Assembly: GCA_025276375.1 (NCBI GenBank) | Contig: GCA_025276375.1_3645.1 | Source of the DNA: a phage | Length of the DNA: 59,223 nt | Direction: 5' to 3' (one strand) | Part shown: positions 1 to 59,223 of the stretch, in pieces | How positions within the stretch are numbered: the first letter of the stretch is position 1 | How the letters are laid out: every line of letters starts with the position of its first letter | Translations under genes and position numbers: made by a program | The notes under the pieces: generated by a model | What the model was told of the DNA's origin: nothing | What the model saw: the letters and a program-made list of their open reading frames with translations, nothing else | Database searches by the model: none

Positions 1-561
1 ATTTCTAAGATGATTAGAGCGCCATTAGATAATTTATTTCTTGAAAGGCTGGAGCTTGATGGTGTTGAGATCTTAATTGCTGCAAAGCTGGAGCTACCGA
101 CAGGAACTGTCAGGGTGTGCTCAGGCACCGGTGTTGTAGTAATTGAGGGGCAACATTTTATAGGGATAGGTGGGTCAGCAACATTAACCGCTGTGTCTGA
201 GAAAGATGCCACCAACTTCGGATCTGTGGTAGCGACATTGAACGGGTTTGATCCTAAGTATGTTGGTGATCTGCTGAAGACGGAGTATTCTGGTTGTCGT
301 GCCACGTTGTACATTACCGCTATGGAGAATGGTCTGCCTGTTACAACTAATGGCCTGTTTGACGGCCTTATAACAGATATGGCTATTCAGACAGGTGAGA
401 ATAGTGCTTTGTCCATATCCATATCTTCCATCTTCAACAGTTGGTTAAGAGGTTTTCCTTATCGGTACACGGAGGAAAGCCACAGCTCAAGAAACGATAA
501 TGACAGATTTTTTAAATATGTGGATCAGGTGGCGAGCCGCCCGATCATTTGGGAGGTTTAA
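1..561 (+). CDS. tail tip assembly protein (lambda gpL / GTA g13-like), probably 5'-partial
   Basis: ORF open to window start with no SD before ATG at 10; sits directly upstream of NlpC/P60 and gpJ-like genes as in lambda L-K-I-J order; assignment by synteny only. Confidence 0.35.
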   Translation: MSKMIRAPLDNLFLERLELDGVEILIAAKLELPTGTVRVCSGTGVVVIEGQHFIGIGGSATLTAVSEKDATNFGSVVATLNGFDPKYVGDLLKTEYSGCRATLYITAMENGLPVTTNGLFDGLITDMAIQTGENSALSISISSIFNSWLRGFPYRYTEESHSSRNDNDRFFKYVDQVASRPIIWEV

Positions 562-986
562 TGAGCACACACCCTCGCTTAGTGGATTGGCAAGAAAGAT
601 TGTGGAAAGTGTTTGACGAAGAGGCCACCATACCTTTTGAATGGGGATTCCACGATTGTTGCACCTTTGCAGCTAAGTGTGTTGATGCCCAGTACGGAAC
701 AGATTTTCTTTCTAACTTCGAAGGAACGTATAAAACAGAGTTGGAAAGCAAAAGATGGTGCATGCTTCGTTTCAAAACCACACACCTGCCTACTATTTTT
801 GATTTCTTTATGACTCGGCTGGATACTCCTAAGCAGGTTCAGCGTGGAGATATTGTTATTTTCGAAGGTCTGAACGGGCTCACCGCTGGTGTGTTCTGGA
901 ACAACCAGATTTGGGCGAAAGGTGATAAAGGGGTCTTTATGTTTGACATGAAAGATTCTATAGTTGTTGATGTCTGGAGGTATTAA
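561..986 (+). CDS. NlpC/P60-family tail-associated peptidase (gpK-like)
   Basis: ATG 561 after GGGAGG (551-556); Cys/His-containing stretch 'FHDCCTFAAKC'; position between gpL-like and gpJ-like genes. Confidence 0.55.
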   Translation: MSTHPRLVDWQERLWKVFDEEATIPFEWGFHDCCTFAAKCVDAQYGTDFLSNFEGTYKTELESKRWCMLRFKTTHLPTIFDFFMTRLDTPKQVQRGDIVIFEGLNGLTAGVFWNNQIWAKGDKGVFMFDMKDSIVVDVWRY

Positions 987-3900
987 TGCCAATTGCAATG
1001 ATTGATAACATCGTTGCTTCTGCAAGATCTTCAAGTTATGACTGGAACGCATCCAAGGCAGCTCTGGCTGACAGCCTGAACACTGTTACCACCAGAACTC
1101 TGGATAAGATTTTTGAGGGCAACAAATCTTACAGAAGTCAGCAAGATAGACAAAAGCTTCTCAGATCTTCTGCTGCACCTTGCTCTGTAGTGTATGGAAA
1201 GACACGCACATCTGGATTGCTTGCGTTTTTGGAGCAGGATAGAGACAAAACCCTCCATTGTGCTATTGTTCTTGCCAATCACCCTCTGGAAGGTATAGAA
1301 GATATACTTATCGATGGTAATCCTATTTCCTCGTATGGAGATTTGGTATCGTGGGAATTACATAACGACAGAAAAACGGCTGATCCTTTCATGGGGACAC
1401 ACTGCCCATCGTGGTCACCAGACATGATAGGTAGAGGGATCAGTTGGCTACGTGCCAGCTTCAAGTTCGACCCTAACAAGTTTCCTTTTGGGTTGCCAAA
1501 CGTTACACTCGTCAAGGTTGGTAAAAAATGCTATGATCCTCGTATCAGTAAAGAGGTGTATACCAATAACGCTGCCTTGGTGATCCTGGACTATTTAAGA
1601 ACGTACCTTAAATGTCCTGACGAAACCATCAACTGGGAGTCCTTTAAGGAGGCTGCCAACATATGCGACGAGGCGGTAAAAAACGCTGACGGAACCAGTG
1701 AGCGACGTTACACCATTAACGGTGAGTTTGACATGGATGAGGCCCCAGCAAGTATTATGGCAGAAATGCTGAAAGCTTGCGGTGCAGACCTTAGTTATGT
1801 TGCTGGTAAGTATGGTTTGCTGGTTGGTGCATACTATGGTCCGGCAACAATGACATTGAGTGAGGACTGTGTCTGTGGTGAGGTTAAGATCTATCCGGAA
1901 GCCTCATTTGACAAAAGATCTAACACAATAACTGGCAGATTCACTAGTCCGACCAAAGGGTATTCTGAAACAGATTTCCCATCAGTGTTTGTCCCAGAGT
2001 GGATAGAGAAGGATGGAGAAAGAAAGATAATCGATATAGACTATCGCTTTGTTACCAGTCCTTATCAAGCTCAACGTGTTTCTGCAATCTTCTTAAGACG
2101 TGCTAGAGCTGGCAGGATTATTGAAGTCACCTGCAATATGCGAGGTTTTAAATTTAAGCCTGGCCGTTACGTTACAATGAATCTCCCAAGTATTGGTATA
2201 GTAGGCCAAGAAATGAGGGTTCTTGAATGGGAGTTCACCAAAAAGGGTGGTGTCAAGGTAAAACTTCGTCAAGATGCTAAAGAGTGGAATGATGCCACAG
2301 GGCAACTTCCGGATTCTGGTGATGTAGATATTCCGATATCTCCATCTGGTGTAGCTCAACCGCAAAACTTCAGATACTCCGTCCTCCAAGCTGGGGAAAT
2401 AACTCACGGTGTTCTGGCTTGGGACAACGTTGGGACTTACGCTCAAAATATTGTGCAGGTAAGAAAGAACGGAGAGATTGTTTGGACAGCACAGACAGTT
2501 GAGCAGTTTGTCCGAGTAGAAGGCTTGACCAAAGGGTCATACACAGCAACCGTGGTTGCAACATCTTATAAAGGTGGTGTATCTCCAGAAGCGTACTGCG
2601 AGTTTAACATTCAGGCACCTGAAGCTCCTGTTTCTGTAGAGGTTAAGCAGGGATACTTTGCTATCACCTTGATTCCACACAGCAGGGATTTAGCAAGTGT
2701 AAGCACCCAGTATGACTTTTGGACATCTGGTATGACAAGGTTGCCCGACACCAGCGATGCAACCGTTACTTCAAACGCCACCCGTATGGGTGTTGGTTCA
2801 ACTTGGACATCCGAAGGTCTGCAGAACGATAAGGTTTATTATTGGTATATTCGAACCACAAACGCTTTTGGTAGCTCTCAGTTTGTAGAGTGTGCTGCAC
2901 GCTGCTATACCTCCATTGAGGATTTGATGCCTCAGATAGATGCTGAATTCAAAAAGACAGAAACTTATAAAGAGTTGATGAGCACTTTAGATTCCTCTAT
3001 TGAAGAGGTTGAAAATCGTGTCACAGAACTTAACAGGTACATGGATGGTAGAGTTGACGAGGCTTTTGACCACATGGAAGGTGAGTTCTCTAGAGTAGAC
3101 AAGCTGTATGCTCAGTTGGGAGATAGGGTTGGAATATTCATCCAAGAAACCCACGACAACTTCCAGGACGTTAATGGAACGCTTACCACTCTAGATCAGA
3201 AACTGGTAGCCACTCAGAACAAGTTTGCAGATGATCTTTCTAAAGAAAGTGGCAAGCTTGCTTCTCTAATCCAGACCACTAACAAAGCTACAACCGATCT
3301 GTTGAATCAGAAAACTGAAGCTTTGGACGAGAAGATTGTTTCAACCAGGGGTGAGTTGGAAGATGCTTTAGCGCAGGAAAGCTCTGAGCTGAACTCCCTG
3401 ATTGTATCAACCAATAAAACGACTACAGATCTCCTTAATCGGAAAACCGAGGCTTTAGACAATAAGCTGACGGCAACGAAAGGTGAGTTGACCAACAATC
3501 TGCAGAATGAGAGTGCTAAACTATCGTCCTTGATTGAGTCAACCAACAAATCCACCACTGATCTTCTTAATAAGAAAACAGAGGCGTTGGATGAAAAACT
3601 GGTTGCTGCACAGGGCGAGTTGACTGAGCAGATCGGAGATGTTGAAAAAGGCTATCTGGCTGGTGATAAGAGCCTAGAGGGCAAGTTGAATACTCAAAGA
3701 TCTGAGTTGGATGCGAGCATTCTGAGCACTAACCAGGCCACTGTGGACTTGCTGAACAGAACTTCTGAGACTCTTGACCAGAAGATTAGCCAGACCAACG
3801 CCACAGTGTCCAAAAACTACACCACGCTTGATGGTAAGATAAACACCGCCAAGTCTGATCTTAATACGTTGATTTCTACCACCAACAAGGCCACAACTGA

Positions 3901-5131
3901 CCTGTTGAATCAGAAAACGGCAGCTTTGACTGAGCAGTTAACCACTGCTAAAGGGCAGATTACAACCAACACCAATAATATTACTGGGTTGGACAATAAG
4001 CTGACTCAGACGAAGAAAGACTTGTCTGCGAATATTTCTGAAACTAATAACGCCACTGTTGATCTGATTAACGGCACAGCGTCAGCTATTCGTCAAGAAC
4101 TTGCTGTTGCTAAGCAGGAGATCATTGATGGTGTTGGTGATGTGTCCGAGATCAGGGCTGCAGTAGCTACAACAGCTAAGGCTGTGACCGACTTAGAGGG
4201 TAAAGTAAATGCTCAGTGGGGTACAAAAATACAGGTAGACTCCGCAGGGAATAAATATGTTGCAGGTATCCAGTTGGGGATGGAAGGGTCTGGAGGCCAA
4301 GTTCAATCCTACTTCATGGTTAGTGCAAACAATTTTGCGGTATACAACCCAGGAAATGGAACAGCAACCCTTGCTTTCGCAATCAAGAACAACCAAGCGT
4401 TCTTGAAAGACGCTTTTATAGAGAATGGCACGATCTCCTCTGCCAAGATCGCACAAGAAATCTCGTCAAACAACTACGATGGCAACGGGTACCATAAATA
4501 CGGTTGGTATATTAACAAGAACGGGCACGCCCAATTTATGGATGTGTGGGTGAAAGGCAACATCAACGCTAGTTCTGGTAACTTCACAGGGGCAGTTAAC
4601 GCCACTAGTGGTACCTTCCGTGGGGATGTTTATGCCAATAATGGTAGCTTTAGGGGCACCATAGATGCAACCGGAGGTACCTTCCGTGGTCGTGTAGAAG
4701 CTTCTGTTATCCGTGCCAACCAGTTCGAAGGTGCAATTGTTGCACACAGGACTTACGGGGATTGTGCTCCAGTATATAACTCTCGGCAAAGGGTTTGCCG
4801 TTGGAGGTGGAGATACGTAGATAACGTTTCAGGTCAGGGTAAGAACGTAACATTCTTCTTTAAACTGAACGGTACTCTTGCCAGCTCCCAACTGAATGCA
4901 TGGATAGCTGGTCATCAGATCCTTGCTGGCAAGAAGTATTTTAACGACAACAACGGCATGTGTGCGGTAGGGATAACAGGTCTGGGTGAACAAACTATAG
5001 ACATTGTTATCGAGATTTACACACCGTGGTCAACGTCGAGCGTGACAGGTGTCACAATCTCCTGTCCCACTGTGATAGTAAGTCGTTCAAACTCTAGCTT
5101 CCAGGGACCTTGGAACGAGTCTCACGACTAA
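986..5131 (+). CDS. host specificity protein J-like central tail fiber (1381 aa)
   Basis: N-terminal gpJ-type motifs ('VVYGKTRTSGL', 'IVLANHPLEGIEDILIDGNPI', 'YDPRIS'); internal FN3-like segments; coiled-coil tandem repeats; C-terminal GxFxG-type repeats ('GTFRGDV','GSFRGTI','GTFRGRV'). Confidence 0.75.
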   Translation: MPIAMIDNIVASARSSSYDWNASKAALADSLNTVTTRTLDKIFEGNKSYRSQQDRQKLLRSSAAPCSVVYGKTRTSGLLAFLEQDRDKTLHCAIVLANHPLEGIEDILIDGNPISSYGDLVSWELHNDRKTADPFMGTHCPSWSPDMIGRGISWLRASFKFDPNKFPFGLPNVTLVKVGKKCYDPRISKEVYTNNAALVILDYLRTYLKCPDETINWESFKEAANICDEAVKNADGTSERRYTINGEFDMDEAPASIMAEMLKACGADLSYVAGKYGLLVGAYYGPATMTLSEDCVCGEVKIYPEASFDKRSNTITGRFTSPTKGYSETDFPSVFVPEWIEKDGERKIIDIDYRFVTSPYQAQRVSAIFLRRARAGRIIEVTCNMRGFKFKPGRYVTMNLPSIGIVGQEMRVLEWEFTKKGGVKVKLRQDAKEWNDATGQLPDSGDVDIPISPSGVAQPQNFRYSVLQAGEITHGVLAWDNVGTYAQNIVQVRKNGEIVWTAQTVEQFVRVEGLTKGSYTATVVATSYKGGVSPEAYCEFNIQAPEAPVSVEVKQGYFAITLIPHSRDLASVSTQYDFWTSGMTRLPDTSDATVTSNATRMGVGSTWTSEGLQNDKVYYWYIRTTNAFGSSQFVECAARCYTSIEDLMPQIDAEFKKTETYKELMSTLDSSIEEVENRVTELNRYMDGRVDEAFDHMEGEFSRVDKLYAQLGDRVGIFIQETHDNFQDVNGTLTTLDQKLVATQNKFADDLSKESGKLASLIQTTNKATTDLLNQKTEALDEKIVSTRGELEDALAQESSELNSLIVSTNKTTTDLLNRKTEALDNKLTATKGELTNNLQNESAKLSSLIESTNKSTTDLLNKKTEALDEKLVAAQGELTEQIGDVEKGYLAGDKSLEGKLNTQRSELDASILSTNQATVDLLNRTSETLDQKISQTNATVSKNYTTLDGKINTAKSDLNTLISTTNKATTDLLNQKTAALTEQLTTAKGQITTNTNNITGLDNKLTQTKKDLSANISETNNATVDLINGTASAIRQELAVAKQEIIDGVGDVSEIRAAVATTAKAVTDLEGKVNAQWGTKIQVDSAGNKYVAGIQLGMEGSGGQVQSYFMVSANNFAVYNPGNGTATLAFAIKNNQAFLKDAFIENGTISSAKIAQEISSNNYDGNGYHKYGWYINKNGHAQFMDVWVKGNINASSGNFTGAVNATSGTFRGDVYANNGSFRGTIDATGGTFRGRVEASVIRANQFEGAIVAHRTYGDCAPVYNSRQRVCRWRWRYVDNVSGQGKNVTFFFKLNGTLASSQLNAWIAGHQILAGKKYFNDNNGMCAVGITGLGEQTIDIVIEIYTPWSTSSVTGVTISCPTVIVSRSNSSFQGPWNESHD
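3271..4130 (+). repeat. intragenic tandem repeats (about 114-135 nt units) encoding 'STNKATTDLLNQKTEALDEKL...' coiled-coil heptads
   Basis: at least 6 consecutive diverged copies visible in DNA and protein (TTDLLN[QRK]KTEALD[EN]K). Confidence 0.7.
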
Positions 5132-5139
5132 CCTTTAAA

Positions 5140-5165
5140 GCCCCGCTTCGGCGGGGTTTATTTTT
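5140..5165 (+). terminator. intrinsic terminator, GCCCCGC-UUCG-GCGGGG hairpin plus U-tract
   Basis: perfect 6-7 bp GC stem, UUCG tetraloop, followed by TTTATTTTT, 9 nt after stop of gpJ-like gene. Confidence 0.8.
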
Positions 5166-5174
5166 ATGCTCAGA

Positions 5175-5203
5175 TTGACTATTGTTACAAAATTTGGTAA
5201 AAT
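5175..5203 (+). promoter_or_regulatory. sigma70-like promoter TTGACT-N17-TAAAAT
   Basis: -35 at 5175-5180, 17-nt spacer, -10 at 5198-5203; upstream of baseplate-J-like gene. Confidence 0.5.
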
Positions 5204-5236
5204 ACCTTGTAGAGATTTTCATACCGGAGGAGTGAC

Positions 5237-6727
5237 GTGGCTAAGTATGGATTGACAGAGGCTGGTTTCGTTATACCAACCCTAAATGACCTAATCGTTG
5301 AAACTAAGCAAAGCCTGATCCGTGCTTTTGGCGAAAACTTCAACGTACAGAGTAACTCCGTTGCAGATAAGCTGACCACTATCTTCAACGAGCGAGAGTA
5401 TCAACTTATTCTTATGGCAGCATCTGTATACGCATCACAGACGCTGTATGGGGCAGAAGGTATTTACCTAGATGAGCTTCTTGGAAGACAGGGTATTTAC
5501 CGAAGAGGCCGTTCTAAATCATCAGGTACCTGCCAGTTGACAATCAACACAACTGTGCCGTACAATATGATTTATGATTCCAAAACTTATACGCTGGACA
5601 GTGGCAACTTTGTTCTTAGCAACGATGTGCAAGTAGCAGGGAATCTTATTGCTCACAGAATAAATGCTCCAGACCTAAGGATTGGGAAATACAACTTCCA
5701 AATTACCAACCAGACAGATGGAAGTATCAAAACAAAAAGCCTGGTTTTAACAGATAAGTCTCTGGACTCTTCTGATTTGCCAAGCTTTTACGGAGAGATT
5801 AAGCAATTCATTGTCGATAATACAACCCTGTTGAACGACGATTTGATTCAGATCGATATGTTGACAGGGACGTTGTGGATAGGGTACAATTCAAATCTTG
5901 ATCAAGTTGGACTTAATAGCAGAGTAGATTTCAGAGTATCCCCGATTGTAGGGGAAAGAACTATCACACTGGATGTTATCGCTAACGAGGCTGGTGAGCT
6001 GTCAAGAGAAGCAGAAACCGTGACAACAATGTCGCCTACTCCTAGTGGATTTATCAAGCTTACCAACCGAGAAAGATTCAATGAGGGCAGGGATGTTGAG
6101 AAAGACTCAGAGTATCGCTTAAGAGCTTCCAGCACAAAACAGTTAACATCGAAGGCTACCCGTCCTGCAATCCTTAGCGCTGTAAGCGAGGTAAAAGGTG
6201 TTGAGAAAGTGAGAGTGTTCTCCAACAACACCGATAAAACTGATGCTAAAGGTATACCTCCTTACAAGTTCCAAGTGGTTGTGTTTGGTGGTGCAACGGA
6301 GGACATTTGCCAAGCACTTTACCAAACTATAGCCTGTACGAACAGGACTTATGGTAATATTTTCTACGATATCGCTACATCTGACGGTCAAACTGAAAGA
6401 ATTTATTACTCCAGGGCAAATACCTACCGCCTAGATGTAAGAATTACCTATTCCGGCGCTGCGCTTTCCACAACCGAAAAAGATGCCATTGTAGAGGCTC
6501 TTTTGCAGGTTGTTAACGGACTTGATGTTGCAGATACGTTGTACAATATCCAATTGGTCGGTGCTGCATCCGCTGCTGTGTCGATAGGTAGATTTAATAG
6601 ACTGGTAATTCAAGTTAAACCAGTAGGAGCTTCTGATGAAGCTTACACGACAAACGATATTGTTGCGAACATGACCGAGGTGTTTGACCTCGACGAAAGT
6701 AATATAACTTTCCAACAAACTATTTAA
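5237..6727 (+). CDS. baseplate J-like protein
   Basis: GTG start 6 nt after GGAGG; N-terminal region resembles Baseplate_J/gp47 family ('ASQTLYGAEGIYLDELLGRQGIYRRG'); assignment from recalled family features. Confidence 0.45.
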   Translation: MAKYGLTEAGFVIPTLNDLIVETKQSLIRAFGENFNVQSNSVADKLTTIFNEREYQLILMAASVYASQTLYGAEGIYLDELLGRQGIYRRGRSKSSGTCQLTINTTVPYNMIYDSKTYTLDSGNFVLSNDVQVAGNLIAHRINAPDLRIGKYNFQITNQTDGSIKTKSLVLTDKSLDSSDLPSFYGEIKQFIVDNTTLLNDDLIQIDMLTGTLWIGYNSNLDQVGLNSRVDFRVSPIVGERTITLDVIANEAGELSREAETVTTMSPTPSGFIKLTNRERFNEGRDVEKDSEYRLRASSTKQLTSKATRPAILSAVSEVKGVEKVRVFSNNTDKTDAKGIPPYKFQVVVFGGATEDICQALYQTIACTNRTYGNIFYDIATSDGQTERIYYSRANTYRLDVRITYSGAALSTTEKDAIVEALLQVVNGLDVADTLYNIQLVGAASAAVSIGRFNRLVIQVKPVGASDEAYTTNDIVANMTEVFDLDESNITFQQTI

Positions 6728-6738
6728 GGCGGCGAGAT

Positions 6739-7425
6739 ATGGCAGAGATTAAGTCGGATGTTAACCACATCCACACTCTGCCAGATTTTGTTCAGGGAGG
6801 TCTTGACTACCTACCTGGAGATTTTCTGGCTGAGAAGGTTAATTTAGTCACATTCTTAACCGTATACCTTAAAAGGTTGGAGGATGTTGATAAGATGCTG
6901 GTAGGTTTGGCTGAAGGAAGATTGCTTAACAATGCCAGCGGAAGATACCTTGACGAAGTTGGTAATCAACTTGGTATTCTTAGGAATGGACTTTCAGATG
7001 CTGATTTTCGTGCCACACTAATTATTCAGCAGGCCGCAGCATCAAGGGGCGGGACTCGCGAAGATGTCATCTCCACCTTGCGACAATTGTTCGGAAGAGA
7101 CAATTTCGATACGTGGAAAGGAGACAACTTCAGGTTTGACATAAATATTAGAAAAACTTGCTTTGACATATTGCAGTCTATCGATCAGATCTTAGATATG
7201 CTACCATTGCCTTGTCATTTGCGTCTTACAGAATCGCAAGGGCAAGCTTTTGGTTTTGAAGGGGACTCTACAGCTCTTGGCTTCGGATCGGTGTGGGAAG
7301 AAAACCAATTCGGAGTTGGTGGGCTGGCTACTTTGCTGTATGTTCCTGACGTAAGACCTGATTGGGACACCACAACCATTTATTGTGAAAGTATTACAGT
7401 AAACGCAACTAGACAGGAGGGTTAA
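6739..7425 (+). CDS. tail/baseplate protein (possible P2 gpI-like)
   Basis: follows baseplate-J-like gene; 228 aa; weak similarity by recall only. Confidence 0.3.
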   Translation: MAEIKSDVNHIHTLPDFVQGGLDYLPGDFLAEKVNLVTFLTVYLKRLEDVDKMLVGLAEGRLLNNASGRYLDEVGNQLGILRNGLSDADFRATLIIQQAAASRGGTREDVISTLRQLFGRDNFDTWKGDNFRFDINIRKTCFDILQSIDQILDMLPLPCHLRLTESQGQAFGFEGDSTALGFGSVWEENQFGVGGLATLLYVPDVRPDWDTTTIYCESITVNATRQEG

Positions 7426-9497
7426 TGGCAACAGCTGTTTTTAAACCTTACCGTGATTACTCTACAATGGCTGCACAGTTTCATTACCGAACAGTTCAGG
7501 ATACTGCCGTTCCTGGTAGGGATTATAATCATGTTGAGGGCGATGTAACTATCCCAATTGGGGCAACCAGTATTGAAATCCCAGTGGAAATTGTTGACAA
7601 ATTACCCAACAGGTTACCAAGAAGCTTCTTTATGGAGTTTTCATCAAAATCTCAAGGGGTGATGATTGGGACACAAAGGGCAAAATGTACAATAGTTTCA
7701 GATGAGAATCTTGACAGGATATCTTGGGATACTGTTGAGGAGAAAATGTTTCACCCAAGATATTGGGTTACAAATACTCAGCAGACTGAAAGTACCTGTA
7801 TTGTTGCAGATGACAACTGTTGTATTAACCGTTTAGTGTCAAGAACATATGGAGGTATGGCTGGGTGCATTTGGGAAACAGTTGACAAGTATGACCATTT
7901 CGGTATTGGGTTTGATGATCACTATGAGATGAGAAACACCAAGCTTTGGTTCAGAATGTCAATAACCAATGCCAGCAACTTCTCCACCCCTGAAAAGATG
8001 ATTATGACTGTAGACCTTGTCGATGGCACAATCATCTATGTTCCTTTAGCTCAATATGCTGTCAGCATCTCAGAGGATAAGAATGTTGCAGAAATTCATA
8101 TTGATTTTGAGGACTGCGTCGGGATGGACCAGAACAACAACATGATGGGTGTTGATCCTCGGCAGGTTAGAAGGATTTTAATACCACTCATGCCTAAAGA
8201 CTGGGTAAGTAATAGCACAGACCCGAGAACGGAAAATGTAGAGTGTGAGTTGCGCCTAGATTTGCTTCAGCCAGACACAGGCTGGAAAATGATGCAACTT
8301 AACAATATTCAGGTGAGAGAGCACGACGTTGGGATCTGCACTGCATATGACGATATGTGGAACGTATCCCCTTTAAGGGTGTTGAACAATATCAAGCGTC
8401 TGGGCTATACCGGAACCATAAACCATTATGTTGGTATGAGTCATTATTATGACTACACGTGGTCAGGAACCCAATGGTCTATAAACAGAACAGGGGCGCT
8501 AAACGCTGCAGCTTATAAATGGCATGATGATTTTATGTACAATGCCAAACGACATAACTTCGACGTTATGCAGTCTGTAAGTTTTGAGCTTTACAGCGAT
8601 GCCTGCCCGTTGGAATGGACCCAAAGAGACTGGAACGATAACTACGCTAAAACAGGGTATACACCTTGTAGCTACCTCCTGTCTCCAACCATTGAAGAGG
8701 GTATGAATTTCCTTACTGCAGTATTTAAGAATTTTGCATCAGCCGCTATGAGAAACAACCTGCCAGTGATTATGCAGGTTGGTGAACCGTGGTGGTGGTA
8801 CAATACCGATACTCGTAGACCTTGTATTTATGATTACCCTACAAAACAGGCGTTTTATGATGAGACAGGCGAGTATGCATTAGATATTGGGACTATTGAC
8901 GATCCTAAAACTGGCGGTGTTTACGATAAGTATGTAGCATTTTGTCGTGGTAAGCTTGGCGCTCGTATTGCGGCTATTTCAAAGGCAATAAAGGCACACG
9001 CTGCATCAGCTCAGATGACAGCTCTGCTGTTTTTCCCAACCATTATGGAAACCGAGCTTACGCAAAAGCTTAACCTTGCTGACCAATATAAAAAGGAAGC
9101 AGGTGCTCTTGATTTCTTCTGCACCGAGTGCTACGATTGGGTGATGCAGGGAGGTATTGAAAAGGCAAAAGAGTCTGTAAACATACCTATCGTTAAGTTA
9201 GGTTGGCAACCGTCTGAAATACAATACCTTGCAGGGTTCGTTCCTAGTAAAGAGCTTGCTCCGGTATATGGCTACGACCCAACCAGGAATTACCAAGAAT
9301 TTTTATGGAGATGTATTTGCGGAAACATGGCAACTATAGAGTATAGATACCCTGAGGTAAAACAGTATGTGTGGGCATACCCGCAAGTAATGTCTGACAG
9401 CATCACTGTTACCGCTAGAGATTCTACCGTGCTTCATATGGGGCAGGTTGCTCTGAAAGGGTATGTAGAAGATGTTGTCCCGCCAGACTTCTCATAA
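7425..9497 (+). CDS. tail-associated protein with Calx-beta-like N-terminal segment
   Basis: AGGAGG SD; 'DYNHVEGDVTIPIGATSIEIPVEIVD' resembles Calx-beta; aromatic-rich central region suggests a carbohydrate-active fold (unverified). Confidence 0.3.
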   Translation: MATAVFKPYRDYSTMAAQFHYRTVQDTAVPGRDYNHVEGDVTIPIGATSIEIPVEIVDKLPNRLPRSFFMEFSSKSQGVMIGTQRAKCTIVSDENLDRISWDTVEEKMFHPRYWVTNTQQTESTCIVADDNCCINRLVSRTYGGMAGCIWETVDKYDHFGIGFDDHYEMRNTKLWFRMSITNASNFSTPEKMIMTVDLVDGTIIYVPLAQYAVSISEDKNVAEIHIDFEDCVGMDQNNNMMGVDPRQVRRILIPLMPKDWVSNSTDPRTENVECELRLDLLQPDTGWKMMQLNNIQVREHDVGICTAYDDMWNVSPLRVLNNIKRLGYTGTINHYVGMSHYYDYTWSGTQWSINRTGALNAAAYKWHDDFMYNAKRHNFDVMQSVSFELYSDACPLEWTQRDWNDNYAKTGYTPCSYLLSPTIEEGMNFLTAVFKNFASAAMRNNLPVIMQVGEPWWWYNTDTRRPCIYDYPTKQAFYDETGEYALDIGTIDDPKTGGVYDKYVAFCRGKLGARIAAISKAIKAHAASAQMTALLFFPTIMETELTQKLNLADQYKKEAGALDFFCTECYDWVMQGGIEKAKESVNIPIVKLGWQPSEIQYLAGFVPSKELAPVYGYDPTRNYQEFLWRCICGNMATIEYRYPEVKQYVWAYPQVMSDSITVTARDSTVLHMGQVALKGYVEDVVPPDFS

Positions 9498-9509
9498 TCA
9501 GGAGATAAA

Positions 9510-10550
9510 ATGTCAAAACCTAGTTTTCCATTAGAGATTTGGGCAGAGGAGGATCAGGTTCTGCCTAACACCCACAGACAGAACAGGCTACGCCCGATTG
9601 ATGATTTGTGGAGAAAAGGTTGGGATCTTGGTCAAAAGCCCTCATGTGAAGAACTTAACTATATTTTCAATATGCTCGGAACTTGGGCAAAATACATTGC
9701 TGACGAGCAGATCCCCGCTCAAGAAGGCCGTTATCTGGTACGTGATAATAACTTGAGTGATCTTTTGAACATCCCTGTTGCCCGTAGAAACCTTGGGATT
9801 ATTACCAAGGAAGAGGCAGACGCCAGGTATGTAAAAGTTACAGGTGATACAATGACAGGCCCATTGGGTTTGCAACGTATCAACTTTAAAGCTGCCGAGA
9901 CAGATAAGGCTTGGATAGAGACAACTATTGGCCCAGATAAGACAACTCTCGACTTCGGGTTAAGTGATAATATTGGGTCGTTTGATGATGGTGGTACATC
10001 TACAGTAGATGCGTTTCGTTGGAGATTCCAGCCAACTCAGCCGGATATTAATCCAGAGTTCACTTTGATGTACCTTAACGCGATCACGGCTAACCGTGCG
10101 CTGTTGAAAGTGGTCGGCAATGTTGAAGTTGTCGATAACATGAGGTGCAATAACCTTACTATCAGCAATACAGCAACATTCACCAACTGTAATGTGGCTA
10201 GTCAGTTGACGGCTGGGTCAGTATATGTTAATGGTGGTGCAAGTTGTGACAGCATGGTTGTAAGAAGCCAGCACTGTGTTGTCGGTAACAGAAATGTGGT
10301 GCGATCTGTGAACGGAGTTACGGCTAACGGTAACGGTGATGTAACAATCACTATCCCGCAGACAGGTGTGCAAGACATCAGAATCGGTGCAAGACTTGTT
10401 GACGGCGTTTCTGAATCCCCAATTCGCAACGGCTACGTTGTCACAGGCTGGCATTTCGGTGACAAAAAAGAGATGCGTGGTTCAACCTACTGGGCAGGAC
10501 CTTTACAAAAACTTGTAAATGGTCAATGGATCACTGTTAATTATGCATAG
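9510..10550 (+). CDS. side tail fiber protein, copy 1
   Basis: AGGAG SD; paralog of 11565-12608 (shared N-terminus 'P[SV][FI]PL[ED]IWA' and C-terminus 'VNGQWITVNYA'); immediately upstream of Tfa homolog. Confidence 0.6.
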   Translation: MSKPSFPLEIWAEEDQVLPNTHRQNRLRPIDDLWRKGWDLGQKPSCEELNYIFNMLGTWAKYIADEQIPAQEGRYLVRDNNLSDLLNIPVARRNLGIITKEEADARYVKVTGDTMTGPLGLQRINFKAAETDKAWIETTIGPDKTTLDFGLSDNIGSFDDGGTSTVDAFRWRFQPTQPDINPEFTLMYLNAITANRALLKVVGNVEVVDNMRCNNLTISNTATFTNCNVASQLTAGSVYVNGGASCDSMVVRSQHCVVGNRNVVRSVNGVTANGNGDVTITIPQTGVQDIRIGARLVDGVSESPIRNGYVVTGWHFGDKKEMRGSTYWAGPLQKLVNGQWITVNYA

Positions 10551-10564
10551 ATCGGAGGACTAGC

Positions 10565-11149
10565 ATGAAAATACTTCAAGAGTTTAAACTTTACCAACCG
10601 GGATCTGGCGAATACCACGCCAACAAGGAAACCAAAGAGCTGACCCCTCAAGAGGTTGAGGATTACACCGCATACACTGGGTATTTTTTACGTAATGATG
10701 ATGGCGATTGGTATGTGCAGTCACGAACATTACGACAAGAAAATCCGGGTTGTATCTTCCTACTTGTTGACGAGAAGGGAATTCTTAAGACATCTACAGA
10801 AGAACCTGATGCCTTATGGCCTGCTCCAGGTCTTCGTGTGGTTATCGCCAAAAAAGAAGAGGTACCAGAAAACATTATGCTTCACCACGACGCTTTGCGT
10901 TTAGTTGGTGATGAATTTGTCACAGATAATGAATTCTTTGTTCAACAGGCAGAGGGTGTCATAGAGACAGAACTTGCTTGGGCTACTGCTAGAATTGGTG
11001 CCTATCAAGACATGATTGACCTTGAATATGATCTTACTGATGACCAGAAACGTAACATCAGGGATTTGAAAATGTACAGGGTAAAACTTCTTGAAATAGA
11101 TACATCTAAAGCCCCTGACATTTTCTTCCCGGAGCGACCTACCCTCTAA
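10565..11149 (+). CDS. tfa: tail fiber assembly protein (lambda Tfa homolog, 194 aa)
   Basis: C-terminus 'KMYRVKLLEIDTSKAPDIFFPERP' matches lambda Tfa '[24 protein letters not shown]' (from memory); same length as lambda Tfa; follows a fiber gene. Confidence 0.8.
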   Translation: MKILQEFKLYQPGSGEYHANKETKELTPQEVEDYTAYTGYFLRNDDGDWYVQSRTLRQENPGCIFLLVDEKGILKTSTEEPDALWPAPGLRVVIAKKEEVPENIMLHHDALRLVGDEFVTDNEFFVQQAEGVIETELAWATARIGAYQDMIDLEYDLTDDQKRNIRDLKMYRVKLLEIDTSKAPDIFFPERPTL

Positions 11150-11160
11150 GAGGAGGTGTT

Positions 11161-11475
11161 GTGGAGTTGGATTTGGCGGCATTGTACGGTATCTGCATGG
11201 GTACCGTTGTCCCGATCTGTGTATGGGCTTTCAACCAGTGGCACACCAAATGGAAAGGCATTTCCAAGAGGCTGGATGAACTGGAGAAAGACCTCATCTT
11301 AGTGAAAAACAGTATGGTTACAAAAGATAAACTTGATTCCGTTATCGAGACCCGGTTAAGCAAGCTAGAGGCCGATATTAACGACCTTAAGCAGGATGTC
11401 AGGACAGATGTCTCCGGCATCAGAGCTGATGTACAAAAGATTTTGCACATGCTTGTAGAGCATAGTAAAAGGTAA
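11161..11475 (+). CDS. small membrane protein with C-terminal coiled coil
   Basis: GTG start after AAGAGGAGG; hydrophobic helix 'LAALYGICMGTVVPICVWAF' then heptad-rich tail. Confidence 0.4.
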   Translation: MELDLAALYGICMGTVVPICVWAFNQWHTKWKGISKRLDELEKDLILVKNSMVTKDKLDSVIETRLSKLEADINDLKQDVRTDVSGIRADVQKILHMLVEHSKR

Positions 11476-11484
11476 ACAAAGGTC

Positions 11485-11516
11485 AGAACGGAAAGGACTC
11501 CGTTCTTGCATTTTGT
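11485..11516 (+). terminator. intrinsic terminator (AGAACGG/CCGTTCT stem plus U-rich tail)
   Basis: 7-bp stem with 8-nt loop followed by TGCATTTTGTTCTC. Confidence 0.55.
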
Positions 11517-11534
11517 TCTCTAAAGTGTTAAAAT
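11506..11534 (+). promoter_or_regulatory. sigma70-like promoter TTGCAT-N17-TAAAAT
   Basis: -35 at 11506-11511, 17-nt spacer, -10 at 11529-11534; 31 nt upstream of second fiber gene. Confidence 0.5.
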
Positions 11535-11564
11535 AGTCCTAAGGAATTTTCTCAGGAGAACGTG

Positions 11565-12608
11565 ATGACTAAACCAGTTATCCCTCTTGATATTTGGGCC
11601 AATCAGGATGTTGTGCTTGAAAATACGGGAGAGTTGAATAAATCTCAACCAAAAAAAGAAGAGAGATTGAAAGGTTGGGATATGACACAAAGAATGGCAT
11701 GTGAAGTTGTTAACTTTGAACTTCACATGCTTTCTGCGTGGTTGAAGCATTTAACAGAAGATGTTGTCCCAGGATGGGATAATAGATTCTTAAGGGTCAC
11801 TAATAATCTAGCAGACGTTCCAGACAAAGCTGCTGCACGTCAAGTTCTCAATGTATACTCGCCTGAAGAAATGGACGATCTATATGTTGACAAGTCTGGA
11901 GACATAATGACTCAGACTCAAACTTTAGGTCTCCAAAGAATCGAGTTTGCATCTGCGTCAACAGACAATGCGGCAATATATACTACCATAACTCCAGACA
12001 AGACGACGATGGACTTCTGGATTATGGACAACATCGGTGGTGCTGACGGCACAGACCTTGATGATCCTTCTCACCAAATAGATGGGTTCCGTTGGAGATT
12101 TCAACCTTCTGGTGGGCAGCCTGTGTTTTCGGCTATGAAGCTCAATGCTATAACTGCCAACCGTGCAAGACTGGCTATCCAAGGAAATCTTGAATGCAAC
12201 GATGCAAAAAGTTCCTCTGCAAATGCTAATGCGGTAACGATACCTAGAGCCACTGTTAATGGACAACAATCCTGCGGCAGCGCTCAAATAGGCGGAAGAG
12301 TAGATTGTAACGATAAAACCGCCAGGGGTCAATATGCAACAGTTGGTGGAAGAAACGTGGTCCGCAGGGTAAATGGTAGTAGCGCAGACAGTAGTGGTAA
12401 CCTTACTATTCCTATGCCTAGTAGGGGTGTTGAAGATGTAAGGATAGCAAACCGTTTCAGAACCACCTACAGAGAATCAAGAGTATACCCTGGGCATGTA
12501 ATGTGCTCCGGCAATTACGCCTATAAACACCCGTATCAGGGCGACTATTGGACTGGAGCCATTCAAAAATTTGTAAATGGTCAATGGATCACTATATCTT
12601 ATGCTTAA
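11565..12608 (+). CDS. side tail fiber protein, copy 2 (paralog)
   Basis: ATG 11565 after AGGAG; paralog of 9510-10550 with divergent central region and near-identical termini ('VNGQWITISYA'). Confidence 0.6.
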   Translation: MTKPVIPLDIWANQDVVLENTGELNKSQPKKEERLKGWDMTQRMACEVVNFELHMLSAWLKHLTEDVVPGWDNRFLRVTNNLADVPDKAAARQVLNVYSPEEMDDLYVDKSGDIMTQTQTLGLQRIEFASASTDNAAIYTTITPDKTTMDFWIMDNIGGADGTDLDDPSHQIDGFRWRFQPSGGQPVFSAMKLNAITANRARLAIQGNLECNDAKSSSANANAVTIPRATVNGQQSCGSAQIGGRVDCNDKTARGQYATVGGRNVVRRVNGSSADSSGNLTIPMPSRGVEDVRIANRFRTTYRESRVYPGHVMCSGNYAYKHPYQGDYWTGAIQKFVNGQWITISYA

Positions 12609-12619
12609 AAAGAGGGTAA

Positions 12620-12886
12620 ATGAAACTAACTCAGTTTTTATGGGGACTGGTTGCGGCATCTGATGACCCTACGAAAGTGTCCCAATCTAAGCTATGGTCG
12701 AATATAGGCATGGCGGTGATGACTGGGGTGTTTATTCATATGGGGTATAATGATACGCTTCCGGAATGGTATGCGTGGATATACGCACCTTCAGTAGCCT
12801 GCCCCCAGCTTATTAGCAAATTCATCTCGCTCCGGTGGGGTTGCCAGCACCCTGACCACGTTAAAAACGAAGAGCAAAAAGCTTAA
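12620..12886 (+). CDS. hypothetical protein (88 aa)
   Basis: ATG with AGAGGG SD; one hydrophobic segment. Confidence 0.35.
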   Translation: MKLTQFLWGLVAASDDPTKVSQSKLWSNIGMAVMTGVFIHMGYNDTLPEWYAWIYAPSVACPQLISKFISLRWGCQHPDHVKNEEQKA

Positions 12887-12895
12887 GGAGAAATC

Positions 12896-14641
12896 ATGGC
12901 GCAAGACATGACAAGCTTTGAGCAGGCGGTAGATCAAGTAATTGTTGATTCTGAACGTTTGCACCTGATTGTCAACGGTAACGCTGTGGATGAAGTTGTC
13001 GTAGAGGATGGGACCACCATCCCTACGGTACGAAAAGCCATGCTTGACACCCTTTATTTTAAAACGCCACCAATCCCTTGGGCGTATGGTGCATCCACAA
13101 CAGTTTTTAACCAGTTGTATGAGTTTAAAGGGGATACAGGCACTCAGTGGTGGTATGCCCCAGCAGCATCAAAATCTAACCCGGTTAGGATGCCAGCAGA
13201 TCCTTCACAATCTCCGAACTGGAGATTATATACCGATTCTGCTGTAATGGCAAAATACTACGCAAAACTTAACAGCCCAAGGTTCGAAGGTGACCCGCGA
13301 GCACCTACACCTCCAATGGACGATAAGTCTGAGTCCATAGCAAACACAGAGTTTGTTGTTGACTATGTGGATAGTATATTCAAAGCCATGGAGGGGATGA
13401 AAGTAACTGTAGGGTCTTTGGTAGTAAAAGGTCTTACAGAACTGGCTAACACCATAGTTGGTGGCACCCTTACCATACACGGGCCTGTTAATGGAGCGGA
13501 TTCTACTGCACGCTTCAGGAACCTAATCCTTACTGCAAATACTTCTACACTAACTTTTGCGTGGAGCGATCCTAAGCATGCAGACTGGAGAAGCACAGAG
13601 CTGCAACCTCATGAAGTATCCACCCACAGAGTTATAGCCGACACTATAACTTCTGGGAAACCAGTGGCTAATAACAACGATGTACATTTTGACGGTCTAG
13701 GTAATAACTTTTTTGACTACGTGTACATTCGTGGTAATGCCATGAAGGCAGCAACCGAACCGACATTGCAGGTCGATGGGACCACTAGGGTTAAGAACCT
13801 TGAGGTGACAGGTACCGTTACAGGGATAACCTACTCTGTCGATGGCACCATGATCTACCCTAGCTATATTGAAAGCACGGGTGACGCATTAATAAATGGT
13901 GATTTGGAGGTTGGCGGGTCTGTAGTTATTCGAGGTACGGCCTCTATCCAAAACATAGCTCTGAATACTCTCAGAGTCAATGAGCGTGCAACTTTTGAAG
14001 GGGAAGGGCTTACAGCCAACAAAGGTGTAATTACCGAGCTGACAACCACCACTTTAACTGCAACAACTGCAAACTCTGAAAACTGCAACGTTACCAGAAA
14101 CTTGCAGGTAAATGGGGATGTTAGTTTAAACGCAGCAGGTACGGGCACCACCTACCTTCACAACCTTGAAATATCCGGCACAGTGACTGGTTGGCTGCCA
14201 GACTTCTCTAATGTCAACTTTGTCTGTAATGGTATTAACTCTAGTGGTAAGATAACCACCTCTCAAGAAATTGAGGCTGGTAAAACCATCACTGCCCCTA
14301 CTTTCCACGCAGGGAAGGTAGATTTCGATTTAGAGGAGGTTGACGCGTCCAGTGGGACATGGACACCTAACGGGCAGGCCAGTATGTATGTTGTCCACGC
14401 TAAAGGGGATTTTACAATAGGCCAATGGCCTGGAACATCGGCTGAAGATAAACCTTACCCGTTTACTGCAATCATCTATGTCATTCAAGATGCCGTAGGC
14501 CACAACGTGACTTTGCACGATAAATATGCCATACTGTCGGCTACCCCTGTTATTAACAACAAAGCCAACAGCGTCACCTTGCTACAATTGACATATTGTG
14601 GTGTTGGTGATATCGTAGATGTGGTTATTGCACAACGTTAA
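12896..14641 (+). CDS. tail fiber / tailspike-like protein (581 aa)
   Basis: AAGGAG SD; Thr/Gly/Asn-rich beta-strand repeats typical of fiber shafts. Confidence 0.45.
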   Translation: MAQDMTSFEQAVDQVIVDSERLHLIVNGNAVDEVVVEDGTTIPTVRKAMLDTLYFKTPPIPWAYGASTTVFNQLYEFKGDTGTQWWYAPAASKSNPVRMPADPSQSPNWRLYTDSAVMAKYYAKLNSPRFEGDPRAPTPPMDDKSESIANTEFVVDYVDSIFKAMEGMKVTVGSLVVKGLTELANTIVGGTLTIHGPVNGADSTARFRNLILTANTSTLTFAWSDPKHADWRSTELQPHEVSTHRVIADTITSGKPVANNNDVHFDGLGNNFFDYVYIRGNAMKAATEPTLQVDGTTRVKNLEVTGTVTGITYSVDGTMIYPSYIESTGDALINGDLEVGGSVVIRGTASIQNIALNTLRVNERATFEGEGLTANKGVITELTTTTLTATTANSENCNVTRNLQVNGDVSLNAAGTGTTYLHNLEISGTVTGWLPDFSNVNFVCNGINSSGKITTSQEIEAGKTITAPTFHAGKVDFDLEEVDASSGTWTPNGQASMYVVHAKGDFTIGQWPGTSAEDKPYPFTAIIYVIQDAVGHNVTLHDKYAILSATPVINNKANSVTLLQLTYCGVGDIVDVVIAQR

Positions 14642-14650
14642 TATATCTGA

Positions 14651-14675
14651 CCGCTCCTGACGGGGCGGTTTTCTT
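14651..14675 (+). terminator. intrinsic terminator (CCGCUCC-UGAC-GGGGCGG plus UUUUCUU)
   Basis: 7-bp stem including one G-U pair, 4-nt loop, T-tract. Confidence 0.6.
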
Positions 14676-14689
14676 ATCTGGAGAACACA

Positions 14690-17600
14690 ATGCTTCCAAT
14701 CCCTTTGCTAAAACTTGGTCGTCATTTCCTCGATAAGAGGGGTGGAGTTAAGGAACTTGCTGTTCTGTCATACCCAATAGACAACAGTGACGGTACAAGC
14801 ACTACAGTGCCATATGTAAATAGCTTAGCCATACTTTTTGACGACGGTCAACTCAATATTACAGGTTACAACAGGTTCGGGGAGTGCAGGACTGGAGATC
14901 TTGACACGATAAACTACCCAAATGAGGCTGCCTGGAACGTTGATCATGTGTGGAGAGCAGACCGTGCGTTTGTGATCCGAACTTTTGATAATCAGTTTTT
15001 CTACATCGGCTGCACTGCAGGGCTTATTGGATCTGATGCTGCAGGTGGTAATGATGTTTGTGTAAGGGAGTGGACACCTCTTCCTGAACAGATTGTTAAA
15101 GGGTTGCACCTTGACACCCACCCGGAGCGCCTTGTTGAGGTGATGGGTGGTATTAACAACACTGTCTGGGTTATTGCAGAGGCAGAAGGCACAGGCATAC
15201 TGAATCTGTATGGGTCTGGTAACAACACCTACGGATCTTTGCATGTAGATAAAAATCAGCATGCAACCCCTGTAAAGATCGGTGAGACATCGGAAAATCC
15301 TGAAACAGGCCCTTGGAAAAACCCAAGCATTAACTGCGAGGTGCATGACAACTCTGTTATTTTCGGTGGTCCTAGAGGTTTCTGGATTGCTGGATACGAC
15401 TTTCTGAGAAATAACAGTAGAAACGACCTTGTTTGGCCTCCTGTGCAGATTACTCGTAACGATTTGAGGGGCATTCCTGCAGATGAGGAGTGGAAAGGGT
15501 TTATGTGCGGTCCTAACGGGGCAATAATTGCCACACAGAGGATGCATAGACCCGATGACCAGCAGCTTGTTAACGTATTTTATGGTCAAAACATTTGGGG
15601 AGATGATACATGGCGGGAACTGAATATCACCTACACCCATGAGGTAATAATGGCTCGTGGGTACGGCACAAGTGGCATTTTCTTCAATAATGGCACCAAG
15701 CAGTATCGTGGATTCTCTCGCAACTTGTGTAATGATATTGGTGCACAATCTGCAAACAATAGTCCTAGGTCCGATTTTATCCACTATCAAGCTCTTGCTA
15801 CAGCTAAATATGTTGAGCAACGCCTGCCAGTTAGCTGGACAGAGAGTGTTTATTTCCAAGGCATCCACAGAGAAGGTTTCTTAGGTACCTTTACTGTTGT
15901 TAATGGTAAACTTTGGTGGTCAGGTATCCCAAGGGGAAGTTTTACAGGATCTAATAACCTCTTTGGCGGCAGACTTAACAGCCAAGGGTTCACAGAGATT
16001 CCGGAGAATTGGTATAAAAATGTCCCGGTAGACAGTTGGGGTGTTGAGGATATTTTCGACGTTAACGGTGTTAGCAGCGTTAGCAATATTTACATTGGTG
16101 ACACGGTCAAGATGAAATTGAAGCCTCAGCCAGAGGGGGCTACGTTCATTATTGACAAGATTGAACTGGTAAATGCTGCAGGCACGGTTGTTACAGATGC
16201 AAACTATCAGTTCTCCACTAACTGGAACCATGGTGGGGCCAATGAAGTTGTTGTCACCCAGTATAACAGAAATGTTAACAGACGTGGCCTGTACTCTGTA
16301 AAAATAACCTATCATGACAAGCATGGCACAGGCAGAACCCATACGACAAGGACTTTGAACTGGAACACCATAGTTCCTGCGTACCCGTCTGATGGTAAAT
16401 GGCATACTGTCGGTAGAAACAAACAGTTCCATGTTAATGATACTGTATACTTTGGGCTGAATGGGACCCAGCCTGCAGTAGAAGGGGATACATCGTATAT
16501 GGTCAGACTCCACAGAATGGATGCTGGATCAGTCACTTATGATGTGACCCAAGAGATCTACGATCAAAGACGCGCCACGTATGACAATATTGTGAAAACA
16601 CAAGCCTTGTGGGAGTTCAATCCTAATGGCAAGGGTGGTAAAATGTTGCAGGTTAATGAGCAGAACGGAACGTCGTTGACTGTTCACGAACACCCAGACC
16701 CTTGGCCTGATCCTGGAAAACCTCACCCAGGAGCTCGTACACTGAAAATTGTCAGCCATGATGCAGGGTATTTCGGAATACGCTGGGAAGCTACAGTAAG
16801 ATATGTCGACGGGACAACAAACAACATAGGGATTACACTTGGCGGCACTAGTGAAGATAACTCGCTGAAAATTGCCTACACGCCTAGAGGTATCTCTATT
16901 GATAATATGGATGTTGTTCGCAATGGTTACGGCGATGTGAATGTAAAAGTTACTCTTGGCGAACATCTTGGTGGGGAAAGGATCATCATGTATGCCTTTG
17001 ATCATGATCCACGCACCAATGGAACTTATGCAAATCAGGCATGGAGTTACCTGATAAATGCACCTGAGCCGAATACTAAAGAGTTCTACTATGGTATGAA
17101 GCGAGATGTGTGCAAGAAAACAGGAACACATGACTGGATTGCTATCTGCGTTAAAGATGAGCGCACAGCTTGGGATGAGCCTGTTAACAGATGGTTCATA
17201 GGTATTCCTACCAGAAGTGATAAGTATGTCGCAGAATATATTGTATGCATGGGCGGTACCAACCTAAACATGTGTTGGAACGAAGATGTAAACAAATACT
17301 CTGATTATGACTATATGAGGGATTACTCTTGTAATTTGTGGTTTAACCAAACTACAGGTTACCCTCCAAGACAGGCGAGAGTAAACCCTGCAATCTTCAC
17401 AGACACGCAGGTTTTCTTGACAAAACAGGCCAACGAGGTTCAGACCTTCAAGAATAAATACGATCCTAACAAGTGGTTCTACAACTGTTACGGCGCATTT
17501 TTCTGGGGACCTGGTGAACTGCCTGACAGCGGTTCTTGCTTCGAGGCTGCAACCTACGGCAGCGACTATATTATGGGACAGGTCAAGAAGTACAAGATGA

Positions 17601-19759
17601 TCCCAGGGCCTGAAACTTTAGGTAACGCTGTTGACCCATACATAAATTTCTCAGCTTTGCATGCGAATATGGATGGTGCGAGGTATCCGTTCGACGTTCC
17701 AGTTGCCTATGGATACAGACGTGTCGTGATGATTATTAAATGCGATCTGATCGGGAAGCAAGTTCTTGCAGAAAACGGAACATCCACACATCCTTTTGAA
17801 GTTGCTCTGCACTACCAGTTTGCAGACTCACCATATGCAGGGGATAAAAGAATCTCCGACACAGACTCCAAGCGCTGTAAGAAAGTTTTACTTGGAGCCG
17901 GGTGGTGGTGGTACGAGTTTGATTTGACAGATAAGTTCACAGATGATACCAAAACTCTCACAGGTATCCGTCTGGACCTTGGTGAAAACATGCACAAAGC
18001 TGTTTGTGATGGCACCTACGGTGATCCTACAGTATACTTGAAGTATGTTTCTTTTGAGCATCCGGAAGATGTTGTCTACGGTCCAAAACTGAGATTGTTT
18101 GGCAGCTGGATTGCAAAAGATAGGGTAGGCATGGGTAAGAAGGTAAGAGGGTTCTTGGTTGATGCAGGAACAGAAGACATGCTGGTTAATGCAGTATGGC
18201 CTGAATTACCTGGGACTCAGTGGGACAACTCAGCCAAATCTATAAACTGGTTTAACATTCATAGGGCCATGTGGACCACTAACTGCTACTTGTGGAGAGA
18301 GCTTAACGATTTAGGCAGAAGGATGGCGATCATTTGCTGGACAACATTGCAAAGATGTTATGACCATGACTACGAGATTGGCGGTAGAGCATGGAAAGAT
18401 ATCAGAGATAGGGTTATATACAATTTTGCAGACGACAACGGTGGTGGAGCATATAACTTTGGCACAAGCCGACTCATCCATTTGAACGGATCCTCAGCCT
18501 ACAAGAAAGAAGGTTACTCCGGGTCCATGATCGAGTGGGGTCTGGTGAAAGATGCTCGTGTATTGATGGGCCAGCAACTTGCTGCTGCAATAGGTCCTAG
18601 TGCAGTGCAGTCTGCTAAACCAGCGTGGTTCGATATCCCATTATGGTCCTCTGGAACACCAGGAGCTGCTGCAATCAACCCTACCACTGAGGATCTAGAA
18701 ATCTCCTGGGAAGACCTGAAGCAGGTCGGTGGTTGGGACAAAACAGGGTATCAGGTTCAATGGTGGAGGGCTGACGGATCTTTAGCCGCTGATGAGTTTG
18801 TTAAGGACAATTTCTACACCATGTCCTCTGCAAAAGCACAGCAATTGTTCGGACAGGCTACTCCGTCAACAATCACCATGTCTATGTGCTGTAAAGACAA
18901 CAGAACTGGAGCTCTGGGGCCAAGGGTTGCTAAAGTTTTCTCAGGTATTAAATGGAGTCTACCTGTCCAAAGTATTTCATGGAAGCAAATAGGTGATAAC
19001 AAGCTGCTGGTTACCCCTGCCTGTCAGTTCAACGCAACTCTTAACGTTGATCCTGCTGTTGCGGCAAACTCAGCTAAAGCTTCTGACTTCTCTGTGTCTA
19101 ACACTGCTATGGCAGATGTGAGGAAGATTGACACACTGAACGCCAGAATTACCTGTAAAAACACTTATGGCACATTCCAAATCATCAACAACTTCACAGA
19201 TGCTGATTCTAAGGTAGTAAGGACAGCAAGCCAGACTCTGAGTTTAGGGACTCTGGCCTATGCGGCCCTGATCACCGAACAGTCGGCAACACTCCAAGGA
19301 GGCGGTGTAGGCAAGTCCATTGCAACACCTGTGTGGAAGCCGAATGAGTGGGTTGTGTTTGATTTGACTGTGGACTTCTCCAGTGATAATAACTGGACAT
19401 GGGTAAGGAATTGTTTGTCACAGTTGATGGGCGGTCCAAGCTCCGTTAGTGATAGTCACGACTCTACTGACCCGAGTGTGTTCCAGGTAGGTAAAACTCA
19501 CCCAGAGACTGGAGAAACGTTGCCTGACAGGAAGTATGCGTTGGTTTGCATCTCTTACGGGAAGGCAGATGTCACCTTCTCAGGGACACACACTTATAAC
19601 GGAACCTACAATTTCTCAAGGAAGTATAGTCTCAAAGCAGGGAACATTATAGACGAGGTTGGTGCACTGTATAATCCTGGTAACGGCATAGGGATTGTGG
19701 GCGGTAAACTGCAGATGCAGGAACCTTCTATTACCCCCTTCCAACGTATCTGGGATTAG
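14690..19759 (+). CDS. large tail fiber / structural protein (1689 aa) with N-terminal RCC1-like repeats
   Basis: GGAG SD; 'YGSGNNTYGSLHVD'-type repeats at N-terminus; size and position in tail module. Confidence 0.5.
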   Translation: MLPIPLLKLGRHFLDKRGGVKELAVLSYPIDNSDGTSTTVPYVNSLAILFDDGQLNITGYNRFGECRTGDLDTINYPNEAAWNVDHVWRADRAFVIRTFDNQFFYIGCTAGLIGSDAAGGNDVCVREWTPLPEQIVKGLHLDTHPERLVEVMGGINNTVWVIAEAEGTGILNLYGSGNNTYGSLHVDKNQHATPVKIGETSENPETGPWKNPSINCEVHDNSVIFGGPRGFWIAGYDFLRNNSRNDLVWPPVQITRNDLRGIPADEEWKGFMCGPNGAIIATQRMHRPDDQQLVNVFYGQNIWGDDTWRELNITYTHEVIMARGYGTSGIFFNNGTKQYRGFSRNLCNDIGAQSANNSPRSDFIHYQALATAKYVEQRLPVSWTESVYFQGIHREGFLGTFTVVNGKLWWSGIPRGSFTGSNNLFGGRLNSQGFTEIPENWYKNVPVDSWGVEDIFDVNGVSSVSNIYIGDTVKMKLKPQPEGATFIIDKIELVNAAGTVVTDANYQFSTNWNHGGANEVVVTQYNRNVNRRGLYSVKITYHDKHGTGRTHTTRTLNWNTIVPAYPSDGKWHTVGRNKQFHVNDTVYFGLNGTQPAVEGDTSYMVRLHRMDAGSVTYDVTQEIYDQRRATYDNIVKTQALWEFNPNGKGGKMLQVNEQNGTSLTVHEHPDPWPDPGKPHPGARTLKIVSHDAGYFGIRWEATVRYVDGTTNNIGITLGGTSEDNSLKIAYTPRGISIDNMDVVRNGYGDVNVKVTLGEHLGGERIIMYAFDHDPRTNGTYANQAWSYLINAPEPNTKEFYYGMKRDVCKKTGTHDWIAICVKDERTAWDEPVNRWFIGIPTRSDKYVAEYIVCMGGTNLNMCWNEDVNKYSDYDYMRDYSCNLWFNQTTGYPPRQARVNPAIFTDTQVFLTKQANEVQTFKNKYDPNKWFYNCYGAFFWGPGELPDSGSCFEAATYGSDYIMGQVKKYKMIPGPETLGNAVDPYINFSALHANMDGARYPFDVPVAYGYRRVVMIIKCDLIGKQVLAENGTSTHPFEVALHYQFADSPYAGDKRISDTDSKRCKKVLLGAGWWWYEFDLTDKFTDDTKTLTGIRLDLGENMHKAVCDGTYGDPTVYLKYVSFEHPEDVVYGPKLRLFGSWIAKDRVGMGKKVRGFLVDAGTEDMLVNAVWPELPGTQWDNSAKSINWFNIHRAMWTTNCYLWRELNDLGRRMAIICWTTLQRCYDHDYEIGGRAWKDIRDRVIYNFADDNGGGAYNFGTSRLIHLNGSSAYKKEGYSGSMIEWGLVKDARVLMGQQLAAAIGPSAVQSAKPAWFDIPLWSSGTPGAAAINPTTEDLEISWEDLKQVGGWDKTGYQVQWWRADGSLAADEFVKDNFYTMSSAKAQQLFGQATPSTITMSMCCKDNRTGALGPRVAKVFSGIKWSLPVQSISWKQIGDNKLLVTPACQFNATLNVDPAVAANSAKASDFSVSNTAMADVRKIDTLNARITCKNTYGTFQIINNFTDADSKVVRTASQTLSLGTLAYAALITEQSATLQGGGVGKSIATPVWKPNEWVVFDLTVDFSSDNNWTWVRNCLSQLMGGPSSVSDSHDSTDPSVFQVGKTHPETGETLPDRKYALVCISYGKADVTFSGTHTYNGTYNFSRKYSLKAGNIIDEVGALYNPGNGIGIVGGKLQMQEPSITPFQRIWD

Positions 19760-20300
19760 AAAGACTTGGGAAAGTAGCAATACCAACGTTGCAACAGTGG
19801 ATGCCACCACAGGACTGGTAACATTTAAAGCTACTGGGAATGTTACCATAAAGTTTGTAGTTACAGATGATGCAGGCCGCAAAACGTCTTCAACATCGTT
19901 TACTGTCAGACAGATGGCACCTCAGTGGTTTATTTGGGAAGGAAATCCTCTTGACGGGGCTTACCCTAGACCTGCAGGAACGTCCAATATGAGGGTCTTT
20001 ACCGGTCCGGTCATGGACAATCCGACCACAACCACCAACCCTACATTTTTTGGTGCTTACATACCTGAAATTATTGGCCTACCAAGGAACCAGATACAAC
20101 TGCTTTTCGGAGCAGGTGTTGATGGCCTAGCCACTTTTGGGTACAGTGACAACATTGATGCAGCCAGAAGCTCGGGTTGGATTGGATTTAAGTTCCAGTG
20201 GAACCCTGGTGGTAGAACATTAGGTCTTGCAAGCATAGGTGTTATGCTACCTGGTAACCAGCAATACCATCTCGAAGCTTATACAAACTTCCCTAGTTAA
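19695..20300 (+). CDS. Big_2 (bacterial Ig-like) domain ORF in the +1 frame overlapping the 3' end of the 1689-aa gene
   Basis: 'WESSNTNVATVDATTGLVTFKATGNVTIKFVVTDDAGRKTSSTSFTV' is a Big_2 signature; no SD or ATG start, only TTG at 19695. Confidence 0.4.
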   Translation: MWAVNCRCRNLLLPPSNVSGIRKTWESSNTNVATVDATTGLVTFKATGNVTIKFVVTDDAGRKTSSTSFTVRQMAPQWFIWEGNPLDGAYPRPAGTSNMRVFTGPVMDNPTTTTNPTFFGAYIPEIIGLPRNQIQLLFGAGVDGLATFGYSDNIDAARSSGWIGFKFQWNPGGRTLGLASIGVMLPGNQQYHLEAYTNFPS

Positions 20301-20310
20301 CAGGAGGCAA

Positions 20311-20343
20311 ATAAAAAGGGGCCGTTTGGCCCCTTTCTTTTTA
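20311..20343. terminator. bidirectional intrinsic terminator between convergent units
   Basis: AAAAA-GGGGCC-GTTT-GGCCCC-TTTCTTTTT: perfect 6-bp GC stem with A-run on the 5' side and T-run on the 3' side. Confidence 0.8.
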
Positions 20344-20346
20344 TAA

Positions 20347-20547
20347 TTAGTAATATTCCCAACACGACCCATCTTCAGACGGCTGGACACGCTTACCTTT
20401 ATGGTCAACATAGGTATAGCCACAACCTTCACAAATAACAGGTGCCGCATAACCTTCCTTCCACTGCTTCTCCGTGATCAATCCTTTCAGATCTCCGCAG
20501 TCACGACCAAACAACTCTTCAGAACAGTCTTTACAAAAATCAGCCAT
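20347..20547 (-). CDS. small zinc-ribbon protein (66 aa)
   Basis: GGAG SD; two CxxC pairs ('CKDC', 'CEGC'). Confidence 0.45.
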   Translation of the reverse strand: MADFCKDCSEELFGRDCGDLKGLITEKQWKEGYAAPVICEGCGYTYVDHKGKRVQPSEDGSCWEYY

Positions 20548-20613
20548 CTCTATCAGTCTCCATATTTAACCAATCTATATTACATATTGCCGAAGAAACA
20601 GTATTTCATTTCA

Positions 20614-20832
20614 TCACAGATCTCCAACAACTTCCCAAATACCCCAGTGAGCATCTACATCCTTGATAAAGTATCTTTCTCCACGGTTTGTCCACACACC
20701 TACCCCAACTTTACCATCTATCCCATTGTATACATCTGCCTCATACTCTTTGCCCGGTGTAAAGTGTACACCCATCATAAGGGCTGTTATTCCGTTAGGA
20801 TTTTTAAATTTAACAAATTTTACTTTGCTCAT
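20614..20832 (-). CDS. hypothetical protein (72 aa)
   Basis: ATG with AAGGA SD. Confidence 0.45.
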   Translation of the reverse strand: MSKVKFVKFKNPNGITALMMGVHFTPGKEYEADVYNGIDGKVGVGVWTNRGERYFIKDVDAHWGIWEVVGDL

Positions 20833-20833
20833 A

Positions 20834-21163
20834 TTACTTAATCCTTGCAGTTACAGTAGCGCTATACCCCATATAGTTATGAGACATAAAGAATGTAAGC
20901 CCTTTAAGTTCAGGATTCTTTCTAAGAAATCGTTTCAATTTTCGAATGCAATTAACACCATGATCATAGTTTGAGAAATTAAATTTAATACCCTGCTCCA
21001 TCATAGTGCACACTTCTTCATGGGTATGCCATTGTCTATCGTGGTCACAAAACCAGTAACCAATACCTTCTTTTTCTTGGATATGCAACCCCCAAAATAC
21101 TTTATGCATTGGATATTTTGGTTTTCTACCATGATAATGTAGTTTAATATTCACATGTGCCAT
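20834..21163 (-). CDS. hypothetical protein (109 aa)
   Basis: ATG with GGAG SD; His/Cys-rich. Confidence 0.45.
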   Translation of the reverse strand: MAHVNIKLHYHGRKPKYPMHKVFWGLHIQEKEGIGYWFCDHDRQWHTHEEVCTMMEQGIKFNFSNYDHGVNCIRKLKRFLRKNPELKGLTFFMSHNYMGYSATVTARIK

Positions 21164-21196
21164 TTTTTGTTACTCCGTTCTGTATCTGTGATAATG

Positions 21197-21226
21197 AGAA
21201 TAGCAAACTGGGGTGTGTGCTGTCAA
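21197..21226 (-). promoter_or_regulatory. possible sigma70-like promoter on minus strand (TTGACA-N18-TATTCT)
   Basis: read as reverse complement of 21197-21226; 18-nt spacer is suboptimal. Confidence 0.3.
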
Positions 21227-21332
21227 CAACATTTTTTAAGCGTTTTGGGGAAGTTTTTTGAAAGGTGGGTGTAATCACAAGAGAGGGTGGAGTTATTGAA
21301 GGCACAGGCCTCGTTTGAGGCCTTAAATTCTA

Positions 21333-21713
21333 TTATGACACTTTGACATAGCGCTCTGACAAAGCTGGGAAGCCAAAAGCAGTACCTATACTACCGTACG
21401 CTACCCACCATTGAAGTTCATCGTGACACCATTTTCCGATCAGGAAGGTGCTGGGGTAGCGGGTCAGTATTTTGGCATAAGCTTTAGGGTCTGCATCTTC
21501 TGGGATAATGATACTTGGAACATCTTTGTTATGACCACAGCAGCAGTTTAGAGTTTTCAATCCTGCCGCCCATAGACTCATGATAGGCTTAACCATGCAC
21601 TTATCAAGGCACACACGTTTTTTGCCGTCACGGAGCTTTTTAGGCACATCAACGATAACATTTTGATGCTTGGCACCTTTCACTTTCCAATTATAGGATT
21701 TACACTTGCACAT
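21333..21713 (-). CDS. Cys-rich hypothetical protein (126 aa)
   Basis: ATG with GGAG SD; 'CKCK', 'CLDKC', 'NCCCGH' clusters. Confidence 0.45.
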   Translation of the reverse strand: MCKCKSYNWKVKGAKHQNVIVDVPKKLRDGKKRVCLDKCMVKPIMSLWAAGLKTLNCCCGHNKDVPSIIIPEDADPKAYAKILTRYPSTFLIGKWCHDELQWWVAYGSIGTAFGFPALSERYVKVS

Positions 21714-21733
21714 TTAATCAGTCTCCATCTAGA

Positions 21734-21904
21734 AAGCAATACTTTACTTAAAATCTTTGTCACCTATTACGATTGCACGAATCCACTCATTGTGATGTTC
21801 AATGGCGGCAAGGCGTAACATAATGCAGTGATTGTCATTACTAAACACGGTGCGGTAAGCTTTAGCAGCACCATGATATAACTTCCACATCAGGTAATGA
21901 TATC
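21734..21904 (-). CDS. small ORF (56 aa), not in supplied ORF track
   Basis: hand-translated: MRRRYHYLMWKLYHGAAKAY...GDKDFK; GGAG 9 nt upstream; fills an otherwise empty 200-nt gap. Confidence 0.3.
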
Positions 21905-21919
21905 TTCGCCTCATGGCTC

Positions 21920-22384
21920 TTACTCCGGTTCAGGATCTGGGTAATCTTCAATAATAAAAGGCCATCCGTTCCGCTTAGCCTCAGACTTATACTCGATCTC
22001 CTTCATTGCAAACTCTAACTGATTTTTAGCCGGAATACATGCCGGAGAATCATCAATCCAAATATCTGGGTAGATATCAAACTGCGCCAGATAGGCTGCC
22101 TTCTGAACACCTCCAGTATAAAACACACCAACATCAAGCTCCTTGCGCCAATACTCAATGTCTACATTGTCTTGAGTAATGAATCGGAAAGTCACAAGGT
22201 AGACTGTCCACCCCTCCTTCTTCAGATCCCTGATCAGGCGGGAGAAGATGAAAGGGCTCGCATTAAATGTTCCATCAAAGTCAATGGCAATGATGTGTGT
22301 GCCGTGGCGTGTCTCATATGGATTGCTTGTGGTAAGATTGCTGTAGTTAAAAGGGACCTCTTCCCCGCAGTAGCTGTAGTCCAT
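21920..22384 (-). CDS. HAD-superfamily hydrolase (nucleotidase/phosphatase-like)
   Basis: 'IIAIDFDGTF' (HAD motif I DxDGT) and 'IWIDDS' (motif IV); start moved to ATG 22384 with GAAGG SD (ORF track gives GTG 22390). Confidence 0.5.
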   Translation of the reverse strand: MDYSYCGEEVPFNYSNLTTSNPYETRHGTHIIAIDFDGTFNASPFIFSRLIRDLKKEGWTVYLVTFRFITQDNVDIEYWRKELDVGVFYTGGVQKAAYLAQFDIYPDIWIDDSPACIPAKNQLEFAMKEIEYKSEAKRNGWPFIIEDYPDPEPE

Positions 22385-22386
22385 AT

Positions 22387-22662
22387 TCACACCTTCTCGT
22401 TGATAAATTTACGGGCGGTTTGGTGAGTTGTTTCTGCTGTCTTCAGAATGATATTAATTTTATCGTCAAGATCATTCATCTCAGCAGTTAATTCAGGAAT
22501 CTCTCCGGCATGCATGGTGAAATCATACATAGACATGCCCAGAATCTCATTGATTCGGCGGTTGCATTCTGCAGCACGCTGGTTCATTTTCCAAGCCAAC
22601 ACCAGAGCCTCTTGCGTAGCCTCCAGTGCAAAGTCTAATACGTCAGCTTCTTCTTTCGTCAT
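22387..22662 (-). CDS. hypothetical protein (91 aa)
   Basis: ORF with ATG; weak SD. Confidence 0.4.
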   Translation of the reverse strand: MTKEEADVLDFALEATQEALVLAWKMNQRAAECNRRINEILGMSMYDFTMHAGEIPELTAEMNDLDDKINIILKTAETTHQTARKFINEKV

Positions 22663-22717
22663 CTCAGTCTCTCTTGTTGTATTGTTAGTAGGTGCATGAA
22701 CACCTTATATCTCACTT

Positions 22718-23284
22718 TTATTCAAACTGCAATAGCAAGTCCACCACCGCGCTAGGTCTGTCAACAAATTCCCCAGGTCCACATGCCCACAGAGGGTATC
22801 CGTCCACATACCGCCAAATCCAACCTGCAGTGTGGAGTTCGAGCAGGGCAGTACCGTCCTTACTGTCAACCACTCTTTCCCACAGTGTTGGGCAGCGAAG
22901 CTTGAGAATCGGATCACCTCCCTTATACCCGTCCATGTAGATACCCATTGCAAAGTTCAGCATCATCTTTTTGTGCACTGATCTCTTACTGAGGGTGCTC
23001 ATCACTTCCTCTTTGTGAATGTTTGTAAGCTTCTCTTTGGCTACCCGCAGATCGTTGCAACCATTGTTCAGAAGATCTTCCAGGCACTTGATCCGAAGGT
23101 CGTGAATGTCTTTGTCGTGTACCGTTGGCACAGGGTCGTAGCGGTATAGCACTGTTGATACAAGATTGCTCGGGTGTGGGTCTGACAGCAACCCATAACC
23201 CCAATACTCTTCTGTATCTGAAAGGACAAGACACCCAATATCTCTGTCAAGCTTTCCTGTGTTGTAAGCCACATTGACAGCCAT
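22718..23284 (-). CDS. hypothetical protein (188 aa)
   Basis: ATG with GGAG SD. Confidence 0.45.
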   Translation of the reverse strand: MAVNVAYNTGKLDRDIGCLVLSDTEEYWGYGLLSDPHPSNLVSTVLYRYDPVPTVHDKDIHDLRIKCLEDLLNNGCNDLRVAKEKLTNIHKEEVMSTLSKRSVHKKMMLNFAMGIYMDGYKGGDPILKLRCPTLWERVVDSKDGTALLELHTAGWIWRYVDGYPLWACGPGEFVDRPSAVVDLLLQFE

Positions 23285-23286
23285 GG

Positions 23287-23532
23287 CTATAGCTCCACTA
23301 GCAAAGTGCTTTCAAAGTGCCGTTCATGCAAACCGTTGTAAGGGACCACTTCTACAACGCCATCACGGACATATGGGGCCATCATGGTGGTATAATCTCC
23401 AAACGGGTTGGTATTGTCACTAACCACAACCACCTTCTGCCCTTCCTTGGCAGAGTGCCAAATAGATCTGCACTTCATCAGGTGTTCGAGAGCTCCAGGT
23501 AAAATTTTGTTACGTTCTTTACGGGTCTTCAT
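23287..23532 (-). CDS. hypothetical protein (81 aa)
   Basis: ATG; AAGGAG 11 nt upstream. Confidence 0.4.
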   Translation of the reverse strand: MKTRKERNKILPGALEHLMKCRSIWHSAKEGQKVVVVSDNTNPFGDYTTMMAPYVRDGVVEVVPYNGLHERHFESTLLVEL

Positions 23533-23978
23533 AACAGATATAGCTCCTTATGAAAGTGGTCTTTTAATTTCTCACTGAGAAACTTCTTGATACCTTCCTC
23601 TAAAGTGTTTTCGATGTAGTCCAGCTTAACTGCCTCGATGGACATATCATAGATCGCCAGCTCTAAGCTGTCAAGTCCCATCATAGCATGAACCATAAGA
23701 TTTTCATCTTCAGATACATTCAGGGGACTCCCTATAACATCTGTAGGTAGGATAGTTTCCCAATTATTCTGGGGGGTAGTTCTCCCGCCATCCACTTTAC
23801 GGCGCAGTTCGAAGGTGTTTTTAGTGTAGAACACTTCATAGGAAACGATACGACTGTCGCTCTCATAATAAACGAAGTTCAGGTAGGAGCCTAGCCGCAG
23901 TCGGCAAACTTCTACCCCAAACCATTGTTTCTTATAAGAATTCAGGCTAATGCTGTCGCATTCACGCTTGCTCAACAC
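23529..23978 (-). CDS. hypothetical protein (149 aa)
   Basis: GTG start 6 nt after AAGGAG. Confidence 0.45.
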   Translation of the reverse strand: MLSKRECDSISLNSYKKQWFGVEVCRLRLGSYLNFVYYESDSRIVSYEVFYTKNTFELRRKVDGGRTTPQNNWETILPTDVIGSPLNVSEDENLMVHAMMGLDSLELAIYDMSIEAVKLDYIENTLEEGIKKFLSEKLKDHFHKELYLL

Positions 23979-23994
23979 GGCTATCTCCTTTTTG

Positions 23995-24228
23995 TTAATC
24001 TTCGTAAATCAGGATTTCTGCTTTAGGTTTTCGTGCTTTCAGGTCCAGCTCTATCCAGTGCACCATAGCTGTTTCAAGAAAAACAGCTTGGATGCATCCG
24101 TCCTCAGCGTGCCCCACCAACATAACAAGATCTTCACATTCGTCATCTGCATCACGAACATACAGAATCTCTCCAGATTCAAAGTCTTTCACAACCTGAT
24201 TGCTGGATAATTTACGAATTTTTGCCAT
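23995..24228 (-). CDS. hypothetical protein (77 aa)
   Basis: ATG with AGAGGG SD. Confidence 0.4.
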   Translation of the reverse strand: MAKIRKLSSNQVVKDFESGEILYVRDADDECEDLVMLVGHAEDGCIQAVFLETAMVHWIELDLKARKPKAEILIYED

Positions 24229-24229
24229 A

Positions 24230-24493
24230 TCAGAAACCCTCTAAAAAGCTCTTGTAGAAAATAATTTCAGTGTCCACACCTGTCACGATCTTATCGTTTC
24301 GGATCTCATCTGTGAGGTAGGTATCGAAACGTAGTACTTGTGTAGTATTGTCACACATCCACTCAGCTGTGACCATTGCGAAAATCTTAGCATCTTCATT
24401 ATCTGGTGTGAATGTTACCACCTCGCCGCACTTAAACTTTTCGATAGGTTGAGTGTTAGCTTTCGGTTCTGCGATAGTGATTTTCGTGGTCAT
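24230..24493 (-). CDS. hypothetical protein (87 aa)
   Basis: ATG with GGAGGAAGAG SD. Confidence 0.45.
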   Translation of the reverse strand: MTTKITIAEPKANTQPIEKFKCGEVVTFTPDNEDAKIFAMVTAEWMCDNTTQVLRFDTYLTDEIRNDKIVTGVDTEIIFYKSFLEGF

Positions 24494-24750
24494 TACTCTT
24501 CCTCCATAGTTTCACCAAATACTTCGATACGAGCATCGAGCTCGGTTGCTTTCAGCTCCCCAACAAAATATTTTAGTTCTTTCTCTTCCAGATCGTAAGC
24601 CCACACACAAGAAGAACATGCAGATTTCACAATCAGCAGCGTAGATACACGACCTGACTCTGTGATCATGCTCACAATGGTTCCCACAGGGAACGTGTTG
24701 ATAGCTTTTTTAACTGGGCGTTCAGCTTTAATTACTACCTCTGTTGCCAT
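24493..24750 (-). CDS. hypothetical protein (85 aa)
   Basis: start moved to ATG 24750 (GAGAGGA SD at 8 nt); ORF-track start 24759 has no spacer. Confidence 0.4.
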   Translation of the reverse strand: MATEVVIKAERPVKKAINTFPVGTIVSMITESGRVSTLLIVKSACSSCVWAYDLEEKELKYFVGELKATELDARIEVFGETMEEE

Positions 24751-24765
24751 AAATAACATCCTCTC

Positions 24766-26226
24766 TTACTTAGCGTACTCGATTAATTCCACAGTTTTCC
24801 CAAAGCTCGGGATATAATTTTTATTATACCCTTCAGTGAGAACCCATAAAGTATCGTACTTTTTCCACTTGTTGTCAACAGCCTTTTGTTCAAAGTTATG
24901 CTCAAAGTATAGGTCGGTCAGGACGATGACATCTTTCGCATTCGGTATGTTGGCATCCAGATACTCGAACACGCAAGCAGCTGTTGTGCCCCATGTTGAG
25001 TGGACCTCATAGTTGATCATTTCGTCTATGTTGCCGCGAGTATATACTTTAACCTCTCCGACTTCAGTTGACCAACAGAACATTGTAACCTTAAACTCTT
25101 TGTACAGATTGCACAATCCGGTGATTTCATTGAACATTTTCTTTAAAGTTCTTTGAGAGATCGAGCCAGAAACGTCTAAAGCCACCACAATATCTATAGT
25201 GTTTTCCGGATTACGACCAGGAACAATAACGTGCTGGTTCTTGTTTATAGCCCCAACTTTTCGCATTGTGCTGGTCAAAGATCCAGATCGACGACCAGGT
25301 TTTCTGTAGGTCAGTTCAGCCTTTCGTTTAGACAACATGCGTTGCTTAATGATGTCTATATAGTTGATTACAGGCTTACCTCTGTTCTTGACAAACTCAC
25401 GCACCGCCTCAGGGCAACGGCCTCCGGACGCTTGCATTGCTGCCTCCAGCATATCACCAGAGTCCTGCATGGCCTGATCTTTATCAGATTGGCTGATTAC
25501 AGGTTGTGGCTGATCATACCCCATAGCCTTTCCAAGATTATCACTGGTGCCACCGTTCCCACTCATGTGATCATCGGTTTGTCGCTTATCACCTTGAGAG
25601 TTCTCACCTTTACCGTTCTTACTTTTACCACTATTCTGATCTCTTTGCTTATCAAGAACTGCATAGACGTTCTCAGCAATCCATCCATGAAACCTCATGT
25701 CGCAGTAGCAGCTGGCTAAGAAACCAAAAGGTTTACCTTTTACGAACGTAGTGCTTTTCCCTTTTGGGAAGAAAACACAAGGAGGCTTGCTAAAGTCAAC
25801 CACAAGGCCTGTGTTGATGACGTGATCACAAGCAATGTTGAACAGTTCCGGTTCAAAGCTTTTACCACGGACCAGGTGATCACAGATAATATGTCCCACC
25901 TCATGTGACAGAAGAAAGGCCACCTCTTTCACAGATTTGGGGGAATAGAAAACCTCAGCCATCTCAAACTGCCCGTCAGTTAGAGAAGCCTTAAGAATAG
26001 CCTTGCGTTCATCAGCCAACCCCATAATGAACTCAGGACTGTAATAGATGCGTTTATGGTCGGTTGCCATGGTGGAGCACCATGTGTGGTTTTCTACGAA
26101 CTGCAACCCTGACAGTAGCGTGCCATAAAACGGCAGCTTTTCAAGAAGATACATACGTGCAGCTTGCAACATTCTCAGGGCATCATCTTTCTGTGAGGCA
26201 ATGATTTCTGAACTTCTGCTATCCAT
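24766..26226 (-). CDS. zincin-like metallopeptidase / von Willebrand factor A domain protein
   Basis: 'HEVGHIICDH' (HExxH) in N-terminal half; 'VVALDVSGSIS' (MIDAS DxSxS) in C-terminal half; start moved to ATG 26226 (GGAG at 5 nt) because ATG 26247 lies in a hairpin loop without SD. Confidence 0.65.
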   Translation of the reverse strand: MDSRSSEIIASQKDDALRMLQAARMYLLEKLPFYGTLLSGLQFVENHTWCSTMATDHKRIYYSPEFIMGLADERKAILKASLTDGQFEMAEVFYSPKSVKEVAFLLSHEVGHIICDHLVRGKSFEPELFNIACDHVINTGLVVDFSKPPCVFFPKGKSTTFVKGKPFGFLASCYCDMRFHGWIAENVYAVLDKQRDQNSGKSKNGKGENSQGDKRQTDDHMSGNGGTSDNLGKAMGYDQPQPVISQSDKDQAMQDSGDMLEAAMQASGGRCPEAVREFVKNRGKPVINYIDIIKQRMLSKRKAELTYRKPGRRSGSLTSTMRKVGAINKNQHVIVPGRNPENTIDIVVALDVSGSISQRTLKKMFNEITGLCNLYKEFKVTMFCWSTEVGEVKVYTRGNIDEMINYEVHSTWGTTAACVFEYLDANIPNAKDVIVLTDLYFEHNFEQKAVDNKWKKYDTLWVLTEGYNKNYIPSFGKTVELIEYAK

Positions 26227-26259
26227 TAAAACTCCAGAAGGGGCCATTGGCCCCTGTCA

Positions 26260-27237
26260 TTATTTAACGTGTTTGAAAATACCTGCCAACTCGGTCATTG
26301 TCATGCGGGTGGTCTTCATAAGATCTGTCATAGCTTTCTCCATAAGTGGAGATACTACCATAAAGTTTCCTTTAGTGAAACCTTTATTCCAGTCGGTCAC
26401 CAACAGTGGTTTAAGTCCAGCTCCGAGACGTTCACCAGTTAAAGCACAGCATTTGCGAATATACGAACTCTTAAATTGGCTGAACGACAGATCAACTTTC
26501 ATACCTGCATCGTAGAACGTTTGACAATAGAAAGTGTAAGCCTTAGCAATCTCAACATCATCAGGCAGTGCAGGAACTTCTTCTGCAATACCCTCTTCGA
26601 CCTCCTGAGGATCTTTTTCCTCTTCAGAGTTCTGTTCTTCAATTTCTTCTGTCACAGTCTCGTTTACGATGTCTGAAATGTGTTTGTTGGCTGCACGATC
26701 AGCCATGAAATTTTTAAAGTCCTGCATTGGTGACATATCTTCCTCCTCTTCGTCAAATAGTGCTAGTTTATCTTCTTCTGTCCCGTATTGCAAGATGAAA
26801 TCTTCAAAAGTATAATCACCTTTCAATTTCTCCATACGCTCTTCGCTCAGGTGGAGCATCATCTGCTGGACAATTTTTCGATCAGTTTTGTCTTTTATCA
26901 AGATTGCAGTCTTTTTATCTACCAGACAGTCCTTCAGAGCGTTGCACCTCAATCCCACCACACAACAATTATCAATTGAGTAAGGACCTTCATCATCTAT
27001 CCGCTCCAGAGATGGATAGAAAGGATTTCCCAGCCCGTTTTCATCTGTGTGCATGTCAAAAGGTATAAGGGTGTAATCGCACACTCCATCTCCTAAAAGT
27101 TTTTTACCAAATAGGAGGTATTCTTCCCATGACAGGTTGAACTCTATATCCCGTTTCCGTGCATTATTCTGTTTGCGTCTATATTTTTTGAGCAGGCGCT
27201 CTAACTCTTCTGGTGTATAATATTTTTCAAGATTCAT
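26260..27237 (-). CDS. hypothetical protein with degenerate HNH-like modules and acidic linker
   Basis: 'ERIDDEGPYSIDNCCVVGLRCNALK' resembles an HNH core with His replaced; Glu-rich central region; start set to ATG 27237 because ORF-track TTG 27303 lies upstream of the inferred promoter. Confidence 0.4.
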   Translation of the reverse strand: MNLEKYYTPEELERLLKKYRRKQNNARKRDIEFNLSWEEYLLFGKKLLGDGVCDYTLIPFDMHTDENGLGNPFYPSLERIDDEGPYSIDNCCVVGLRCNALKDCLVDKKTAILIKDKTDRKIVQQMMLHLSEERMEKLKGDYTFEDFILQYGTEEDKLALFDEEEEDMSPMQDFKNFMADRAANKHISDIVNETVTEEIEEQNSEEEKDPQEVEEGIAEEVPALPDDVEIAKAYTFYCQTFYDAGMKVDLSFSQFKSSYIRKCCALTGERLGAGLKPLLVTDWNKGFTKGNFMVVSPLMEKAMTDLMKTTRMTMTELAGIFKHVK

Positions 27238-27268
27238 GAGTTGTCTCTTGTGCTCTGTAGGTGAAGAA

Positions 27269-27297
27269 ATCTTATCAAGTGCCTCAACAGATGTCAA
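27269..27297 (-). promoter_or_regulatory. sigma70-like promoter for leftward block (TTGACA-N17-TAAGAT on minus strand)
   Basis: reverse complement of 27269-27297; positioned about 30 nt upstream of ATG 27237. Confidence 0.5.
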
Positions 27298-27310
27298 CCT
27301 CAAAAACGTG

Positions 27311-27339
27311 TTGACTTTACCCTAAATCCACGATATAGT
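27311..27339 (+). promoter_or_regulatory. sigma70-like promoter TTGACT-N17-TATAGT for rightward genes
   Basis: -35 at 27311-27316, 17-nt spacer, -10 at 27334-27339; back-to-back with the minus-strand promoter. Confidence 0.6.
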
Positions 27340-27379
27340 GCACCCATTCGAAAGAAAACGAACACAGGAGTACTTAATC

Positions 27380-28279
27380 ATGGCAAATCTTAACAGCTTT
27401 AGCACTCGGTGGAAACAAGATATCACAACCAATCTCTCAGCAGGCGATATCCTTTCTGCAATTTACGAGGCTTTGGATGATAAAGCTACTTCAAAAGCGG
27501 TTTGTACCAACCCACTAATTCCTGTAGTGATGAAGGTTATTGAGCGTAGATTGGTATCTGGGTCTGATAAGTGGACATATTTAGATAATGAAGGACACAC
27601 CTATTCCAATGGGTACGTCGATATAAAAGTAGAATACGCGGTATCATACCGCCGGAGCGGTTCTGTAACTTTCAACTTCTCTGGAGGTTTTCGATCTCTG
27701 GCTACCTCACCTTTTGTTTCCTCAGAGGAGAAGTATGAGCTTCCATTTCTTTGGATGATGGCTAACGCGACAGGAAAAACCCCCGTTAGCATCCGAGTAA
27801 AATACAACTACAACGGATCTAGTAAGATCTATGCCGAGAGTGTCTCAGCAAGTTTTTATTTTGTGATGGGGGATGGAATCCTCAAACATATAAAGATGTG
27901 CGATATGCATGATGTTATAAATGAAGTGACTGATAAGAATGTTCTGGTGAAGGATCTCAACAATTTTTATACACCCGGAGACTATTACGTCAGCCGTCCA
28001 CTGTGCATCTTTAATGCCGCACACCCTCTAGGTGAGTATTTGATCGCCAATAGCGATATTGCCAATAACCGCTTCGAGGTAGCAAGAGTACAGAATGAGG
28101 TATTGACATCTTGCAAGAGCGGTGATAAGTTTACCGAAGAAGAGATGGGTGTTTTAGAAATGATGGGATATAAGTGTAGCCTTTGGGTAGATGAGGTGTT
28201 TAATGATTGCATCTATGGACAGGATATTTACCCATTAAAGAAGTATACTGATTCCAGTTTAATTTACGCGGAGATTTGA
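27380..28279 (+). CDS. hypothetical protein (299 aa)
   Basis: ATG 27380 after AGGAG; ORF-track GTG 27338 overlaps the -10 element and was rejected. Confidence 0.45.
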   Translation: MANLNSFSTRWKQDITTNLSAGDILSAIYEALDDKATSKAVCTNPLIPVVMKVIERRLVSGSDKWTYLDNEGHTYSNGYVDIKVEYAVSYRRSGSVTFNFSGGFRSLATSPFVSSEEKYELPFLWMMANATGKTPVSIRVKYNYNGSSKIYAESVSASFYFVMGDGILKHIKMCDMHDVINEVTDKNVLVKDLNNFYTPGDYYVSRPLCIFNAAHPLGEYLIANSDIANNRFEVARVQNEVLTSCKSGDKFTEEEMGVLEMMGYKCSLWVDEVFNDCIYGQDIYPLKKYTDSSLIYAEI

Positions 28280-28281
28280 CT

Positions 28282-28554
28282 ATGATGAAGTCATGTGGTA
28301 GTGTATATTATGTTGGTGAGAATGTTCAGGCAGATAGTGTGTGGAAATCCATTAAGTCCACCACCGATGATGCCTTTCTGAGCGGGTTATGCTTTCCCAG
28401 CCCAGGGGACACTCTCCCTTACCCTGGAGATTTTGTTGTCAACAAGATGGACGGTTATACCGTGTGCCTGATGGTTGAAAAAATCTTTTTAGACACTAGA
28501 CACAATCACCGTCTTGTGTTAAAATTTCAAGAATGTAAAATGACAATTGCCTAA
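28282..28554 (+). CDS. hypothetical protein (90 aa)
   Basis: ATG with GGAG SD. Confidence 0.4.
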   Translation: MMKSCGSVYYVGENVQADSVWKSIKSTTDDAFLSGLCFPSPGDTLPYPGDFVVNKMDGYTVCLMVEKIFLDTRHNHRLVLKFQECKMTIA

Positions 28555-28567
28555 GGAGACCTTGCCG

Positions 28568-28924
28568 ATGTCTAAAGTTACTTATCGTGCAGCTATTTAC
28601 TGCAATGAACACCCAATCTATAATGATGGTCACTGCCTTTTTAAAGAAAATCAATTGGGCTGTATTGTCCTCCCTGATGAAGGTGAAGGTTATCTGATTG
28701 CGTTGACAGGGTTTGAACCTGAAGCTCTGGAAGCCAATCTTGACTACCTGGTAGAAGAGGGTGCTGCAGACCTGGTTGCCAATGGCCTATCCGTAAGCCT
28801 TGATGAAGTGGAGCGCTTCATGGGCAATTACCGTGTAGTGCGTGAGTTTACTATCGAGGTGGAAACTCCAGAGTGGGGTAGCACTGAAACTAATGCCGAA
28901 GAAAAAGAAGAGGAGGTAGAATAA
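28568..28924 (+). CDS. hypothetical protein with acidic C-terminus
   Basis: ATG 28568, AAGGAG at 9 nt. Confidence 0.45.
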   Translation: MSKVTYRAAIYCNEHPIYNDGHCLFKENQLGCIVLPDEGEGYLIALTGFEPEALEANLDYLVEEGAADLVANGLSVSLDEVERFMGNYRVVREFTIEVETPEWGSTETNAEEKEEEVE

Positions 28925-29181
28925 TGAAAGTGCAGATCTTGACTAATGCCGAGAAGATGTTTATTGAAGATACACCTTTTGAAGCTGGTGAGCTACAGTT
29001 CGTTTATTTTGTTGACTTAGATAAGGTGTTCCCTGCACTGAATCTGGGTCTGGATGAAGTTCCTCATAAGGTTTTGTGCCAAGTTGTTCGTGCCTTAGCG
29101 GCAGAGGGGGAGTTCCACACCCTTCAAGATATCCAGACCTACGGGTATCTTGAACTACAACGAGAAGAAGAGGTGGACTGA
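28924..29181 (+). CDS. hypothetical protein (85 aa)
   Basis: ATG overlapping upstream stop. Confidence 0.4.
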   Translation: MKVQILTNAEKMFIEDTPFEAGELQFVYFVDLDKVFPALNLGLDEVPHKVLCQVVRALAAEGEFHTLQDIQTYGYLELQREEEVD

Positions 29182-29183
29182 TA

Positions 29184-29564
29184 ATGGCTCAGTGGAAGAC
29201 AACAGTTGACCTTCATGATCAGTGGTTAGGACGCATCACTGAAGACGGGAAGTTAGTTGAGTGGGACAATAAGCATGTTAGCGAGTTGGCAAGTATTGTG
29301 GCTGGCAAGTTACGATCCAAGTTCCCTGAACAACTGGATCCTGATAGTTCAAAGTTCGATCCTGAGTTGGAGGATGTTGTATACTACTTCGACACCGTGG
29401 ATGACTACGATGCGTGGTTTGCAGCACGGGAGCTTTACCCACAAGGATCTGCTATGCGCCAGATGGAAGAAGATTATCCTCCGTGCGAGCAATTCAATAG
29501 TGCAATGACTTGCCTCTACGATTGGGCAGATAAGAACCTTGTCTGGATTCGGACTGCATTTTAG
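29184..29564 (+). CDS. hypothetical protein (126 aa)
   Basis: ORF with ATG. Confidence 0.4.
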   Translation: MAQWKTTVDLHDQWLGRITEDGKLVEWDNKHVSELASIVAGKLRSKFPEQLDPDSSKFDPELEDVVYYFDTVDDYDAWFAARELYPQGSAMRQMEEDYPPCEQFNSAMTCLYDWADKNLVWIRTAF

Positions 29565-29608
29565 TGGGCAGGAATGGCGGCAAGGATGCTGCTTAAGGAG
29601 TAGTAGAG

Positions 29609-29878
29609 ATGTTATACCAGCAATATGAACTTCGTGCAGAAAAAGAGTTAAATTTTGACAAAGATATTCACAGATATTATTATGGGAAAGTTAGAGGGCA
29701 AGCAAGAAAGTGTACTCCAACACTCTTTTATGCCAGCAGACGACTAGCGCCAGAAGAGGCAACAGCAGAAAGGGTTGCGTACAACTGGAGAGTCACGTAT
29801 GATATTGACAGATCCGATGTGATATCTGTTTTGGAAAACTTTGAAAACACTTACACACAAGTAGAGGACTTTTACTAA
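29609..29878 (+). CDS. hypothetical protein (89 aa)
   Basis: ATG with AAGGAG SD. Confidence 0.4.
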   Translation: MLYQQYELRAEKELNFDKDIHRYYYGKVRGQARKCTPTLFYASRRLAPEEATAERVAYNWRVTYDIDRSDVISVLENFENTYTQVEDFY

Positions 29879-31062
29879 TGTCAAGAAACGTATTTGAAAG
29901 TGGTCAAATCACTGTCCGTGAGTTGCCAGCTATCATTCAGTTTGCCCAGCGTCATAACCGATCTGTCCTGATTTTAGGACCAATGGGCGTGGGAAAGAGC
30001 CAGGTGATGAAGCAGATCGCTGATAATATGTTCGGTGAGCGAGATGACAACCTTGTTGACGTGCGACTGTCAGATAAAGATCCTGCCGACTTATCTGGGC
30101 TACCTATTCCTGTAGAAGCGGATGGAACTACACGTACAGTGTTTGCAATTCCAGAATTTTGGCCTGCGGATCCTGACTGGAGCGGAATTATCTTTCTGGA
30201 TGAGCTCACTCATGCAGATAACTACCTGCAAAAGGTTGCAATGCAAATTATGCTCGACCACAAGTGCGGTACCTATGCATTCCCTAAAGGTTCTGTTTTT
30301 GTGGCTGCTGGTAACCGTTCTACAGATGGTGCGGTTCTTTCGGCGCTCGAAGCCCCTCTGGCTAACCGTTTTATCATTGTAGAAGTTACAAGCAATGCAG
30401 AGGTGTTTATTGAGGACTACGCATTCCTTAATGGGGTGCACTCCTCTGTAATTGGATATTTGAAAAGAGTTCCATCAGCTATCGATAATTATGAGGCTAT
30501 GGCTGAGATTAATTGTCCATCTTTTGCCACACCACGATCTTGGGTTGCTGCATCTGACATCTTGCACGATTTTGACAGCGGTATTATTTCTGACGCTATG
30601 GCCCGTGTTCTTCTGCAAGGTGCTATTGGTCACACTGCAGCGGTAGAGATCTGGACTTACCACACCAAGAAACGTAACTTACCGGAAATCGGTCGGATTA
30701 TGGCAGGAGGTTGCAAAGAATATGTAGGTCCTAAACAGCCAGACATCTTGTGGATTCTTGGATCTGAAGGTTGTATCGCTATTCGTAATATGATGGAAAA
30801 TGCAAGTATCTCCGACGAAGATCTTGTTAGCTGTGTGGCAAACTTCCTCGATTTCCTTTGGGAAAATTTCAAGGACGAGAACCGAGATTTTGTATTCTCA
30901 GTCTTTATGGCGATGATGAAACCTAATGCCTTAGGAAATGCCTTGCTTATCGGTAAAGGGCGTGACAAGATTGTTGCTCAGCTGATCAAAGCATACCCAA
31001 ACCTAATGAAGATTGTAAAAGAGTTTGGTGAAGAGTTTAGCGCCATTTTGGCTAAAGCTTGA
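29878..31062 (+). CDS. MoxR-like AAA+ ATPase (CbbQ/NorQ/CobS-type)
   Basis: Walker A 'GPMGVGKSQ', Walker B 'IIFLDELTHA', sensor 'AAGNRS'. Confidence 0.7.
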   Translation: MSRNVFESGQITVRELPAIIQFAQRHNRSVLILGPMGVGKSQVMKQIADNMFGERDDNLVDVRLSDKDPADLSGLPIPVEADGTTRTVFAIPEFWPADPDWSGIIFLDELTHADNYLQKVAMQIMLDHKCGTYAFPKGSVFVAAGNRSTDGAVLSALEAPLANRFIIVEVTSNAEVFIEDYAFLNGVHSSVIGYLKRVPSAIDNYEAMAEINCPSFATPRSWVAASDILHDFDSGIISDAMARVLLQGAIGHTAAVEIWTYHTKKRNLPEIGRIMAGGCKEYVGPKQPDILWILGSEGCIAIRNMMENASISDEDLVSCVANFLDFLWENFKDENRDFVFSVFMAMMKPNALGNALLIGKGRDKIVAQLIKAYPNLMKIVKEFGEEFSAILAKA

Positions 31063-31071
31063 GGAGGTTGT

Positions 31072-31452
31072 ATGGCTAAAGTAGGTAAGCGGGGAAACTA
31101 CTTGGTAGTATTGACCGAGGAGCCGGAGAAGGAGTACGAATGCAGCTCCACTTGCGTGATCGATATCCGAGAAAAAGATGTAGATGAAATTTGGTTTGAA
31201 ATATTAGACGCTTGCGACAGCAGTGATTATTTCTTCATCTATGTCAACGATAAAGCCGGGTTCTTCCATGACGACGGAGAGTTGCCGTATGAAATCTATG
31301 AGCTTGTAGAGGCTTGCCATCGTGGAGATGCGGAGTTGTTTGGCTTACGGCTGAAAAGCGGTAAATTCTTCTATCAAGATGAGTGCATGAATCTTCATAA
31401 CTTTGTAGAGGGAACTTGCAACGATGGAGAGATTTTGGTACACTACGATTAA
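31072..31452 (+). CDS. hypothetical protein (126 aa), Cys-containing
   Basis: ATG after GAGGAGG. Confidence 0.45.
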   Translation: MAKVGKRGNYLVVLTEEPEKEYECSSTCVIDIREKDVDEIWFEILDACDSSDYFFIYVNDKAGFFHDDGELPYEIYELVEACHRGDAELFGLRLKSGKFFYQDECMNLHNFVEGTCNDGEILVHYD

Positions 31453-31463
31453 TTTCTAAGACA

Positions 31464-31490
31464 CCCCCGCTTCGGCGGGGATTTTCTATT
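31464..31490 (+). terminator. intrinsic terminator, CCCCGC-UUCG-GCGGGG hairpin plus U-tract
   Basis: same stem-loop as the 5140 terminator, followed by ATTTTCTATTT. Confidence 0.75.
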
Positions 31491-31500
31491 TGGAGTTATT

Positions 31501-32001
31501 GTGAAAATTAAGATCTTTGCTATTATTTTGAGCGCACTTTTATCGCTGCCTGTTGTTGCAGCACCAAAACAAAAAGTATATCATACTTGCAAGCCATCGG
31601 ATACTAAGGAAAACATTCTGGCATGCAATATCTACAGGGAAGCTAGAGGAGATGGCACGATGGGTATGCTGGCATCTGGGTTTGCCACCCTAAACAGGAA
31701 ATCTCATCCCAAATACCCGGACACTATAAGAAAGATTGTCTACCAACCTAATCAGTTTTCGTGGACAAACTACGGCAAAACTTTTAAGGTGACAGAAAAA
31801 GATTCATGGGATCACGCTAAAAGTCTTGCAAAGATGCTTCTAAAGGTCTATAATAACAACCATGTTGCATACATGGCTATGGATATAACAGGTGGAGCAA
31901 CACACTACCATACGACCAAAGTACGACCGAAATGGGCAAAAAAGATGCAGAGGACAGCTCAATTCGGGAGTCATATCTACTACAAGGAGCGCAATAAATG
32001 A
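31501..32001 (+). CDS. secreted SleB-like cell wall hydrolase
   Basis: signal-peptide-like N-terminus 'MKIKIFAIILSALLSLPVVAAP'; 'NIYREARGDG...ATLNR...QFSW' resembles the SleB/Hydrolase_2 core. Confidence 0.45.
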   Translation: MKIKIFAIILSALLSLPVVAAPKQKVYHTCKPSDTKENILACNIYREARGDGTMGMLASGFATLNRKSHPKYPDTIRKIVYQPNQFSWTNYGKTFKVTEKDSWDHAKSLAKMLLKVYNNNHVAYMAMDITGGATHYHTTKVRPKWAKKMQRTAQFGSHIYYKERNK

Positions 32002-33980
32002 TTGTAAACAGTAATGAAACTAAAGCAGTGCTAACTGGAAATATGGAGGTCACCAGGGGCTCAATTTCTCTGAACAAAGAGACTTTTGGGCTAATCATTA
32101 AAGGGATTTACGAAGATAAGGTGCTGGCAAGCTGCCGTGAACCAATCTTCAATGCTGTGGACTCTCATGTTGAGTCTGGACGGGGTGATGTACCGATCAT
32201 CATTCACTCTCCTACAGACCTTGAACCATACTTCTTTGTGCAGGACGTTGGATTAGGCATGTCAGAAGAGATGGTCCGCAACACTTTCATGAACCTCGGA
32301 GAGTCAACCAAGCGCAACAGCAACGCTCTGGTGGGTAATAAAGGTGTTGGTTCAAAGGCCCCGTTCAGCATGGTGGACACTTTCGATGTGATCAGTGTAC
32401 ACAATGGTGTTGAAAGCACATATCTATTGTTCTTGGATCAGGGTATCCCAAACGTTACCAAAATCCGCGAGCGGAAGACCGAAGAGCACAATGGGGTAAA
32501 AGTTCAGTTCCATGTTAAGAAAGAGCATGTTCTGAAATATCGCACTGCTATTGCATCATGCCTACGCTATGCAAAGTTTCCGTTTACCGTTACCGATCCT
32601 ATGACCAATAAGATGCTGGAAGGTGACAAGGTTGAGGCGCAGTATCGCTACGAGAAAGATGGTTGGAAAATGACCATCCTAAAGGGCTATACCAGCTCTG
32701 ACGAGAGTCGCGTGGTAATGGGTCACCAACCTTACCGTTCTAAGTTCCTGGAGACATTAACAGACTACCCTGCAATCTGTGTAGAGATCCCTATCGGGGA
32801 TTGCAATATTAACCCTGGGCGCGAATGGACCATAGAGGGGCACGACGATGGTGGATTCCAAGAGCGGTTGGAGGCCTTTGTCAAAGAAGGTATACGTCTT
32901 CGCGGGGCAGAAGTTGTTGCAGAACTGGAGACGGCAAAAACCTCCGCAGAAGCACGTGAAATGATGAAGAATAGTGGAGTGTTCGGGCACATCTTCGGTA
33001 AGAATTTTATGTATGACCGCTGGGAAGAAACAGGGCTAGGGAATTTGGGGGACTGCGAGATCTTCGCTGGCGGCTTAAATAAAGGCCGCATAGGTTACGC
33101 CTGCTACGGAAAGGTAGAATTCTTACGGGGAGTTTATTTAGTATTTAACGACGGAGACGGCAAATATAACCGGAATAAGTGTAACTACTTAAGCGAGATC
33201 ACCGGACGCAACGTTTTCTATTGCCGTAACACGGATCTGGTGAAAGAGTTTAAAGAGGCGGCACACCATCCGTTTTTTGCAGATACGGTCAAATTGTTAT
33301 CTGAGCTTCCACGCCGACCTACGAAGAAAGGTGAAACCAAAACCCGTTACGAACCAGGCTATTGGGTTAAAAAACTTGAGAAGGATGGTTACTTCCGGCG
33401 TGAGCGTATTACTAAGGCAGAGTTCAGGAAGATTAAGTACTGCATTCCCTACGAGGGGGATATCCAACGTGGAAGTTGTTGGCTGGGACAGCTGAGTAAC
33501 ATCTACCAGCAAAATTATGACCGTGTGCGTGCGGCACTCCAGATTCCTGAAGGGGAAGATCTGTACCTGGTATCGGAATCTCGTCTGCTTTGGACTGATC
33601 CTGATTGCCAGTATGTTACAGAGAAGAATGTGGAACATTTGTTGAAAGAGGATGCTTGGAAATTCTTACTGACTCGCGCAGCAAATGAAACTTCATATGA
33701 CAGCCTGTATAGACAATTAGGGAAAATTATTCCCATGCAAGATTTTGGAAATTATCGGCCACATTTCCACAAGTGGGAAGGTAACACCGCGTGGAAGCAC
33801 AGTGAGCTAAATCATCGTGCCAAAATCTTAATCGCCAACCGAGTTAAATGCGGGAAGGCCTATATTGCAAGATTGGAAAAGAAATACCCACTTTTGAAGC
33901 ATGTAGGCTTGAAATATTGGGACACTCCTGCTATGATTGAATACCGTGAACTGATCGATACAAAGAATAACATCAAATAA
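31998..33980 (+). CDS. rIIA-like protein with GHKL-type ATPase domain
   Basis: Bergerat-fold motifs 'FNAVDS' (N box), 'VQDVGLGM' (G1), 'GNKGVGSKAPF' (G2); 660 aa; phage context. Confidence 0.5.
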   Translation: MIVNSNETKAVLTGNMEVTRGSISLNKETFGLIIKGIYEDKVLASCREPIFNAVDSHVESGRGDVPIIIHSPTDLEPYFFVQDVGLGMSEEMVRNTFMNLGESTKRNSNALVGNKGVGSKAPFSMVDTFDVISVHNGVESTYLLFLDQGIPNVTKIRERKTEEHNGVKVQFHVKKEHVLKYRTAIASCLRYAKFPFTVTDPMTNKMLEGDKVEAQYRYEKDGWKMTILKGYTSSDESRVVMGHQPYRSKFLETLTDYPAICVEIPIGDCNINPGREWTIEGHDDGGFQERLEAFVKEGIRLRGAEVVAELETAKTSAEAREMMKNSGVFGHIFGKNFMYDRWEETGLGNLGDCEIFAGGLNKGRIGYACYGKVEFLRGVYLVFNDGDGKYNRNKCNYLSEITGRNVFYCRNTDLVKEFKEAAHHPFFADTVKLLSELPRRPTKKGETKTRYEPGYWVKKLEKDGYFRRERITKAEFRKIKYCIPYEGDIQRGSCWLGQLSNIYQQNYDRVRAALQIPEGEDLYLVSESRLLWTDPDCQYVTEKNVEHLLKEDAWKFLLTRAANETSYDSLYRQLGKIIPMQDFGNYRPHFHKWEGNTAWKHSELNHRAKILIANRVKCGKAYIARLEKKYPLLKHVGLKYWDTPAMIEYRELIDTKNNIK

Positions 33981-33990
33981 GGAGACCAAG

Positions 33991-35196
33991 ATGATTTTCA
34001 TCTACGAACATTTCAAAACCCGTAAAGAAGCACGAGACCGCCGTGCAGAACTTGAGAAGAAGGGTTTCACATGTGCCATTGAGAAAGGCGACACAACCTG
34101 GACACTGGCAGTTGGTGCCCCAGAGTTGTTCGATCCTGACCGTGACAGCGTCTGCTACACCCGTGAAGATTTTGAAACCCGCGAAGAGGCCCGTTTATTT
34201 CGATACGGTCTGGAAGATAACGGTAAGTACGCCATGATCTTAGATTTAGGCGAAGGGTCCGTTAAACGTTGGGGCGTGGTATACCCACTGTGTGTTGTTC
34301 ATGGTGTGGGGTTCACTGGGGTAGCAATCAAGTCAGAAGAACCTTTAGTAGAAGTCAAAGATCCGGTGCTGGAGGTGGTGAGCAGTGTATCTCAGCAACA
34401 GACTCGAAGTATTGAGCCTTTGGTAGTTATTTGTGGGGAACTCCTCCAGATCACCTGCAACGAAGGCATTTTTGAAATTCGCCGCAGCGAAAGTGAGGAA
34501 GTTTACCAGAAAGTCTTCGACCATATCTCTGTTCAGGAATATGATGAGGCAATTGGTGAAATCCTTGTCTGGCTGGAACGCAAGAATGAGTTCACCACAC
34601 TTGCAGACAACCTGGTCATGAAAGATGGTAAGCTCTACTACTACGGTGTAGAGATGCGATCCACCATTGCAAAGAAAATTGAGAAAGATTATGCAGACGG
34701 AACACTGGATGACCGCTATGTGAAATTCCTCGTTCGCCTGCTGCGCAATCCTTCTGCAAAATCTGTAAACATGCTCTACGATTTTATGCAGGCCAACGAT
34801 ATCCAGATTGCAGAAGATGGTCGAATCATTTGCTACAAAGGGGTTCAGTTTAACGGCAGCAAGTGGGTGGATTGGCACAGTGGTAAAGTTCCACAATACC
34901 AGGGGGCTTTTGTATCCATGCCTCGTAACTTTGTAGAGGATGATCCGGAAGCTGCGTGCTCCTATGGCTTACACTGCGCCAGCAAAGAGTATGCAAAGAG
35001 CTACGGCACTGTAATGACTGTTATGGTTGACCCTGCAGATGTGGTTAGTGTGCCATACCAACACAATGGCGCTAAGTGCCGTGCATGCCGCTATGAGATT
35101 GTGGTAGCTCCGGAAGCACGCAAAGATGGAGACCCTATTGAATATGTAGTTGATCGTGACGGTAACACTATCGACATTCTTTACGAGGAGGCGTAA
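33991..35196 (+). CDS. hypothetical protein (possible rIIB-like partner), duplicated ~40-aa N-terminal module
   Basis: adjacent to rIIA-like gene; internal repeat 'F[KE]TR[KE]EAR...G...' seen twice; no diagnostic motif. Confidence 0.3.
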   Translation: MIFIYEHFKTRKEARDRRAELEKKGFTCAIEKGDTTWTLAVGAPELFDPDRDSVCYTREDFETREEARLFRYGLEDNGKYAMILDLGEGSVKRWGVVYPLCVVHGVGFTGVAIKSEEPLVEVKDPVLEVVSSVSQQQTRSIEPLVVICGELLQITCNEGIFEIRRSESEEVYQKVFDHISVQEYDEAIGEILVWLERKNEFTTLADNLVMKDGKLYYYGVEMRSTIAKKIEKDYADGTLDDRYVKFLVRLLRNPSAKSVNMLYDFMQANDIQIAEDGRIICYKGVQFNGSKWVDWHSGKVPQYQGAFVSMPRNFVEDDPEAACSYGLHCASKEYAKSYGTVMTVMVDPADVVSVPYQHNGAKCRACRYEIVVAPEARKDGDPIEYVVDRDGNTIDILYEEA

Positions 35197-36566
35197 TGGA
35201 AAAAGGGCAGTATGATGTAGGCACAGATGCTGCCCTCGTTGCAATCATGAGTGGTGAGAATGTCTTCGTTTCAGGACCTGCAGGTTGTGGGAAGACGTAT
35301 CTCATCAACATGATCCAGTCAATGTATGGAGACTCTTGCATAACGGTTGCCCCGACAGGGGTAGCCGCTTTAAACGTTAATGGAGCAACAGCACACCGAA
35401 CCTTCGATCTTGCAGCAGGTGTGAGCATGGAGTCAGACTGGACCGCAATAAGGGCAAAAACAGCAAAGCCTTTGAAAAGCAAGGCATTTACCATCCTGAT
35501 TATCGATGAAATCTCTATGATCCGTGCTGATAAGTTTATAGAGATGGATAGGAAACTCCGCTTCCTTCGAAAAAATGACAAACCTTTCGGAGGCATACAG
35601 GTAATATTGTTTGGCGATTTTTACCAGGCACCTCCTGTTGTCTCTTCTATGGAGAAGGAAGCCTACTTCAACTTCTACCATACGGACCTGTGTTGCTATA
35701 CCGAATCTTGGAAAGAGCTTGACCTCCACAACATAGCCCTAGTAGATCAGTTCCGACAGGAGTCTATTCGATTTGCCACAATGCTCAACTGTGTTCGTGA
35801 GGGTCGTCGCATAAAAGAGGTTGTAGCAGAACTTAATGCTCGCTGTTACAAAGGCGGCGTACCAACAGATGCTCTCACAATTTGCGCCACCAACAAACAA
35901 GCAGAGGAAGTAAACAGAAGGTTCTATGATGCCATCAACGCCCCAGAGAAGGTATACACTGGTGAAATGAAGGGTAAGTTTCCCTCCACCCTGCCAGTTG
36001 AGCAGGAGATGAAGTTGAAAATTGGTATGAAAGTTATGATAACCGCCAACGATGTTGACCCGACGCACAAGGTACCTTATTATGTTAACGGAACACGTGC
36101 CACAATTGTTAAATTTAAGAACAAGGCGGTGGTGGTAGAGCTTGAAGATGGAACACAGGTTGACATAGAGCAGAGGTTGTGGGAGAATAACGAGTATAAG
36201 CCATCTCAGAGATACAACATTGCAGAAAGGAAGATGGAGAAGTTTATAGAGAGGGTAGTGATTGGGTCATACAAGCAACTTCCTCTGAAATCTGGGTACG
36301 CCGTAACATCTCATAAAAGTCAAGGGCTTACGCTAGATTGTTACAACCTAGACCTTGGAAAGAACGGAGCTTTCTCTCCTGGGATGACGTATGTCGCTTT
36401 GAGTAGAGTTAAGACAATACAAGGAATAAACTTGTTGCGTCCACTAAGAGAAGTTGACATTATTGTTGACCCGCGAGTCGTAGAGTTTTACAATACAACA
36501 TTCCCTGACTTAGACAAAATTGTCAGGAAAGATTTTGAAACCAGAGCAGAAGAGGGGGACGTATGA
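35196..36566 (+). CDS. dda: Dda-like SF1B DNA helicase
   Basis: Walker A 'GPAGCGKT', Walker B 'IIDEISM', 'GDFYQ', 'YAVTSHKSQGLT', 'YVALSRVK'. Confidence 0.75.
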   Translation: MEKGQYDVGTDAALVAIMSGENVFVSGPAGCGKTYLINMIQSMYGDSCITVAPTGVAALNVNGATAHRTFDLAAGVSMESDWTAIRAKTAKPLKSKAFTILIIDEISMIRADKFIEMDRKLRFLRKNDKPFGGIQVILFGDFYQAPPVVSSMEKEAYFNFYHTDLCCYTESWKELDLHNIALVDQFRQESIRFATMLNCVREGRRIKEVVAELNARCYKGGVPTDALTICATNKQAEEVNRRFYDAINAPEKVYTGEMKGKFPSTLPVEQEMKLKIGMKVMITANDVDPTHKVPYYVNGTRATIVKFKNKAVVVELEDGTQVDIEQRLWENNEYKPSQRYNIAERKMEKFIERVVIGSYKQLPLKSGYAVTSHKSQGLTLDCYNLDLGKNGAFSPGMTYVALSRVKTIQGINLLRPLREVDIIVDPRVVEFYNTTFPDLDKIVRKDFETRAEEGDV

Positions 36567-36904
36567 GTTTGTGGAGAAATATCGTTAACTACGTGTGTGG
36601 CAATCCGACTCCTGAAGAGAAGGATGTTGTGATTCACGATTTTACTAAAAGATCTCGTGAAAAAGATCTACTGCTAACAAAGGTGACTGATAAAGATCCT
36701 GCAGTAGGGGACTGGGCAGGTTTTGCGTTTACATCGGACAAATACACCTTTAACAAAGGTGACTACCTTGTTGTAGATTTTAACGAAGACATTGAGGGTG
36801 CTGAACCTTACTATCAAACCCTTATTGTTGCAGGGTGTGTTAATCTCTCTGCAAGCATGCACAGTTTGATTCTTTTTGAGCTTGACTCTGAAGACCTTGA
36901 GTAG
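36563..36904 (+). CDS. hypothetical protein (113 aa)
   Basis: ATG overlapping upstream stop. Confidence 0.4.
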   Translation: MSLWRNIVNYVCGNPTPEEKDVVIHDFTKRSREKDLLLTKVTDKDPAVGDWAGFAFTSDKYTFNKGDYLVVDFNEDIEGAEPYYQTLIVAGCVNLSASMHSLILFELDSEDLE

Positions 36905-36965
36905 TAAGATGTGAGTATAAAGGGGAGGCACTCCTCCCCACAAAAACTAAGGAGAGCACCAAACG

Positions 36966-38291
36966 ATGAGTAAAACCAAATTAGAACTTACCTGGATAGG
37001 TAAAAACGAGCGCAAAAAGTTAGAGCCGCACATTTTGTTAGAAGATTCTAGCAAATCTTACCACAGCCAGAAAGTGACCGAAAACGATATTTTTGATAAT
37101 AAACTGATTTTTGGAGATAACTTATTAGCATTGAAGGCGCTAGAGCAAGAGTATGCAGGCAAAGTGAAGTGTGTTTACATAGACCCACCATTCAATACCG
37201 GGAGGGCTTTTGAGCACTACGATGATAGCCTAGAGCATTCCATTTGGCTGGGCTTAATGAGGGATAGGTTAGAAATAATTCGTAATCTTCTGAGTGATGA
37301 TGGGGTAATATTCGTTCACTTAGATGGTTGCGAAATGGCGTATTTAAAAGTTTTGATGGACGAGATTTTTGGTCGTGCAAATCAGTTAAATACCATCTCG
37401 ATGACCACAAATTCCCCTTCAGGATTTAAGGCAACAGGAGCCACAGTTTTCTCCACAGCAAACTTTTTGCTTGTATATGCAAAAGATCGCAACCAGAAAC
37501 CGCTTAACAAAATCTATATACCTAAAGGGTATGATACAGGATATAACAAATACCTATTAAACCCGGATGACCATTATAAAAATTGGACGTGGTGTGGTAT
37601 TGCCGATGCGTTTGCAAAGGCCAATGGCTATAAAGATGCAAAAGAAGCCAAGAAAAAACTGCCTGACACATTCGATGATGAATTGGCACAATTCGCAATT
37701 GATAATGCAGAACGTGTATTTCAATCTGTTGCAATTGGTGGTGGTGCTAAAATAAAGAGAAAAGAAACTATCGAGAAGTCAAAGAAAGATAGGGATAAGG
37801 TTTATGTACATCCAAATGAGGATGTTGAAGGATTTTATATCGCAAATGGTAGGCAAATGGTCTTTTACTCCAACAGGCTTTTGGAAATTGACGGTGAGAT
37901 GCAGCCTGCGGAACTAATAACTGATGTTTGGACAGATATTAGTTGGAATGGAATAGCAAATGAAGGTGGCGTTAGTTTCAAAAATGGTAAAAAACCAGAA
38001 GCGCTTTTGAAGCGGATTTTCGAAATGTGTACGCGAGAAGGCGATTTGGTATTGGATTCATTCGGTGGTTCGGGAACTACTGCTGCTGTAGCTCACAAAA
38101 TGAAAAGACGTTGGATCTTGATCGAACTGGGTGATCATTGTCATACCCATATTATTCCGCGCTTGGAAAAAGTGATCGATGGCGAAGATCAAGGTGGTAT
38201 TTCTAAGTCTGTAAACTGGCAAGGTGGTGGTGGCTTCCGTTATTACAAACTTACCCCGGCCTTAATTGCGAAAGATATGTCTGATCAATAA
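36966..38291 (+). CDS. DNA methyltransferase, N6-adenine/N4-cytosine beta-class (Type III Mod-like, orphan)
   Basis: 'YIDPPFN' (motif IV DPPF) followed much later by 'LDSFGGSGTT' (motif I); no adjacent restriction subunit. Confidence 0.75.
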   Translation: MSKTKLELTWIGKNERKKLEPHILLEDSSKSYHSQKVTENDIFDNKLIFGDNLLALKALEQEYAGKVKCVYIDPPFNTGRAFEHYDDSLEHSIWLGLMRDRLEIIRNLLSDDGVIFVHLDGCEMAYLKVLMDEIFGRANQLNTISMTTNSPSGFKATGATVFSTANFLLVYAKDRNQKPLNKIYIPKGYDTGYNKYLLNPDDHYKNWTWCGIADAFAKANGYKDAKEAKKKLPDTFDDELAQFAIDNAERVFQSVAIGGGAKIKRKETIEKSKKDRDKVYVHPNEDVEGFYIANGRQMVFYSNRLLEIDGEMQPAELITDVWTDISWNGIANEGGVSFKNGKKPEALLKRIFEMCTREGDLVLDSFGGSGTTAAVAHKMKRRWILIELGDHCHTHIIPRLEKVIDGEDQGGISKSVNWQGGGGFRYYKLTPALIAKDMSDQ

Positions 38292-38304
38292 AGAGTACAA
38301 TCAA

Positions 38305-38610
38305 ATGATGAAACGTTATAAACCATACACTTTTGAAATCGATTTCGAACTTGACGATATGTTTACTGTAGAAGCTCAGGCAGTTGTCCAGTTGCCAGAC
38401 CCGGAGTGCCGTGATTCTGATGTTGACTATTACGGATTTAGACAAATTACCGATGTGCATGTTTACCACAACGGTGAAGAGGTGGACTTCCACCAACTGC
38501 CAAACGATTTGCGACACTCAATTTACAAACGTGCAGCCCGTGAACTAGAGTCCTATCTGGATGCAGCGACGACAGCAGCTGCATTTGCTGAAGAAGTGGG
38601 AGGTTTCTGA
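38305..38610 (+). CDS. hypothetical protein
   Basis: first ATG downstream of the methyltransferase stop; weak SD. Confidence 0.35.
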   Translation: MMKRYKPYTFEIDFELDDMFTVEAQAVVQLPDPECRDSDVDYYGFRQITDVHVYHNGEEVDFHQLPNDLRHSIYKRAARELESYLDAATTAAAFAEEVGGF

Positions 38611-39008
38611 TGATTACAGGTGTGAAGATTATACAATACCACTTAACTAAATTGGAAGACGCTGAAAAAGAGCTTGCAGAAGTTCTGAATAGTGGATATA
38701 CTTTGCTATCATGCGCCTGCTCAGATACCTACGCTGTGTGGACACTTATCCGGAAGGAAGAGCCTGCGGGGATCTTGGTGCCAAACCCTAAGATCATTAG
38801 TGAGGTGGATGACTATGCTCAGGACGGCCTGCCAGAAGGCTGGGAAGTATGGGAAGGTGGTGAAAACCCTGCACCAGGTAAGTGGGTAAAATACAAACTA
38901 CGTAGCGGTGCACAGTACGCTGACTACTCTGATGACCTGGATTGGAGTCATTCTTCACCAGGATCATCTGCAAGTTCATATGATATCATAGCTTTTCAGG
39001 AAGAATAA
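38610..39008 (+). CDS. hypothetical protein (132 aa)
   Basis: ATG overlapping upstream stop. Confidence 0.4.
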   Translation: MITGVKIIQYHLTKLEDAEKELAEVLNSGYTLLSCACSDTYAVWTLIRKEEPAGILVPNPKIISEVDDYAQDGLPEGWEVWEGGENPAPGKWVKYKLRSGAQYADYSDDLDWSHSSPGSSASSYDIIAFQEE

Positions 39009-39020
39009 GGAGATAGTGTT

Positions 39021-39503
39021 ATGTCAGATTTTATGTGGAAAGTAGGTTACGCAGCTCCTGAAATGTGTGAGGCTTGCTTTGTGAAAATAGGCCGCGAGGA
39101 TATCGACAAAGTGATCCTTAAGTTTCGTGATGTGGCTGTGATCGGCAACCGAGTGCTTAAGCACTTAAAGAATCTGAAGCTCACTAAAAAGAAGTTCTTC
39201 GGACTTTTCGAAGAGAAAGTTGATGCTTGGACCCATTGCATCCAGGAAGCTAAATCTCACTACAGTGCTATCGTTACTCCAGAACGGGTAGCCAAGATGG
39301 AAGGATTCATCAACAGCACAGAATTTGAGTGTCTGAAAGCTGCACTCGATAGTTATCCGAAATGCCTCAAGCACTTGGACAAGTATGTAGAAAAGGATGG
39401 GGAAATGTATCTCACCCTGGACGCATACTATGAGATGCAAGAAATTTTAAATTTAGATTTGACATTGGTATCCACCGAGTATACAATAGGTATCCGGGTT
39501 TAA
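39021..39503 (+). CDS. hypothetical protein (160 aa)
   Basis: AAGGAG SD. Confidence 0.45.
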   Translation: MSDFMWKVGYAAPEMCEACFVKIGREDIDKVILKFRDVAVIGNRVLKHLKNLKLTKKKFFGLFEEKVDAWTHCIQEAKSHYSAIVTPERVAKMEGFINSTEFECLKAALDSYPKCLKHLDKYVEKDGEMYLTLDAYYEMQEILNLDLTLVSTEYTIGIRV

Positions 39504-39509
39504 CACTAG

Positions 39510-39536
39510 GCCCTGCCCGAAAGGGTGGGGCTTTTT
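39510..39536 (+). terminator. intrinsic terminator, GCCCUGCCC-GAAA-GGGUGGGGC plus UUUUU
   Basis: 9-bp stem with two G-U pairs, GNRA tetraloop, T-tract. Confidence 0.75.
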
Positions 39537-39554
39537 GCATTAGGAGACAGCAAA

Positions 39555-40319
39555 TTGAAATTCATCTACAAAGAACACTACCACAAAGGTGTTGTGTGGA
39601 GTCTATTTGACGGGTCTGGTGGTGCAGTTATTGACTGGGCAAAAGCTGGGTACCTGTGCCTGTGCTTTAATGCAGAAGGTGCTGACCACGGCAGTTATGC
39701 AGAGGTGATAACCGATCATCCTAACATTCACTATGTGGATTATTGGATTGACCCATGGTTCCCTCAAGAAACTTTTTGCATGTATCCAGCTCCAGACTTT
39801 ATTCTTGCATTTCCTCCGTGCACGCATTTAGCGGTATCAGGAGCTGCACACTTTAAGAAAAAGCTGGCTAAGGACCCACTGATCCAAATTAATGCTGTAA
39901 AGGATGCTCGGGTTGCGGAAGAGTTGGGAGAGATTTACGATTGCCCGTGGCATGTAGAGAATCCTGTAGGTGTTATGTCCACACTGTGGCGCAAACCTGA
40001 TTACCGTTTTCATCCTTCTGACTATGGCGGGTATTTACCGGAGGATGATGTAAACCCCTGGTTTCCTGAATTTATAGCTCCACGTGATGCCTATCCAAAA
40101 ATAACTTGCGGCTGGATAGGTAATGGATTTATAATCCCGGCCACAAAACCTGTCCCGCAAATAGTTGACGCGGTTAGCGGGTATTCCATGCAACACGCCA
40201 AGCTGGGTGGAAAGAGTGCAAGAACAAAGATGATTCGAAGCCTCACACCACGTGGCTGGGCAAAAGCCGTATTCTTAGCAAACGAGCCTGTAGTAAGGAG
40301 CAGAATTAATGGGAAGTAA
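39555..40319 (+). CDS. putative DNA cytosine-5 methyltransferase-like protein (short)
   Basis: 'LFDGSGG' (motif I FxGxGG), 'FPPCTHLAVSG' (PC motif IV), 'HVENPVG' (ENV motif VI) in canonical order; TTG start after AGGAG; only 254 aa so target-recognition region is atypical. Confidence 0.4.
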   Translation: MKFIYKEHYHKGVVWSLFDGSGGAVIDWAKAGYLCLCFNAEGADHGSYAEVITDHPNIHYVDYWIDPWFPQETFCMYPAPDFILAFPPCTHLAVSGAAHFKKKLAKDPLIQINAVKDARVAEELGEIYDCPWHVENPVGVMSTLWRKPDYRFHPSDYGGYLPEDDVNPWFPEFIAPRDAYPKITCGWIGNGFIIPATKPVPQIVDAVSGYSMQHAKLGGKSARTKMIRSLTPRGWAKAVFLANEPVVRSRINGK

Positions 40320-42387
40320 ATTTATGGCATCTGCATACAACCGTTTCGGTGAGCCAAACCCGAAAGCAACTAAGTATAAAAGTGGGGGAAGTGTGAAACG
40401 AGACTATCGTGATGAAAAAGAGGTTGAAACTGTAGAGACTGTTTTAGAAAATACTAAAATCGTCCCTGTCCCACAACAAAATATCGGTCTGATGGCTGCA
40501 CAATATTTTGGTGTGCGATCAGCATTGTCCCAAGAAGACGGTGTGACAGTTACTGCAACATATTTCCCATATTACGACCGCTACGGGAATCTGTCAGGTT
40601 TCAAAAAGCGTGACTGGACGATCCCCAAAGAGCAACGTGGGCACTTTACGACGGTTGGGATCGTAAAGGCTAACTCCCAAATGTTTGGGCAAAAGCTGTG
40701 TGCATCTTCTAACAACCGTAAGCAGATTAACGTTTGTGAGGGAGAAGGCGATGTTATTGCAGCATGGCAGGCTGCATATCAGATACAAGTAAAAGGGATT
40801 CTCACCAACGCTAAAGCCCCGGCAAAGGTGAAACAGTGGGCTAAAGAGGTCCAGGACGGGATCGATGCAGTTATCAACGGGGGCGATCTGGCAGGAAAAC
40901 CCTGCCTGCCTTTTGTTGGAATTAACTGTGGATGTGCAAACGCAGTAGATACTTTTGCAAACAATGAGAAATTTATCCGTAGCTATGGAACAGTTGTGCT
41001 GGCAATGGATAACGATGCAGCTAACGAGGTAGAGAAGCAAAAACACGTCATTAAAGGTGTTGAGGCCACGCACAATATCGCAGCATTTTTGATGGCTGAT
41101 AACGTTTACCACGTGGAATATCCTGGCGAGGTAAACGACCCTGATGGTGTAAAAGATATCCGTGACATGCTGAAGGCTAAAAAGCTGGAAGATATTGTAA
41201 ACATGTTCCGGCATCCTGTTAAGTATGTGCCGGATGCTGTGTCGGATTTAGAAGACTTCTCTATCGAATCTTTGCGGAAAAAGACTTCCAACGGGGTAGA
41301 TATCAGCGCAGAGTTCCCAAAACTGCAAAAAATGCTGAAAGGCTTGCACAAAGGGACACTTGTAATGCTTACAGGTCCATCAGGAGGCGGTAAAACAACT
41401 GTAGCTAAAAAACTGGAACACTGTATTGCAAGATACCTAATGGACCCGACATGTCCAAAGGCTGATGATTACGAAGAGGATGATCGTCTATGCATGATTC
41501 ATCTTGAGGAGGACCCAGAGGAAGCAATTAACTCCTTGTATGCAAACCAGTTAGGGTTTGATGTTAAAGAGTTTGTTGAAGATCCTAGCCAGTTTTTAAC
41601 TGATCAAGAACACGCAGAGATTCACCAATCATGGGCAAAAGCTGGAAAAATCAAAGTGTTCAAACATTTCGGATCTATTCCGGTGGACGAGTTGATTACC
41701 AAGCTTAAGCAAATGGTTTGCCTGTACCATTGCCGTTATATTGTGCTGGATCACCTGTCCATGGTAATTTCAGGGCTTAATGTTAAGGATGAGCGAAAAG
41801 AGCTGGATATGGCTATGACTCAACTGGCTGCGTTTTGTAAGCAGTTTAACGTGTTTATCCTAGTGATCGCTCACCTCAAACGTACAGAGATTGTGCCTCC
41901 TAAGGACAAGGATGGTAACCCGTTACCTTTCTGGTATCCTGTGCGAAAAGAGAATTTGCGAGGATCGGCTGGGCTTGAACAGTTGAGTTGGGTAGTCATA
42001 GGTGTTGAGGCTGAAGAAATGGTAGATCGTTCTCGTGGTCGTGTCCGTTTAGTAGGTCTTAAAAACCGTCCAGCAAAAACATTGGGTATTGCGGATACTT
42101 TGGTTATGGACCCACATACAGGTAAGTTCCATGATGCCAGTAATTGGTACTGGGACAAAGAAATGCAGATGTTTACAGACGGAGAAGGTGGGGAGGTTGT
42201 TTGGAGACCTCAGGCCATGTTTGAGGACCAAGAGCATGCAGTTGTAGAAACACCTATGGGCAAGGTTGTAGCTGATAAGGTTGTAACTCCTACTATTAAG
42301 CCTGTTGACACGCAGGAAGACCTCCAGTACGATGATCCATCTTCTGATCCGGTCCCCGGTTTTGAAGATGATGAAACACCTTTTTAA
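40309..42387 (+). CDS. DNA primase-helicase (T7 gp4-like: TOPRIM plus DnaB-family helicase)
   Basis: TOPRIM 'VCEGEGD' and 'LAMDNDAANE'; helicase Walker A 'GPSGGGKTT', Walker B 'YIVLDHLS'. Confidence 0.8.
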   Translation: MGSKFMASAYNRFGEPNPKATKYKSGGSVKRDYRDEKEVETVETVLENTKIVPVPQQNIGLMAAQYFGVRSALSQEDGVTVTATYFPYYDRYGNLSGFKKRDWTIPKEQRGHFTTVGIVKANSQMFGQKLCASSNNRKQINVCEGEGDVIAAWQAAYQIQVKGILTNAKAPAKVKQWAKEVQDGIDAVINGGDLAGKPCLPFVGINCGCANAVDTFANNEKFIRSYGTVVLAMDNDAANEVEKQKHVIKGVEATHNIAAFLMADNVYHVEYPGEVNDPDGVKDIRDMLKAKKLEDIVNMFRHPVKYVPDAVSDLEDFSIESLRKKTSNGVDISAEFPKLQKMLKGLHKGTLVMLTGPSGGGKTTVAKKLEHCIARYLMDPTCPKADDYEEDDRLCMIHLEEDPEEAINSLYANQLGFDVKEFVEDPSQFLTDQEHAEIHQSWAKAGKIKVFKHFGSIPVDELITKLKQMVCLYHCRYIVLDHLSMVISGLNVKDERKELDMAMTQLAAFCKQFNVFILVIAHLKRTEIVPPKDKDGNPLPFWYPVRKENLRGSAGLEQLSWVVIGVEAEEMVDRSRGRVRLVGLKNRPAKTLGIADTLVMDPHTGKFHDASNWYWDKEMQMFTDGEGGEVVWRPQAMFEDQEHAVVETPMGKVVADKVVTPTIKPVDTQEDLQYDDPSSDPVPGFEDDETPF

Positions 42388-42445
42388 TGTTTAACAAAGA
42401 GTGGGAGGGGTAGTACAACCGCCTCCCCTTTAAGGAGAACACTTT

Positions 42446-44875
42446 ATGAGCATGTATAGCTTCGATTTTGAGGCCTCCGGGCTTTTGGAAGACCCAGATC
42501 TTTATTATCACTGCGGCCTGTTTAAAGAGCTGAATAAGAACCGTTTTATGCTGTTCCTCCCTCTAAATGACCGCACACACTACTCCGAGGAGGATATAGA
42601 GAAGGCTAAGAACTTTATTCTGGCAAAGAAAGCTCTTTATAAAGATTTTGAAGTTCGCATAGCAGATTTTTCGGAGTTGGAAGGTTGGCTTACAGGCAAT
42701 TCCGACTGGTCACCAACAGCTTTGAACTGCCATAACTGCTATAGTTATGACTTTATGCTGATGGAGAGATTATCCGGTATTCATTTTGATATGTTCCGTG
42801 ATCCTAAATGTATGGGGACTATCAACGACCACCAGGTTAACCTGTTTGATACGTTGGCGATGAGCCGAATCTTGTGGCCTGATCGCCCTTTACCAAAAGG
42901 TTGTCCGGACGCTGTATTCAACCCGGTTACTAAGAAAATGCAGCCTGTTGGTCCTCACGGCCTTATGGCATGGGGCTACGCCCTTGGTAACCAGAAAGTT
43001 CAAATTGATGACTGGCGCGATCTTCCGTTATGGAAGTATGTGGATCGTGTATTTGAGGACGTTATCATCCAGGAGCTGCTCTGGAAAGAGCTGGTAGCGG
43101 AATCAAAAGGTGTATTCTACGGCAAATCTGACATGCAGAACTTTATGTACGATCCTGCCAAAGAGAAGCCGAAAGGGTTCAAGAAGATTACCTGGAAGAA
43201 TGCATTACGCCGAGGCATGCTGCAGCATTTCCTGATGGAGCTGCAGGCTCGACAGGGTGTGTATTTCGACATAGATGGGGCTATTGCTTTACGTGACCGC
43301 TGCGATGCGTGGATGAAAGAGATCGCTGATCGTGTTGAACCACAACTTCCTTTAAAAGAGTTATCAATGTCTCAGCGGCCTAAGTTCCCTGAAAAGCCGT
43401 TTAACCAGGATGGGACAATCTCCAATAATGGTTGGAAATGGTTAAAAGACAAGCTTGGCTATCCTGTGGACATGAGCGCTTTAGAGTTCAAAGCTCCTCC
43501 TAAGCGAGCATTTACCTCCACAGGGGATGTCAGCAAAATGGGGATAAAATGGTGTGAAGAGATGGGCTGCAAAGACCCCGATAAGATGGCTGATTTCTTA
43601 AGGGGGTATATTAAAGGGACCTCTACACCACATCCTTTACCTAAAGAGCTAATGGATCAGGCAATAAGTGATCTACAGCAGAAGCGGATGCCTGACTGCA
43701 AGATACCTATGAAGATCAGCAACCAGGACGATATTAAGAGATACCTGATCAGTGCTGGTTGGCTCCCAACAATGTGGAGAACTAAGGATGTAACTAAAGA
43801 CAGCAAGAAGAAAGCTCTACCTGATGCAGATGTTGATGCACGAGTATATGCATATATGGACGAGCTTTTAGAGTCAGAGTATTGTGACCTGATTATCAAC
43901 TTCTGGAACAAAACTGATGCTAAGTTCCAGACAACCGTGCACAAGTTCCGAAGCTTTCCTAACTCCGAAAGGATTAAAAAGGAAGTATTCGGGAAAATAC
44001 GTAGAAAAGCCAGGGCACTTATTACTTCTCCGCAACTGAAAGATACGTTTGGACACCTATGTCCGAATCTTGAAAAATTGAACGGAGAGATGGCTAAAGA
44101 TATCGTCTTGTGGTTATCATTGCGAAACCGCAGATCGGTCCTTGATCCAATTAAGGAGGATAAGGTTGATACTGGTCTTCTTAATCACCCACGTTTGAAG
44201 ATTGACCATAAGCTTCCTGCTAAAAGCTCTGGATTAACAAACACTTCCAGACAGAAACACAGTATTTGTGCAAACATGCCTAAACCATCTCCTAAAGTGG
44301 TTATGGGTAAAGAGATGCGTAGTCTGTGGGGTGTTCCTCCAGGATACTTTGAGATCGGTATTGACGGGTCCAACTTAGAGCAGCTTATCGGGGCTTGGGG
44401 TGCCTTTGAGTTCGACAACGGCTTGTATTATGATGTTGTAAGTAACGGGGACGCACACCAAAACAATGCTGAGGCATATACAAAAGTAGCAGGCAGAGAG
44501 GTGTCTCGTAACGACGGTAAACCTATCACGTATGGGGTTATGTACGGGGCACAAAAAGATAAAGTTGCAGATATGCTGGACATCTCTCCAGAGTTGGGAC
44601 AAAGGGTAATCGATGCACTTTGGGATGCCAACCCTGGTCTTAAGGGGCGTAAAGAGGATCTGGAGAAATTCTGGGAAGCAACGGGTAAGAAGTTTATCTA
44701 CTCTTTTGATGGTCATGCCATCTGGACCCGATCTAAACACTCTTTACTTAATGCATACCAACAGAATGGTGGTGCATCGCTGTGTGACTTAGTTGGGATA
44801 CTCATGCACCACCAAATGGTGAAGCGTGGGTGGTACGATGAAGGTGTTCGTCGTATTATTTATTACCATAAATAA
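42446..44875 (+). CDS. family A DNA polymerase, exon 1 ORF (conserved sequence ends at about 44809-44812)
   Basis: exo motif 'FDFEASG', motif A 'DGSNLEQ', motif B 'RNDGKPITYGVMYG'; last 21-22 codons look like intron read-through. Confidence 0.8.
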   Translation: MSMYSFDFEASGLLEDPDLYYHCGLFKELNKNRFMLFLPLNDRTHYSEEDIEKAKNFILAKKALYKDFEVRIADFSELEGWLTGNSDWSPTALNCHNCYSYDFMLMERLSGIHFDMFRDPKCMGTINDHQVNLFDTLAMSRILWPDRPLPKGCPDAVFNPVTKKMQPVGPHGLMAWGYALGNQKVQIDDWRDLPLWKYVDRVFEDVIIQELLWKELVAESKGVFYGKSDMQNFMYDPAKEKPKGFKKITWKNALRRGMLQHFLMELQARQGVYFDIDGAIALRDRCDAWMKEIADRVEPQLPLKELSMSQRPKFPEKPFNQDGTISNNGWKWLKDKLGYPVDMSALEFKAPPKRAFTSTGDVSKMGIKWCEEMGCKDPDKMADFLRGYIKGTSTPHPLPKELMDQAISDLQQKRMPDCKIPMKISNQDDIKRYLISAGWLPTMWRTKDVTKDSKKKALPDADVDARVYAYMDELLESEYCDLIINFWNKTDAKFQTTVHKFRSFPNSERIKKEVFGKIRRKARALITSPQLKDTFGHLCPNLEKLNGEMAKDIVLWLSLRNRRSVLDPIKEDKVDTGLLNHPRLKIDHKLPAKSSGLTNTSRQKHSICANMPKPSPKVVMGKEMRSLWGVPPGYFEIGIDGSNLEQLIGAWGAFEFDNGLYYDVVSNGDAHQNNAEAYTKVAGREVSRNDGKPITYGVMYGAQKDKVADMLDISPELGQRVIDALWDANPGLKGRKEDLEKFWEATGKKFIYSFDGHAIWTRSKHSLLNAYQQNGGASLCDLVGILMHHQMVKRGWYDEGVRRIIYYHK

Positions 44876-45712
44876 CATTGTGGCTTCATAGAGTGATCTA
44901 TGTCGAATAACCTCTTTAATTGACGGGAAAGCTAAGTTGACTTTTACACCTGAGTATGGTAAAAGCTCAATATGCTAATCCGCAGCGAAGACTAAAGGGG
45001 TGTAGTTAAAATGGCTAGAACAGCTGATTATCACGGGTATACCGTGTTTGATGATGGAACAATACCTTTATCGAAACGTGATCATACAACAATGTTTTGT
45101 TTTGATAATGGTAGAGGTTACCTTTGCGTAACCATGCTAATCGAGGGGAAGCAGTGCACAAAAGGTGTCCACCACCTGGTTGCTGAATGCTTTGTATCAA
45201 ACCCAGATCCTGAAAGGCTCACATGGGTGAACCATAAGGATGGGAATAAGTACAACAATGCATACTGGAACCTGGAATGGACCACCCCTGGTGGAAATAT
45301 CAAGCACGCCTATGATAATGACCTCAGAGTAAGGCCAGTTGGTGAGTATAATGCCAACGCTGTGCTGACAGAAGATGAGGTAATAGAGATTTGCGAACTG
45401 TTGCAGAGTGGTCTACGACAATGCGAGATTAGGGATCTTGGATATCCTTATGAGACCGTCAGGGCTATAAAGCAAAGAAGACAGTGGAAACATATCTCTA
45501 AAAACTACACCTGGTAGTAACGTTCAGAGACTATCGAAAGCATAGCTCCAACACAGGTTGGTGTGAAGAAGCGAGTAGAGTAGGCCAGCAAGTGCGGTCG
45601 AAATGGGAGGTGCCTTGGTAACAAGGCAGTGAGGTAGTCCGATCCATACAGGAAACTGTATGGCTATGCACGTAATGGTGCGGGGTAGCTTAACGACCTA
45701 CCTGAACAGATG
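44810..45712 (+). mobile_element. putative group I intron carrying an HNH homing endonuclease ORF, inserted in DNA polymerase motif C
   Basis: joining 44809 to 45713 restores '...GILMH|DEYQLQV...' (motif C HDE); intron ends in G (45712); no SD before exon 2; GC-rich structured 3' region with 'CAGAGACTATCG' (P7-like). Confidence 0.55.
45011..45517 (+). CDS. HNH homing endonuclease (I-HmuI-like)
   Basis: 'VHHLVAECFVSNPDPERLTWVNHKDGNKYNNAYWNLEWTT' HNH core; AAAGGGG SD. Confidence 0.75.
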   Translation: MARTADYHGYTVFDDGTIPLSKRDHTTMFCFDNGRGYLCVTMLIEGKQCTKGVHHLVAECFVSNPDPERLTWVNHKDGNKYNNAYWNLEWTTPGGNIKHAYDNDLRVRPVGEYNANAVLTEDEVIEICELLQSGLRQCEIRDLGYPYETVRAIKQRRQWKHISKNYTW

Positions 45713-46066
45713 GATGAGTACCAACTTCAGGTTCCTGACACGCCTAAGTATAAGACTGTGTACACCTTCGACACAATTGAAGAATTGGAAGCATTTAAGG
45801 CAGAGCAGGAGGCCAAACTTCATGTGTTCGACGGTCATAAGTACAAAAAGGCACGCAAGGATGAAAACGGAAACGAAGTGGTTGACAGAGACGGAAACAC
45901 GGTGTACGATCCTATCTTGAACGATGACGGAAAGCTTGAACTTATCTGGAGCCCTGTGGGTGAAATGGTGGTGCATTGCTTCTGGCAAGCTTCTAAAATG
46001 ATGGGAGTCCCGTTCCAGATCACAGGTGAATACTTGTGTGGTCGTAACTGGGGTGATTGTCACTAA
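45710..46066 (+). CDS. family A DNA polymerase, exon 2 (C-terminal segment; coding probably begins at 45713)
   Basis: begins 'DEYQLQV' and ends 'GRNWGDCH', matching the Pol A C-terminal '...NW...H' end (T7 gp5, Klenow). Confidence 0.6.
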   Translation: MDEYQLQVPDTPKYKTVYTFDTIEELEAFKAEQEAKLHVFDGHKYKKARKDENGNEVVDRDGNTVYDPILNDDGKLELIWSPVGEMVVHCFWQASKMMGVPFQITGEYLCGRNWGDCH

Positions 46067-46115
46067 TGTAAACTATCAGCACAGGGAGGTGCTGTTAAGC
46101 AAAGAGGAGACTTTT

Positions 46116-46400
46116 ATGGTAGTAGAACCAACAAAAACATTTACATCAATGACTATTCCTGTTATTATGCAGGTGGAATGTGTTCAGGTATCTCAAGTGT
46201 GGCCTGGAACCAAAATCCCAACAGGACCTGATTTCTTTCAGGTTGGGAAAGTGTACAATGTCTGGAAGGCACCAGATTGTTACCCTTTCATTAAAGATGA
46301 CCGTGGGATGCTGTGGTATCTTGGAAATGACTTGACACTGCACCTTGGGAATGCTATTATTGCAGTATTCAGACTTAACAAGAAGGAGACCGATCAATGA
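46116..46400 (+). CDS. hypothetical protein (94 aa)
   Basis: ATG 46116 after AAAGAGGAG; ORF-track start 46026 overlaps Pol exon 2. Confidence 0.45.
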   Translation: MVVEPTKTFTSMTIPVIMQVECVQVSQVWPGTKIPTGPDFFQVGKVYNVWKAPDCYPFIKDDRGMLWYLGNDLTLHLGNAIIAVFRLNKKETDQ

Positions 46401-46624
46401 CGACTTTGGTTAAAGCTACCTTTGTAGAAGAAAAGATGACAGACCTGTCATTCTTTAAAGAAGGAAAGACCTACGAGGTTTATTACGATAAAGCTCGTGC
46501 AAACAAAATGATTAAAGACGAGGAAGGGGTTGCCTGGTATATCTCTCACCTGGCAAACGGTGAGTATCATATCTACGGAACCACTTTGCTTGCCAAGTTT
46601 GTAGTTGTTGAAGAGGACCTATGA
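46397..46624 (+). CDS. hypothetical small protein (75 aa)
   Basis: AAGGAG SD. Confidence 0.45.
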   Translation: MTTLVKATFVEEKMTDLSFFKEGKTYEVYYDKARANKMIKDEEGVAWYISHLANGEYHIYGTTLLAKFVVVEEDL

Positions 46625-46815
46625 AAGTAAAGTATCTGGCTGATGGTATGAGTAGGTATTTCACCCTTGGTGAAGAATATTGGCCCTTTACAAGCAACGG
46701 CGATGTCTACGTGAAAGATAATTTCGGCACGCCGTGGTTTCTGCACTCTAATGGGCTGGGATACTCCATTTACTGCGGTGCAGTGAACAACACAACCCTT
46801 GCAGAGTTCGTTTAG
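46621..46815 (+). CDS. hypothetical small protein (64 aa)
   Basis: ATG with GAAGAGGA SD. Confidence 0.4.
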   Translation: MKVKYLADGMSRYFTLGEEYWPFTSNGDVYVKDNFGTPWFLHSNGLGYSIYCGAVNNTTLAEFV

Positions 46816-46825
46816 AGGAGGTAGG

Positions 46826-47197
46826 ATGTTAGTAAAAGGTACCCACACAGTCAAACAACGTATTGAAGTTGAGATTGATGATTGTGAGCTGAAGCATATT
46901 CTACGGTCATGTTCTAACGTTTTGCTCCTTAGTATTCTCCAAGAGCGAGCGGAGAACGAGTTCTTAAATGCATTGGCAGGCCGTCCCGGTGACTTCTGTG
47001 TGCGTAAGCGTGGTGACAACAAGTCATGGCTGTGGGAAATCGATGCCGACTGGGATTACCACAAAAATGAGGGTATAGATGAGCCTATTCGTGAACTGAC
47101 GGACAAAGAGATTCAGATGTACAATGAAGTTTGTCATTGGGCAACACGCCAACAAATTTACCTCGACCCTGTGTGGCTGATTGAAAATAGCCATTGA
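46826..47197 (+). CDS. hypothetical protein (123 aa)
   Basis: ATG 46826 after GAGGAGG. Confidence 0.45.
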   Translation: MLVKGTHTVKQRIEVEIDDCELKHILRSCSNVLLLSILQERAENEFLNALAGRPGDFCVRKRGDNKSWLWEIDADWDYHKNEGIDEPIRELTDKEIQMYNEVCHWATRQQIYLDPVWLIENSH

Positions 47198-47273
47198 CAA
47201 GAAGTAAGATTAGATATAAGATGCTTCACACAAACAGATCGGTGATTTTTAAATAACTAAGGGGACTGCCAAG

Positions 47274-47528
47274 ATGAAAATTACTTTGAAGCCAGAATGC
47301 GTTGCAAATGACCGAGCTTTTAAAGATTGCACAGTAGGTGCAATTTATGAAGCAGAGTTTTGTGAGAACCCTCTGGTAAAAGCCCTTCTGGAAGAAGGGG
47401 CCCCTTTATCACAAGAAGAGATTGATGAGCTGGAAAACTCAGCACAGTGCCTTACCTTTAAAGATGATGAAGGAGACTCTGTCTGGTGCACTGTTAATGA
47501 AGTAGTTTTTGTAAAACCTGAACATTAA
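47274..47528 (+). CDS. hypothetical small protein, paralog family member
   Basis: AAGGGGA SD; shares 'FKDCT...DDEGDSVWCT' pattern with 47592-47864. Confidence 0.45.
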   Translation: MKITLKPECVANDRAFKDCTVGAIYEAEFCENPLVKALLEEGAPLSQEEIDELENSAQCLTFKDDEGDSVWCTVNEVVFVKPEH

Positions 47529-47531
47529 TAC

Positions 47532-47560
47532 TTGACAACAGTGATAGGGCCTAATATAAT
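47532..47560 (+). promoter_or_regulatory. consensus sigma70 promoter TTGACA-N17-TATAAT with -10 inside a perfect 8-bp inverted repeat
   Basis: -35 at 47532-47537, -10 at 47555-47560; inverted repeat ATAGGGCC (47544-47551) / GGCCCTAT (47561-47568). Confidence 0.65.
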
Positions 47561-47591
47561 GGCCCTATCAAAACGAAAGGGGACCACAGCA

Positions 47592-47864
47592 ATGACCAAA
47601 CAATATCAACGAATTAAAGCCAAGGTTAAGCCAGACTATCTGGAAATGGACTCTGCTTTTCGGGACTGCACGGCTGACAAAGTTTACACAGGGGCCGTCC
47701 TGTTGAACGATGAATTTAAAGTAGATGTTCTGGGTAAAGAGGCCACTATTAAGGACGACCAAGGCGATTATGTTTGCTGCACCACACGCGAGCTAGAAAT
47801 CTTAGAATACTTCGGTGAAATCTTCACCTCTCTTGATGATTACTTAGATGATGAGGCAGAGTGA
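47592..47864 (+). CDS. hypothetical small protein, paralog of 47274-47528
   Basis: ATG 47592 after AAAGGGGA; 'FRDCTADKVY...DDQGDYVCCT'. Confidence 0.45.
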   Translation: MTKQYQRIKAKVKPDYLEMDSAFRDCTADKVYTGAVLLNDEFKVDVLGKEATIKDDQGDYVCCTTRELEILEYFGEIFTSLDDYLDDEAE

Positions 47865-48265
47865 TGAAAAACATTTGGGATATCAATATCTTTGAAGCCT
47901 CTGAGCTTGACGGTGCCGATGGGGTTATTATAGTTTCTGATGGAAAGGCAACACTGACCTCTGGACTGACCTATGAGGACACTACCTACGCATTGGGCGA
48001 TCTTGCCTTGTTGAAATCAACAGGCGACTCTCTGGAAGAACGTCTGCAAGGATTTGCCTTTAAAGAAGGCACAAACACCACACTGATGTGCACTACACGC
48101 ACTGTTCAGTTGGGCAACGGGGTATATATGGTCATTGCAGTGTGCCCCAAATTCAGCAACATTAATAAAGATGATGCTGACGCTGTCAACGACGTGGTTG
48201 TCCTATTCGTGGGTGACGCTATGGCAGATCTGATGAATGCAGGAGAAGCAGCAAATGAAGACTGA
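47861..48265 (+). CDS. hypothetical protein (134 aa)
   Basis: ATG overlapping upstream stop. Confidence 0.4.
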   Translation: MMKNIWDINIFEASELDGADGVIIVSDGKATLTSGLTYEDTTYALGDLALLKSTGDSLEERLQGFAFKEGTNTTLMCTTRTVQLGNGVYMVIAVCPKFSNINKDDADAVNDVVVLFVGDAMADLMNAGEAANED

Positions 48266-48557
48266 AAACATTACACCAGAAGGATTCCTGAAAGTATACC
48301 GTGAACTATTGTATACCACAGAGGATAGTGTTCTAGAGTACCCAGAATATCTTTTGCTGTATAAGTATCTGCAGGAAGCTGGTGAAAATCTTCCAATTAG
48401 CGCAGAAGGTGGTCCAAACTGGGTCTACAGTGCATGGAGAAAGGTTGACATTCTCCCAGATCCCGGTAAAGATATGGTAGTTTGGCAGCTTATCAACAAC
48501 ATCGGGATTCCAATCTTTGATGAAGCTGTTAAAATCTATTTTGAACTTGACGATTAA
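48255..48557 (+). CDS. hypothetical protein (100 aa)
   Basis: ATG 48255 after AGGAG at 8 nt. Confidence 0.4.
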   Translation: MKTENITPEGFLKVYRELLYTTEDSVLEYPEYLLLYKYLQEAGENLPISAEGGPNWVYSAWRKVDILPDPGKDMVVWQLINNIGIPIFDEAVKIYFELDD

Positions 48558-48574
48558 TATCAGGAGACCTTAAG

Positions 48575-48820
48575 ATGACTGAAGTAGTTGCTCGCGCAGG
48601 ACAGAAAGTACGTTGTGTTGAAGTAGGTTTTGGTGGCAAAGGGTGTCAAAACTTGACTCAAGGTAAGGAATACGCTGTTATCTCTGGTGGTGGCGACGAA
48701 AGTATTGTGTTCGAGGGCCACACCCTGGATGCTGAAAACTTTGAAATCTTTGACGACGATGGGGATCCGATCACCTGCCTGCTGGACGGGAATTGGGGAA
48801 CTTTCGAAGTGATTGGCTAA
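48575..48820 (+). CDS. hypothetical small protein (81 aa)
   Basis: AGGAG SD. Confidence 0.45.
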   Translation: MTEVVARAGQKVRCVEVGFGGKGCQNLTQGKEYAVISGGGDESIVFEGHTLDAENFEIFDDDGDPITCLLDGNWGTFEVIG

Positions 48821-48903
48821 CAAATACCTATTGTAATTTACAGAAGGGGATGCTAAAATAGTGTCTCCTTCTATGTTGTTCAAATAAAATCGGAGATTCC
48901 ATA

Positions 48904-49269
48904 ATGGAACAAATGAACGATCAAGCGTCGGTTGCGATGAACGAGCAAGAACAACCTCAAGAATTTTTCTTAGGGTTAAGTAAAGATCAAGTGTCTCTTC
49001 TGCTAGTGCTTTCTTCTTTCATGGGAAGACTTCAGGAGCTCACACAACAGCCAGAGGCTGAACAATTATTCCAAGCTTTGCGTGAAGAAGAAAAATATCG
49101 TCGTTTGGACTATGCCTTAGGTTGGGTAGCTCAACAACGAGATATGCTAATGGCCCTCTCTGGGACTACAAGTTTTGCAATGGGCCTGTTAGCTCAAGTT
49201 CAAGACAAATTAATTCAAGCAGGGTTTGCACACACGGCAAACACTAACGAAGAACAAGGAGATAAATAA
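48904..49269 (+). CDS. hypothetical protein (121 aa)
   Basis: GGAG SD. Confidence 0.4.
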   Translation: MEQMNDQASVAMNEQEQPQEFFLGLSKDQVSLLLVLSSFMGRLQELTQQPEAEQLFQALREEEKYRRLDYALGWVAQQRDMLMALSGTTSFAMGLLAQVQDKLIQAGFAHTANTNEEQGDK

Positions 49270-50540
49270 TGAGCGTTATTCAACAATTCGCTAACCCGAT
49301 GAATCCGCGTGAAACTGTTTTACTGGCTCACGGCATGATCAAGCGTGTTAGCATTAAACCTATTAAAGGGGCTGATCCTGCAACAGGTATTAAAACCACC
49401 GTGTGGCAAGGTAAGAAAATTGAATCCAGCCACACTATCTCTTTACTGATTTCTGAACTGGATTCCTCTGATAACCTGCTTCAAGGCGGTGAAGAAGTCT
49501 GGATCAGCATGGGTGATAAGCTGCTTAAACCGGGGCATCAAGACTCTGTCTCTGTTAAGATTGATGACAAGTGGGAAACCGTAACGCCAGGATGGATCGT
49601 AAATATTCCTTTGAAGGCAAACGAGCATAACGGTAAGACCTATTACAAAGGCTCACTGGCTAAGATGGTTAAGCTGGGTGTAGGAGAGGCTCCAGCAGCG
49701 ACTCAGCAGCAAAAACAGCAACAAGGTGCACAATCACAAGGCCAGAAGCAGAAACCTCAGCAGAATGCCAATCAGGACGTTTTACGCATCTATGGTGATG
49801 TGACTCAGATTGTTGGCAACGTGGTTACTGTCAATGACCACAAGATTGGCGAAGGTGCTATGGTTGTCACCGATGAGCAGCTTAAAGATCTGGTGGTAGG
49901 TGGTCGTGTTGCAGCCATTGTTGACAAAGACACCGGAAACATTATCAGTGGTTTCAAAGCCTATCCACCTAAGGCAGAGAACGGCACCCAAGGTTCTGGT
50001 GGCAAGCGTAAATCCTCTTACGACCCTATTGGTGTGGAGACGGGGCATAGCATCAATGCGTTGCAGATCATCCTGGATCGTGGGTTTAAGGTAGACGACC
50101 CACTAGGTGTGGCTAAAGCACTGCACGTAGTCACCATTGAGCTTAAGAAAGAGTATGCTCAAGCCACCAACCGAACTGAAGATGAAGTAGGTGCCAGTGT
50201 CGGTAATGCGGTGTTGAACGCTTGTCGCCGTATTGACAAGAAAACGAAAGTTGATGATTTTGCAGCGGCAATTACTGCAGAAGCAAAAGATGTGTTGACT
50301 AATCTGGCTGAGCCGTTGTACGATTGGATCAAGAACGGTGCTGGGTCAACTGACCATCAAGAACCTCAGGCTGCCAAACAGGAAGCAGCTCCACAGCAAA
50401 ACACTGTAGACGCTCCTCCTGTAAATGATGGGGAAGACGACCCGATGGATCAGAATCCGGCACAGTATGAGTTCTGTGATGACATACCTTTCGCTCCGGT
50501 GGGTTTGCAATATGGCAAAAGCAGAATCCACGCATTGTAA
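49269..50540 (+). CDS. putative ssDNA-binding protein (SSB-like acidic tail with DDIPF motif)
   Basis: Gln-rich linker, acidic C-terminal region containing 'DDIPF' (E. coli SSB ends DDDIPF); next to replication genes; no fold evidence. Confidence 0.35.
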
Positions 50541-51135
50541 GAGGTGCATCAAGTGCGGAGAGGTGAAAAACCTCTCCGAGTTCTACAAACACCCAAAGAT
50601 GTCTGACGGTCATCTTAATAAGTGCAAAGAGTGTTGCAAGAAGGCCAGCAGGGAGGCTGACCAATTTTCCCACGACTCTTCAGAAAAAGGTGTAATACGC
50701 GTGCTGTACAAGGCTCAAAAGTGCAACAGCAAGCAAAGAGGCCACCCTCCTCCGACTTACACCAAAAAAGAGTTTAAGGAGTGGCTATACCTGAACGGTT
50801 ACAAAGAGTTGTATGATCAGTGGGTAGCCAGCGGATACGACAAAAGGAAAAAGCCTTCTTGTGACAGGATAGACGATTTCAAAGGGTACTCTTTTGATAA
50901 TATCCGTTTAACGACCTGGGGAGAAAATAAAGACAAGCAGACGGAGGATATTCTATTGCATAGAAGCACCAGCGGTAGACGGTGTAAAAATGTAAGGAGG
51001 CTGGACATGAATGGAAACGTTCTTAAAGAATGGGTATCCCACAATTCTTGTAGAAGAGAAACCGGAATATGTGTTGATTACTACATTCATGAAAAAATTC
51101 CAGCCCCCGATGGATACCTCTACGAATACTTTTAA
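50512..51135 (+). CDS. zinc-ribbon / degenerate HNH-like protein
   Basis: ATG 50512 overlapping upstream gene; '[16 protein letters not shown]...CKEC' zinc ribbon; '[23 protein letters not shown]' HNH-like core lacking the first His. Confidence 0.4.
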
Positions 51136-51150
51136 CATCTAGTTAACATA

Positions 51151-51178
51151 GCCCTGCCCGAAAGGGTGGGGCATTTTT
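51151..51178 (+). terminator. intrinsic terminator, second copy of GCCCUGCCC-GAAA-GGGUGGGGC hairpin
   Basis: stem-loop identical to 39510-39531, followed by ATTTTTG. Confidence 0.7.
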
Positions 51179-51197
51179 GTATAAGGAGATCTGAAAA

Positions 51198-51614
51198 ATG
51201 ACATTAGAAGATATCATTGTTAAACCTGAGAACTATGACCAATACAACCTGTCAACTCAATCTGTAGACCTTGGATGCGCCACGGTCAGTGCGTGGCTGG
51301 TTAACGGAAAAGAGCTAGATAAATGCTTAGAAGCTCACATGTCTATTAACAAGTTTCTGGATGAAAATACTCACTGGCTTGAGGGTGCAGGAGTATATGC
51401 TTCATGGTTGGAGAGTATGGGATTTGACTACCAATCTGAAGAAGGGTGGTGGAGCTATTTAGCTATCTGCCCCGAGACGCTGCAATGCTTCATGAAATAT
51501 TCTGAAGATTTGGAGTACCGGGCGGTGGTTGATAGTGCTATTGCCCGTTATAGCCGTAAACCTTTTTCCCACGACATTAAAACTGTGGAAGAATTTGTTG
51601 AAGTTTTCTGTTGA
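51198..51614 (+). CDS. hypothetical protein (138 aa)
   Basis: AAGGAG SD. Confidence 0.45.
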   Translation: MTLEDIIVKPENYDQYNLSTQSVDLGCATVSAWLVNGKELDKCLEAHMSINKFLDENTHWLEGAGVYASWLESMGFDYQSEEGWWSYLAICPETLQCFMKYSEDLEYRAVVDSAIARYSRKPFSHDIKTVEEFVEVFC

Positions 51615-51710
51615 CACAGGTTGAAAGGTGTGCAATTATAACTTCATATAACGGGAGGACGCGATGAACGAAGAAAACTGGGATGTATAACTAACAGGAG
51701 GCCACTGCCC

Positions 51711-51908
51711 ATGATTTATCGAATCCGTGTAAGAGAAGATGCACCAGGCTGTTACTTTGACTGGCGTGGGTGGTGGTTTCTCCACCCAATGGATGGACTC
51801 ACAGATAGAATGCTGGATGCTGCCCTTTATACAGATACCGATATAGAATATAATCTCTATCTGAAGGACGGTATAGATAACGGCCTATTTGAAGCAATTC
51901 CTGTGTAA
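51711..51908 (+). CDS. hypothetical small protein (65 aa)
   Basis: AGGAGG SD. Confidence 0.45.
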   Translation: MIYRIRVREDAPGCYFDWRGWWFLHPMDGLTDRMLDAALYTDTDIEYNLYLKDGIDNGLFEAIPV

Positions 51909-51976
51909 GAGGCTGTGATAGCTATGTTTTATGATCTTCCTGTAGCACCACCACCTGTTGAACCCGGAGAACTAAG

Positions 51977-52402
51977 ATGATCTATGAAATGCCAAAACTG
52001 ATTCGCGACGATGCCCAAAACGCTCACACCATTATTATGGGCAAACGCATGGATATTATTTGTCATAGAGATTTCTGGGAAGGAAGTTACTTCACAGAGT
52101 ATTTTGGTAAACTGGACAATGGTCTGCTGATCCAGTTCTACACCGATGCGGAAAACAACATTCACTGGGAGTTCGAAACTGAAGATATTCATAAACTTTT
52201 CACCTTCCTCGGTATTAAGGTTGAGGCCAAGTTTGAAGAAGGCGAGTGCGACGATTGTGGATTCTACGAGGTAACAGATTTCTATCTCCCAAGTGGTGAG
52301 AACCTTTACTATGAAAGCCACTTCGGCAACTCAAATATGCCACAAGGTTGGGATGAGTTTTTTGAAATTGCGGAAGAGGAGCTGGCATACCGTGATTATT
52401 GA
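51977..52402 (+). CDS. hypothetical protein (141 aa)
   Basis: GGAG SD. Confidence 0.4.
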   Translation: MIYEMPKLIRDDAQNAHTIIMGKRMDIICHRDFWEGSYFTEYFGKLDNGLLIQFYTDAENNIHWEFETEDIHKLFTFLGIKVEAKFEEGECDDCGFYEVTDFYLPSGENLYYESHFGNSNMPQGWDEFFEIAEEELAYRDY

Positions 52403-52850
52403 TACTGTAGAGGGAGATTTAATCTCCCTTTTTAAGAGCGGTGCTGGTCACCTGATCCACGGTTGTAACTGCTTCCACACAATGGGCAAGGGGATAGCAA
52501 AACAGATTGCCCGTGAGTTCCCTCAAGCACTGGCAGCTGACAAAGAGACCAGACACGGTTGCCTAAGTAAACTGGGTGCGTTCTCCCGATGGGAGCACTT
52601 ATCTCCGAGAGGTATTGTCTACGGAATCAATCTGTATACTCAGTTCTACCCAGGACCTAATGCTGAATATTTCTCAATCCTGAAAGGCTTTGAGCTAGTC
52701 AATGAGGTATTCAGTGGATCGACTTTACCATTCTACATCCCTAAGATCGGGTGCGGCATAGGCGGTTTGAAGTGGGAGCACGTAGAGGACGTTATTAACC
52801 TTGCCACTTTTGATATGAATATTATCGTGGTGGAGTACAAAAAGTGTTGA
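52392..52850 (+). CDS. macro-domain-like protein (putative ADP-ribose binding/processing)
   Basis: 'GDLISLFKSGAGHLIHGCNCFHTMGKGIAKQIAREFP' and 'PKIGCGIGGL' match the two macro-domain glycine-rich motifs in the right order; GTG start after GAGGAG (uncertain). Confidence 0.45.
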   Translation: MIIDTVEGDLISLFKSGAGHLIHGCNCFHTMGKGIAKQIAREFPQALAADKETRHGCLSKLGAFSRWEHLSPRGIVYGINLYTQFYPGPNAEYFSILKGFELVNEVFSGSTLPFYIPKIGCGIGGLKWEHVEDVINLATFDMNIIVVEYKKC

Positions 52851-52875
52851 CAGCGGGTTTTTGAGATGGTATAGT
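52847..52875 (+). promoter_or_regulatory. sigma70-like promoter TTGACA-N17-TATAGT
   Basis: -35 at 52847-52852, -10 at 52870-52875. Confidence 0.6.
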
Positions 52876-52903
52876 CACCACAACGATTGAGAGAGGGAGC
52901 ACT

Positions 52904-53074
52904 ATGGAGACTAAAATCTTAATTCTGGCTGTGATAGATACAACCGAAGGGGCTGTGTTCGAATCTGCAGGAGGGTATTTCTACCTACCCTACGGAAAAA
53001 GAACTGCTGAACCAGGTAAAGATTCAATCATCAAAGTGTTCCCGTGTGCTTTCTGGCTGGAGATTTTGGTATAA
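52904..53074 (+). CDS. small ORF (56 aa), not in supplied ORF track
   Basis: hand-translated METKILILAVIDTTEGAVFE...; GAGAGGGAG SD; directly downstream of promoter 52847. Confidence 0.35.
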   Translation: METKILILAVIDTTEGAVFESAGGYFYLPYGKRTAEPGKDSIIKVFPCAFWLEILV

Positions 53075-53100
53075 GATTGCAGAGGATTTGGGAGAGAATT

Positions 53101-53295
53101 ATGAGAAACAAGAGAGAGCTTTACTCTGGCGAGTGGATAAACGATCAACAGGTTGGAGAGGTAACCTGCTTCCGGTGTTTTACTCGGTACAATCTTAAAA
53201 CTGCACCAAAAAGTGTTCCAAAGACTGATGGTTATTACATAAAAGAGCCTCATTGCCCGAAATGTAAATGCCGAGTATACTGGAGTAACCTGTAA
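53101..53295 (+). CDS. small zinc-ribbon protein (64 aa)
   Basis: ATG 53101 after GGAGAG; 'CFRC...CPKCKC'. Confidence 0.4.
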   Translation: MRNKRELYSGEWINDQQVGEVTCFRCFTRYNLKTAPKSVPKTDGYYIKEPHCPKCKCRVYWSNL

Positions 53296-53299
53296 AAGA

Positions 53300-53327
53300 T
53301 TGACATCTGAAAACTACAGTGTATAAT
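53300..53327 (+). promoter_or_regulatory. sigma70-like promoter TTGACA-N16-TATAAT
   Basis: -35 at 53300-53305, -10 at 53322-53327. Confidence 0.6.
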
Positions 53328-53358
53328 ATACGCACAGACTAACAGAGAGCGACGTATT

Positions 53359-53550
53359 ATGGTAATTTTTAACCGGGATGGCATCATAGTTAGACAGCAC
53401 CCCTTCCTTGAATACTATCAAATTGAGCAATGGTGCTACGGAGATTGCAGTCACTCCTATGGGCAAAGTTGGGGATATCGCACAGTTTTTGAATCAACAG
53501 ACCTTGACAAAGTAAGACAGAAAGTTTTAGAACTTATTAACAACAAGTGA
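53359..53550 (+). CDS. hypothetical small protein (63 aa)
   Basis: ATG downstream of promoter 53300. Confidence 0.4.
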   Translation: MVIFNRDGIIVRQHPFLEYYQIEQWCYGDCSHSYGQSWGYRTVFESTDLDKVRQKVLELINNK

Positions 53551-53560
53551 GTATCGTGCC

Positions 53561-53893
53561 ATGGTAACATTGGAAAGACGTAAAGCTATCGCCGCCACAC
53601 TGGCAGACATCTTTTGGGATTGCAACTTAAAAGATACCCGAAATTGTGGCGCATCTGTAGATGTATTATTCCCACGGCCCACCATTGTTGCAATGGGAAA
53701 CCTGTTAAACGTAGTGTACGGAGCATGGGACAAAGAAGGTGGATTCTATATCTGGCAACCTGACTACGGAGCCTGGAAAGAGGTAAGGGGTGCGGATGAC
53801 TTTGGGCCTACAGTTGCTAAGATGGATGGCTGGGAAATTTATGTTGGAAACGACATGAAGCTGAAAGGAGAGATTGTTTACTGGTTACCTTAA
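53561..53893 (+). CDS. hypothetical protein (110 aa)
   Basis: ORF with ATG. Confidence 0.4.
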   Translation: MVTLERRKAIAATLADIFWDCNLKDTRNCGASVDVLFPRPTIVAMGNLLNVVYGAWDKEGGFYIWQPDYGAWKEVRGADDFGPTVAKMDGWEIYVGNDMKLKGEIVYWLP

Positions 53894-53913
53894 GAAAGTG
53901 CAGGAGATAAAGT

Positions 53914-54159
53914 ATGAACAAAGGGTGGACATTTGTAGACGGCGTTAAAAACATGCCTCTAGGAAAGTATATCGTAGCCATGGCTGATGAGGATGGCAAT
54001 GTAGATTTCGGAGCTTGCGAGGTTGTTCTTGCAGGATCTGGTAACTATGTGAGTAAAACCGGGATAATTAACGGTCAGTTCTACTTTGATCACAACCCTG
54101 TTGTAGCGTATATGGCTATGCCAGAGTTCAAGTTCCCAAAGGAGGGTGCAGATGTTTAA
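53914..54159 (+). CDS. hypothetical small protein (81 aa)
   Basis: AGGAG SD. Confidence 0.45.
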   Translation: MNKGWTFVDGVKNMPLGKYIVAMADEDGNVDFGACEVVLAGSGNYVSKTGIINGQFYFDHNPVVAYMAMPEFKFPKEGADV

Positions 54160-54349
54160 GCTTAAATCTGCATGGAACATCGCTGTAGGGGACGAGATCC
54201 GTATCCCAGGTGGAAAGACCATTATGAAGATATCTCGTATTGAGTACGAAGGTGACCGTGTATTCCACATCTTCGCAGAAGATGGTCGAGAAATTTATAT
54301 ACAGGCAGGTTCTCACATCTATATCCGTAAGAAAGGGGACGACAAATGA
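54152..54349 (+). CDS. hypothetical small protein (65 aa)
   Basis: ATG 54152 after AAGGAGGG. Confidence 0.4.
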   Translation: MFKLKSAWNIAVGDEIRIPGGKTIMKISRIEYEGDRVFHIFAEDGREIYIQAGSHIYIRKKGDDK

Positions 54350-54675
54350 CAGAGATCATCATTTCAACTGCAGGGTATGTGTTCCTGACAATCATTGCAC
54401 TGACTATTTTGGTGACAGTGTATGGGTTTGTTATCCTTCCTATCCTTGAGACATTTAGTTTGTGTCGGTGTTGGAGAAAAGCTTACGGTCCACAACCATG
54501 GAAGGACTGGCCCCACCTGTTACGCATAGCGTTCTCTTATGCTTACGATCACTCCAGTAGTGCATGCATAACCGGATACCACGCCCACAACTGGAGCTGG
54601 GAAGGATTGAGGAAATGGAATGTTACAAAGACCATACCTCTACGCATGTACAAACCTAAAAACAAAGACAGCTGA
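54346..54675 (+). CDS. small membrane protein (109 aa)
   Basis: AAAGGGGA SD; hydrophobic helix 'GYVFLTIIALTILVTVYGFVILPIL'. Confidence 0.45.
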   Translation: MTEIIISTAGYVFLTIIALTILVTVYGFVILPILETFSLCRCWRKAYGPQPWKDWPHLLRIAFSYAYDHSSSACITGYHAHNWSWEGLRKWNVTKTIPLRMYKPKNKDS

Positions 54676-54987
54676 TACTTGAAAATTCCTGGCATATCAA
54701 GTGTAAGGGGGATTTCTAAAATGGATTTCCTCCTTTTGATATTTCACCGGGCTGGATATTTTAAAATTCTTAGAAAATCAGAAAATGGATCGAAAACTAA
54801 AATGGATTTTTCAGAGTAGGCGCGACAAGCTGAATAACTCATCCTATCGTTTGCACCATATTCCAGGCCACCATTATAGATTTCCCACACATGCTAACCT
54901 CCCTCTACTAGAACTTCCTCCACTTGCCCTTAACCTTCTATGGTAACAATCTAACCACTATCTTGAAGTTGCGGTGCAGCTTTCCAA

Positions 54988-55116
54988 GTACTCGATCTAC
55001 TTTTCATTTCATGGCTTGGATTTTCTGAAAATTTTTCTCGATAAATTTCTCAGTACTCGATCTGTTTTTCGTTTTCTGAATCGGATTTTCTGGAAATCGT
55101 TCCGGATCTCGACCTG
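54988..55116 (+). repeat. tandem direct repeat, two ~64-bp units (AGTACTCGATCT...GGATTTTCTG...)
   Basis: unit 1 at 54988-55051, unit 2 at 55052-55116, roughly 75 percent identical by eye. Confidence 0.6.
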
Positions 55117-55277
55117 AAATTTTTGGGGACGAAATCGATTTTTCGTTTTCAGAAATGGATTTTTAAAATTTCTATATGGGAATATTTTATGGTATACTGT
55201 TTTATAGGAAATTGTTACGGAGGGTAATTAGCATGCTAATTAAATTTATTAAATGCGAGGAGTTCTCATTTAGAATT

Positions 55278-55296
55278 TTGAATGATAATCATTCTC
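55278..55296. promoter_or_regulatory. Fur-box-like palindrome, site 1 (TTGAATGATAATCATTCTC)
   Basis: 15/19 match to GATAATGATAATCATTATC; core AATGAT-A-ATCATT is a perfect inverted repeat. Confidence 0.45.
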
Positions 55297-55413
55297 GTTT
55301 GCAGAATAACGGGCAGGCCCGGTGATTGTCTCCCGGCCCCTGTTGCCCCGGCTTGTTATTATAGTATCACACAGGACAAAGAAAGCAAGGATTTTTTGCA
55401 TAAATTTTTAAAT

Positions 55414-55432
55414 GATAATGATAACCGTTCTC
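55414..55432. promoter_or_regulatory. Fur-box-like palindrome, site 2 (GATAATGATAACCGTTCTC)
   Basis: 16/19 match to the Fur-box consensus; followed by sequence related to that after site 1. Confidence 0.4.
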
Positions 55433-55869
55433 ATTTTATGCAGCGCCCATCCCCGGTGGTTGTCTCCCCCGTCACCGGTGCCTGCCGTCCTTTCGATAGG
55501 TATATTGTGCCACCTGGCGGGGCCGCTGTCAACACTTTTCAAAAAATTTTTCTAACCTGATGCGCTAACCGCTGCAACCTGGCGGGGCCAGCCTGGCAGT
55601 ACCTAACTGACCAGGTAGGAGAGAATGAAGGCTTGTAAACCTGGTGGGCCTATGCTATAGGACAGGTAACAATTGAAGAGGAGGTACAAAAATAAAAGGT
55701 AATATGATCCCCTGGAAAATGTAGCTATTAATGACGCTGAGGCTATCGCCCTGGTAGAAAAGGCCATGGCGGGAGCGTTGGAACATAAAGAAGAGTACGA
55801 AAAAATGATGGTTAACCTGGCAGGGCGGCGGCAGGTGGATTCTATCATAAAAATAATTTAAAATAATTG

Positions 55870-55897
55870 TTGACAACCGGGGGAGTCCTGCTATTCT
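55870..55897 (+). promoter_or_regulatory. sigma70-like promoter TTGACA-N16-TATTCT
   Basis: -35 at 55870-55875; upstream of gene 55950. Confidence 0.45.
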
Positions 55898-55949
55898 TAC
55901 CCTACAAGGTGAACAACACCGCACTAACTAGTAAAGAGGATAAAAAATC

Positions 55950-56147
55950 ATGAACGCATACGGAATCAAAGTACGTCGCAACACTCGCCAGGCGGTCACC
56001 GATCAAGTGGTTTGCCTGGTGGATGTAACCATCAACAACGGGCAAGGCCTTTATAAATTTCGTCGCGGTCATAGCTATACCCTGCAACAGCTTAATCGTT
56101 GCGCCCTGACAAAAGGTCAGATCAATCACTGGTTTAATAAAAAATAA
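55950..56147 (+). CDS. hypothetical early protein (65 aa)
   Basis: AAAGAGGA SD. Confidence 0.45.
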   Translation: MNAYGIKVRRNTRQAVTDQVVCLVDVTINNGQGLYKFRRGHSYTLQQLNRCALTKGQINHWFNKK

Positions 56148-56150
56148 GTA

Positions 56151-56179
56151 TTGACATACGCCCCGACACAAAATATACT
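56151..56179 (+). promoter_or_regulatory. sigma70-like promoter TTGACA-N17-TATACT
   Basis: -35 at 56151-56156, -10 at 56174-56179. Confidence 0.65.
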
Positions 56180-56211
56180 GAAATCACAAAAGACACTAAG
56201 AGGATAAAATC

Positions 56212-56610
56212 ATGAAAACCACAACCTTTAATTTTGACAATGCCGACTTCTCTTTTTCTGATGTCAAGAACTGCCGCCGTGATCGTGGATTTTACAAGGC
56301 TTATAATCTGGTTGGCCTGGACGATGATAATAATTTGCACGAAGTAGCTGAGATCCGGTATTATGCCGCCGCCAGTGGGAACACTCATTATTGCGTTTTT
56401 TGGATACACGACAACAAGAACAATAAGTACGGTTATACTGGTGGCAAAGCGAGCGGTCACGGTTATGATAAGGCCAATGCAGCACTTGAAAGCGCGTTAA
56501 ATGCTATGGGGATCACTGCCAACGGCTGGATCTATGAAGAAGAGTTTTTGTCGGCACTTGCTGATCATCTAGGCTATAAAAAGCACATTGTAACATGCGC
56601 CCACGAATAA
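56212..56610 (+). CDS. hypothetical early protein (132 aa)
   Basis: AAGAGGA SD. Confidence 0.45.
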   Translation: MKTTTFNFDNADFSFSDVKNCRRDRGFYKAYNLVGLDDDNNLHEVAEIRYYAAASGNTHYCVFWIHDNKNNKYGYTGGKASGHGYDKANAALESALNAMGITANGWIYEEEFLSALADHLGYKKHIVTCAHE

Positions 56611-56616
56611 AAATCA

Positions 56617-56644
56617 TTGACACGCTGCAAAATTCAAGTAAACT
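56617..56644 (+). promoter_or_regulatory. sigma70-like promoter TTGACA-N16-TAAACT followed by 5'UTR hairpin GGCGGGA/TCCCGCC
   Basis: -35 at 56617-56622, -10 at 56639-56644; leader hairpin at 56655-56673. Confidence 0.55.
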
Positions 56645-56692
56645 AGGCACAAAAGGCGGGAATGTTTCCCGCCAACACGAAGGAAAAAGATC

Positions 56693-57097
56693 ATGAATAA
56701 GAACGTACGCCGTATCATGAACGAACTGGCAAACGATGAAAAAATTATTGACATGCATTTAGTCAACATTTGCCGCCGTTGTGTAACATATAACAACCGC
56801 GCCGCAAAAGCGCGTGGGATGAACGCAAAAGGCACCTTAAAGCCCTTCCAGGTGGTGGTAAAGGCCATTAAAGATGTAACTAATACAGCAAACCAGGTAC
56901 AGGGGAACACCAACGAGAGTACCAATATTGATCCGGCTTACATCATGAAACGGATCCGGACCTGCAAGAACAAAGAGCAAGTGTATAACGTCATAGACTG
57001 GTTGGATTCTATGGGCGACGTGGTGTACAATAGGTTTTCTGCAGCTATCGAGATCCAGCTTGACAGGTTGGACGGGAAAGTACTGAAAACTTATTAA
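56693..57097 (+). CDS. hypothetical early protein (134 aa)
   Basis: AAGGAAAAAG SD. Confidence 0.45.
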   Translation: MNKNVRRIMNELANDEKIIDMHLVNICRRCVTYNNRAAKARGMNAKGTLKPFQVVVKAIKDVTNTANQVQGNTNESTNIDPAYIMKRIRTCKNKEQVYNVIDWLDSMGDVVYNRFSAAIEIQLDRLDGKVLKTY

Positions 57098-57098
57098 G

Positions 57099-57144
57099 TT
57101 TATTTTCAGATGGCCTTGACTCCAGGGCCATCAATAAAGTAAAC
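57099..57144 (+). repeat. 46-nt repeated hairpin element, copy 1 (TTTATTTTCAGATGGCCTTGACTCCAGGGCCATCAATAAAGTAAAC)
   Basis: identical to 57722-57767; 6-bp stem ATGGCC/GGCCAT with 10-nt loop; begins 2 nt after a stop codon. Confidence 0.7.
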
Positions 57145-57178
57145 TAGTCTCAACTAAGCGAAAAAAGGGGGCTTTAAG

Positions 57179-57298
57179 ATGAGCACTGCACGCCAATACA
57201 CAAAGGTAACTATTATCGTTTGCGTTGTCGGTTACATCCTGGCGCAAATGTTAATGAGTAGCGCCAACAGTTTTGCAAAATTTTTCTTAAATTTTTAA
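57179..57298 (+). CDS. small hydrophobic ORF (39 aa), not in supplied ORF track
   Basis: hand-translated MSTARQYTKVTIIVCVVGYILAQMLMSSANSFAKFFLNF; AAGGGGG SD at 7-8 nt. Confidence 0.3.
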   Translation: MSTARQYTKVTIIVCVVGYILAQMLMSSANSFAKFFLNF

Positions 57299-57326
57299 TT
57301 GACAAGCTAACCCAAATCGGTATACT
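57299..57326 (+). promoter_or_regulatory. sigma70-like promoter TTGACA-N16-TATACT
   Basis: -35 at 57299-57304, -10 at 57321-57326; TATACTTAAACAC shared with promoter 59137. Confidence 0.65.
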
Positions 57327-57377
57327 TAAACACGTAAACGGGAAAACTTCCCAGAACACACAAAAGGAGAAAACACC

Positions 57378-57719
57378 ATGACTACTATGACCGCCGCAGA
57401 AAAAGCTATGCAGATCTCCGCGCTGAAAAAACAGATCGCAGACCTTGAGAACAAGATCGATAACTTTGAAATCGACGAGGACAAGTACGACGAAAACTAT
57501 GATGAATGGTTAGACGAGATCTACGGCGAAATTATGATCGGAAACATTTCTTTTCTTCCGTCGCGTATCCTCAAGGAGTTAGATCCTATCGCTTACCGCT
57601 GCGGATTTAGCGACTACATCGACAGCCTGGATATTGAGGACGATGAAGAATACCAGGAATTGCAGACAGAGCTGGAAGAAGTGAAAGAAGAGCTTTCAGA
57701 GCTGGAAGAAAACGAGTAA
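57378..57719 (+). CDS. highly acidic coiled-coil protein (113 aa)
   Basis: AAGGAG SD; Asp/Glu-rich throughout ('DEDKYDENYDEWLDEIYGE', 'DIEDDEEYQELQTELEEVKEELSELEENE'). Confidence 0.5.
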   Translation: MTTMTAAEKAMQISALKKQIADLENKIDNFEIDEDKYDENYDEWLDEIYGEIMIGNISFLPSRILKELDPIAYRCGFSDYIDSLDIEDDEEYQELQTELEEVKEELSELEENE

Positions 57720-57721
57720 AA

Positions 57722-57767
57722 TTTATTTTCAGATGGCCTTGACTCCAGGGCCATCAATAAAGTAAAC
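57722..57767 (+). repeat. 46-nt repeated hairpin element, copy 2
   Basis: identical to 57099-57144; begins 3 nt after stop of 57378-57719. Confidence 0.7.
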
Positions 57768-57806
57768 TTTACACTGTTAACACTGAACTAATGAGGAGTT
57801 AAAACC

Positions 57807-58052
57807 ATGGCAGCACTAATCACAAAATATTATGCGCCCACCAACACTAAAAGCGCCCGGATCATGGTAAAAGGCTTCGGACGTAAAAAGGTTTACACCT
57901 GGGATTATTCCCTGGACATGGAAGACAACTACACCAACGCGATGACCGATTTTATTAACGAGCTGAATACGCGGATCTTAACAAATTATAAAATTACCGA
58001 CATTGCTTATATAGGTGAAGGCGGGATCTGTTTTGTAGGCATTGTGAAATAG
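57807..58052 (+). CDS. hypothetical early protein (81 aa)
   Basis: GAGGAG SD. Confidence 0.45.
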   Translation: MAALITKYYAPTNTKSARIMVKGFGRKKVYTWDYSLDMEDNYTNAMTDFINELNTRILTNYKITDIAYIGEGGICFVGIVK

Positions 58053-58125
58053 TTATTTTTCGGTGGTCCTGGCTGCAGGGCCATCTATAAAGATAATTTA
58101 TTAACACCATGAAAGGAGAAAGTAC

Positions 58126-58473
58126 ATGATCAGCGGGGCTAGTTTTATTATTGGCGCTATTGCTACGGCTTTAATTGTAAACAAGATCCAATCTAAAAAC
58201 GAAAAAGATAGCAACGCGCTCACAGAATACCCATTTTGGGTATTCAACGACAACGAAGACTACATAATCAAGTACAAAGATGAGAGAGGCGACCAGGTAA
58301 CACCGCGACCGATCCCAGCTTACAAGATGCAAGAAACACTATACCGCCTAAAGGCCGGAGGCGCAAAGATCGTAGACTTTTGGGGATATGATTGCAAGGA
58401 TCAGGAGGTTATAAAACGGCGTATCCGGGCGATTCAGGCAAATATTGAAATCAGTAAAGGGGGAAATTTATGA
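58126..58473 (+). CDS. hypothetical early protein with N-terminal hydrophobic helix (115 aa)
   Basis: AAAGGAG SD; 'ISGASFIIGAIATALIV'. Confidence 0.45.
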   Translation: MISGASFIIGAIATALIVNKIQSKNEKDSNALTEYPFWVFNDNEDYIIKYKDERGDQVTPRPIPAYKMQETLYRLKAGGAKIVDFWGYDCKDQEVIKRRIRAIQANIEISKGGNL

Positions 58474-58667
58474 AAATTAATTTCGAAAAAATTGTAAAGC
58501 GCCCCCACGATTCCGAAGAGCTGCCGGAACGCCGCCAGCGTAACAATAAACTGAATAAGCCGAAAAGGTTCGGGAAGATCTGGAGGAATCACTATGATCG
58601 CAAATTACCGGGCCTGCTTTTGGAACGTGAACGACAGGCAGAACGATACCGCCATAAAGACAAATAA
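58470..58667 (+). CDS. small basic protein (65 aa)
   Basis: AAAGGGGGA SD; Arg/Lys-rich. Confidence 0.4.
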   Translation: MKINFEKIVKRPHDSEELPERRQRNNKLNKPKRFGKIWRNHYDRKLPGLLLERERQAERYRHKDK

Positions 58668-58675
58668 CAACCAAC

Positions 58676-58703
58676 GCCCCGCCATTGTGCGGGGCTTTTT
58701 ATT
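58676..58703 (+). terminator. intrinsic terminator GCCCCGC-CATTGT-GCGGGGC plus UUUUUAUUUC
   Basis: 7-bp GC stem followed by T-tract, 9 nt after stop. Confidence 0.75.
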
Positions 58704-58826
58704 TCTATCCTACGAATAGCGCCCCTGGTTGGCCCTATAAGTGCCAAAAAGGCCCCCACCTATGCAATCGCCCCCCTTTAACCTGAAAACATCGCCCAGG
58801 GCCGTTTTATGGCGTTAAAAATATCA

Positions 58827-58854
58827 TTGACATCGTCAACAGGTTAGCTATACT
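58827..58854 (+). promoter_or_regulatory. sigma70-like promoter TTGACA-N16-TATACT
   Basis: -35 at 58827-58832, -10 at 58849-58854. Confidence 0.65.
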
Positions 58855-58886
58855 AACCACATCAAAGAGAGAAAGGAGTAAACGCC

Positions 58887-59147
58887 ATGCGTAAATTAAA
58901 AAATTTTGATAAAGTCGATATTGTCCTGAATAATTTTTACTACTGCAATAATAAAGCCGTTTGGTGGCGTGATAGTTCCACCGATAAAGTTAAAGCGCGC
59001 TTTCTCCAGGGGCACTGGCAAGGCCGCCCAGTGATTAAAATCTTAGGGCAATTGGTAGCGTTTAAAAATTGCCGCCGTGTTGATGACGTTGAAGATATTC
59101 TAAACATTTTACGCCACAATAATTTAAAAAATAGTGTTGACAAGTAA
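58887..59147 (+). CDS. hypothetical early protein (86 aa)
   Basis: AAAGGAG SD. Confidence 0.45.
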   Translation: MRKLKNFDKVDIVLNNFYYCNNKAVWWRDSSTDKVKARFLQGHWQGRPVIKILGQLVAFKNCRRVDDVEDILNILRHNNLKNSVDK

Positions 59148-59164
59148 ATCTCGATAAGTATACT
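59137..59164 (+). promoter_or_regulatory. sigma70-like promoter TTGACA-N16-TATACT followed by 5'UTR hairpin GGCGGGA/TCCCGCC
   Basis: -35 at 59137-59142, -10 at 59159-59164; leader hairpin at 59176-59194; AGGAG at 59209-59213 implies a gene starting at the window edge. Confidence 0.6.
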
Positions 59165-59223
59165 TAAACACACAGGCGGGAAAACTTCCCGCCACTAACA
59201 AAGAAAATAGGAGAAAATATCAT

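What the first reader, a model, noticed from the sequence alone, without database searches (positions are those of the whole stretch)
9510..12608. Duplicated side-tail-fiber cassette with a lambda Tfa homolog between the two paralogs
Two fiber genes (9510-10550 and 11565-12608) share N-terminal and C-terminal ends ('YWAGPLQKLVNGQWITVNYA' versus 'YWTGAIQKFVNGQWITISYA') but differ in the central region. Between them lie a clear Tfa homolog and a small membrane/coiled-coil protein, and the second copy has its own terminator and promoter (11485-11534). This looks like an acquired or duplicated receptor-binding module, possibly giving two receptor specificities served by one chaperone.
Basis: seen in the sequence. 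Interest (0 to 1): 0.5.

Follow-up and report, generated by a model that had tools for sequence, protein, structure and literature searches.

The report
Two paralogous short tail fibers, one chaperone
This stretch of an rV5-like E. coli phage encodes two related baseplate short tail fibers with a single fiber-assembly chaperone between them; the arrangement is real but was already described for phage rV5 in 2013 and 2021.

Summary
The window is a Vequintavirus (rV5-like myophage), 98-99.6% identical to published genomes. ORFs 9510-10550 and 11565-12608 are rV5 gp33 and gp30. They are 43% identical over their full length (E 2e-95). Between them lie a Caudo_TAP chaperone (gp32) and a one-TM coiled-coil protein (gp31).

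Kropinski 2013 and Maffei 2021 already reported the two paralogs, the chaperone, the homology to Mu GpS/GpU, a late promoter before gp30, and the idea of two LPS specificities. The finding is therefore already known.

- These are baseplate short fibers of the phi92 gp147 / phiTE STF / Mu S family, not lambda-type side fibers.
- The central shaft is the best-conserved part. The variable parts are aa 205-250, aa 293-325 and the N-terminal docking domain.

Added here:
- Fiber 1 holds the ancestral position. Fiber 2 sits where single-fiber relatives carry a 4-TM gene.
- Fiber 2 arrives with a hairpin (5 of 8 pairs covary across three lineages) and a conserved TAAAATA late-promoter core.
- The duplication looks in-lineage (bootstrap 83%; no donor lineage found).
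- Fiber 2 departs at otherwise invariant docking residues.
- In one lineage both fiber tips are identical, alongside a diverged chaperone.

Receptor specificities, how the chaperone is used, and baseplate placement remain untested.

The parts
5195..5204 (+). Late-promoter-like motif TGGTAAAATA (rV5 P036) upstream of the wedge gene. Inferred start of the transcription unit that contains fiber 1, Tfa and gp31. A strong terminator hairpin precedes it at about 5140-5167.
   Evidence: Motif search. The sequence at 5170-5215 equals rV5 P036 in Table S4 of PMC3606486.
9510..10550 (+). Short tail fiber 1 (rV5 gp33, 346 aa). It is the positional orthologue of the single short fiber of PVP-SE1 and of phi92-like phages.
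   Evidence: ORF. phrog_4465, E 9e-172. N-terminal aa 1-108 match phiTE STF 9cuy, E 1.4e-19, and C-terminal aa 286-343 match Mu S 5yvq. Synteny with PVP-SE1 and PHB05.
9510..9719 (+). Fiber 1 N-terminal wedge-docking domain (aa 1-70). It is 66% identical to PVP-SE1 STF and carries the family motif RPIDDLW.
   Evidence: The phiTE structure places residues 3-92 on wedge 1.
10122..10259 (+). Fiber 1 variable segment aa 205-250. It is 20% identical to fiber 2 and 50% identical between lineages.
10338..10547 (+). Fiber 1 distal domain of the Mu S type (aa 277-346). It includes the variable patch aa 293-325 and the conserved last 21 aa. Inferred to be the Tfa-binding and receptor-proximal tip.
   Evidence: Profile match to 5yvq S residues 438-503 and to 8ju3. 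Foldseek hit to 5yvq_A, E 6.5e-7.
10565..11149 (+). Tail fiber assembly protein (rV5 gp32, 194 aa). It is the only Tfa-like gene in the genome.
   Evidence: PF02413, 45.8 bits. phrog_136, E 2e-36. One place per complete genome. No paralog in the window.
11161..11475 (+). gp31, 104 aa, with an N-terminal TM segment and a coiled-coil-like remainder. Function unknown. It is conserved directly after the Tfa gene in three phage groups.
   Evidence: phrog_5345. Hydropathy. rV5 annotation '1 TMD'. 31-33% identity to the PVP-SE1 and PHB05 counterparts.
11485..11506 (+). Terminator-like hairpin with an 8-bp stem and loop AAGGAC, followed by TTGCATTTTGTT.
   Evidence: Scan. Free energy -16 kcal/mol, z -3.2. 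Across three lineages 83% of cells pair and 5 of 8 pairs change on both sides; slid controls give at most 47% paired and at most one such pair.
11526..11535 (+). Late-promoter-like core TGTTAAAATA, inside rV5 P030 (11511-11547).
   Evidence: Identical to P030 in Table S4C of PMC3606486. TG(T/C)TAAAATA is conserved in L005 and L009.
11565..12608 (+). Short tail fiber 2 (rV5 gp30, 347 aa). This is the derived paralog. It was inserted between the gp31-like and gp29-like genes.
   Evidence: ORF. phrog_4465, E 2e-165. 43% identical to fiber 1. Synteny.
11565..11774 (+). Fiber 2 N-terminal domain (aa 1-70). It departs at 11-13 of 29 family-conserved columns, for example RPIDDLW becomes QPKKEER.
12399..12605 (+). 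Fiber 2 distal domain. The tip is derived (RFRTTYRESRVYPGHVMCSGNYAYKHPYQGD...) but the last 21 aa are 67% identical to fiber 1.
   Evidence: The 63-nt 3' ends are 79% identical at DNA level.
12620..12886 (+). gp29, an 88-aa small membrane protein. It is in the same inferred transcription unit as fiber 2.
   Evidence: phrog_1322. 53% identical to PVP-SE1 gp041.
12896..14641 (+). gp28, 581 aa. It belongs to the family of the phiTE long tail fiber and lies downstream of fiber 2 in the same inferred unit.
   Evidence: PF26208 and PF26209 on the orthologues. phrog_4549.
14649..14670 (+). Intrinsic terminator (rV5 t028). It ends the inferred gp30-gp29-gp28 unit.
   Evidence: Scan. The sequence equals t028 in Table S4D.

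Best explanation
The region is the short-tail-fiber module of an rV5-like myophage.

Fiber 1 (gp33) is the ancestral baseplate short fiber, of the same family as phi92 fiber III (gp147), the phiTE short fiber and Mu S. Its N-terminal roughly 90 residues dock a trimer onto the baseplate wedge. Its C-terminal roughly 70 residues form a Mu-S-type tip. That tip is folded and capped by the Tfa-family chaperone gp32, encoded next to it.

Fiber 2 (gp30) arose by duplication of this gene in the ancestor of Vequintavirus. It was placed three genes downstream, behind a hairpin and a phage late promoter. It is therefore transcribed with gp29 and the long-fiber homolog gp28.

Fiber 2 kept the shaft and the extreme C-terminus, but it changed many otherwise invariant residues of the docking domain and, in the rV5 lineage, the sub-terminal tip patch.

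Shown here: paralogy, domain homologies, synteny, a single Tfa gene, conservation and covariation of the regulatory elements, and purifying selection on both copies.

Inferred: both fibers are in the same virion, the single Tfa matures both through the conserved C-terminal end, fiber 2 docks differently from fiber 1, and the two tips differ in LPS-core specificity in the rV5 lineage.
For: - Identity of the phage and its genes.
- Paralogy.
- Domain homologies.
- phi92 gene 147 belongs to the same family and is fiber III, docked under the wedge.
- The phiTE short fiber docks on wedge 1 through residues 3-92.
- Tfa family membership and single copy.
- Copy number is two in about 116 Vequintavirus genomes and one in related genera.
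- Ancestral layout in PVP-SE1, L011 and PHB05. The same seven-gene layout occurs in two further diverged lineages.
- Fiber 1 and fiber 2 are monophyletic in 250 of 300 bootstraps. No closer outside relative of fiber 2 appears among 5.8 billion proteins or 1.84 billion representatives.
- Hairpin covariation and conserved promoter core. P030 was predicted in rV5.
- Fiber 2-specific changes sit at conserved docking residues.
- In L009 the two tips are 82-100% identical while the Tfa is 47% identical to the window's.
- dN is 0.09 for fiber 1 and 0.17 for fiber 2, with synonymous sites saturated.
- The literature reports gp30, gp32 and gp33 in rV5 virions, and the Tfa and fiber in PVP-SE1 virions.
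- Mu Tfa stays bound to the fiber tip.
Against: - The stored rV5 mass spectrometry table lacks all 12 gp30, gp32 and gp33 peptides I searched, so incorporation rests on statements in two papers.
- Fiber 2 alone gives no significant sequence hit to Mu S.
- AlphaFold2 monomer models are poor (pLDDT 65 and 58), so the variable patches could not be mapped onto a structure.
- phiTE offers one wedge-1 docking site per protomer, which leaves the placement of a second short fiber unexplained.
- All tested Vequintavirinae need the same LPS glucose, and the paralogs show little allelic variation. This argues against strongly different specificities.
- Bootstrap support for duplication is moderate (83%) and comes from neighbour joining only.
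Confidence: 0.7

Rival explanations
1. Redundancy or avidity rather than a second specificity. Both fibers bind the same conserved LPS-core glucose, and the duplication only raises the number or robustness of short fibers.
For: All tested Vequintavirinae fail on waaC and waaG mutants, and the paralogs show no notable allelic variation. In lineage L009 the two distal tips are 82-100% identical.
Against: In the window and L005 lineages the sub-terminal tip patch (aa 293-325) is only 22% identical between paralogs. Fiber 1 keeps the ancestral motif shared with PVP-SE1 and phi92-like phages. Segment 205-250 differs in all lineages.
Confidence: 0.3
2. Fiber 2 does not use gp32. It folds alone or with another factor such as the adjacent small proteins gp29 or gp31. 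On this view the conserved C-terminal end reflects structure, not chaperone binding.
For: In Mu each fiber variant (S, S') has its own Tfa. Fiber 2 lies in a different inferred transcription unit from gp32. Its tip patch differs from that of fiber 1.
Against: There is only one Tfa-family gene per genome. gp29 and gp31 also exist in single-fiber relatives, so they are not specific to fiber 2. The last 21 aa stay 67-100% identical between paralogs in all three lineages.
Confidence: 0.2
3. Fiber 2 was imported from another phage lineage by horizontal transfer as a hairpin-promoter-gene cassette, rather than duplicated in place.
For: It arrives with its own regulatory elements at a site occupied by an unrelated gene in relatives. 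In the N-terminal domain fiber 1 is closer to PVP-SE1 (66%) than to fiber 2 (40%). 50 of 300 bootstraps do not join the paralogs.
Against: The shaft and the extreme C-terminus are more similar between the paralogs than to any outgroup. After its own orthologues, fiber 2's best hits in both large searches are the fiber 1 proteins. Base composition is uniform across the region.
Confidence: 0.12
4. Fiber 2 is a decaying or non-structural copy that is not incorporated into virions.
For: The peptide-level rV5 mass spectrometry table held here contains no gp30 peptides. Fiber 2 evolves about 1.8 times faster than fiber 1 at non-synonymous sites.
Against: The ORF is intact in about 116 genomes and in three lineages down to 47% identity. 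All family-invariant residues are kept. dN is far below the saturated dS. The promoter is conserved. Two papers list gp30 among virion proteins.
Confidence: 0.05

Closest known systems
Escherichia phage rV5 gp33-gp32-gp31-gp30 (Kropinski et al. 2013, PMC3606486)
   Same: It is the same locus at about 98% DNA identity, with the same gene lengths (346, 194, 104 and 347 aa). That paper already reported 42.3% identity between the paralogs, predicted the late promoter P030, and suggested that two LPS chemotypes are recognised.
   Different: Nothing substantive differs. That paper linked the fibers to T4 gp12 by HHpred and listed no terminator between genes 31 and 30.
BASEL Vequintavirus 'short tail fiber' paralogs plus chaperone (Maffei et al. 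2021, PMC8594841, S5D Fig)
   Same: The genes are the same. The paper states explicitly that there are two paralogous short fibers plus a chaperone, homologous to the single fiber of phi92-like phages and to Mu GpS/GpU.
   Different: The paper stresses the lack of allelic variation. Here, metagenomic lineages with 73-87% (fiber 1) and 47-77% (fiber 2) identity were found.
phi92 fiber III (gp147; PMC13450770)
   Same: It is the same protein family and sits in the same genomic position after the wedge genes, followed by a Tfa and a gp31-like gene. It is a downward-pointing baseplate fiber proposed to mediate irreversible binding and to trigger contraction.
   Different: phi92 has a single copy. 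It is about 29% identical to fiber 1 overall.
phiTE short tail fiber (PDB 9cuy/9mjn; PMC11972413)
   Same: The N-terminal roughly 90 residues are homologous (profile domain E 1e-28), and the extreme C-terminus is also related. The surrounding gene block is syntenic.
   Different: The phiTE fiber is 554 aa, with a predicted coiled coil and Ig-rich distal part, and the phage is flagellotropic.
Mu tail fiber S with chaperone U (PDB 5yvq), and the alternative S'/U' set
   Same: The distal C-terminal domain is homologous. A Tfa-family chaperone is encoded directly downstream, and the Mu Tfa stays on the mature fiber.
   Different: Mu carries two alternative fiber-plus-chaperone pairs, switched by inversion of the G segment. 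Here both fibers lie in the same orientation, there is no inverted repeat, and there is only one chaperone.
T4 gp12 short tail fiber
   Same: It is a functional analogue: a baseplate short fiber that binds the LPS core and is linked to the contraction trigger.
   Different: No sequence or profile match to gp12 was recovered here. T4 uses gp57A, not a Tfa-family chaperone (knowledge of the T4 system).

Membership tests
Tfa / Caudo_TAP tail fiber assembly proteins (PF02413; lambda Tfa, P2 G, Mu U) | The conserved C-terminal domain matches the family profile above the curated cutoff. | tested here: met
   PF02413, 45.8 bits against a cutoff of 22.1, residues 121-192. phrog_136, E 2e-36.
Tfa / Caudo_TAP tail fiber assembly proteins (PF02413; lambda Tfa, P2 G, Mu U) | The gene lies directly downstream of the fiber gene it serves. 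| tested here: met
   The gene starts 15 nt after the fiber 1 stop codon. The order is the same in PVP-SE1, PHB05, L005, L009 and L011. It is not adjacent to fiber 2.
Tfa / Caudo_TAP tail fiber assembly proteins (PF02413; lambda Tfa, P2 G, Mu U) | Modular build: a variable N-terminal fiber-binding domain and a more conserved C-terminal domain. | tested here: met
   N-terminal versus C-terminal identity: 74% vs 84% (L005), 44% vs 52% (L009), 31% vs 44% (PVP-SE1).
Tfa / Caudo_TAP tail fiber assembly proteins (PF02413; lambda Tfa, P2 G, Mu U) | The protein binds the fiber tip and is needed for folding of the fiber trimer. | not testable with these tools
   This needs co-expression or a multimer prediction.
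Baseplate short tail fiber of the phi92 gp147 / phiTE STF / Mu S type (phrog_4465) | The N-terminal domain is homologous to the wedge-docking N-terminus of the phiTE short fiber. | tested here: met
   Fiber 1 E 1.4e-19, fiber 2 E 1.8e-08, family profile E 1.8e-35 against 9cuy. Fiber 2 departs at many conserved positions.
Baseplate short tail fiber of the phi92 gp147 / phiTE STF / Mu S type (phrog_4465) | The distal C-terminal domain is homologous to the Mu S tip. | tested here: met
   Fiber 1 E 1.7e-06 and profile E 1e-10 to 5yvq, plus a hit to 8ju3. Foldseek 5yvq_A, E 6.5e-7. Fiber 2 alone gives no significant hit, but it aligns to fiber 1 through this domain.
Baseplate short tail fiber of the phi92 gp147 / phiTE STF / Mu S type (phrog_4465) | The gene follows the baseplate wedge genes. 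| tested here: met
   This is met for fiber 1, with the extra gene gp34 in between. Fiber 2 is displaced three genes downstream.
Baseplate short tail fiber of the phi92 gp147 / phiTE STF / Mu S type (phrog_4465) | The protein is a trimeric fiber present on the virion baseplate. | not testable with these tools
   The monomer models are poor. Virion presence is only reported in the literature and could not be verified at peptide level.
T4 gp12-type short tail fiber | Sequence or profile similarity to gp12. | tested here: not met
   No gp12 chain appears among PDB hits for either protein or for the family profile. The HHpred link was not reproduced.
Invertible alternative fiber cassettes (Mu G segment, P1 C segment) | Inverted repeats flank the alternative fiber and chaperone genes, with a nearby invertase. 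| tested here: not met
   Both fibers are on the same strand. Only short, weak inverted repeats of 14-18 nt were found. No ORF in the region is annotated as an invertase.
Lambda-type side tail fiber (Stf) | A fiber attached to the side of a siphovirus tail tip, with an Stf-type N-terminus. | tested here: not met
   The phage is a myovirus. The N-terminus matches a baseplate-wedge-docking domain. Lambda Stf itself was not compared directly.

The most novel reading that the evidence does not exclude
Fiber 2 has remodelled its N-terminal docking domain so that it occupies a baseplate site different from the wedge-1 site used by fiber 1. rV5-like phages would then carry an additional, fourth set of fibers: two kinds of short fiber in one virion. 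The single Tfa must fit both tips, which constrains the extreme C-termini of the two paralogs to co-evolve with it. They are 100% identical in lineage L009, beside a 47%-diverged Tfa.
Probability: 0.3. Interest if true: 0.5.

Novelty: already known. Interest (0 to 1): 0.28.

Why it matters
rV5-like phages are common, broad-host-range candidates for therapy and biocontrol, and their short fibers probably decide irreversible binding and trigger contraction. The two-fiber arrangement itself is published, so the finding adds little on its own.

Open questions that this analysis sharpens:
- Where does the second short fiber sit on a baseplate that offers one canonical docking site per wedge?
- Can one chaperone mature two different tips?
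- Do the derived tip and the aa 205-250 segment of fiber 2 give a second LPS-core specificity?

Answers would guide host-range engineering in this phage group.

Tried and rejected
- I searched the stored rV5 mass spectrometry table for 12 tryptic peptides of gp30, gp32 and gp33 and found none. Virion presence could therefore not be verified at peptide level.
- AlphaFold2 monomer models of both fibers were of low confidence. I used only the single significant Foldseek hit.
- NCBIfam gave no hits for any of the five proteins. PADLOC gave only a coiled-coil noise hit for gp31.
- The E. coli O177 'proteomics' paper turned out to be in silico only.
- North and Davidson 2021 (PMC7811200) is not held, so the Mu fiber-Tfa interface residues could not be compared.
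- My first hairpin pair count was mis-registered by one column and was redone.
- dS is saturated between lineages, so exact dN/dS values could not be given for the fibers.
- Rejected: a Mu G-segment-type inversion switch, recent gene conversion as the cause of the identical L009 tips (nucleotide identity 0.80, third-position identity 0.56), a T4 gp12 relationship at sequence level, and a sigma-70 promoter at 11485-11534.


Full report
**What the window is.** A 4-kb query around the finding matches 117 phage records. 114 of them cover at least 80% of the query, at 95-99.6% identity, and all are rV5-like myoviruses of the genus Vequintavirus. Curated relatives annotate the region as short tail fiber, tail fiber chaperone, hypothetical protein, short tail fiber, hypothetical protein, lateral tail fiber. 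By gene lengths and order the ORFs are rV5 gp33 (9510-10550), gp32 (10565-11149), gp31 (11161-11475), gp30 (11565-12608), gp29 (12620-12886) and gp28 (12896-14641).

**Checking the observation.**
- Both fiber ORFs, the quoted C-terminal peptides, the Tfa homolog and the small hydrophobic coiled-coil-like protein are present as described.
- The two fibers are 43% identical across their whole length (E 2e-95), and both match phrog_4465 end to end.
The best-conserved block is the central shaft, aa 119-204 (61%). Next come aa 251-292 (52%) and the last 21 residues (67%).
- The divergent parts are aa 205-250 (20%), aa 293-325 (22%) and much of the first 100 residues.
- At DNA level the genes are only 51% identical. 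The longest shared exact stretch is 23 nt at the 3' end.

**The terminator and promoter.**
- 11485-11506 is an 8-bp hairpin followed by a T-rich tract. Its free energy is -16 kcal/mol with z -3.2.
- 11511-11547 is identical to the putative late promoter P030 that Kropinski et al. derived for rV5. No sigma-70-type site lies there.
- I found two diverged lineages with the same gene layout in metagenomes, L005-L008 and L009. In them the stem sequence differs but still pairs: 83% of cells are paired, and 5 of 8 pairs change on both sides. Slid controls give at most 47% paired and at most one such pair.
- The loop AAGGA(C/A), the downstream TTGCATTTT and the core TG(T/C)TAAAATA are conserved in sequence.
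- Together with P036 at 5195-5204 and terminator t028 at 14649-14670, this suggests two late transcription units: gp36 to gp31, and gp30-gp29-gp28. That split is inferred, not measured.

**What the proteins are.**
- The N-terminal roughly 90 residues of both fibers match the short tail fiber of phage phiTE (PDB 9cuy): fiber 1 E 1.4e-19, fiber 2 E 1.8e-08, family profile E 1.8e-35. In the phiTE structure residues 3-92 form the joint that attaches to the wedge 1 protein.
- The C-terminal roughly 70 residues match the tip of Mu tail fiber S, which was crystallised with its chaperone (5yvq), and also the S/S' chimera 8ju3.
- The only significant Foldseek hit of the otherwise poor monomer model is 5yvq.
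- The phi92-like outgroup fiber I used is 99.4% identical to phi92 gene 147. A 2026 cryo-EM study identifies gp147 as fiber III: six trimers under the wedge, pointing down, proposed to mediate irreversible binding and to trigger contraction.
- These are therefore baseplate short fibers, not lambda-type side fibers.
- gp32 passes the Pfam Caudo_TAP threshold. It is the only such gene in the window and in every complete Vequintavirus genome sampled.

**Origin of the second copy.**
- All of about 116 Vequintavirus genomes have two copies. Seunavirus (PVP-SE1), GAP31, the related Klebsiella myoviruses and phi92-like or phAPEC8-like phages have one.
- In PVP-SE1 and a related metagenomic phage the order is wedge genes, fiber, Tfa, gp31-like, a 4-TM gene (PF26221), gp29-like, gp28-like. 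There is no intergenic gap after the gp31-like gene.
- In Vequintavirus the hairpin, the late promoter and fiber 2 take the place of the 4-TM gene. Fiber 1 is thus the positional orthologue, and fiber 2 is the added copy.
- With the phi92-like fiber as outgroup, fiber 1 and fiber 2 group together in 250 of 300 neighbour-joining bootstraps.
- After its own orthologues, fiber 2's best matches in a word-indexed search of 5.8 billion proteins and in an exhaustive search of 1.84 billion representatives are the fiber 1 proteins.
- I therefore favour an in-lineage duplication over import, with moderate confidence.

**How the copies diverged.**
- Between the window and L005, non-synonymous divergence is 0.09 for fiber 1 and 0.17 for fiber 2, while synonymous sites are saturated. 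Both copies are under purifying selection, and fiber 2 evolves faster.
- Of 74 alignment columns that are at least 85% conserved among 25 fiber-1-type and single-copy sequences, the three fiber 2 sequences depart at 17-23. Most other sequences depart at 0-6.
- 11-13 of these departures fall within the 29 conserved columns of the N-terminal 70 residues. For example, the motif RPIDDLW becomes QPKKEER. The shaft keeps nearly all conserved residues.
- phiTE shows one wedge-1 docking site per protomer. A changed docking surface would let both fibers coexist, but this is inference.
- At the other end, fiber 1 of all lineages, the PVP-SE1 fiber and the phi92-like fiber share a tip motif (GVSES..GYV.TGW.FG.KKE.RG..YW..PLQ). 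Fiber 2 of the window and of L005 has a derived sequence there.
- In L009, by contrast, fiber 2 carries the fiber-1-type tip. It is 82% and then 100% identical to its own fiber 1, although the DNA is only 80% identical there and the L009 Tfa is just 47% identical to the window's.
- The extreme C-terminus staying alike in both paralogs in every lineage fits a single chaperone that must recognise both. In Mu the variable N-terminal domain of Tfa binds the distal fiber, and the chaperone remains on the virion.

**What is already published.**
- Kropinski et al. 2013 reported gp30 and gp33 as similarly sized fiber proteins with 42.3% identity. [quoted passage not shown]
- Maffei et al. 2021 wrote that Vequintavirinae sensu stricto encode two paralogous short tail fibers and a chaperone homologous to the single fiber of phi92-like phages and to Mu GpS/GpU. 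[quoted passage not shown]
- A later comparison table again lists rV5 gp30, gp32 and gp33, and PVP-SE1 gp044 and gp045, as virion proteins.
- I could not confirm this at peptide level. The stored rV5 table lacks all 12 peptides I tried.

- the insertion site of fiber 2;
- the covarying hairpin and the conserved promoter;
- moderate support for in-lineage duplication;
- the fiber 2-specific remodelling of the docking domain;
- the lineage in which both tips are identical beside a diverged chaperone.

None of these changes the category of the finding, so interest is low to moderate.

Noticed in passing
window 11161-11475; L003 6686-7000; L004 6555-6896: A small protein with an N-terminal TM segment and a coiled-coil-like remainder (rV5 gp31, phrog_5345, function unknown) sits directly after the Tfa gene in Vequintavirus, Seunavirus and phi92-like phages. 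The copies are 31-33% identical. This conserved fiber-Tfa-gp31 trio suggests a role tied to the short fiber, or a membrane or lysis function.
   Followed up: partly
window 12620-12886; L009 3265-3618: The 88-aa membrane protein gp29 (phrog_1322) is conserved between fiber 2 and gp28. It is 53% identical to PVP-SE1 gp041. In lineage L009 it carries an extra acidic, arginine-rich C-terminal tail of about 30 residues.
   Followed up: partly
L003 6997-7470; L011 6958-7431: Single-fiber relatives carry a 157-aa four-TM gene (Pfam PF26221, Phage_phiTE_239) exactly where Vequintavirus has fiber 2. I did not check whether a homolog survives elsewhere in the window's phage.
   Followed up: no
window 11485-11520: The stem of the intergenic hairpin covaries, but its loop AAGGA(C/A) and the following TTGCATTTT are conserved in sequence across three lineages. 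This hints at sequence-specific recognition beyond simple termination.
   Followed up: partly
window 5140-5215: A strong terminator hairpin (GCCCCGCTTCGGCGGGG plus a T-run) is followed at once by the rV5 P036 promoter. P036 has both a TTGACT -35-like element and the late motif TGGTAAAATA. This is the same terminator-then-promoter layout as before fiber 2.
   Followed up: partly
window 14690-19759: The large lateral fiber gene is 1689 aa here, against 1878 aa in rV5 and JohannBauhin. This fits the strong allelic variation reported for this gene in the BASEL paper.
   Followed up: no
window 7425-9497: gp34 (690 aa) has Calx-beta, NCTSP_N and NCTSP TIM-barrel domains, like the N4 gp65-related deacetylase fiber that the literature links to ECA/NGR binding. 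It lies between the wedge genes and fiber 1, whereas in PVP-SE1 the fiber follows the wedge genes directly.
   Followed up: partly
GenBank records MG0656xx: Sixteen records named 'Campylobacter phage', with host Campylobacter jejuni, are about 98% identical to E. coli rV5-like phages over this region. The host labels look doubtful.
   Followed up: no
window about 20000-27000: GC skew turns negative over this block, and ORFs there are annotated on the opposite strand in relatives. This matches the change of transcription direction after rV5 gene 27.
   Followed up: no

What the first reader, a model, noticed from the sequence alone, without database searches (positions are those of the whole stretch)
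24766..31062. MoxR-type AAA+ ATPase and its usual VWA partner encoded on opposite strands in different transcription units
MoxR/CbbQ-type ATPases normally pair with a VWA-domain protein, often in one operon. Here the VWA protein also carries an N-terminal HExxH zincin module (24766-26226, minus strand), while the ATPase (29878-31062, plus strand) lies about 3.6 kb away across a divergent promoter, with five small unknown ORFs in between. The pair may form a chaperone/protease module of unknown target.
Basis: partly seen in the sequence, partly recalled or inferred. Interest (0 to 1): 0.5.

Follow-up and report, generated by a model that had tools for sequence, protein, structure and literature searches.

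The report
Split phage MoxR ATPase / VWA-protease pair
An rV5-like E. coli phage carries a known two-gene ATPase-plus-protease module that an ancient inversion placed on opposite strands, and a recent transposon screen suggests the phage uses it to get past a bacterial defence system rather than to build virions.

Summary
The window is a Vequintavirus (rV5-like E. coli myovirus).

- **Gene 24766-26226 (-)** encodes a 486-aa protein. It has an N-terminal HExxH domain (Pfam DUF2201_N) and a C-terminal VWA domain with a complete MIDAS motif (Pfam DUF2201).
- **Gene 29878-31062 (+)** encodes a 394-aa AAA+ ATPase. Its predicted fold is closest to NorQ and CbbQ, which are MoxR-class ATPases.
- **The two genes are a cognate pair.** In 69 of 80 environmental phage loci the ATPase gene is followed directly, on the same strand, by the VWA-zincin gene; the other 11 contigs end too soon to tell. 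The same order holds in phage N4 (gp24/gp25), jumbo phages, Certrevirus CR9 and bacteria.
- **The split is derived.** An inversion of the ATPase-containing block separated them in the Vequintavirus, Seunavirus and Mydovirus lineages. Both genes now flank one back-to-back promoter-like region.
- **The pair is not new.** Iyer et al. (2021) described it in jumbo phages, and GenBank records already name both genes.
- **Functional data exist.** In phage Bas54, both orthologues are dispensable on E. coli K-12. Both are depleted on the clinical strain CFE311 (ATPase log2FC -7.2, VWA-zincin -2.2). The ATPase is required against defence system DS-28.

Verdict: new member of a known kind, probably an accessory counter-defence remodeller/protease. 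Moderate interest.

The parts
24766..26226 (-). Gene for the 486-aa zincin-VWA protein (orthologue of bas54_0055 / bas57_0054, annotated 'putative metallopeptidase'); the stop codon is 24766-24768.
   Evidence: ORF. Pfam DUF2201_N and DUF2201 above cut-offs. phrog_1314 E=1e-122. GenBank annotation. AlphaFold model pLDDT 83.
25627..26226 (-). N-terminal, mostly helical zincin-like domain (aa 1-200). The HExxH motif (H108 E109 H112) is encoded at 25891-25905. H117, R120 and D134 follow and are candidate third zinc ligands.
   Evidence: H, E, H, H117 and D134 are invariant in 61 sequences. Pfam PF13203. Weak profile matches to MJ1213, BepA and HtpX around the HExxH helix. Fold searches did not resolve this domain.
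25543..25626 (-). Low-complexity Gly/Ser/Asn/Lys/Gln linker (aa 201-228), predicted disordered.
   Evidence: pLDDT below 50 for residues 201-228. Length is variable and the segment is absent or different in homologues.
24769..25329 (-). C-terminal VWA domain (about aa 300-486). MIDAS motif D351-x-S353-G-S355 is encoded at 25162-25176, with T414 and D438. It is preceded by a conserved RPxRR motif (R312, R313).
26260..27237 (-). Upstream gene in the same minus-strand unit (annotated 'anti-sigma factor'; phrog_3118). It is the first gene after the divergent promoter region and is conserved next to the VWA gene in Seunavirus GAP31.
26239..26255 (.). Perfect 7-bp GC-rich hairpin (AGGGGCC-AAT-GGCCCCT) in the 33-nt spacer between that upstream gene and the VWA-zincin gene.
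27238..27379 (.). Divergent intergenic region with back-to-back sigma-70-like promoter matches, whose -35 elements lie 14 bp apart. It would serve both arms.
   Evidence: Consensus matches only; no transcript data were found.
27380..29878 (+). Six plus-strand genes between the promoter region and the ATPase gene (299, 90, 118, 85, 126 and 89 aa). The last one overlaps the ATPase start codon (TAATG).
   Evidence: No Pfam hits for any of them. All were non-essential and unaffected on CFE311 in the Bas54 screen.
29878..31062 (+). Gene for the 394-aa MoxR-class AAA+ ATPase (orthologue of bas54_0063). Walker A aa 34-41 (29977-30000); Walker B aa 104-109 (30187-30204); sensor-1 N146; Arg finger R164; sensor-2 R220. 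Beta-hairpin inserts lie at aa 75-90 and about 129-135. There is an extra helical C-terminal region, about aa 270-394.
   Evidence: invariant motifs; model; NorQ/CbbQ top hits; profile hits midasin AAA modules, E=2e-8; relatives carry Pfam AAA_3/AAA_5.

Best explanation
The two genes encode the two halves of one machine. One half is a hexameric MoxR-class AAA+ ATPase. The other is its VWA-domain cofactor, which carries an N-terminal HExxH zinc-peptidase domain.

Proposed mechanism, by analogy with NorQ-NorD: the VWA domain docks on the ATPase ring, ATP hydrolysis pulls on and remodels the cofactor and its bound target, the MIDAS site or neighbouring surface holds the target, and the zincin domain cuts it.

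In Vequintavirus the module is an accessory, early or middle expressed, host-specific function. Most likely it inactivates or remodels a component of a bacterial defence system (DS-28 of E. coli CFE311). It is probably not a virion-assembly factor.

The separation onto opposite strands is a historical inversion. Both genes remained beside one bidirectional promoter region, so co-expression is probably kept.

Shown: domain identities, motif conservation, ancestral adjacency, the inversion, dispensability on K-12, and depletion of mutants in both genes on CFE311.

Inferred: physical complex formation, proteolysis, the target, and co-timing of expression.
For: Partnership:
- The ATPase gene is followed directly by the VWA-zincin gene on the same strand in 69 of 80 IMG/VR loci. 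The other 11 contigs end at most 1.65 kb after the ATPase gene.
- The same order is found in about 150-kb metagenomic phage contigs, in gammaproteobacterial chromosomes, in N4 gp24/gp25, in Certrevirus CR9 gp126/gp127 and in phage A73.
- Counts per host genus match in the phage database: Escherichia 212 vs 214, Pectobacterium 26 vs 26, Cronobacter 17 vs 17.
- The two proteins diverge in step between lineages: window-GAP31 50% vs 47%; window-CR9 35% vs 36%; A73-CR9 69% vs 63%.

Competence:
- Walker A/B, sensor 1, Arg finger and sensor 2 are invariant in 60 ATPases.
- HExxH and MIDAS are invariant in 61 cofactors, including the split lineages.

Class:
- NorQ and CbbQ are the best structural matches for the ATPase.
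- NorD VWA is among the matches for the cofactor.
- The NorQD mechanism is described in PMC13036017.

Function (HIDEN-SEQ preprint 10.1101/2025.11.20.689424):
- bas54_0063 (ATPase) is one of two genes required to overcome cloned DS-28.
- In the supplement, both genes are non-essential on K-12: transposon hits at 60 of 64 and 81 of 86 TA sites.
- On CFE311 the ATPase has log2FC -7.23 (q reported as 0.00000, i.e. below 1e-5) and the VWA-zincin -2.20 (q=0.009). All nine flanking genes are unaffected.

Position: both genes sit in blocks led by sigma-70-like promoters, beside rIIA/rIIB and replication genes. N4 gp24/gp25 are middle genes.
Against: - The VWA-zincin phenotype on CFE311 is about 30-fold weaker than the ATPase phenotype.
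- The preprint names a different second factor, bas54_0140 (99 aa, outside this window), and did not test the VWA-zincin knockout on cloned DS-28.
- CFE311 differs from K-12 in more than DS-28, so the VWA-zincin depletion may have another cause.
- No direct evidence exists for a complex, for peptidase activity or for a substrate.
- The zincin fold rests on Pfam plus motif conservation only.
- The pair is a core gene set of N4-like phages. That fits a general function better than a response to one defence system.
- The functional data come from one unreviewed preprint, and its supplementary sheet S6 is mislabelled.
Confidence: 0.5

Rival explanations
1. Functional uncoupling. After the inversion the two genes no longer work together in Vequintavirus. 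The ATPase acts against DS-28 with the small protein bas54_0140 as its partner, and the VWA-zincin has a separate role or is on its way to loss.
For: The preprint identifies bas54_0063 and bas54_0140, not bas54_0055, as the anti-DS-28 genes. Depletion on CFE311 differs by 5 log2 units between the ATPase and the VWA-zincin. The genes are in different transcription units. The ATPase is more conserved within the genus: at least 99% identity in 110 records, against 95-99% for the VWA-zincin in 117 records.
Against: Both genes are intact in more than 115 Vequintavirus genomes. HExxH and MIDAS are invariant in the split lineages. The two proteins diverge at equal rates between split and unsplit lineages. 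The VWA-zincin is significantly depleted in the same host while its neighbours are not. Every studied MoxR ATPase works with a VWA partner (PMC13036017, PMC9976466).
Confidence: 0.22
2. Virion-assembly chaperone plus maturation protease, as Iyer et al. proposed for the jumbo-phage pair by analogy with Acidianus two-tailed virus p618/p892.
For: This is the published proposal for the homologous pair in group 2.2 jumbo phages (PMC7824862).
Against: Both genes tolerate transposon insertions at about 94% of TA sites in Bas54 on K-12, whereas the prohead protease, scaffold and capsid genes tolerate none. Both lie outside the structural gene block, behind sigma-70-like promoters among early and replication genes. 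N4 gp24/gp25 are middle genes. The PA5oct mass-spectrometry list also contains 'virion-unrelated enzymes'.
Confidence: 0.1
3. Metal-cofactor insertion or enzyme activation, as for NorQ/NorD, CbbQ/CbbO or the CobS/CobT and BchI/BchD chelatases. The target would be a phage or host metalloenzyme, for example a ribonucleotide reductase.
For: The closest solved structures are NorQ and CbbQ and NorD and BchD VWA domains. A bacterial homologue pair lies two genes from a ferrochelatase and next to a thioredoxin.
Against: None of those systems carries a peptidase domain on the VWA partner. The invariant HExxH argues for catalysis by the cofactor itself. The requirement is host-strain specific rather than metabolic. 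Gene neighbourhoods differ between the bacterial examples.
Confidence: 0.08
4. General host-takeover protease. The module degrades or remodels housekeeping host proteins early in infection, and the DS-28 phenotype is an indirect consequence.
For: Early or middle genomic position. Core status in N4-like phages. Wide distribution across unrelated phage groups and hosts.
Against: There is no fitness cost of loss on K-12. The phenotype appears only on a particular clinical strain and on the cloned defence system.
Confidence: 0.1

Closest known systems
MoxR AAA+ / vWA-metallopeptidase pair of group 2.2 jumbo phages (Iyer, Anantharaman, Krishnan, Burroughs & Aravind 2021, Viruses 13:63; examples ASV44729.1 and ASV44728.2)
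   Same: Same two protein families and the same domain architecture: an ATPase plus an N-terminal metallopeptidase fused to a VWA domain. tblastn with the window proteins finds both in Atu_ph07 at adjacent coordinates (VWA 202271-203512, ATPase 203748-204749; E=2e-26 and 1e-27) and in other jumbo phages.
   Different: Here the phage is 137 kb, not a jumbo phage. The genes are on opposite strands 3.65 kb apart. Transposon data argue against the virion-assembly role proposed there.
Phage N4 gp24 (AAA+ ATPase) and gp25 (vWFA protein), core genes of Schitoviridae
   Same: Homologous pair. The window VWA-zincin hits N4 at 11212-12198, inside gp25, with E=6e-14. Both HMMs hit adjacent N4 ORFs. Function unknown; non-structural middle genes.
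   Different: Only about 22-27% identity. Adjacent and co-directional in N4. The N4 proteins are shorter (352 and 380 aa).
NorQ/NorD and CbbQ/CbbO (CGN group of MoxR ATPases with VWA cofactors)
   Same: Best structural matches for the ATPase: 9qh4, 9qh7, 6l1q and 5c3c, E about 1e-8, TM 0.6-0.66 on the target. NorD VWA is among the matches for the cofactor. It is a two-component ring-plus-VWA arrangement in which a VWA finger enters the pore.
   Different: NorD and CbbO have no peptidase domain, and they serve metal insertion or Rubisco reactivation. The phage ATPase has an extra C-terminal helical region of about 120 aa. Sequence identity is only 16-22%.
FtsH-type AAA+ zinc metalloproteases
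   Same: They combine an AAA+ motor with an HExxH zinc peptidase. This is a useful functional analogy for ATP-coupled proteolysis (my own knowledge, not tested here).
   Different: In FtsH both activities sit in one membrane-anchored polypeptide of a different AAA+ clade. Here they are two soluble proteins bridged by a VWA domain, and no homology between the peptidase domains was shown.
Acidianus two-tailed virus p618 (MoxR) and p892 (VWA)
   Same: A viral MoxR-VWA pair, cited by Iyer et al. as the precedent.
   Different: An archaeal virus, with no peptidase domain and a role in extracellular tail development. Homology was not tested here.

Membership tests
MoxR-class AAA+ ATPase | Walker A, Walker B, sensor-1 Asn, arginine finger and sensor-2 Arg all present | tested here: met
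   GPMGVGKS (aa 34-41), IIFLDE (aa 104-109), N146, R164 and R220 (in FATPRSW) are invariant in 60 homologues.
MoxR-class AAA+ ATPase | Passes the Pfam AAA_3 (PF07726) or AAA_5 (PF07728) gathering threshold | tested here: not met
   For the window protein, AAA_5 scores 16.7 bits against a cut-off of 22, and AAA_3 is not reported. Relatives at 31-35% identity do carry precomputed PF07726/PF07728. Membership by sequence is therefore only transitive.
MoxR-class AAA+ ATPase | Fold closest to solved MoxR ATPases, with helix-2 insert and pre-sensor-1 beta-hairpins | tested here: met
   The model has pLDDT 87.6, with hairpins at aa 75-90 and about 129-135. The top 16 Foldseek PDB hits are all NorQ or CbbQ2. 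cso-CbbQ and MoxR 2r44 are also listed. The profile search hits midasin AAA modules, E=2e-8.
MoxR-class AAA+ ATPase | Encoded next to a VWA-domain partner | tested here: inconclusive
   Not adjacent in this window (3.65 kb apart, opposite strands). Adjacent in 69 of 80 related loci and in CR9, A73, N4 and bacteria.
VWA domain with MIDAS | DxSxS...T...D metal-ion-dependent adhesion site | tested here: met
   D351, S353, S355, T414 and D438 are invariant in 61 sequences.
VWA domain with MIDAS | Rossmann-like VWA fold | tested here: met
Pfam DUF2201_N + DUF2201 (putative metallopeptidase / VWA-like) | Both Pfam models above their gathering thresholds, in this order | tested here: met
   97.2 bits against a cut-off of 23.2, and 43.7 bits against 26.4.
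Zincin metallopeptidase | HExxH on a helix plus a third zinc ligand | tested here: inconclusive
   HExxH is invariant and lies on predicted helix 99-114. H117 and D134 are invariant candidate third ligands. Which one binds zinc could not be determined. The H112-H117 spacing is not the metzincin spacing.
Zincin metallopeptidase | Zincin fold of the N-terminal domain | tested here: inconclusive
   Fold-search lists were filled by VWA hits. Only weak profile matches to MJ1213, BepA and HtpX were found, E 0.03-0.7.
Zincin metallopeptidase | Metal-dependent peptidase activity | not testable with these tools
   Needs biochemistry.
Phage anti-defence factor (anti-DS-28) | Loss of the gene sensitises the phage to the cloned defence system | not testable with these tools
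   Reported for the ATPase orthologue bas54_0063 in a preprint. The window region is 96.6% identical in DNA to Bas54 (MaxBurger). This was not reported for the VWA-zincin. That gene is, however, depleted on the source strain CFE311 (log2FC -2.20, q=0.009).

The most novel reading that the evidence does not exclude
The MoxR ATPase and its VWA-zincin cofactor form an ATP-driven counter-defence protease. It is conserved across N4-like podoviruses, rV5-like myoviruses and jumbo phages. The VWA/MIDAS module, possibly with small adaptors such as bas54_0140, captures host immune proteins such as DS-28A or DS-28B, and the zincin destroys them. This would give a function to the long-unexplained N4 core genes gp24 and gp25, and would define a new mechanistic class of anti-defence system.
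Probability: 0.25. Interest if true: 0.75.

Novelty: new member of a known kind. Interest (0 to 1): 0.4.

Why it matters
The MoxR/VWA-zincin pair is one of the few non-structural, non-replication modules shared by N4-like, rV5-like and jumbo phages and by bacteria. Its function has never been shown.

Two points make it testable. First, the split Vequintavirus genes are the same cognate pair. Second, an existing transposon dataset shows mutants in both halves depleted on the same clinical host. The direct experiment is to plate VWA-zincin deletion and active-site mutants on DS-28.

If the module is a counter-defence protease, it would matter for phage therapy. Vequintaviruses are common therapy candidates. 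It would also help explain how MoxR-VWA machines select their targets.

If it is not, the finding is an ordinary, already annotated gene pair rearranged by an inversion.

Tried and rejected
- **Single-sequence PDB search.** For the ATPase it gave only generic P-loop hits to ClpB/ClpC. For the VWA-zincin it gave nothing. Profiles and structure prediction were needed.
- **NCBIfam and PADLOC.** Neither had informative hits. I therefore dropped the idea that the phage proteins mimic a known MoxR/VWA-type defence component.
- **The search for related loci with the VWA alignment.** It failed in both collections because no stretch was conserved enough. I used the ATPase alignment and scanned the flanks with a local HMM instead.
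- **Literature.** No paper links rV5 with MoxR. 'DUF2201' occurs in only four papers, none functional. No Vequintavirus transcriptome was found. The CRISPRi-ART paper and two other phage transposon papers do not mention the pair. The nature of DS-28 could not be established.
- **bas54_0140.** It has no homologue in the window.
- **Two IMG/VR loci with room after the ATPase gene but no VWA hit (L029, L077).** They carry other ORFs and then end. They look like insertions, as in PA5oct, rather than true absences.
- **Start codon at 26247.** Rejected in favour of 26226.

Full report
**What the window is.** The 6.3-kb region matches 122 phage records at 90-99% DNA identity. Nearly all are Escherichia phages of the genus Vequintavirus (rV5-like myoviruses of about 136 kb), for example vB_EcoM_YN3, BP9 and the BASEL phages Bas54 (MaxBurger) and Bas57 (MaxTheCat).

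The window layout is as follows:
- 1-20.3 kb, plus strand: tail-fibre genes.
- 20.3-27.3 kb, minus strand: a block of mostly small genes that ends with the VWA gene and an 'anti-sigma factor'-like gene.
- From 27.3 kb, plus strand: six genes, the ATPase, a SleB-like hydrolase, rIIA, rIIB, a helicase and replication genes.

The minus-strand gene scores above Pfam's curated thresholds for two models. These are DUF2201_N ('putative metallopeptidase', E=1.6e-27) and DUF2201 ('VWA-like', E=3.6e-11). It has a GGAG 7 nt upstream. The longer ORF's ATG at 26247 lies in the loop of a perfect GC hairpin (26239-26255) in the spacer after the preceding gene.

The plus-strand gene encodes a 394-aa P-loop protein. 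By Pfam it reaches only sub-threshold AAA scores (AAA_5 16.7 bits against a cut-off of 22).

Seven genes lie between the two, not five. They are a 325-aa minus-strand gene, a 299-aa plus-strand gene and five ORFs of 85-126 aa.

The 142-bp gap between the two inner genes (27238-27379) holds back-to-back sigma-70-like matches. On the minus strand this is TTGACA-17-TAAGAT with an extended TG. On the plus strand it is TTGACT-17-TATAGT, followed by AGGAG and the ATG. These are consensus matches only, and I found no transcript data for this genus.

**Is the ATPase MoxR-type?** Yes, although not by the Pfam score of this protein alone.
- Homologues fall into a continuous series. Below about 35% identity they carry precomputed Pfam AAA_3 (the MoxR model), AAA_5 and sometimes bpMoxR.
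- Across 60 homologues, the Walker A, Walker B, sensor-1 Asn (N146), Arg finger (R164) and sensor-2 Arg (R220, in FATPRSW) are invariant.
- A profile of the family hits the AAA modules of midasin best (E=2e-8).
- The AlphaFold model (pLDDT 87.6, pTM 0.74) shows two beta-hairpin inserts, at aa 75-90 and about aa 129-135. From my own knowledge these are typical of the MoxR/dynein clade.
- The 16 best PDB matches of the model are all NorQ or CbbQ2. cso-CbbQ and the MoxR protein 2r44 also appear.
- About 120 C-terminal helical residues have no counterpart in NorQ.

**Is the other protein a zincin-VWA fusion?**
- In alignments of 21 and 61 homologues reaching about 20% identity, these residues are invariant: H108, E109, H112, H117, A132, D134 and the full MIDAS set D351, S353, S355, T414, D438. 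Numbering follows the 486-aa protein.
- The model (pLDDT 83) has three parts. There is a helical N-terminal domain with HExxH on helix 99-114, a disordered low-complexity linker (aa 201-228), and a C-terminal alpha/beta domain.
- The zincin fold of the N-terminal domain was not resolved by fold search. It rests on Pfam, on motif invariance, and on weak profile matches to MJ1213, BepA and HtpX.
- Whether H117 or D134 is the third zinc ligand is open.

**Are they partners?** This is the strongest result.
- The nearest relatives of the ATPase outside the subfamily sit directly upstream of a DUF2201_N+DUF2201 gene on the same strand. This holds in several phage-like metagenomic contigs of about 150 kb.
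- Bacterial DUF2201 genes (Sulfurivermis fontis and a gammaproteobacterial MAG) directly follow an AAA_5 ATPase gene.
- I retrieved 80 IMG/VR loci through the ATPase alone. In 69 of them the VWA-zincin gene comes next on the same strand, with a median gap of about 70 bp. In 9 of the rest the contig ends within 215 bp. In the last 2, other ORFs follow and the contig ends after 1.1-1.6 kb.
- In the annotated phage collection the two proteins occur in the same groups with nearly equal counts per host genus.
- They are adjacent in N4 (gp24/gp25), Atu_ph07, pEa_SNUABM_47 and S6. In LIT1 and YH30 they are co-directional, about 0.7 kb apart. In PA5oct, three small ORFs and a homing endonuclease lie between them.

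**How the split arose.** Within Vequintavirinae, Certrevirus CR9 (gp126 ATPase, gp127 VWA) and phage A73 keep the adjacent arrangement. There the pair lies just downstream of a divergent promoter region and an HD-phosphohydrolase gene.

In Seunavirus GAP31, the block from the HD-phosphohydrolase gene to the ATPase gene is inverted relative to the VWA gene. The result is ATPase(-)...HD(-) | HNH-like(+), small ORF(+), VWA(+).

The window has the GAP31 arrangement in mirror image, and so does Mydovirus KpS11. One inversion with a breakpoint between the two genes explains this. It also leaves both genes near the new bidirectional promoter region.

The two proteins have diverged in step since then: 50% vs 47%, 35% vs 36% and 69% vs 63% identity for three lineage pairs. 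Both are intact in more than 115 Vequintavirus genomes. There is therefore no sign of decay after the split.

**What is already known.**
- GenBank records already call these genes 'MoxR ATPase' and 'putative metallopeptidase' or 'VWA-like domain containing protein'.
- Iyer et al. [quoted passage not shown] They proposed a role in virion assembly with proteolytic processing (PMC7824862).
- N4 gp24 and gp25 are listed as core genes of N4-like phages, with unknown function and middle expression (PMC4193335, PMC7650795).
- For the mechanism of MoxR-VWA machines, the 2026 NorQD structures are the best guide. They show a finger from the VWA domain inserted in the ATPase pore, and the NorD C-terminus contacting the post-sensor-1 loop. 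ATP hydrolysis remodels a NorD linker (PMC13036017).

**Functional evidence.** The HIDEN-SEQ preprint (10.1101/2025.11.20.689424) mutagenised Bas54, whose DNA is 96.6% identical to this region.
- The text reports that bas54_0063 (the MoxR ATPase) and bas54_0140 (unknown function) are required to overcome DS-28. DS-28 is a predicted two-gene defence system of the uropathogenic strain CFE311.
- In the supplementary tables, both bas54_0063 and bas54_0055 (the VWA-zincin) are 'non-essential' on K-12. Insertions hit 60 of 64 and 81 of 86 TA sites.
- In the K-12 versus CFE311 comparison the ATPase has log2FC -7.23 (q reported as 0.00000, i.e. below 1e-5). The VWA-zincin has -2.20 (p=0.0009, q=0.009).
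- The flanking genes bas54_0053, 0054, 0056-0062 and 0064 are all unaffected.
- Sheet S6 is labelled CFE303, but its command line and numbers are those of CFE311.
- The authors do not comment on bas54_0055 and did not test it on cloned DS-28.
- bas54_0140 is a 99-aa protein encoded about 38 kb downstream of the ATPase gene in Bas54, and it has no homologue in this window.

**Interpretation.** Dispensability on K-12, the position among early and replication genes, and the separate essential prohead protease all argue against the virion-assembly proposal for this phage.

The host-specific requirement points to counter-defence. I therefore favour an accessory ATP-driven remodeller/protease in which:
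- the VWA domain docks on the ATPase ring, with the conserved RPxRR segment before the VWA core as a candidate pore finger (inference);
- the MIDAS site or adjacent surfaces hold the target;
- the zincin domain cuts it.

The weaker VWA-zincin phenotype and the involvement of bas54_0140 keep a serious rival alive. In that rival the ATPase now works with another partner. A third possibility is that CFE311 depletes VWA-zincin mutants for a reason unrelated to DS-28.

**Verdict.** The split is a lineage-specific inversion and not a new architecture.

The added value is threefold:
- a demonstration that the split genes are the cognate pair;
- the link between rV5-like, N4-like, jumbo-phage and bacterial versions;
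- an overlooked signal in published data that makes the function directly testable.

Noticed in passing
window 24766-26226 (-); PHROG phrog_1314; GAP31_033, CR9 gp127 and others: The VWA-zincin protein is widely mis-annotated. PHROGs labels its family 'HNH endonuclease'. GenBank records call it 'HNH endonuclease', 'anti-sigma factor', 'DNA repair ATPase' or 'gp25-like protein'. Pfam and the invariant motifs show it is DUF2201_N + VWA.
   Followed up: partly
window 26239-26255: A perfect 7-bp GC hairpin (AGGGGCC-AAT-GGCCCCT) lies in the 33-nt spacer between the 'anti-sigma factor'-like gene and the VWA-zincin gene. On the minus strand it is followed by TCTGGAGTTTTAATG. It could be an attenuator, an RNA-stability element or a processing site within the minus-strand unit.
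   Followed up: no
window 29655-29683 and about 29805-29832 (+), inside ORF 29609-29878: A near-consensus sigma-70 match (TTGACA-17-TATTAT, 11 of 12) lies 195 nt upstream of the ATPase start, inside the preceding 89-aa ORF. The ECML-10 record annotates a different 'Sigma70-type promoter' about 46 nt upstream of the ATPase start. The ATPase may therefore have its own promoter. The 89-aa ORF also overlaps the ATPase start codon (TAATG).
   Followed up: partly
window 35196-36566 (+), orthologue of bas54_0068 'DNA helicase': In the HIDEN-SEQ supplement this helicase is non-essential on K-12 but strongly depleted on CFE311 (log2FC -6.32, q reported as 0.00000, i.e. below 1e-5). That is as strong as the MoxR ATPase, yet the preprint text does not discuss it.
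   Followed up: no
window 27380-28279 (+): Many records annotate this gene as 'putative alpha 1-3 fucosyltransferase'. It has no Pfam or NCBIfam hit, only a PHROG of unknown function (phrog_12338). The name looks unsupported.
   Followed up: partly
window 26260-27303 (-): The 'anti-sigma factor' gene matches PHROGs named HNH endonuclease, endonuclease VII, Srd anti-sigma factor and 'decoy of host sigma70' over its N-terminal third. It has a strongly acidic middle segment. It stays next to the VWA-zincin gene in Seunavirus GAP31 (GAP31_031, 40% identity) but is absent from the unsplit CR9 arrangement. It may have arrived with, or after, the inversion.
   Followed up: partly
Supplementary file 689424_file10.xlsx of bioRxiv 10.1101/2025.11.20.689424: Sheet 'Data S6: resampling_K-12_vs_CFE303' contains the TRANSIT run for CFE311 (the console line uses B54_2_311). 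Its numbers are identical to sheet S7. The real CFE303 comparison for Bas54 is not in the stored file.
   Followed up: yes
L098 (PA5oct MK797984.1 234078-235193): The PA5oct orthologue of the ATPase carries the GenBank note 'ESI-MS/MS', meaning it was detected in purified particle preparations. The paper says its 93 mass-spectrometry hits include 'virion-unrelated enzymes', so the meaning is unclear.
   Followed up: partly
L007 (Sulfurivermis fontis AP018724.1), L008/L009: The bacterial ATPase/DUF2201 pairs lie in a conserved neighbourhood with Hsp15-like and thioredoxin genes upstream. In one genome a ferrochelatase and Lon lie downstream. This is a possible hint of a stress or proteostasis role for the cellular versions.
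   Followed up: no
window 31998-33980 (+), rIIA: rIIA gives weak NCBIfam matches to HSP90-family and sacsin-type GHKL ATP-binding domains (E about 4e-4 to 7e-4). This is consistent with an N-terminal GHKL-like fold.
   Followed up: no

What the first reader, a model, noticed from the sequence alone, without database searches (positions are those of the whole stretch)
36966..40319. Two orphan DNA methyltransferases (beta-class amino-MTase and a short C5-like MTase) in the replication module
36966-38291 has DPPF (motif IV) before FxGxG (motif I), the beta-class order of Type III Mod-like enzymes, with no restriction partner nearby. 39555-40319 has the C5-MTase motifs FxGxGG, PC and ENV but is only about 254 aa with a TTG start, so its target-recognition region is atypical. 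Together they suggest self-methylation as anti-restriction; the short C5-like enzyme could have a different substrate.
Basis: partly seen in the sequence, partly recalled or inferred. Interest (0 to 1): 0.45.

Follow-up and report, generated by a model that had tools for sequence, protein, structure and literature searches.

The report
Two orphan phage DNA methyltransferases
Both genes are real DNA methyltransferases of an rV5-like coliphage: one is a copy of an E. coli Type III restriction system's methylase that has lost the domain which holds the nuclease, and the other belongs to a large phage family of minimal cytosine-C5 methylases, so the finding is correct but largely ordinary.

Summary
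The window is part of a Vequintavirus (rV5-like) genome, and both ORFs are real and already annotated as methyltransferases in over 100 records.

**ORF1 (36966-38291, 441 aa)**
- It is a beta-class amino-methyltransferase: DPPF comes before FGGSG, and Pfam PF01555 scores 8e-42.
- It is 96% aa and 93.5% nt identical to the first ~437 residues of a 567-aa Mod. That Mod sits in a mod-res Type III operon found in 29 of 5426 complete E. coli genomes. dN/dS is 0.08.
- It stops in the linker before the C-terminal domain, which in EcoP15I makes the main contacts with Res.
- It is a clean presence/absence insertion among vequintaviruses, bounded by microhomology.
- The likeliest role is a stand-alone adenine methylase that pre-protects progeny DNA against that one host system.

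**ORF2 (39555-40319, TTG start, 254 aa)**
- It is 54% identical over its full length to the Dcm of phage KarlJaspers. The K42 strain's version of that Dcm has been shown to make 5mC and to trigger retron Ec86.

**Context and open points**
- Published Bas51 methylome data show m6A at GATC and GTAC. The GATC enzyme is a different gene that lies outside this window.
- Neither ORF's target sequence is known.
- Vequintaviruses are very sensitive to the restriction systems tested so far, so any protection must be narrow.

The parts
36949..36954 (+). Shine-Dalgarno (AAGGAG) used by ORF1. In phages that lack ORF1 the same site serves the downstream 100-aa gene.
   Evidence: Sequence read; three-way alignment.
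36953..38300 (+). Captured segment: the 5' ~1.35 kb of an enterobacterial Type III mod gene.
   Evidence: 93.5% nt identity over 1363 columns to E. coli L014 9987-11349. Absent from phage EduardKellenberger, with junctions at 36969 and 38303 and a 9-nt overlap.
36966..38291 (+). ORF1: a 441-aa beta-class N6-adenine methyltransferase, equivalent to a Type III Mod without its C-terminal domain.
37182..37193 (+). ORF1 catalytic motif IV, DPPF (residues 73-76).
   Evidence: D73, P74 and P75 are invariant in 27 homologues.
38061..38075 (+). ORF1 AdoMet-binding motif I, FGGSG (residues 366-370).
   Evidence: F366, G368, S369 and G370 are invariant.
38284..38304 (+). Leftover mod codons (INKEYNQ). 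They are now out of frame with ORF1 and in frame with the downstream gene.
   Evidence: The ORF starting at 38266 reads LINKEYNQMM, against INKEYNPEM in E. coli Mod. An 11-nt deletion relative to E. coli creates the ORF1 stop.
38308..38610 (+). 100-aa gene of unknown function immediately after the insertion (PHROG 4240).
38610..39008 (+). 132-aa gene of unknown function (PHROG 11995).
39021..39503 (+). 160-aa gene of unknown function (PHROG 12900).
39459..39487 (+). Sigma-70-type promoter (TTGACA-17-TACAAT, 11 of 12 matches) upstream of ORF2.
   Evidence: annotated as P231 in the rV5 record.
39508..39533 (+). Terminator-like hairpin (11 pairs plus a T-run) between the promoter and ORF2.
39542..39547 (+). 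Shine-Dalgarno (AGGAGA) for ORF2.
39555..40319 (+). ORF2: a 254-aa minimal DNA cytosine-C5 methyltransferase with a TTG start.
39606..39623 (+). ORF2 motif I, FDGSGG (residues 18-23).
39816..39821 (+). ORF2 motif IV, Pro-Cys (P88, C89). C89 is the predicted catalytic nucleophile.
   Evidence: Invariant; aligns with C82 of the KarlJaspers/K42 Dcm.
39957..39965 (+). ORF2 motif VI, ENP (residues 135-137).
   Evidence: Invariant; E135 aligns with E128 of the K42 Dcm.
40251..40259 (+). ORF2 C-terminal RGW, within the conserved IRSLTPRG(W/F)AxAV block (motif X-like).
   Evidence: The resemblance to DNMT3A 'GRSWSVPV' is from memory and was not tested.
40309..40319 (+). 11-nt overlap between the end of ORF2 and the start of the primase-helicase gene (40309-42387).

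Best explanation
The region holds two independent, functional, partner-less DNA methyltransferase genes of an rV5-like coliphage.

ORF1:
- It is the methyltransferase core plus target-recognition domain of a Type III restriction-modification Mod subunit.
- It was captured from an enterobacterial mod-res operon by microhomology-mediated insertion in front of a small phage gene. An 11-nt deletion then closed the reading frame in the linker before the C-terminal domain.
- That missing domain is the one that, in EcoP15I, makes the extensive contacts with the Res nuclease-motor.
- Inferred mechanism: ORF1 acts as a stand-alone enzyme, probably a dimer. It methylates N6 of adenine in the same short recognition site as the host system on replicating phage DNA, without contributing to a restriction complex. 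Progeny virions are then already protected when they meet a host that carries that Type III system.

ORF2:
- It is a minimal cytosine-C5 methyltransferase with a DNMT3-like tiny recognition region, from a large family found in phages and prophages.
- It has its own sigma-70 promoter and its end overlaps the start of the primase-helicase gene.
- Inferred mechanism: it methylates C5 of cytosine in phage DNA (and incidentally host DNA) through Cys89 and Glu135.

Shown versus inferred:
- Shown: the identities, ancestry, domain content, insertion boundaries and purifying selection.
- Inferred: enzymatic activity in this phage, the target sequences, and the anti-restriction role.
For: ORF1:
- Family assignment: PF01555 8e-42 and PADLOC Type III MTase 1.5e-203, covering profile positions 2-443 of 575.
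- Best solved relatives by sequence and by fold are the Type III Mods EcoP15I, 6k0w and Mbo45V.
- The E. coli protein P0273 (567 aa) is 96% identical. Nucleotide identity is 93.5%, with dN/dS 0.08 and dS 0.22.
- P0273 is followed by a 910-912-aa ResIII protein in a defence island. The mod-res pair is present in 29 of 5426 complete E. coli genomes.
- P0273 339-449 aligns with EcoP15I Mod 414-531, so ORF1 ends at about EcoP15I residue 520. That lies between the MTase domain (ends at 516) and the CTD (539-644) (domain limits and the CTD-Res contacts from PMC4490356).
- ORF1 is a clean indel among vequintaviruses, with microhomology at both junctions.
- A bacterial homologue carries the same boundary as a gene split: 452 aa, then 139 aa, then Res.

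ORF2:
- PHROG 757 at 5e-87.
- It is 54% identical (E=2e-86) over its full length to the KarlJaspers Dcm.
- The K42 variant of that Dcm makes 5mC on msDNA, measured by LC-MS, and depends on C82/E128/K175/K176. These align with C89/E135/K182/I183 of ORF2.
- The family is found in phages and prophages: 1504 phage records and a lambdoid prophage context with no nuclease alongside.

Phage DNA is methylated: Bas51 carries m6A.
Against: - No methylome or knockout exists for either gene, and neither target motif is known.
- Vequintaviruses are 'exceptionally susceptible' to the Type I, II and III systems tested (PMC8594841), so no protective effect has ever been observed.
- ORF1 is missing from roughly a quarter of related genomes: 88 records carry it against 117 that carry ORF2. 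It is frameshifted in some, for example EmilHeitz. It is therefore dispensable.
- The donor-like host system is rare, at 0.5% of complete E. coli genomes.
- The one experimentally assigned Bas51 adenine methylase (GATC) is a different gene, bas51_0176.
- ORF2 misses the Pfam PF00145 threshold, and one of the four residues mutated together in K42 Dcm is not conserved (K176 corresponds to I183).
Confidence: 0.7

Rival explanations
1. ORF1 is the enzyme that methylates the palindrome GTAC on both strands, the second m6A motif seen in Bas51 DNA. It would then behave like a Type II enzyme rather than recognising an asymmetric Type III site.
For: GTAC m6A accounts for 509-511 of 516 possible adenines and persists when the GATC enzyme is inactivated. 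E. coli K-12 has no GTAC methylase (established knowledge), so a phage enzyme must do this. ORF1's orthologue bas51_0070 is one of only two remaining candidates.
Against: ORF1 is 96% identical, including its recognition domain, to the Mod of a real mod-res Type III operon. Type III systems use asymmetric sites methylated on one strand (PMC12707154; PMC4490356). The other candidate, bas51_0200, is a compact gamma-class enzyme with NPPF at N85. That is the same class and layout as the known GTAC m6A enzyme M.HpyAXII, which has its catalytic Asn at N87. In addition, 349 'other' m6A calls remain in the mutant, close to the ~275 expected for a 5-bp asymmetric site (arithmetic).
Confidence: 0.2
2. 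ORF1 works mainly as a decoy or dominant-negative subunit rather than by modifying phage DNA. Lacking the Res-binding domain but keeping the dimer interface, it would pair with host Mod or occupy recognition sites, and so poison assembly of restriction-competent Mod2Res1 complexes during infection.
For: Mod dimerises through its N-terminal and MTase domains, both retained in ORF1, while Res is held largely by the CTD, which is missing (PMC4490356). The 96% identity to host Mod makes heterodimers plausible.
Against: The catalytic and AdoMet motifs are intact and the whole protein is under strong purifying selection (dN/dS 0.08). A pure decoy would not need this. In EcoP15I, Res also contacts the ModA MTase domain, so loss of the CTD may not abolish binding. 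There is no experimental hint either way.
Confidence: 0.12
3. The two enzymes serve phage-internal purposes such as marking replicated DNA, timing gene expression, or packaging and repair discrimination. They would not be anti-restriction devices.
For: Both sit in the replication module. ORF2 has its own sigma-70 promoter and overlaps the primase-helicase start. ORF2 is present in essentially all vequintaviruses and in 1504 phage records of many families. Vequintaviruses show no measurable restriction resistance, and the BASEL authors found no link between methyltransferase genes and restriction resistance in Drexlerviridae.
Against: ORF1's ancestry from a restriction system and its accessory, indel-type distribution fit a defence/counter-defence gene better than a core function. 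For ORF2 this reading cannot be excluded with the present data.
Confidence: 0.2
4. ORF2 does not make 5-methylcytosine. It would transfer another group (for example carboxymethyl from Cx-SAM, as CmoX does) or act on RNA.
Against: The 54%-identical K42 Dcm yields 5mC on DNA by LC-MS. ORF2 has FPPC, not the SPPC signature used to define CmoX. No cmoA or ligase gene lies nearby. DNMT3A/B, the best structural matches, also carry Arg at that motif yet use AdoMet (from memory). Positional equivalence of R233 and R350 was not tested.
Confidence: 0.05

Closest known systems
Mod subunit of an E. coli chromosomal Type III R-M system (cluster P0273, 567 aa; e.g. NZ_CP126944 915987-920450)
   Same: 96% aa and 93.5% nt identity across the N-terminal region, MTase core and target-recognition domain; same start codon region; DPPF and FGGSG intact.
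   Different: The phage copy lacks the last ~126 residues (the C-terminal domain), has no res gene beside it, and sits in a phage replication module.
EcoP15I / EcoP1I Mod (prototype Type III methyltransferases; PDB 4zcf)
   Same: Beta-class motif order with an inserted recognition domain. Best PDB matches by sequence (5.6e-24) and by fold (1.7e-18). Expected chemistry is N6-adenine methylation.
   Different: Only about 21% identity. ORF1 has no CTD (EcoP15I 539-644) and lacks most of the EcoP15I N-terminal helices, since its alignment starts at EcoP15I residue ~52. The recognition site is unknown.
Dcm-like methyltransferase of phage KarlJaspers / K42 (trigger of retron Ec86/Eco1)
   Same: Same family (PHROG 757) and similar length (254 vs 236 aa). 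54% identity over the full length. The catalytic Cys and Glu and one of the two Lys residues are conserved.
   Different: The loop before the GGKS motif differs (GYSMQHAKLGG vs DNPGWAKTGG), so specificity may differ. K176 is Ile in ORF2. The host phage is a myovirus rather than a drexlervirus. ORF2's activity is untested.
DNMT3A/DNMT3B catalytic domain and classical bacterial C5-methyltransferases (M.HhaI, M.HaeIII; Pfam PF00145)
   Different: 12-18% identity. No significant Pfam match. Motif VI reads ENP rather than ENV. There is no recognisable QxRxR motif VIII by eye. The recognition region is about 60 residues, against more than 100 in HhaI-type enzymes.
Phage orphan methyltransferases used against restriction (e.g. 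T4 Dam, P1 Dmt; general concept reviewed in PMC12707154)
   Same: A phage-borne methylase without a nuclease, expected to pre-modify DNA destined for export.
   Different: ORF1's bacterial source can be named, and the capture removed the nuclease-docking domain at a domain boundary. I found no report of this in the literature held here.

Membership tests
Beta-class amino-methyltransferases (Pfam PF01555 N6_N4_Mtase) - ORF1 | Score above the Pfam gathering threshold. | tested here: met
   144.1 bits against a cut-off of 26.7, E=8e-42.
Beta-class amino-methyltransferases (Pfam PF01555 N6_N4_Mtase) - ORF1 | Motif IV (D/S)PP(Y/F) lies N-terminal to motif I FxGxG, with the recognition domain between them. 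| tested here: met
   DPPF at 73-76 and FGGSG at 366-370. The Pfam match spans 67-393 with a long insert.
Type III R-M Mod subunit - ORF1 | Sequence and fold closest to known Mod proteins. | tested here: met
   PADLOC MTase_III 1.5e-203. The top PDB hits 6k0w, 4zcf and 7dsu are all Mods.
Type III R-M Mod subunit - ORF1 | C-terminal domain that docks the Res subunit. | tested here: not met
   ORF1 ends at the MTase-CTD linker. The homologous E. coli Mod continues for another 126 residues.
Type III R-M Mod subunit - ORF1 | Adjacent res gene (SF2 helicase-nuclease). | tested here: not met
   There is no res in the phage locus or in the complete Bas51 genome annotation. The E. coli homologue does have res directly downstream.
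Type III R-M Mod subunit - ORF1 | N6-adenine methylation of one strand of a short asymmetric site. | not testable with these tools
   This needs a methylome of wild-type versus ORF1-less phage. Published Bas51 data give only GATC, GTAC and 'other' counts.
DNA cytosine-C5 methyltransferases (Pfam PF00145) - ORF2 | Score above the Pfam gathering threshold. | tested here: not met
   No Pfam family at E<=0.01. A few homologues carry a precomputed PF00145 hit.
DNA cytosine-C5 methyltransferases (Pfam PF00145) - ORF2 | Motif I (FxGxGG), motif IV Pro-Cys nucleophile and motif VI Glu (ENV), in that order. | tested here: met
   FDGSGG at 18-23, PPC at 87-89, ENP at 135-137. Conserved in 27 homologues, and the third position of motif VI is Pro.
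DNA cytosine-C5 methyltransferases (Pfam PF00145) - ORF2 | C5-methyltransferase fold. | tested here: met
DNA cytosine-C5 methyltransferases (Pfam PF00145) - ORF2 | Motif VIII (QxRxR) arginine contacting the target cytosine. | tested here: inconclusive
   No QxRxR is visible. A nearly invariant R146 (WRKPD) is a candidate, but I could not superpose residues.
DNA cytosine-C5 methyltransferases (Pfam PF00145) - ORF2 | Product is 5-methylcytosine in DNA. | not testable with these tools
   Shown by LC-MS for the K42 Dcm, whose KarlJaspers Bas06 counterpart is 54% identical to ORF2. Not shown for ORF2.
Phage minimal Dcm-like family (PHROG 757; K42 Dcm) - ORF2 | Full-length profile match and size of about 225-260 aa. 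| tested here: met
   E=5e-87 over residues 10-261. 2008 representatives at 50% identity, nearly all 210-260 aa.
Phage minimal Dcm-like family (PHROG 757; K42 Dcm) - ORF2 | Residues shown necessary (as a quadruple mutant) in K42 Dcm: C82, E128, K175, K176. | tested here: met
   C89, E135 and K182 are conserved; K176 corresponds to I183. Three of the four are kept, including both catalytic residues.

The most novel reading that the evidence does not exclude
The removal of the C-terminal domain from the captured Mod is adaptive rather than accidental. ORF1 would be a dual-action counter-defence. It pre-methylates phage DNA at the host system's site. Because it keeps the dimer interface but cannot dock Res, it would also titrate host Mod or occupy sites so that functional Mod2Res1 nucleases cannot assemble on incoming or replicating phage DNA. 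CTD-less Mods in other phages (for example the 84%-identical 444-aa copy at a different locus) would then mark a recurrent anti-Type III strategy.
Probability: 0.15. Interest if true: 0.55.

Novelty: new member of a known kind. Interest (0 to 1): 0.3.

Why it matters
**What it changes.** Phage orphan methyltransferases are a known counter-defence, so the category is not new, and both genes are already annotated.

**What is useful here.**
- ORF1 gives an unusually clean, datable example of a phage taking the 'antidote' half of a host restriction system. The donor-type operon, the insertion junctions and a truncation at a domain boundary can all be read from sequence.
- This yields a directly testable prediction: ORF1-positive vequintaviruses should escape one rare E. 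coli Type III system, while ORF1-less relatives should not.

**Practical relevance.**
- rV5-like phages are used for typing and therapy. Their methylases affect host range.
- The same kinds of enzyme are triggers of retron defences.
- The analysis also corrects a likely confusion. The Bas51 'N6 adenine methyltransferase' shown to methylate GATC and trigger retrons is not this gene.

Tried and rejected
1. **GTG start at 39525 for ORF2.** Rejected. It lies inside the terminator-like hairpin, and the TTG at 39555 has the Shine-Dalgarno.
2. **ORF1 orthologue as the Bas51 GATC enzyme and retron trigger of PMC12548924.** Rejected. The mutated residues D69/D79/T83 do not exist in ORF1 (C69/G79/E83) but match bas51_0176.
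3. **Assigning the GTAC m6A activity.** Homology, Pfam and PDB searches with bas51_0200 gave no named relative. Literature searches gave only the class of M.HpyAXII. Unresolved.
4. **Finding the recognition site of the E. coli Type III system or any vequintavirus 5mC data in the literature.** Nothing found.
5. **Pfam, NCBIfam, PADLOC and single-sequence PDB searches for ORF2.** No significant hit. A profile search against PDB gave only weak hits (E 0.2-0.4), all C5-methyltransferases. The fold search was needed to settle it.
6. **ORF 38308-38610 as the detached Mod C-terminal domain.** Rejected. A tblastn of the E. coli CTD against the region gave only E=0.18.
7. **Cx-SAM (carboxymethyl) reading of ORF2.** Considered unlikely.
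8. **Restriction partner near either gene.** None found in the phage.

Full report
**Where the window comes from.** The 4-kb stretch 36500-40500 is 97-99% identical to more than 100 GenBank phage records. Nearly all are rV5-like E. coli myoviruses of the genus Vequintavirus, with genomes of about 131-143 kb. The gene order around the finding is rIIA, rIIB, a PIF1/Dda-like helicase, a 113-aa ORF, ORF1, three small ORFs, ORF2, primase-helicase and DNA polymerase. 'Replication module' is therefore a fair description.

**Checking the observation: ORF1.** ORF1 (36966-38291, 441 aa) has DPPF at residues 73-76 and FGGSG at 366-370. It matches Pfam N6_N4_Mtase at 8e-42, with a long insert between the two halves. 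It also matches PHROG 67 at 5e-62 and a PADLOC Type III methyltransferase profile at 1.5e-203.

**Checking the observation: ORF2.**
- ORF2 is best read from the TTG at 39555. An AGGAGA Shine-Dalgarno lies 7 nt upstream, and the alternative GTG at 39525 is inside a strong hairpin. The rV5 and BASEL annotations use the same 765-nt CDS.
- It carries FDGSGG, PPC and ENP.
- It has no Pfam, NCBIfam or PADLOC hit but matches PHROG 757 'DNA methyltransferase' at 5e-87.
- No nuclease or res-like gene is near either ORF.

**What ORF1 is: a copy of an E. coli Type III Mod.**
- The homologue search returned an E. coli chromosomal protein cluster, P0273 (567 aa, 334 member sequences), that is 96% identical to ORF1 over 99% of its length. 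It also returned hundreds of 560-600-aa bacterial proteins that are 58-76% identical across the whole length, including the recognition domain.
- At the DNA level, window 36953-38300 is 93.5% identical to the first ~1.35 kb of the E. coli gene.
- Between the phage and E. coli copies dS is 0.22 and dN/dS is 0.08. Both have therefore stayed under strong purifying selection, and the recognition domain differs at only a handful of residues.
- In E. coli the gene is followed directly by a 910-912-aa ResIII protein. The pair lies in an island with an SNF2 helicase, Abi_2 and AIPR genes.
- The mod-res pair occurs in 29 of 5426 complete E. coli genomes. It is always chromosomal and always has both genes.
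- ORF1 is thus a copy of the Mod of a genuine, rare, E. coli Type III restriction-modification system.

**What ORF1 is: where it stops.**
- The PADLOC profile is matched only over positions 2-443 of 575.
- P0273 residues 339-449 align with EcoP15I Mod 414-531. This puts the end of ORF1 at about EcoP15I residue 520.
- In the EcoP15I structure the methyltransferase domain ends at 516 and the C-terminal domain spans 539-644. [quoted passage not shown]
- ORF1 therefore keeps the catalytic core and the recognition domain and lacks the Res-docking domain.
- An AlphaFold model of ORF1 (pLDDT 76) finds EcoP15I Mod, the 6k0w Mod and Mbo45V Mod as its best solved matches, at 1.7e-18 to 1e-13.
- The same boundary appears as a gene split (452 aa, then 139 aa, then Res) in a bacterial homologue. 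An 84%-identical 444-aa version sits at a different locus in another large phage.

**How ORF1 got there.**
- Phage EduardKellenberger (Bas59) lacks ORF1 entirely. Its 342-nt gene is followed after 60 nt by the 303-nt gene that lies downstream of ORF1 in the window.
- The two flanks of the window (up to 36969, and from 38303) abut in that phage with a 9-nt overlap.
- Three-way alignments show short shared strings at both junctions: AGCAC..AAA(C/T)GATGA on the left and AAATG on the right.
- The last captured codons (INKEYNQ) are still readable, but in the frame of the downstream gene. An 11-nt deletion relative to E. coli just upstream shifts ORF1 into a TAA stop.
- The simplest history is a microhomology-mediated insertion of the 5' three quarters of mod as an in-frame fusion to the small phage gene, followed by a deletion that separated them.
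- The direction bacteria to phage is supported in three ways. The bacterial genes are full length with res partners across many phyla, the phage copy is truncated, and insert-free phages exist.
- Precise loss through the same microhomology in the ORF1-less phages cannot be excluded.
- About 88 records carry ORF1 against about 117 carrying ORF2 at 90% identity or more. In some phages ORF1 is frameshifted. It is an accessory gene.

**What ORF2 is.**
- A 27-sequence alignment shows invariant PPC, ENP and a C-terminal GGKS..TK.IRSLTPRG block.
- A profile search of PDB sequences gives only weak hits (E 0.2-0.4). All are C5-methyltransferases, aligned from motif I to the Pro-Cys motif.
- The AlphaFold model (pLDDT 86, pTM 0.87) settles the fold. 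The best 35 Foldseek hits include DNMT3A/B catalytic domains and the prophage CP-933R methyltransferase.
- The family is large and uniform in size. It has more than 3500 clusters at 90% identity, 2008 representatives at 50% identity and 1504 phage records across many coliphage and Klebsiella phage groups.
- A bacterial member sits in a lambdoid prophage between Dam and NinG, with no nuclease alongside.

**Published evidence on ORF2's family.**
- ORF2 is 54% identical (E=2e-86, full length) to the 711-bp 'Dcm-like' gene of phage KarlJaspers.
- For the K42 strain of that phage (95.4% genome identity), a preprint shows three things. Escape from retron Ec86 maps to this gene. Its expression raises 5mC in msDNA, measured by LC-MS. 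A C82A/E128A/K175A/K176A mutant is inactive (10.1101/2023.08.16.553469).
- These residues align with C89, E135, K182 and I183 of ORF2.
- The authors assume a CCWGG target, but their data do not establish it rigorously.
- ORF2's loop before the GGKS motif differs from the K42 type, so I leave its specificity open.
- Inference from established knowledge: these phages are routinely grown on McrBC-positive K-12 MG1655 (host field). The methylated cytosine is therefore probably not preceded by a purine.

**What is known about methylation of these phages.**
- A 2025 study sequenced Bas51 (WalterGehring, a vequintavirus with orthologues of both ORFs) on nanopore.
- In wild type it reported 1405 m6A calls at GATC, 509 at GTAC and 576 at other sites. 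In a T83P mutant of 'the N6 adenine methyltransferase' the counts were 35, 511 and 349 (PMC12548924).
- The Bas51 genome has 703 GATC and 258 GTAC sites, which is 1406 and 516 adenines. Both motifs are therefore essentially saturated.
- The mutated residues D69, D79 and T83 do not exist in ORF1's orthologue (C69, G79, E83). They match bas51_0176, a 177-aa NPPY enzyme far outside this window.
- So the published GATC activity and retron-trigger function belong to another gene.

**Who makes the GTAC methylation.**
- GTAC methylation must come from ORF1's orthologue or from bas51_0200, a 272-aa gamma-class enzyme.
- I favour bas51_0200. The known GTAC m6A enzyme M.HpyAXII is a compact gamma-class protein with its catalytic Asn at position 87, against N85 in bas51_0200.
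- A Type III Mod that is 96% identical to one paired with Res is expected to use an asymmetric site methylated on one strand.
- The 349 residual 'other' calls are close to the ~275 expected for a 5-bp asymmetric site. This is suggestive only.
- Searches with bas51_0200 gave no named relative, so the assignment stays open.

**How it most likely works.**
- ORF1: expressed during infection, the CTD-less Mod methylates adenine in the recognition site of its parent system on replicating phage DNA. Packaged genomes are then pre-modified and escape that Type III system in the next host. Losing the CTD means the phage enzyme should not recruit host Res and so should not add to restriction. This last step is inferred from the EcoP15I structure.
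- ORF2: a Cys89/Glu135-dependent C5 methylation of phage DNA. It has its own sigma-70-type promoter (39459-39487, also annotated in rV5), then a terminator-like hairpin, a Shine-Dalgarno and a weak TTG start. Its end overlaps the primase-helicase start by 11 nt. This layout suggests low, early expression.
- Any protection must be narrow. BASEL phenotyping found vequintaviruses 'exceptionally susceptible' to the EcoKI, EcoRI, EcoRV, EcoP1 and CFT073 systems (PMC8594841).
- There is also a cost. Phage methylases of both kinds are sensed by retrons.

**Comparison with the known, and novelty.**
- Both genes are annotated as methyltransferases in many records. The original rV5 note even says 'similar to amino terminus of ... 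adenine specific DNA methylase'.
- ORF2's family has been characterised experimentally.
- The added points are the near-identical host Type III operon, the truncation at a domain boundary, the insertion junctions, and the separation of this gene from the published GATC enzyme. I found no report of these in the library.
- This is a new, well-documented member of a known kind (phage orphan methylases taken from host restriction systems). It is not a new kind of system.
- Interest is modest at 0.3. It would rise if the CTD loss proved to be an active anti-restriction device.

Noticed in passing
window 39459-39554: A near-consensus sigma-70 promoter (39459-39487) is followed by a strong terminator-like hairpin with a T-run (39508-39533). 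Only then come the Shine-Dalgarno and the TTG start of ORF2. This could be an attenuator or structured leader, or simply the terminator of the upstream gene with a read-through promoter.
   Followed up: partly
GenBank records MG065635-MG065690 (hits H4-H18, H148, H149 etc.): About 40 unannotated records named 'Campylobacter phage', with host C. jejuni, are 97-98% identical to E. coli vequintaviruses across this region. They look mislabelled or are contaminant assemblies.
   Followed up: no
window 42446-46066: The DNA polymerase ORF stops at 44875. It is followed by a 168-aa HNH/AP2-like ORF (45011-45517) and a 118-aa ORF (45710-46066). In Bas51 the polymerase is annotated as a two-piece join with a homing endonuclease inside, so the window's polymerase gene is probably interrupted by an intron and homing endonuclease.
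   Followed up: partly
L009 (MZ501111) 8091-8624 and 24069-24887, outside the window: Complete vequintavirus genomes carry two more adenine methyltransferases. One is a 177-aa NPPY enzyme, which is the published GATC methylase and retron Asa1/Squ1 trigger. The other is a 272-aa gamma-class enzyme with no named relatives, and it is the likelier source of the GTAC m6A.
   Followed up: partly
L014 4106-14464 (E. coli GCA_017785775.1 contig DADUEI010000021.1): The donor-like Type III mod-res pair sits in a defence island: AlpA-type regulator, 964-aa SNF2 helicase, Abi_2, AIPR, mod, res, then IS66 genes.
   Followed up: no
window 38308-38610: The 100-aa gene just downstream of the insertion has a weak hit (4e-5) to PHROG 1573, annotated 'DNA methyltransferase'. 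It shows no similarity to the missing Mod C-terminal domain. Its function is unknown.
   Followed up: partly
L019/L020 8001-11112 (metagenome contigs): A 442-aa CTD-less homologue (65% identical) is followed by a 560-628-aa protein with a weak Tn7 TnsA-like nuclease hit, not by a ResIII protein. This may be a different pairing of this methylase with a nuclease.
   Followed up: no
window 36922-36939: A perfect GC-rich hairpin (GGGGAGGCACTCCTCCCC) lies between the upstream 113-aa gene and ORF1. It is conserved in the ORF1-less phage, so it predates the insertion.
   Followed up: no
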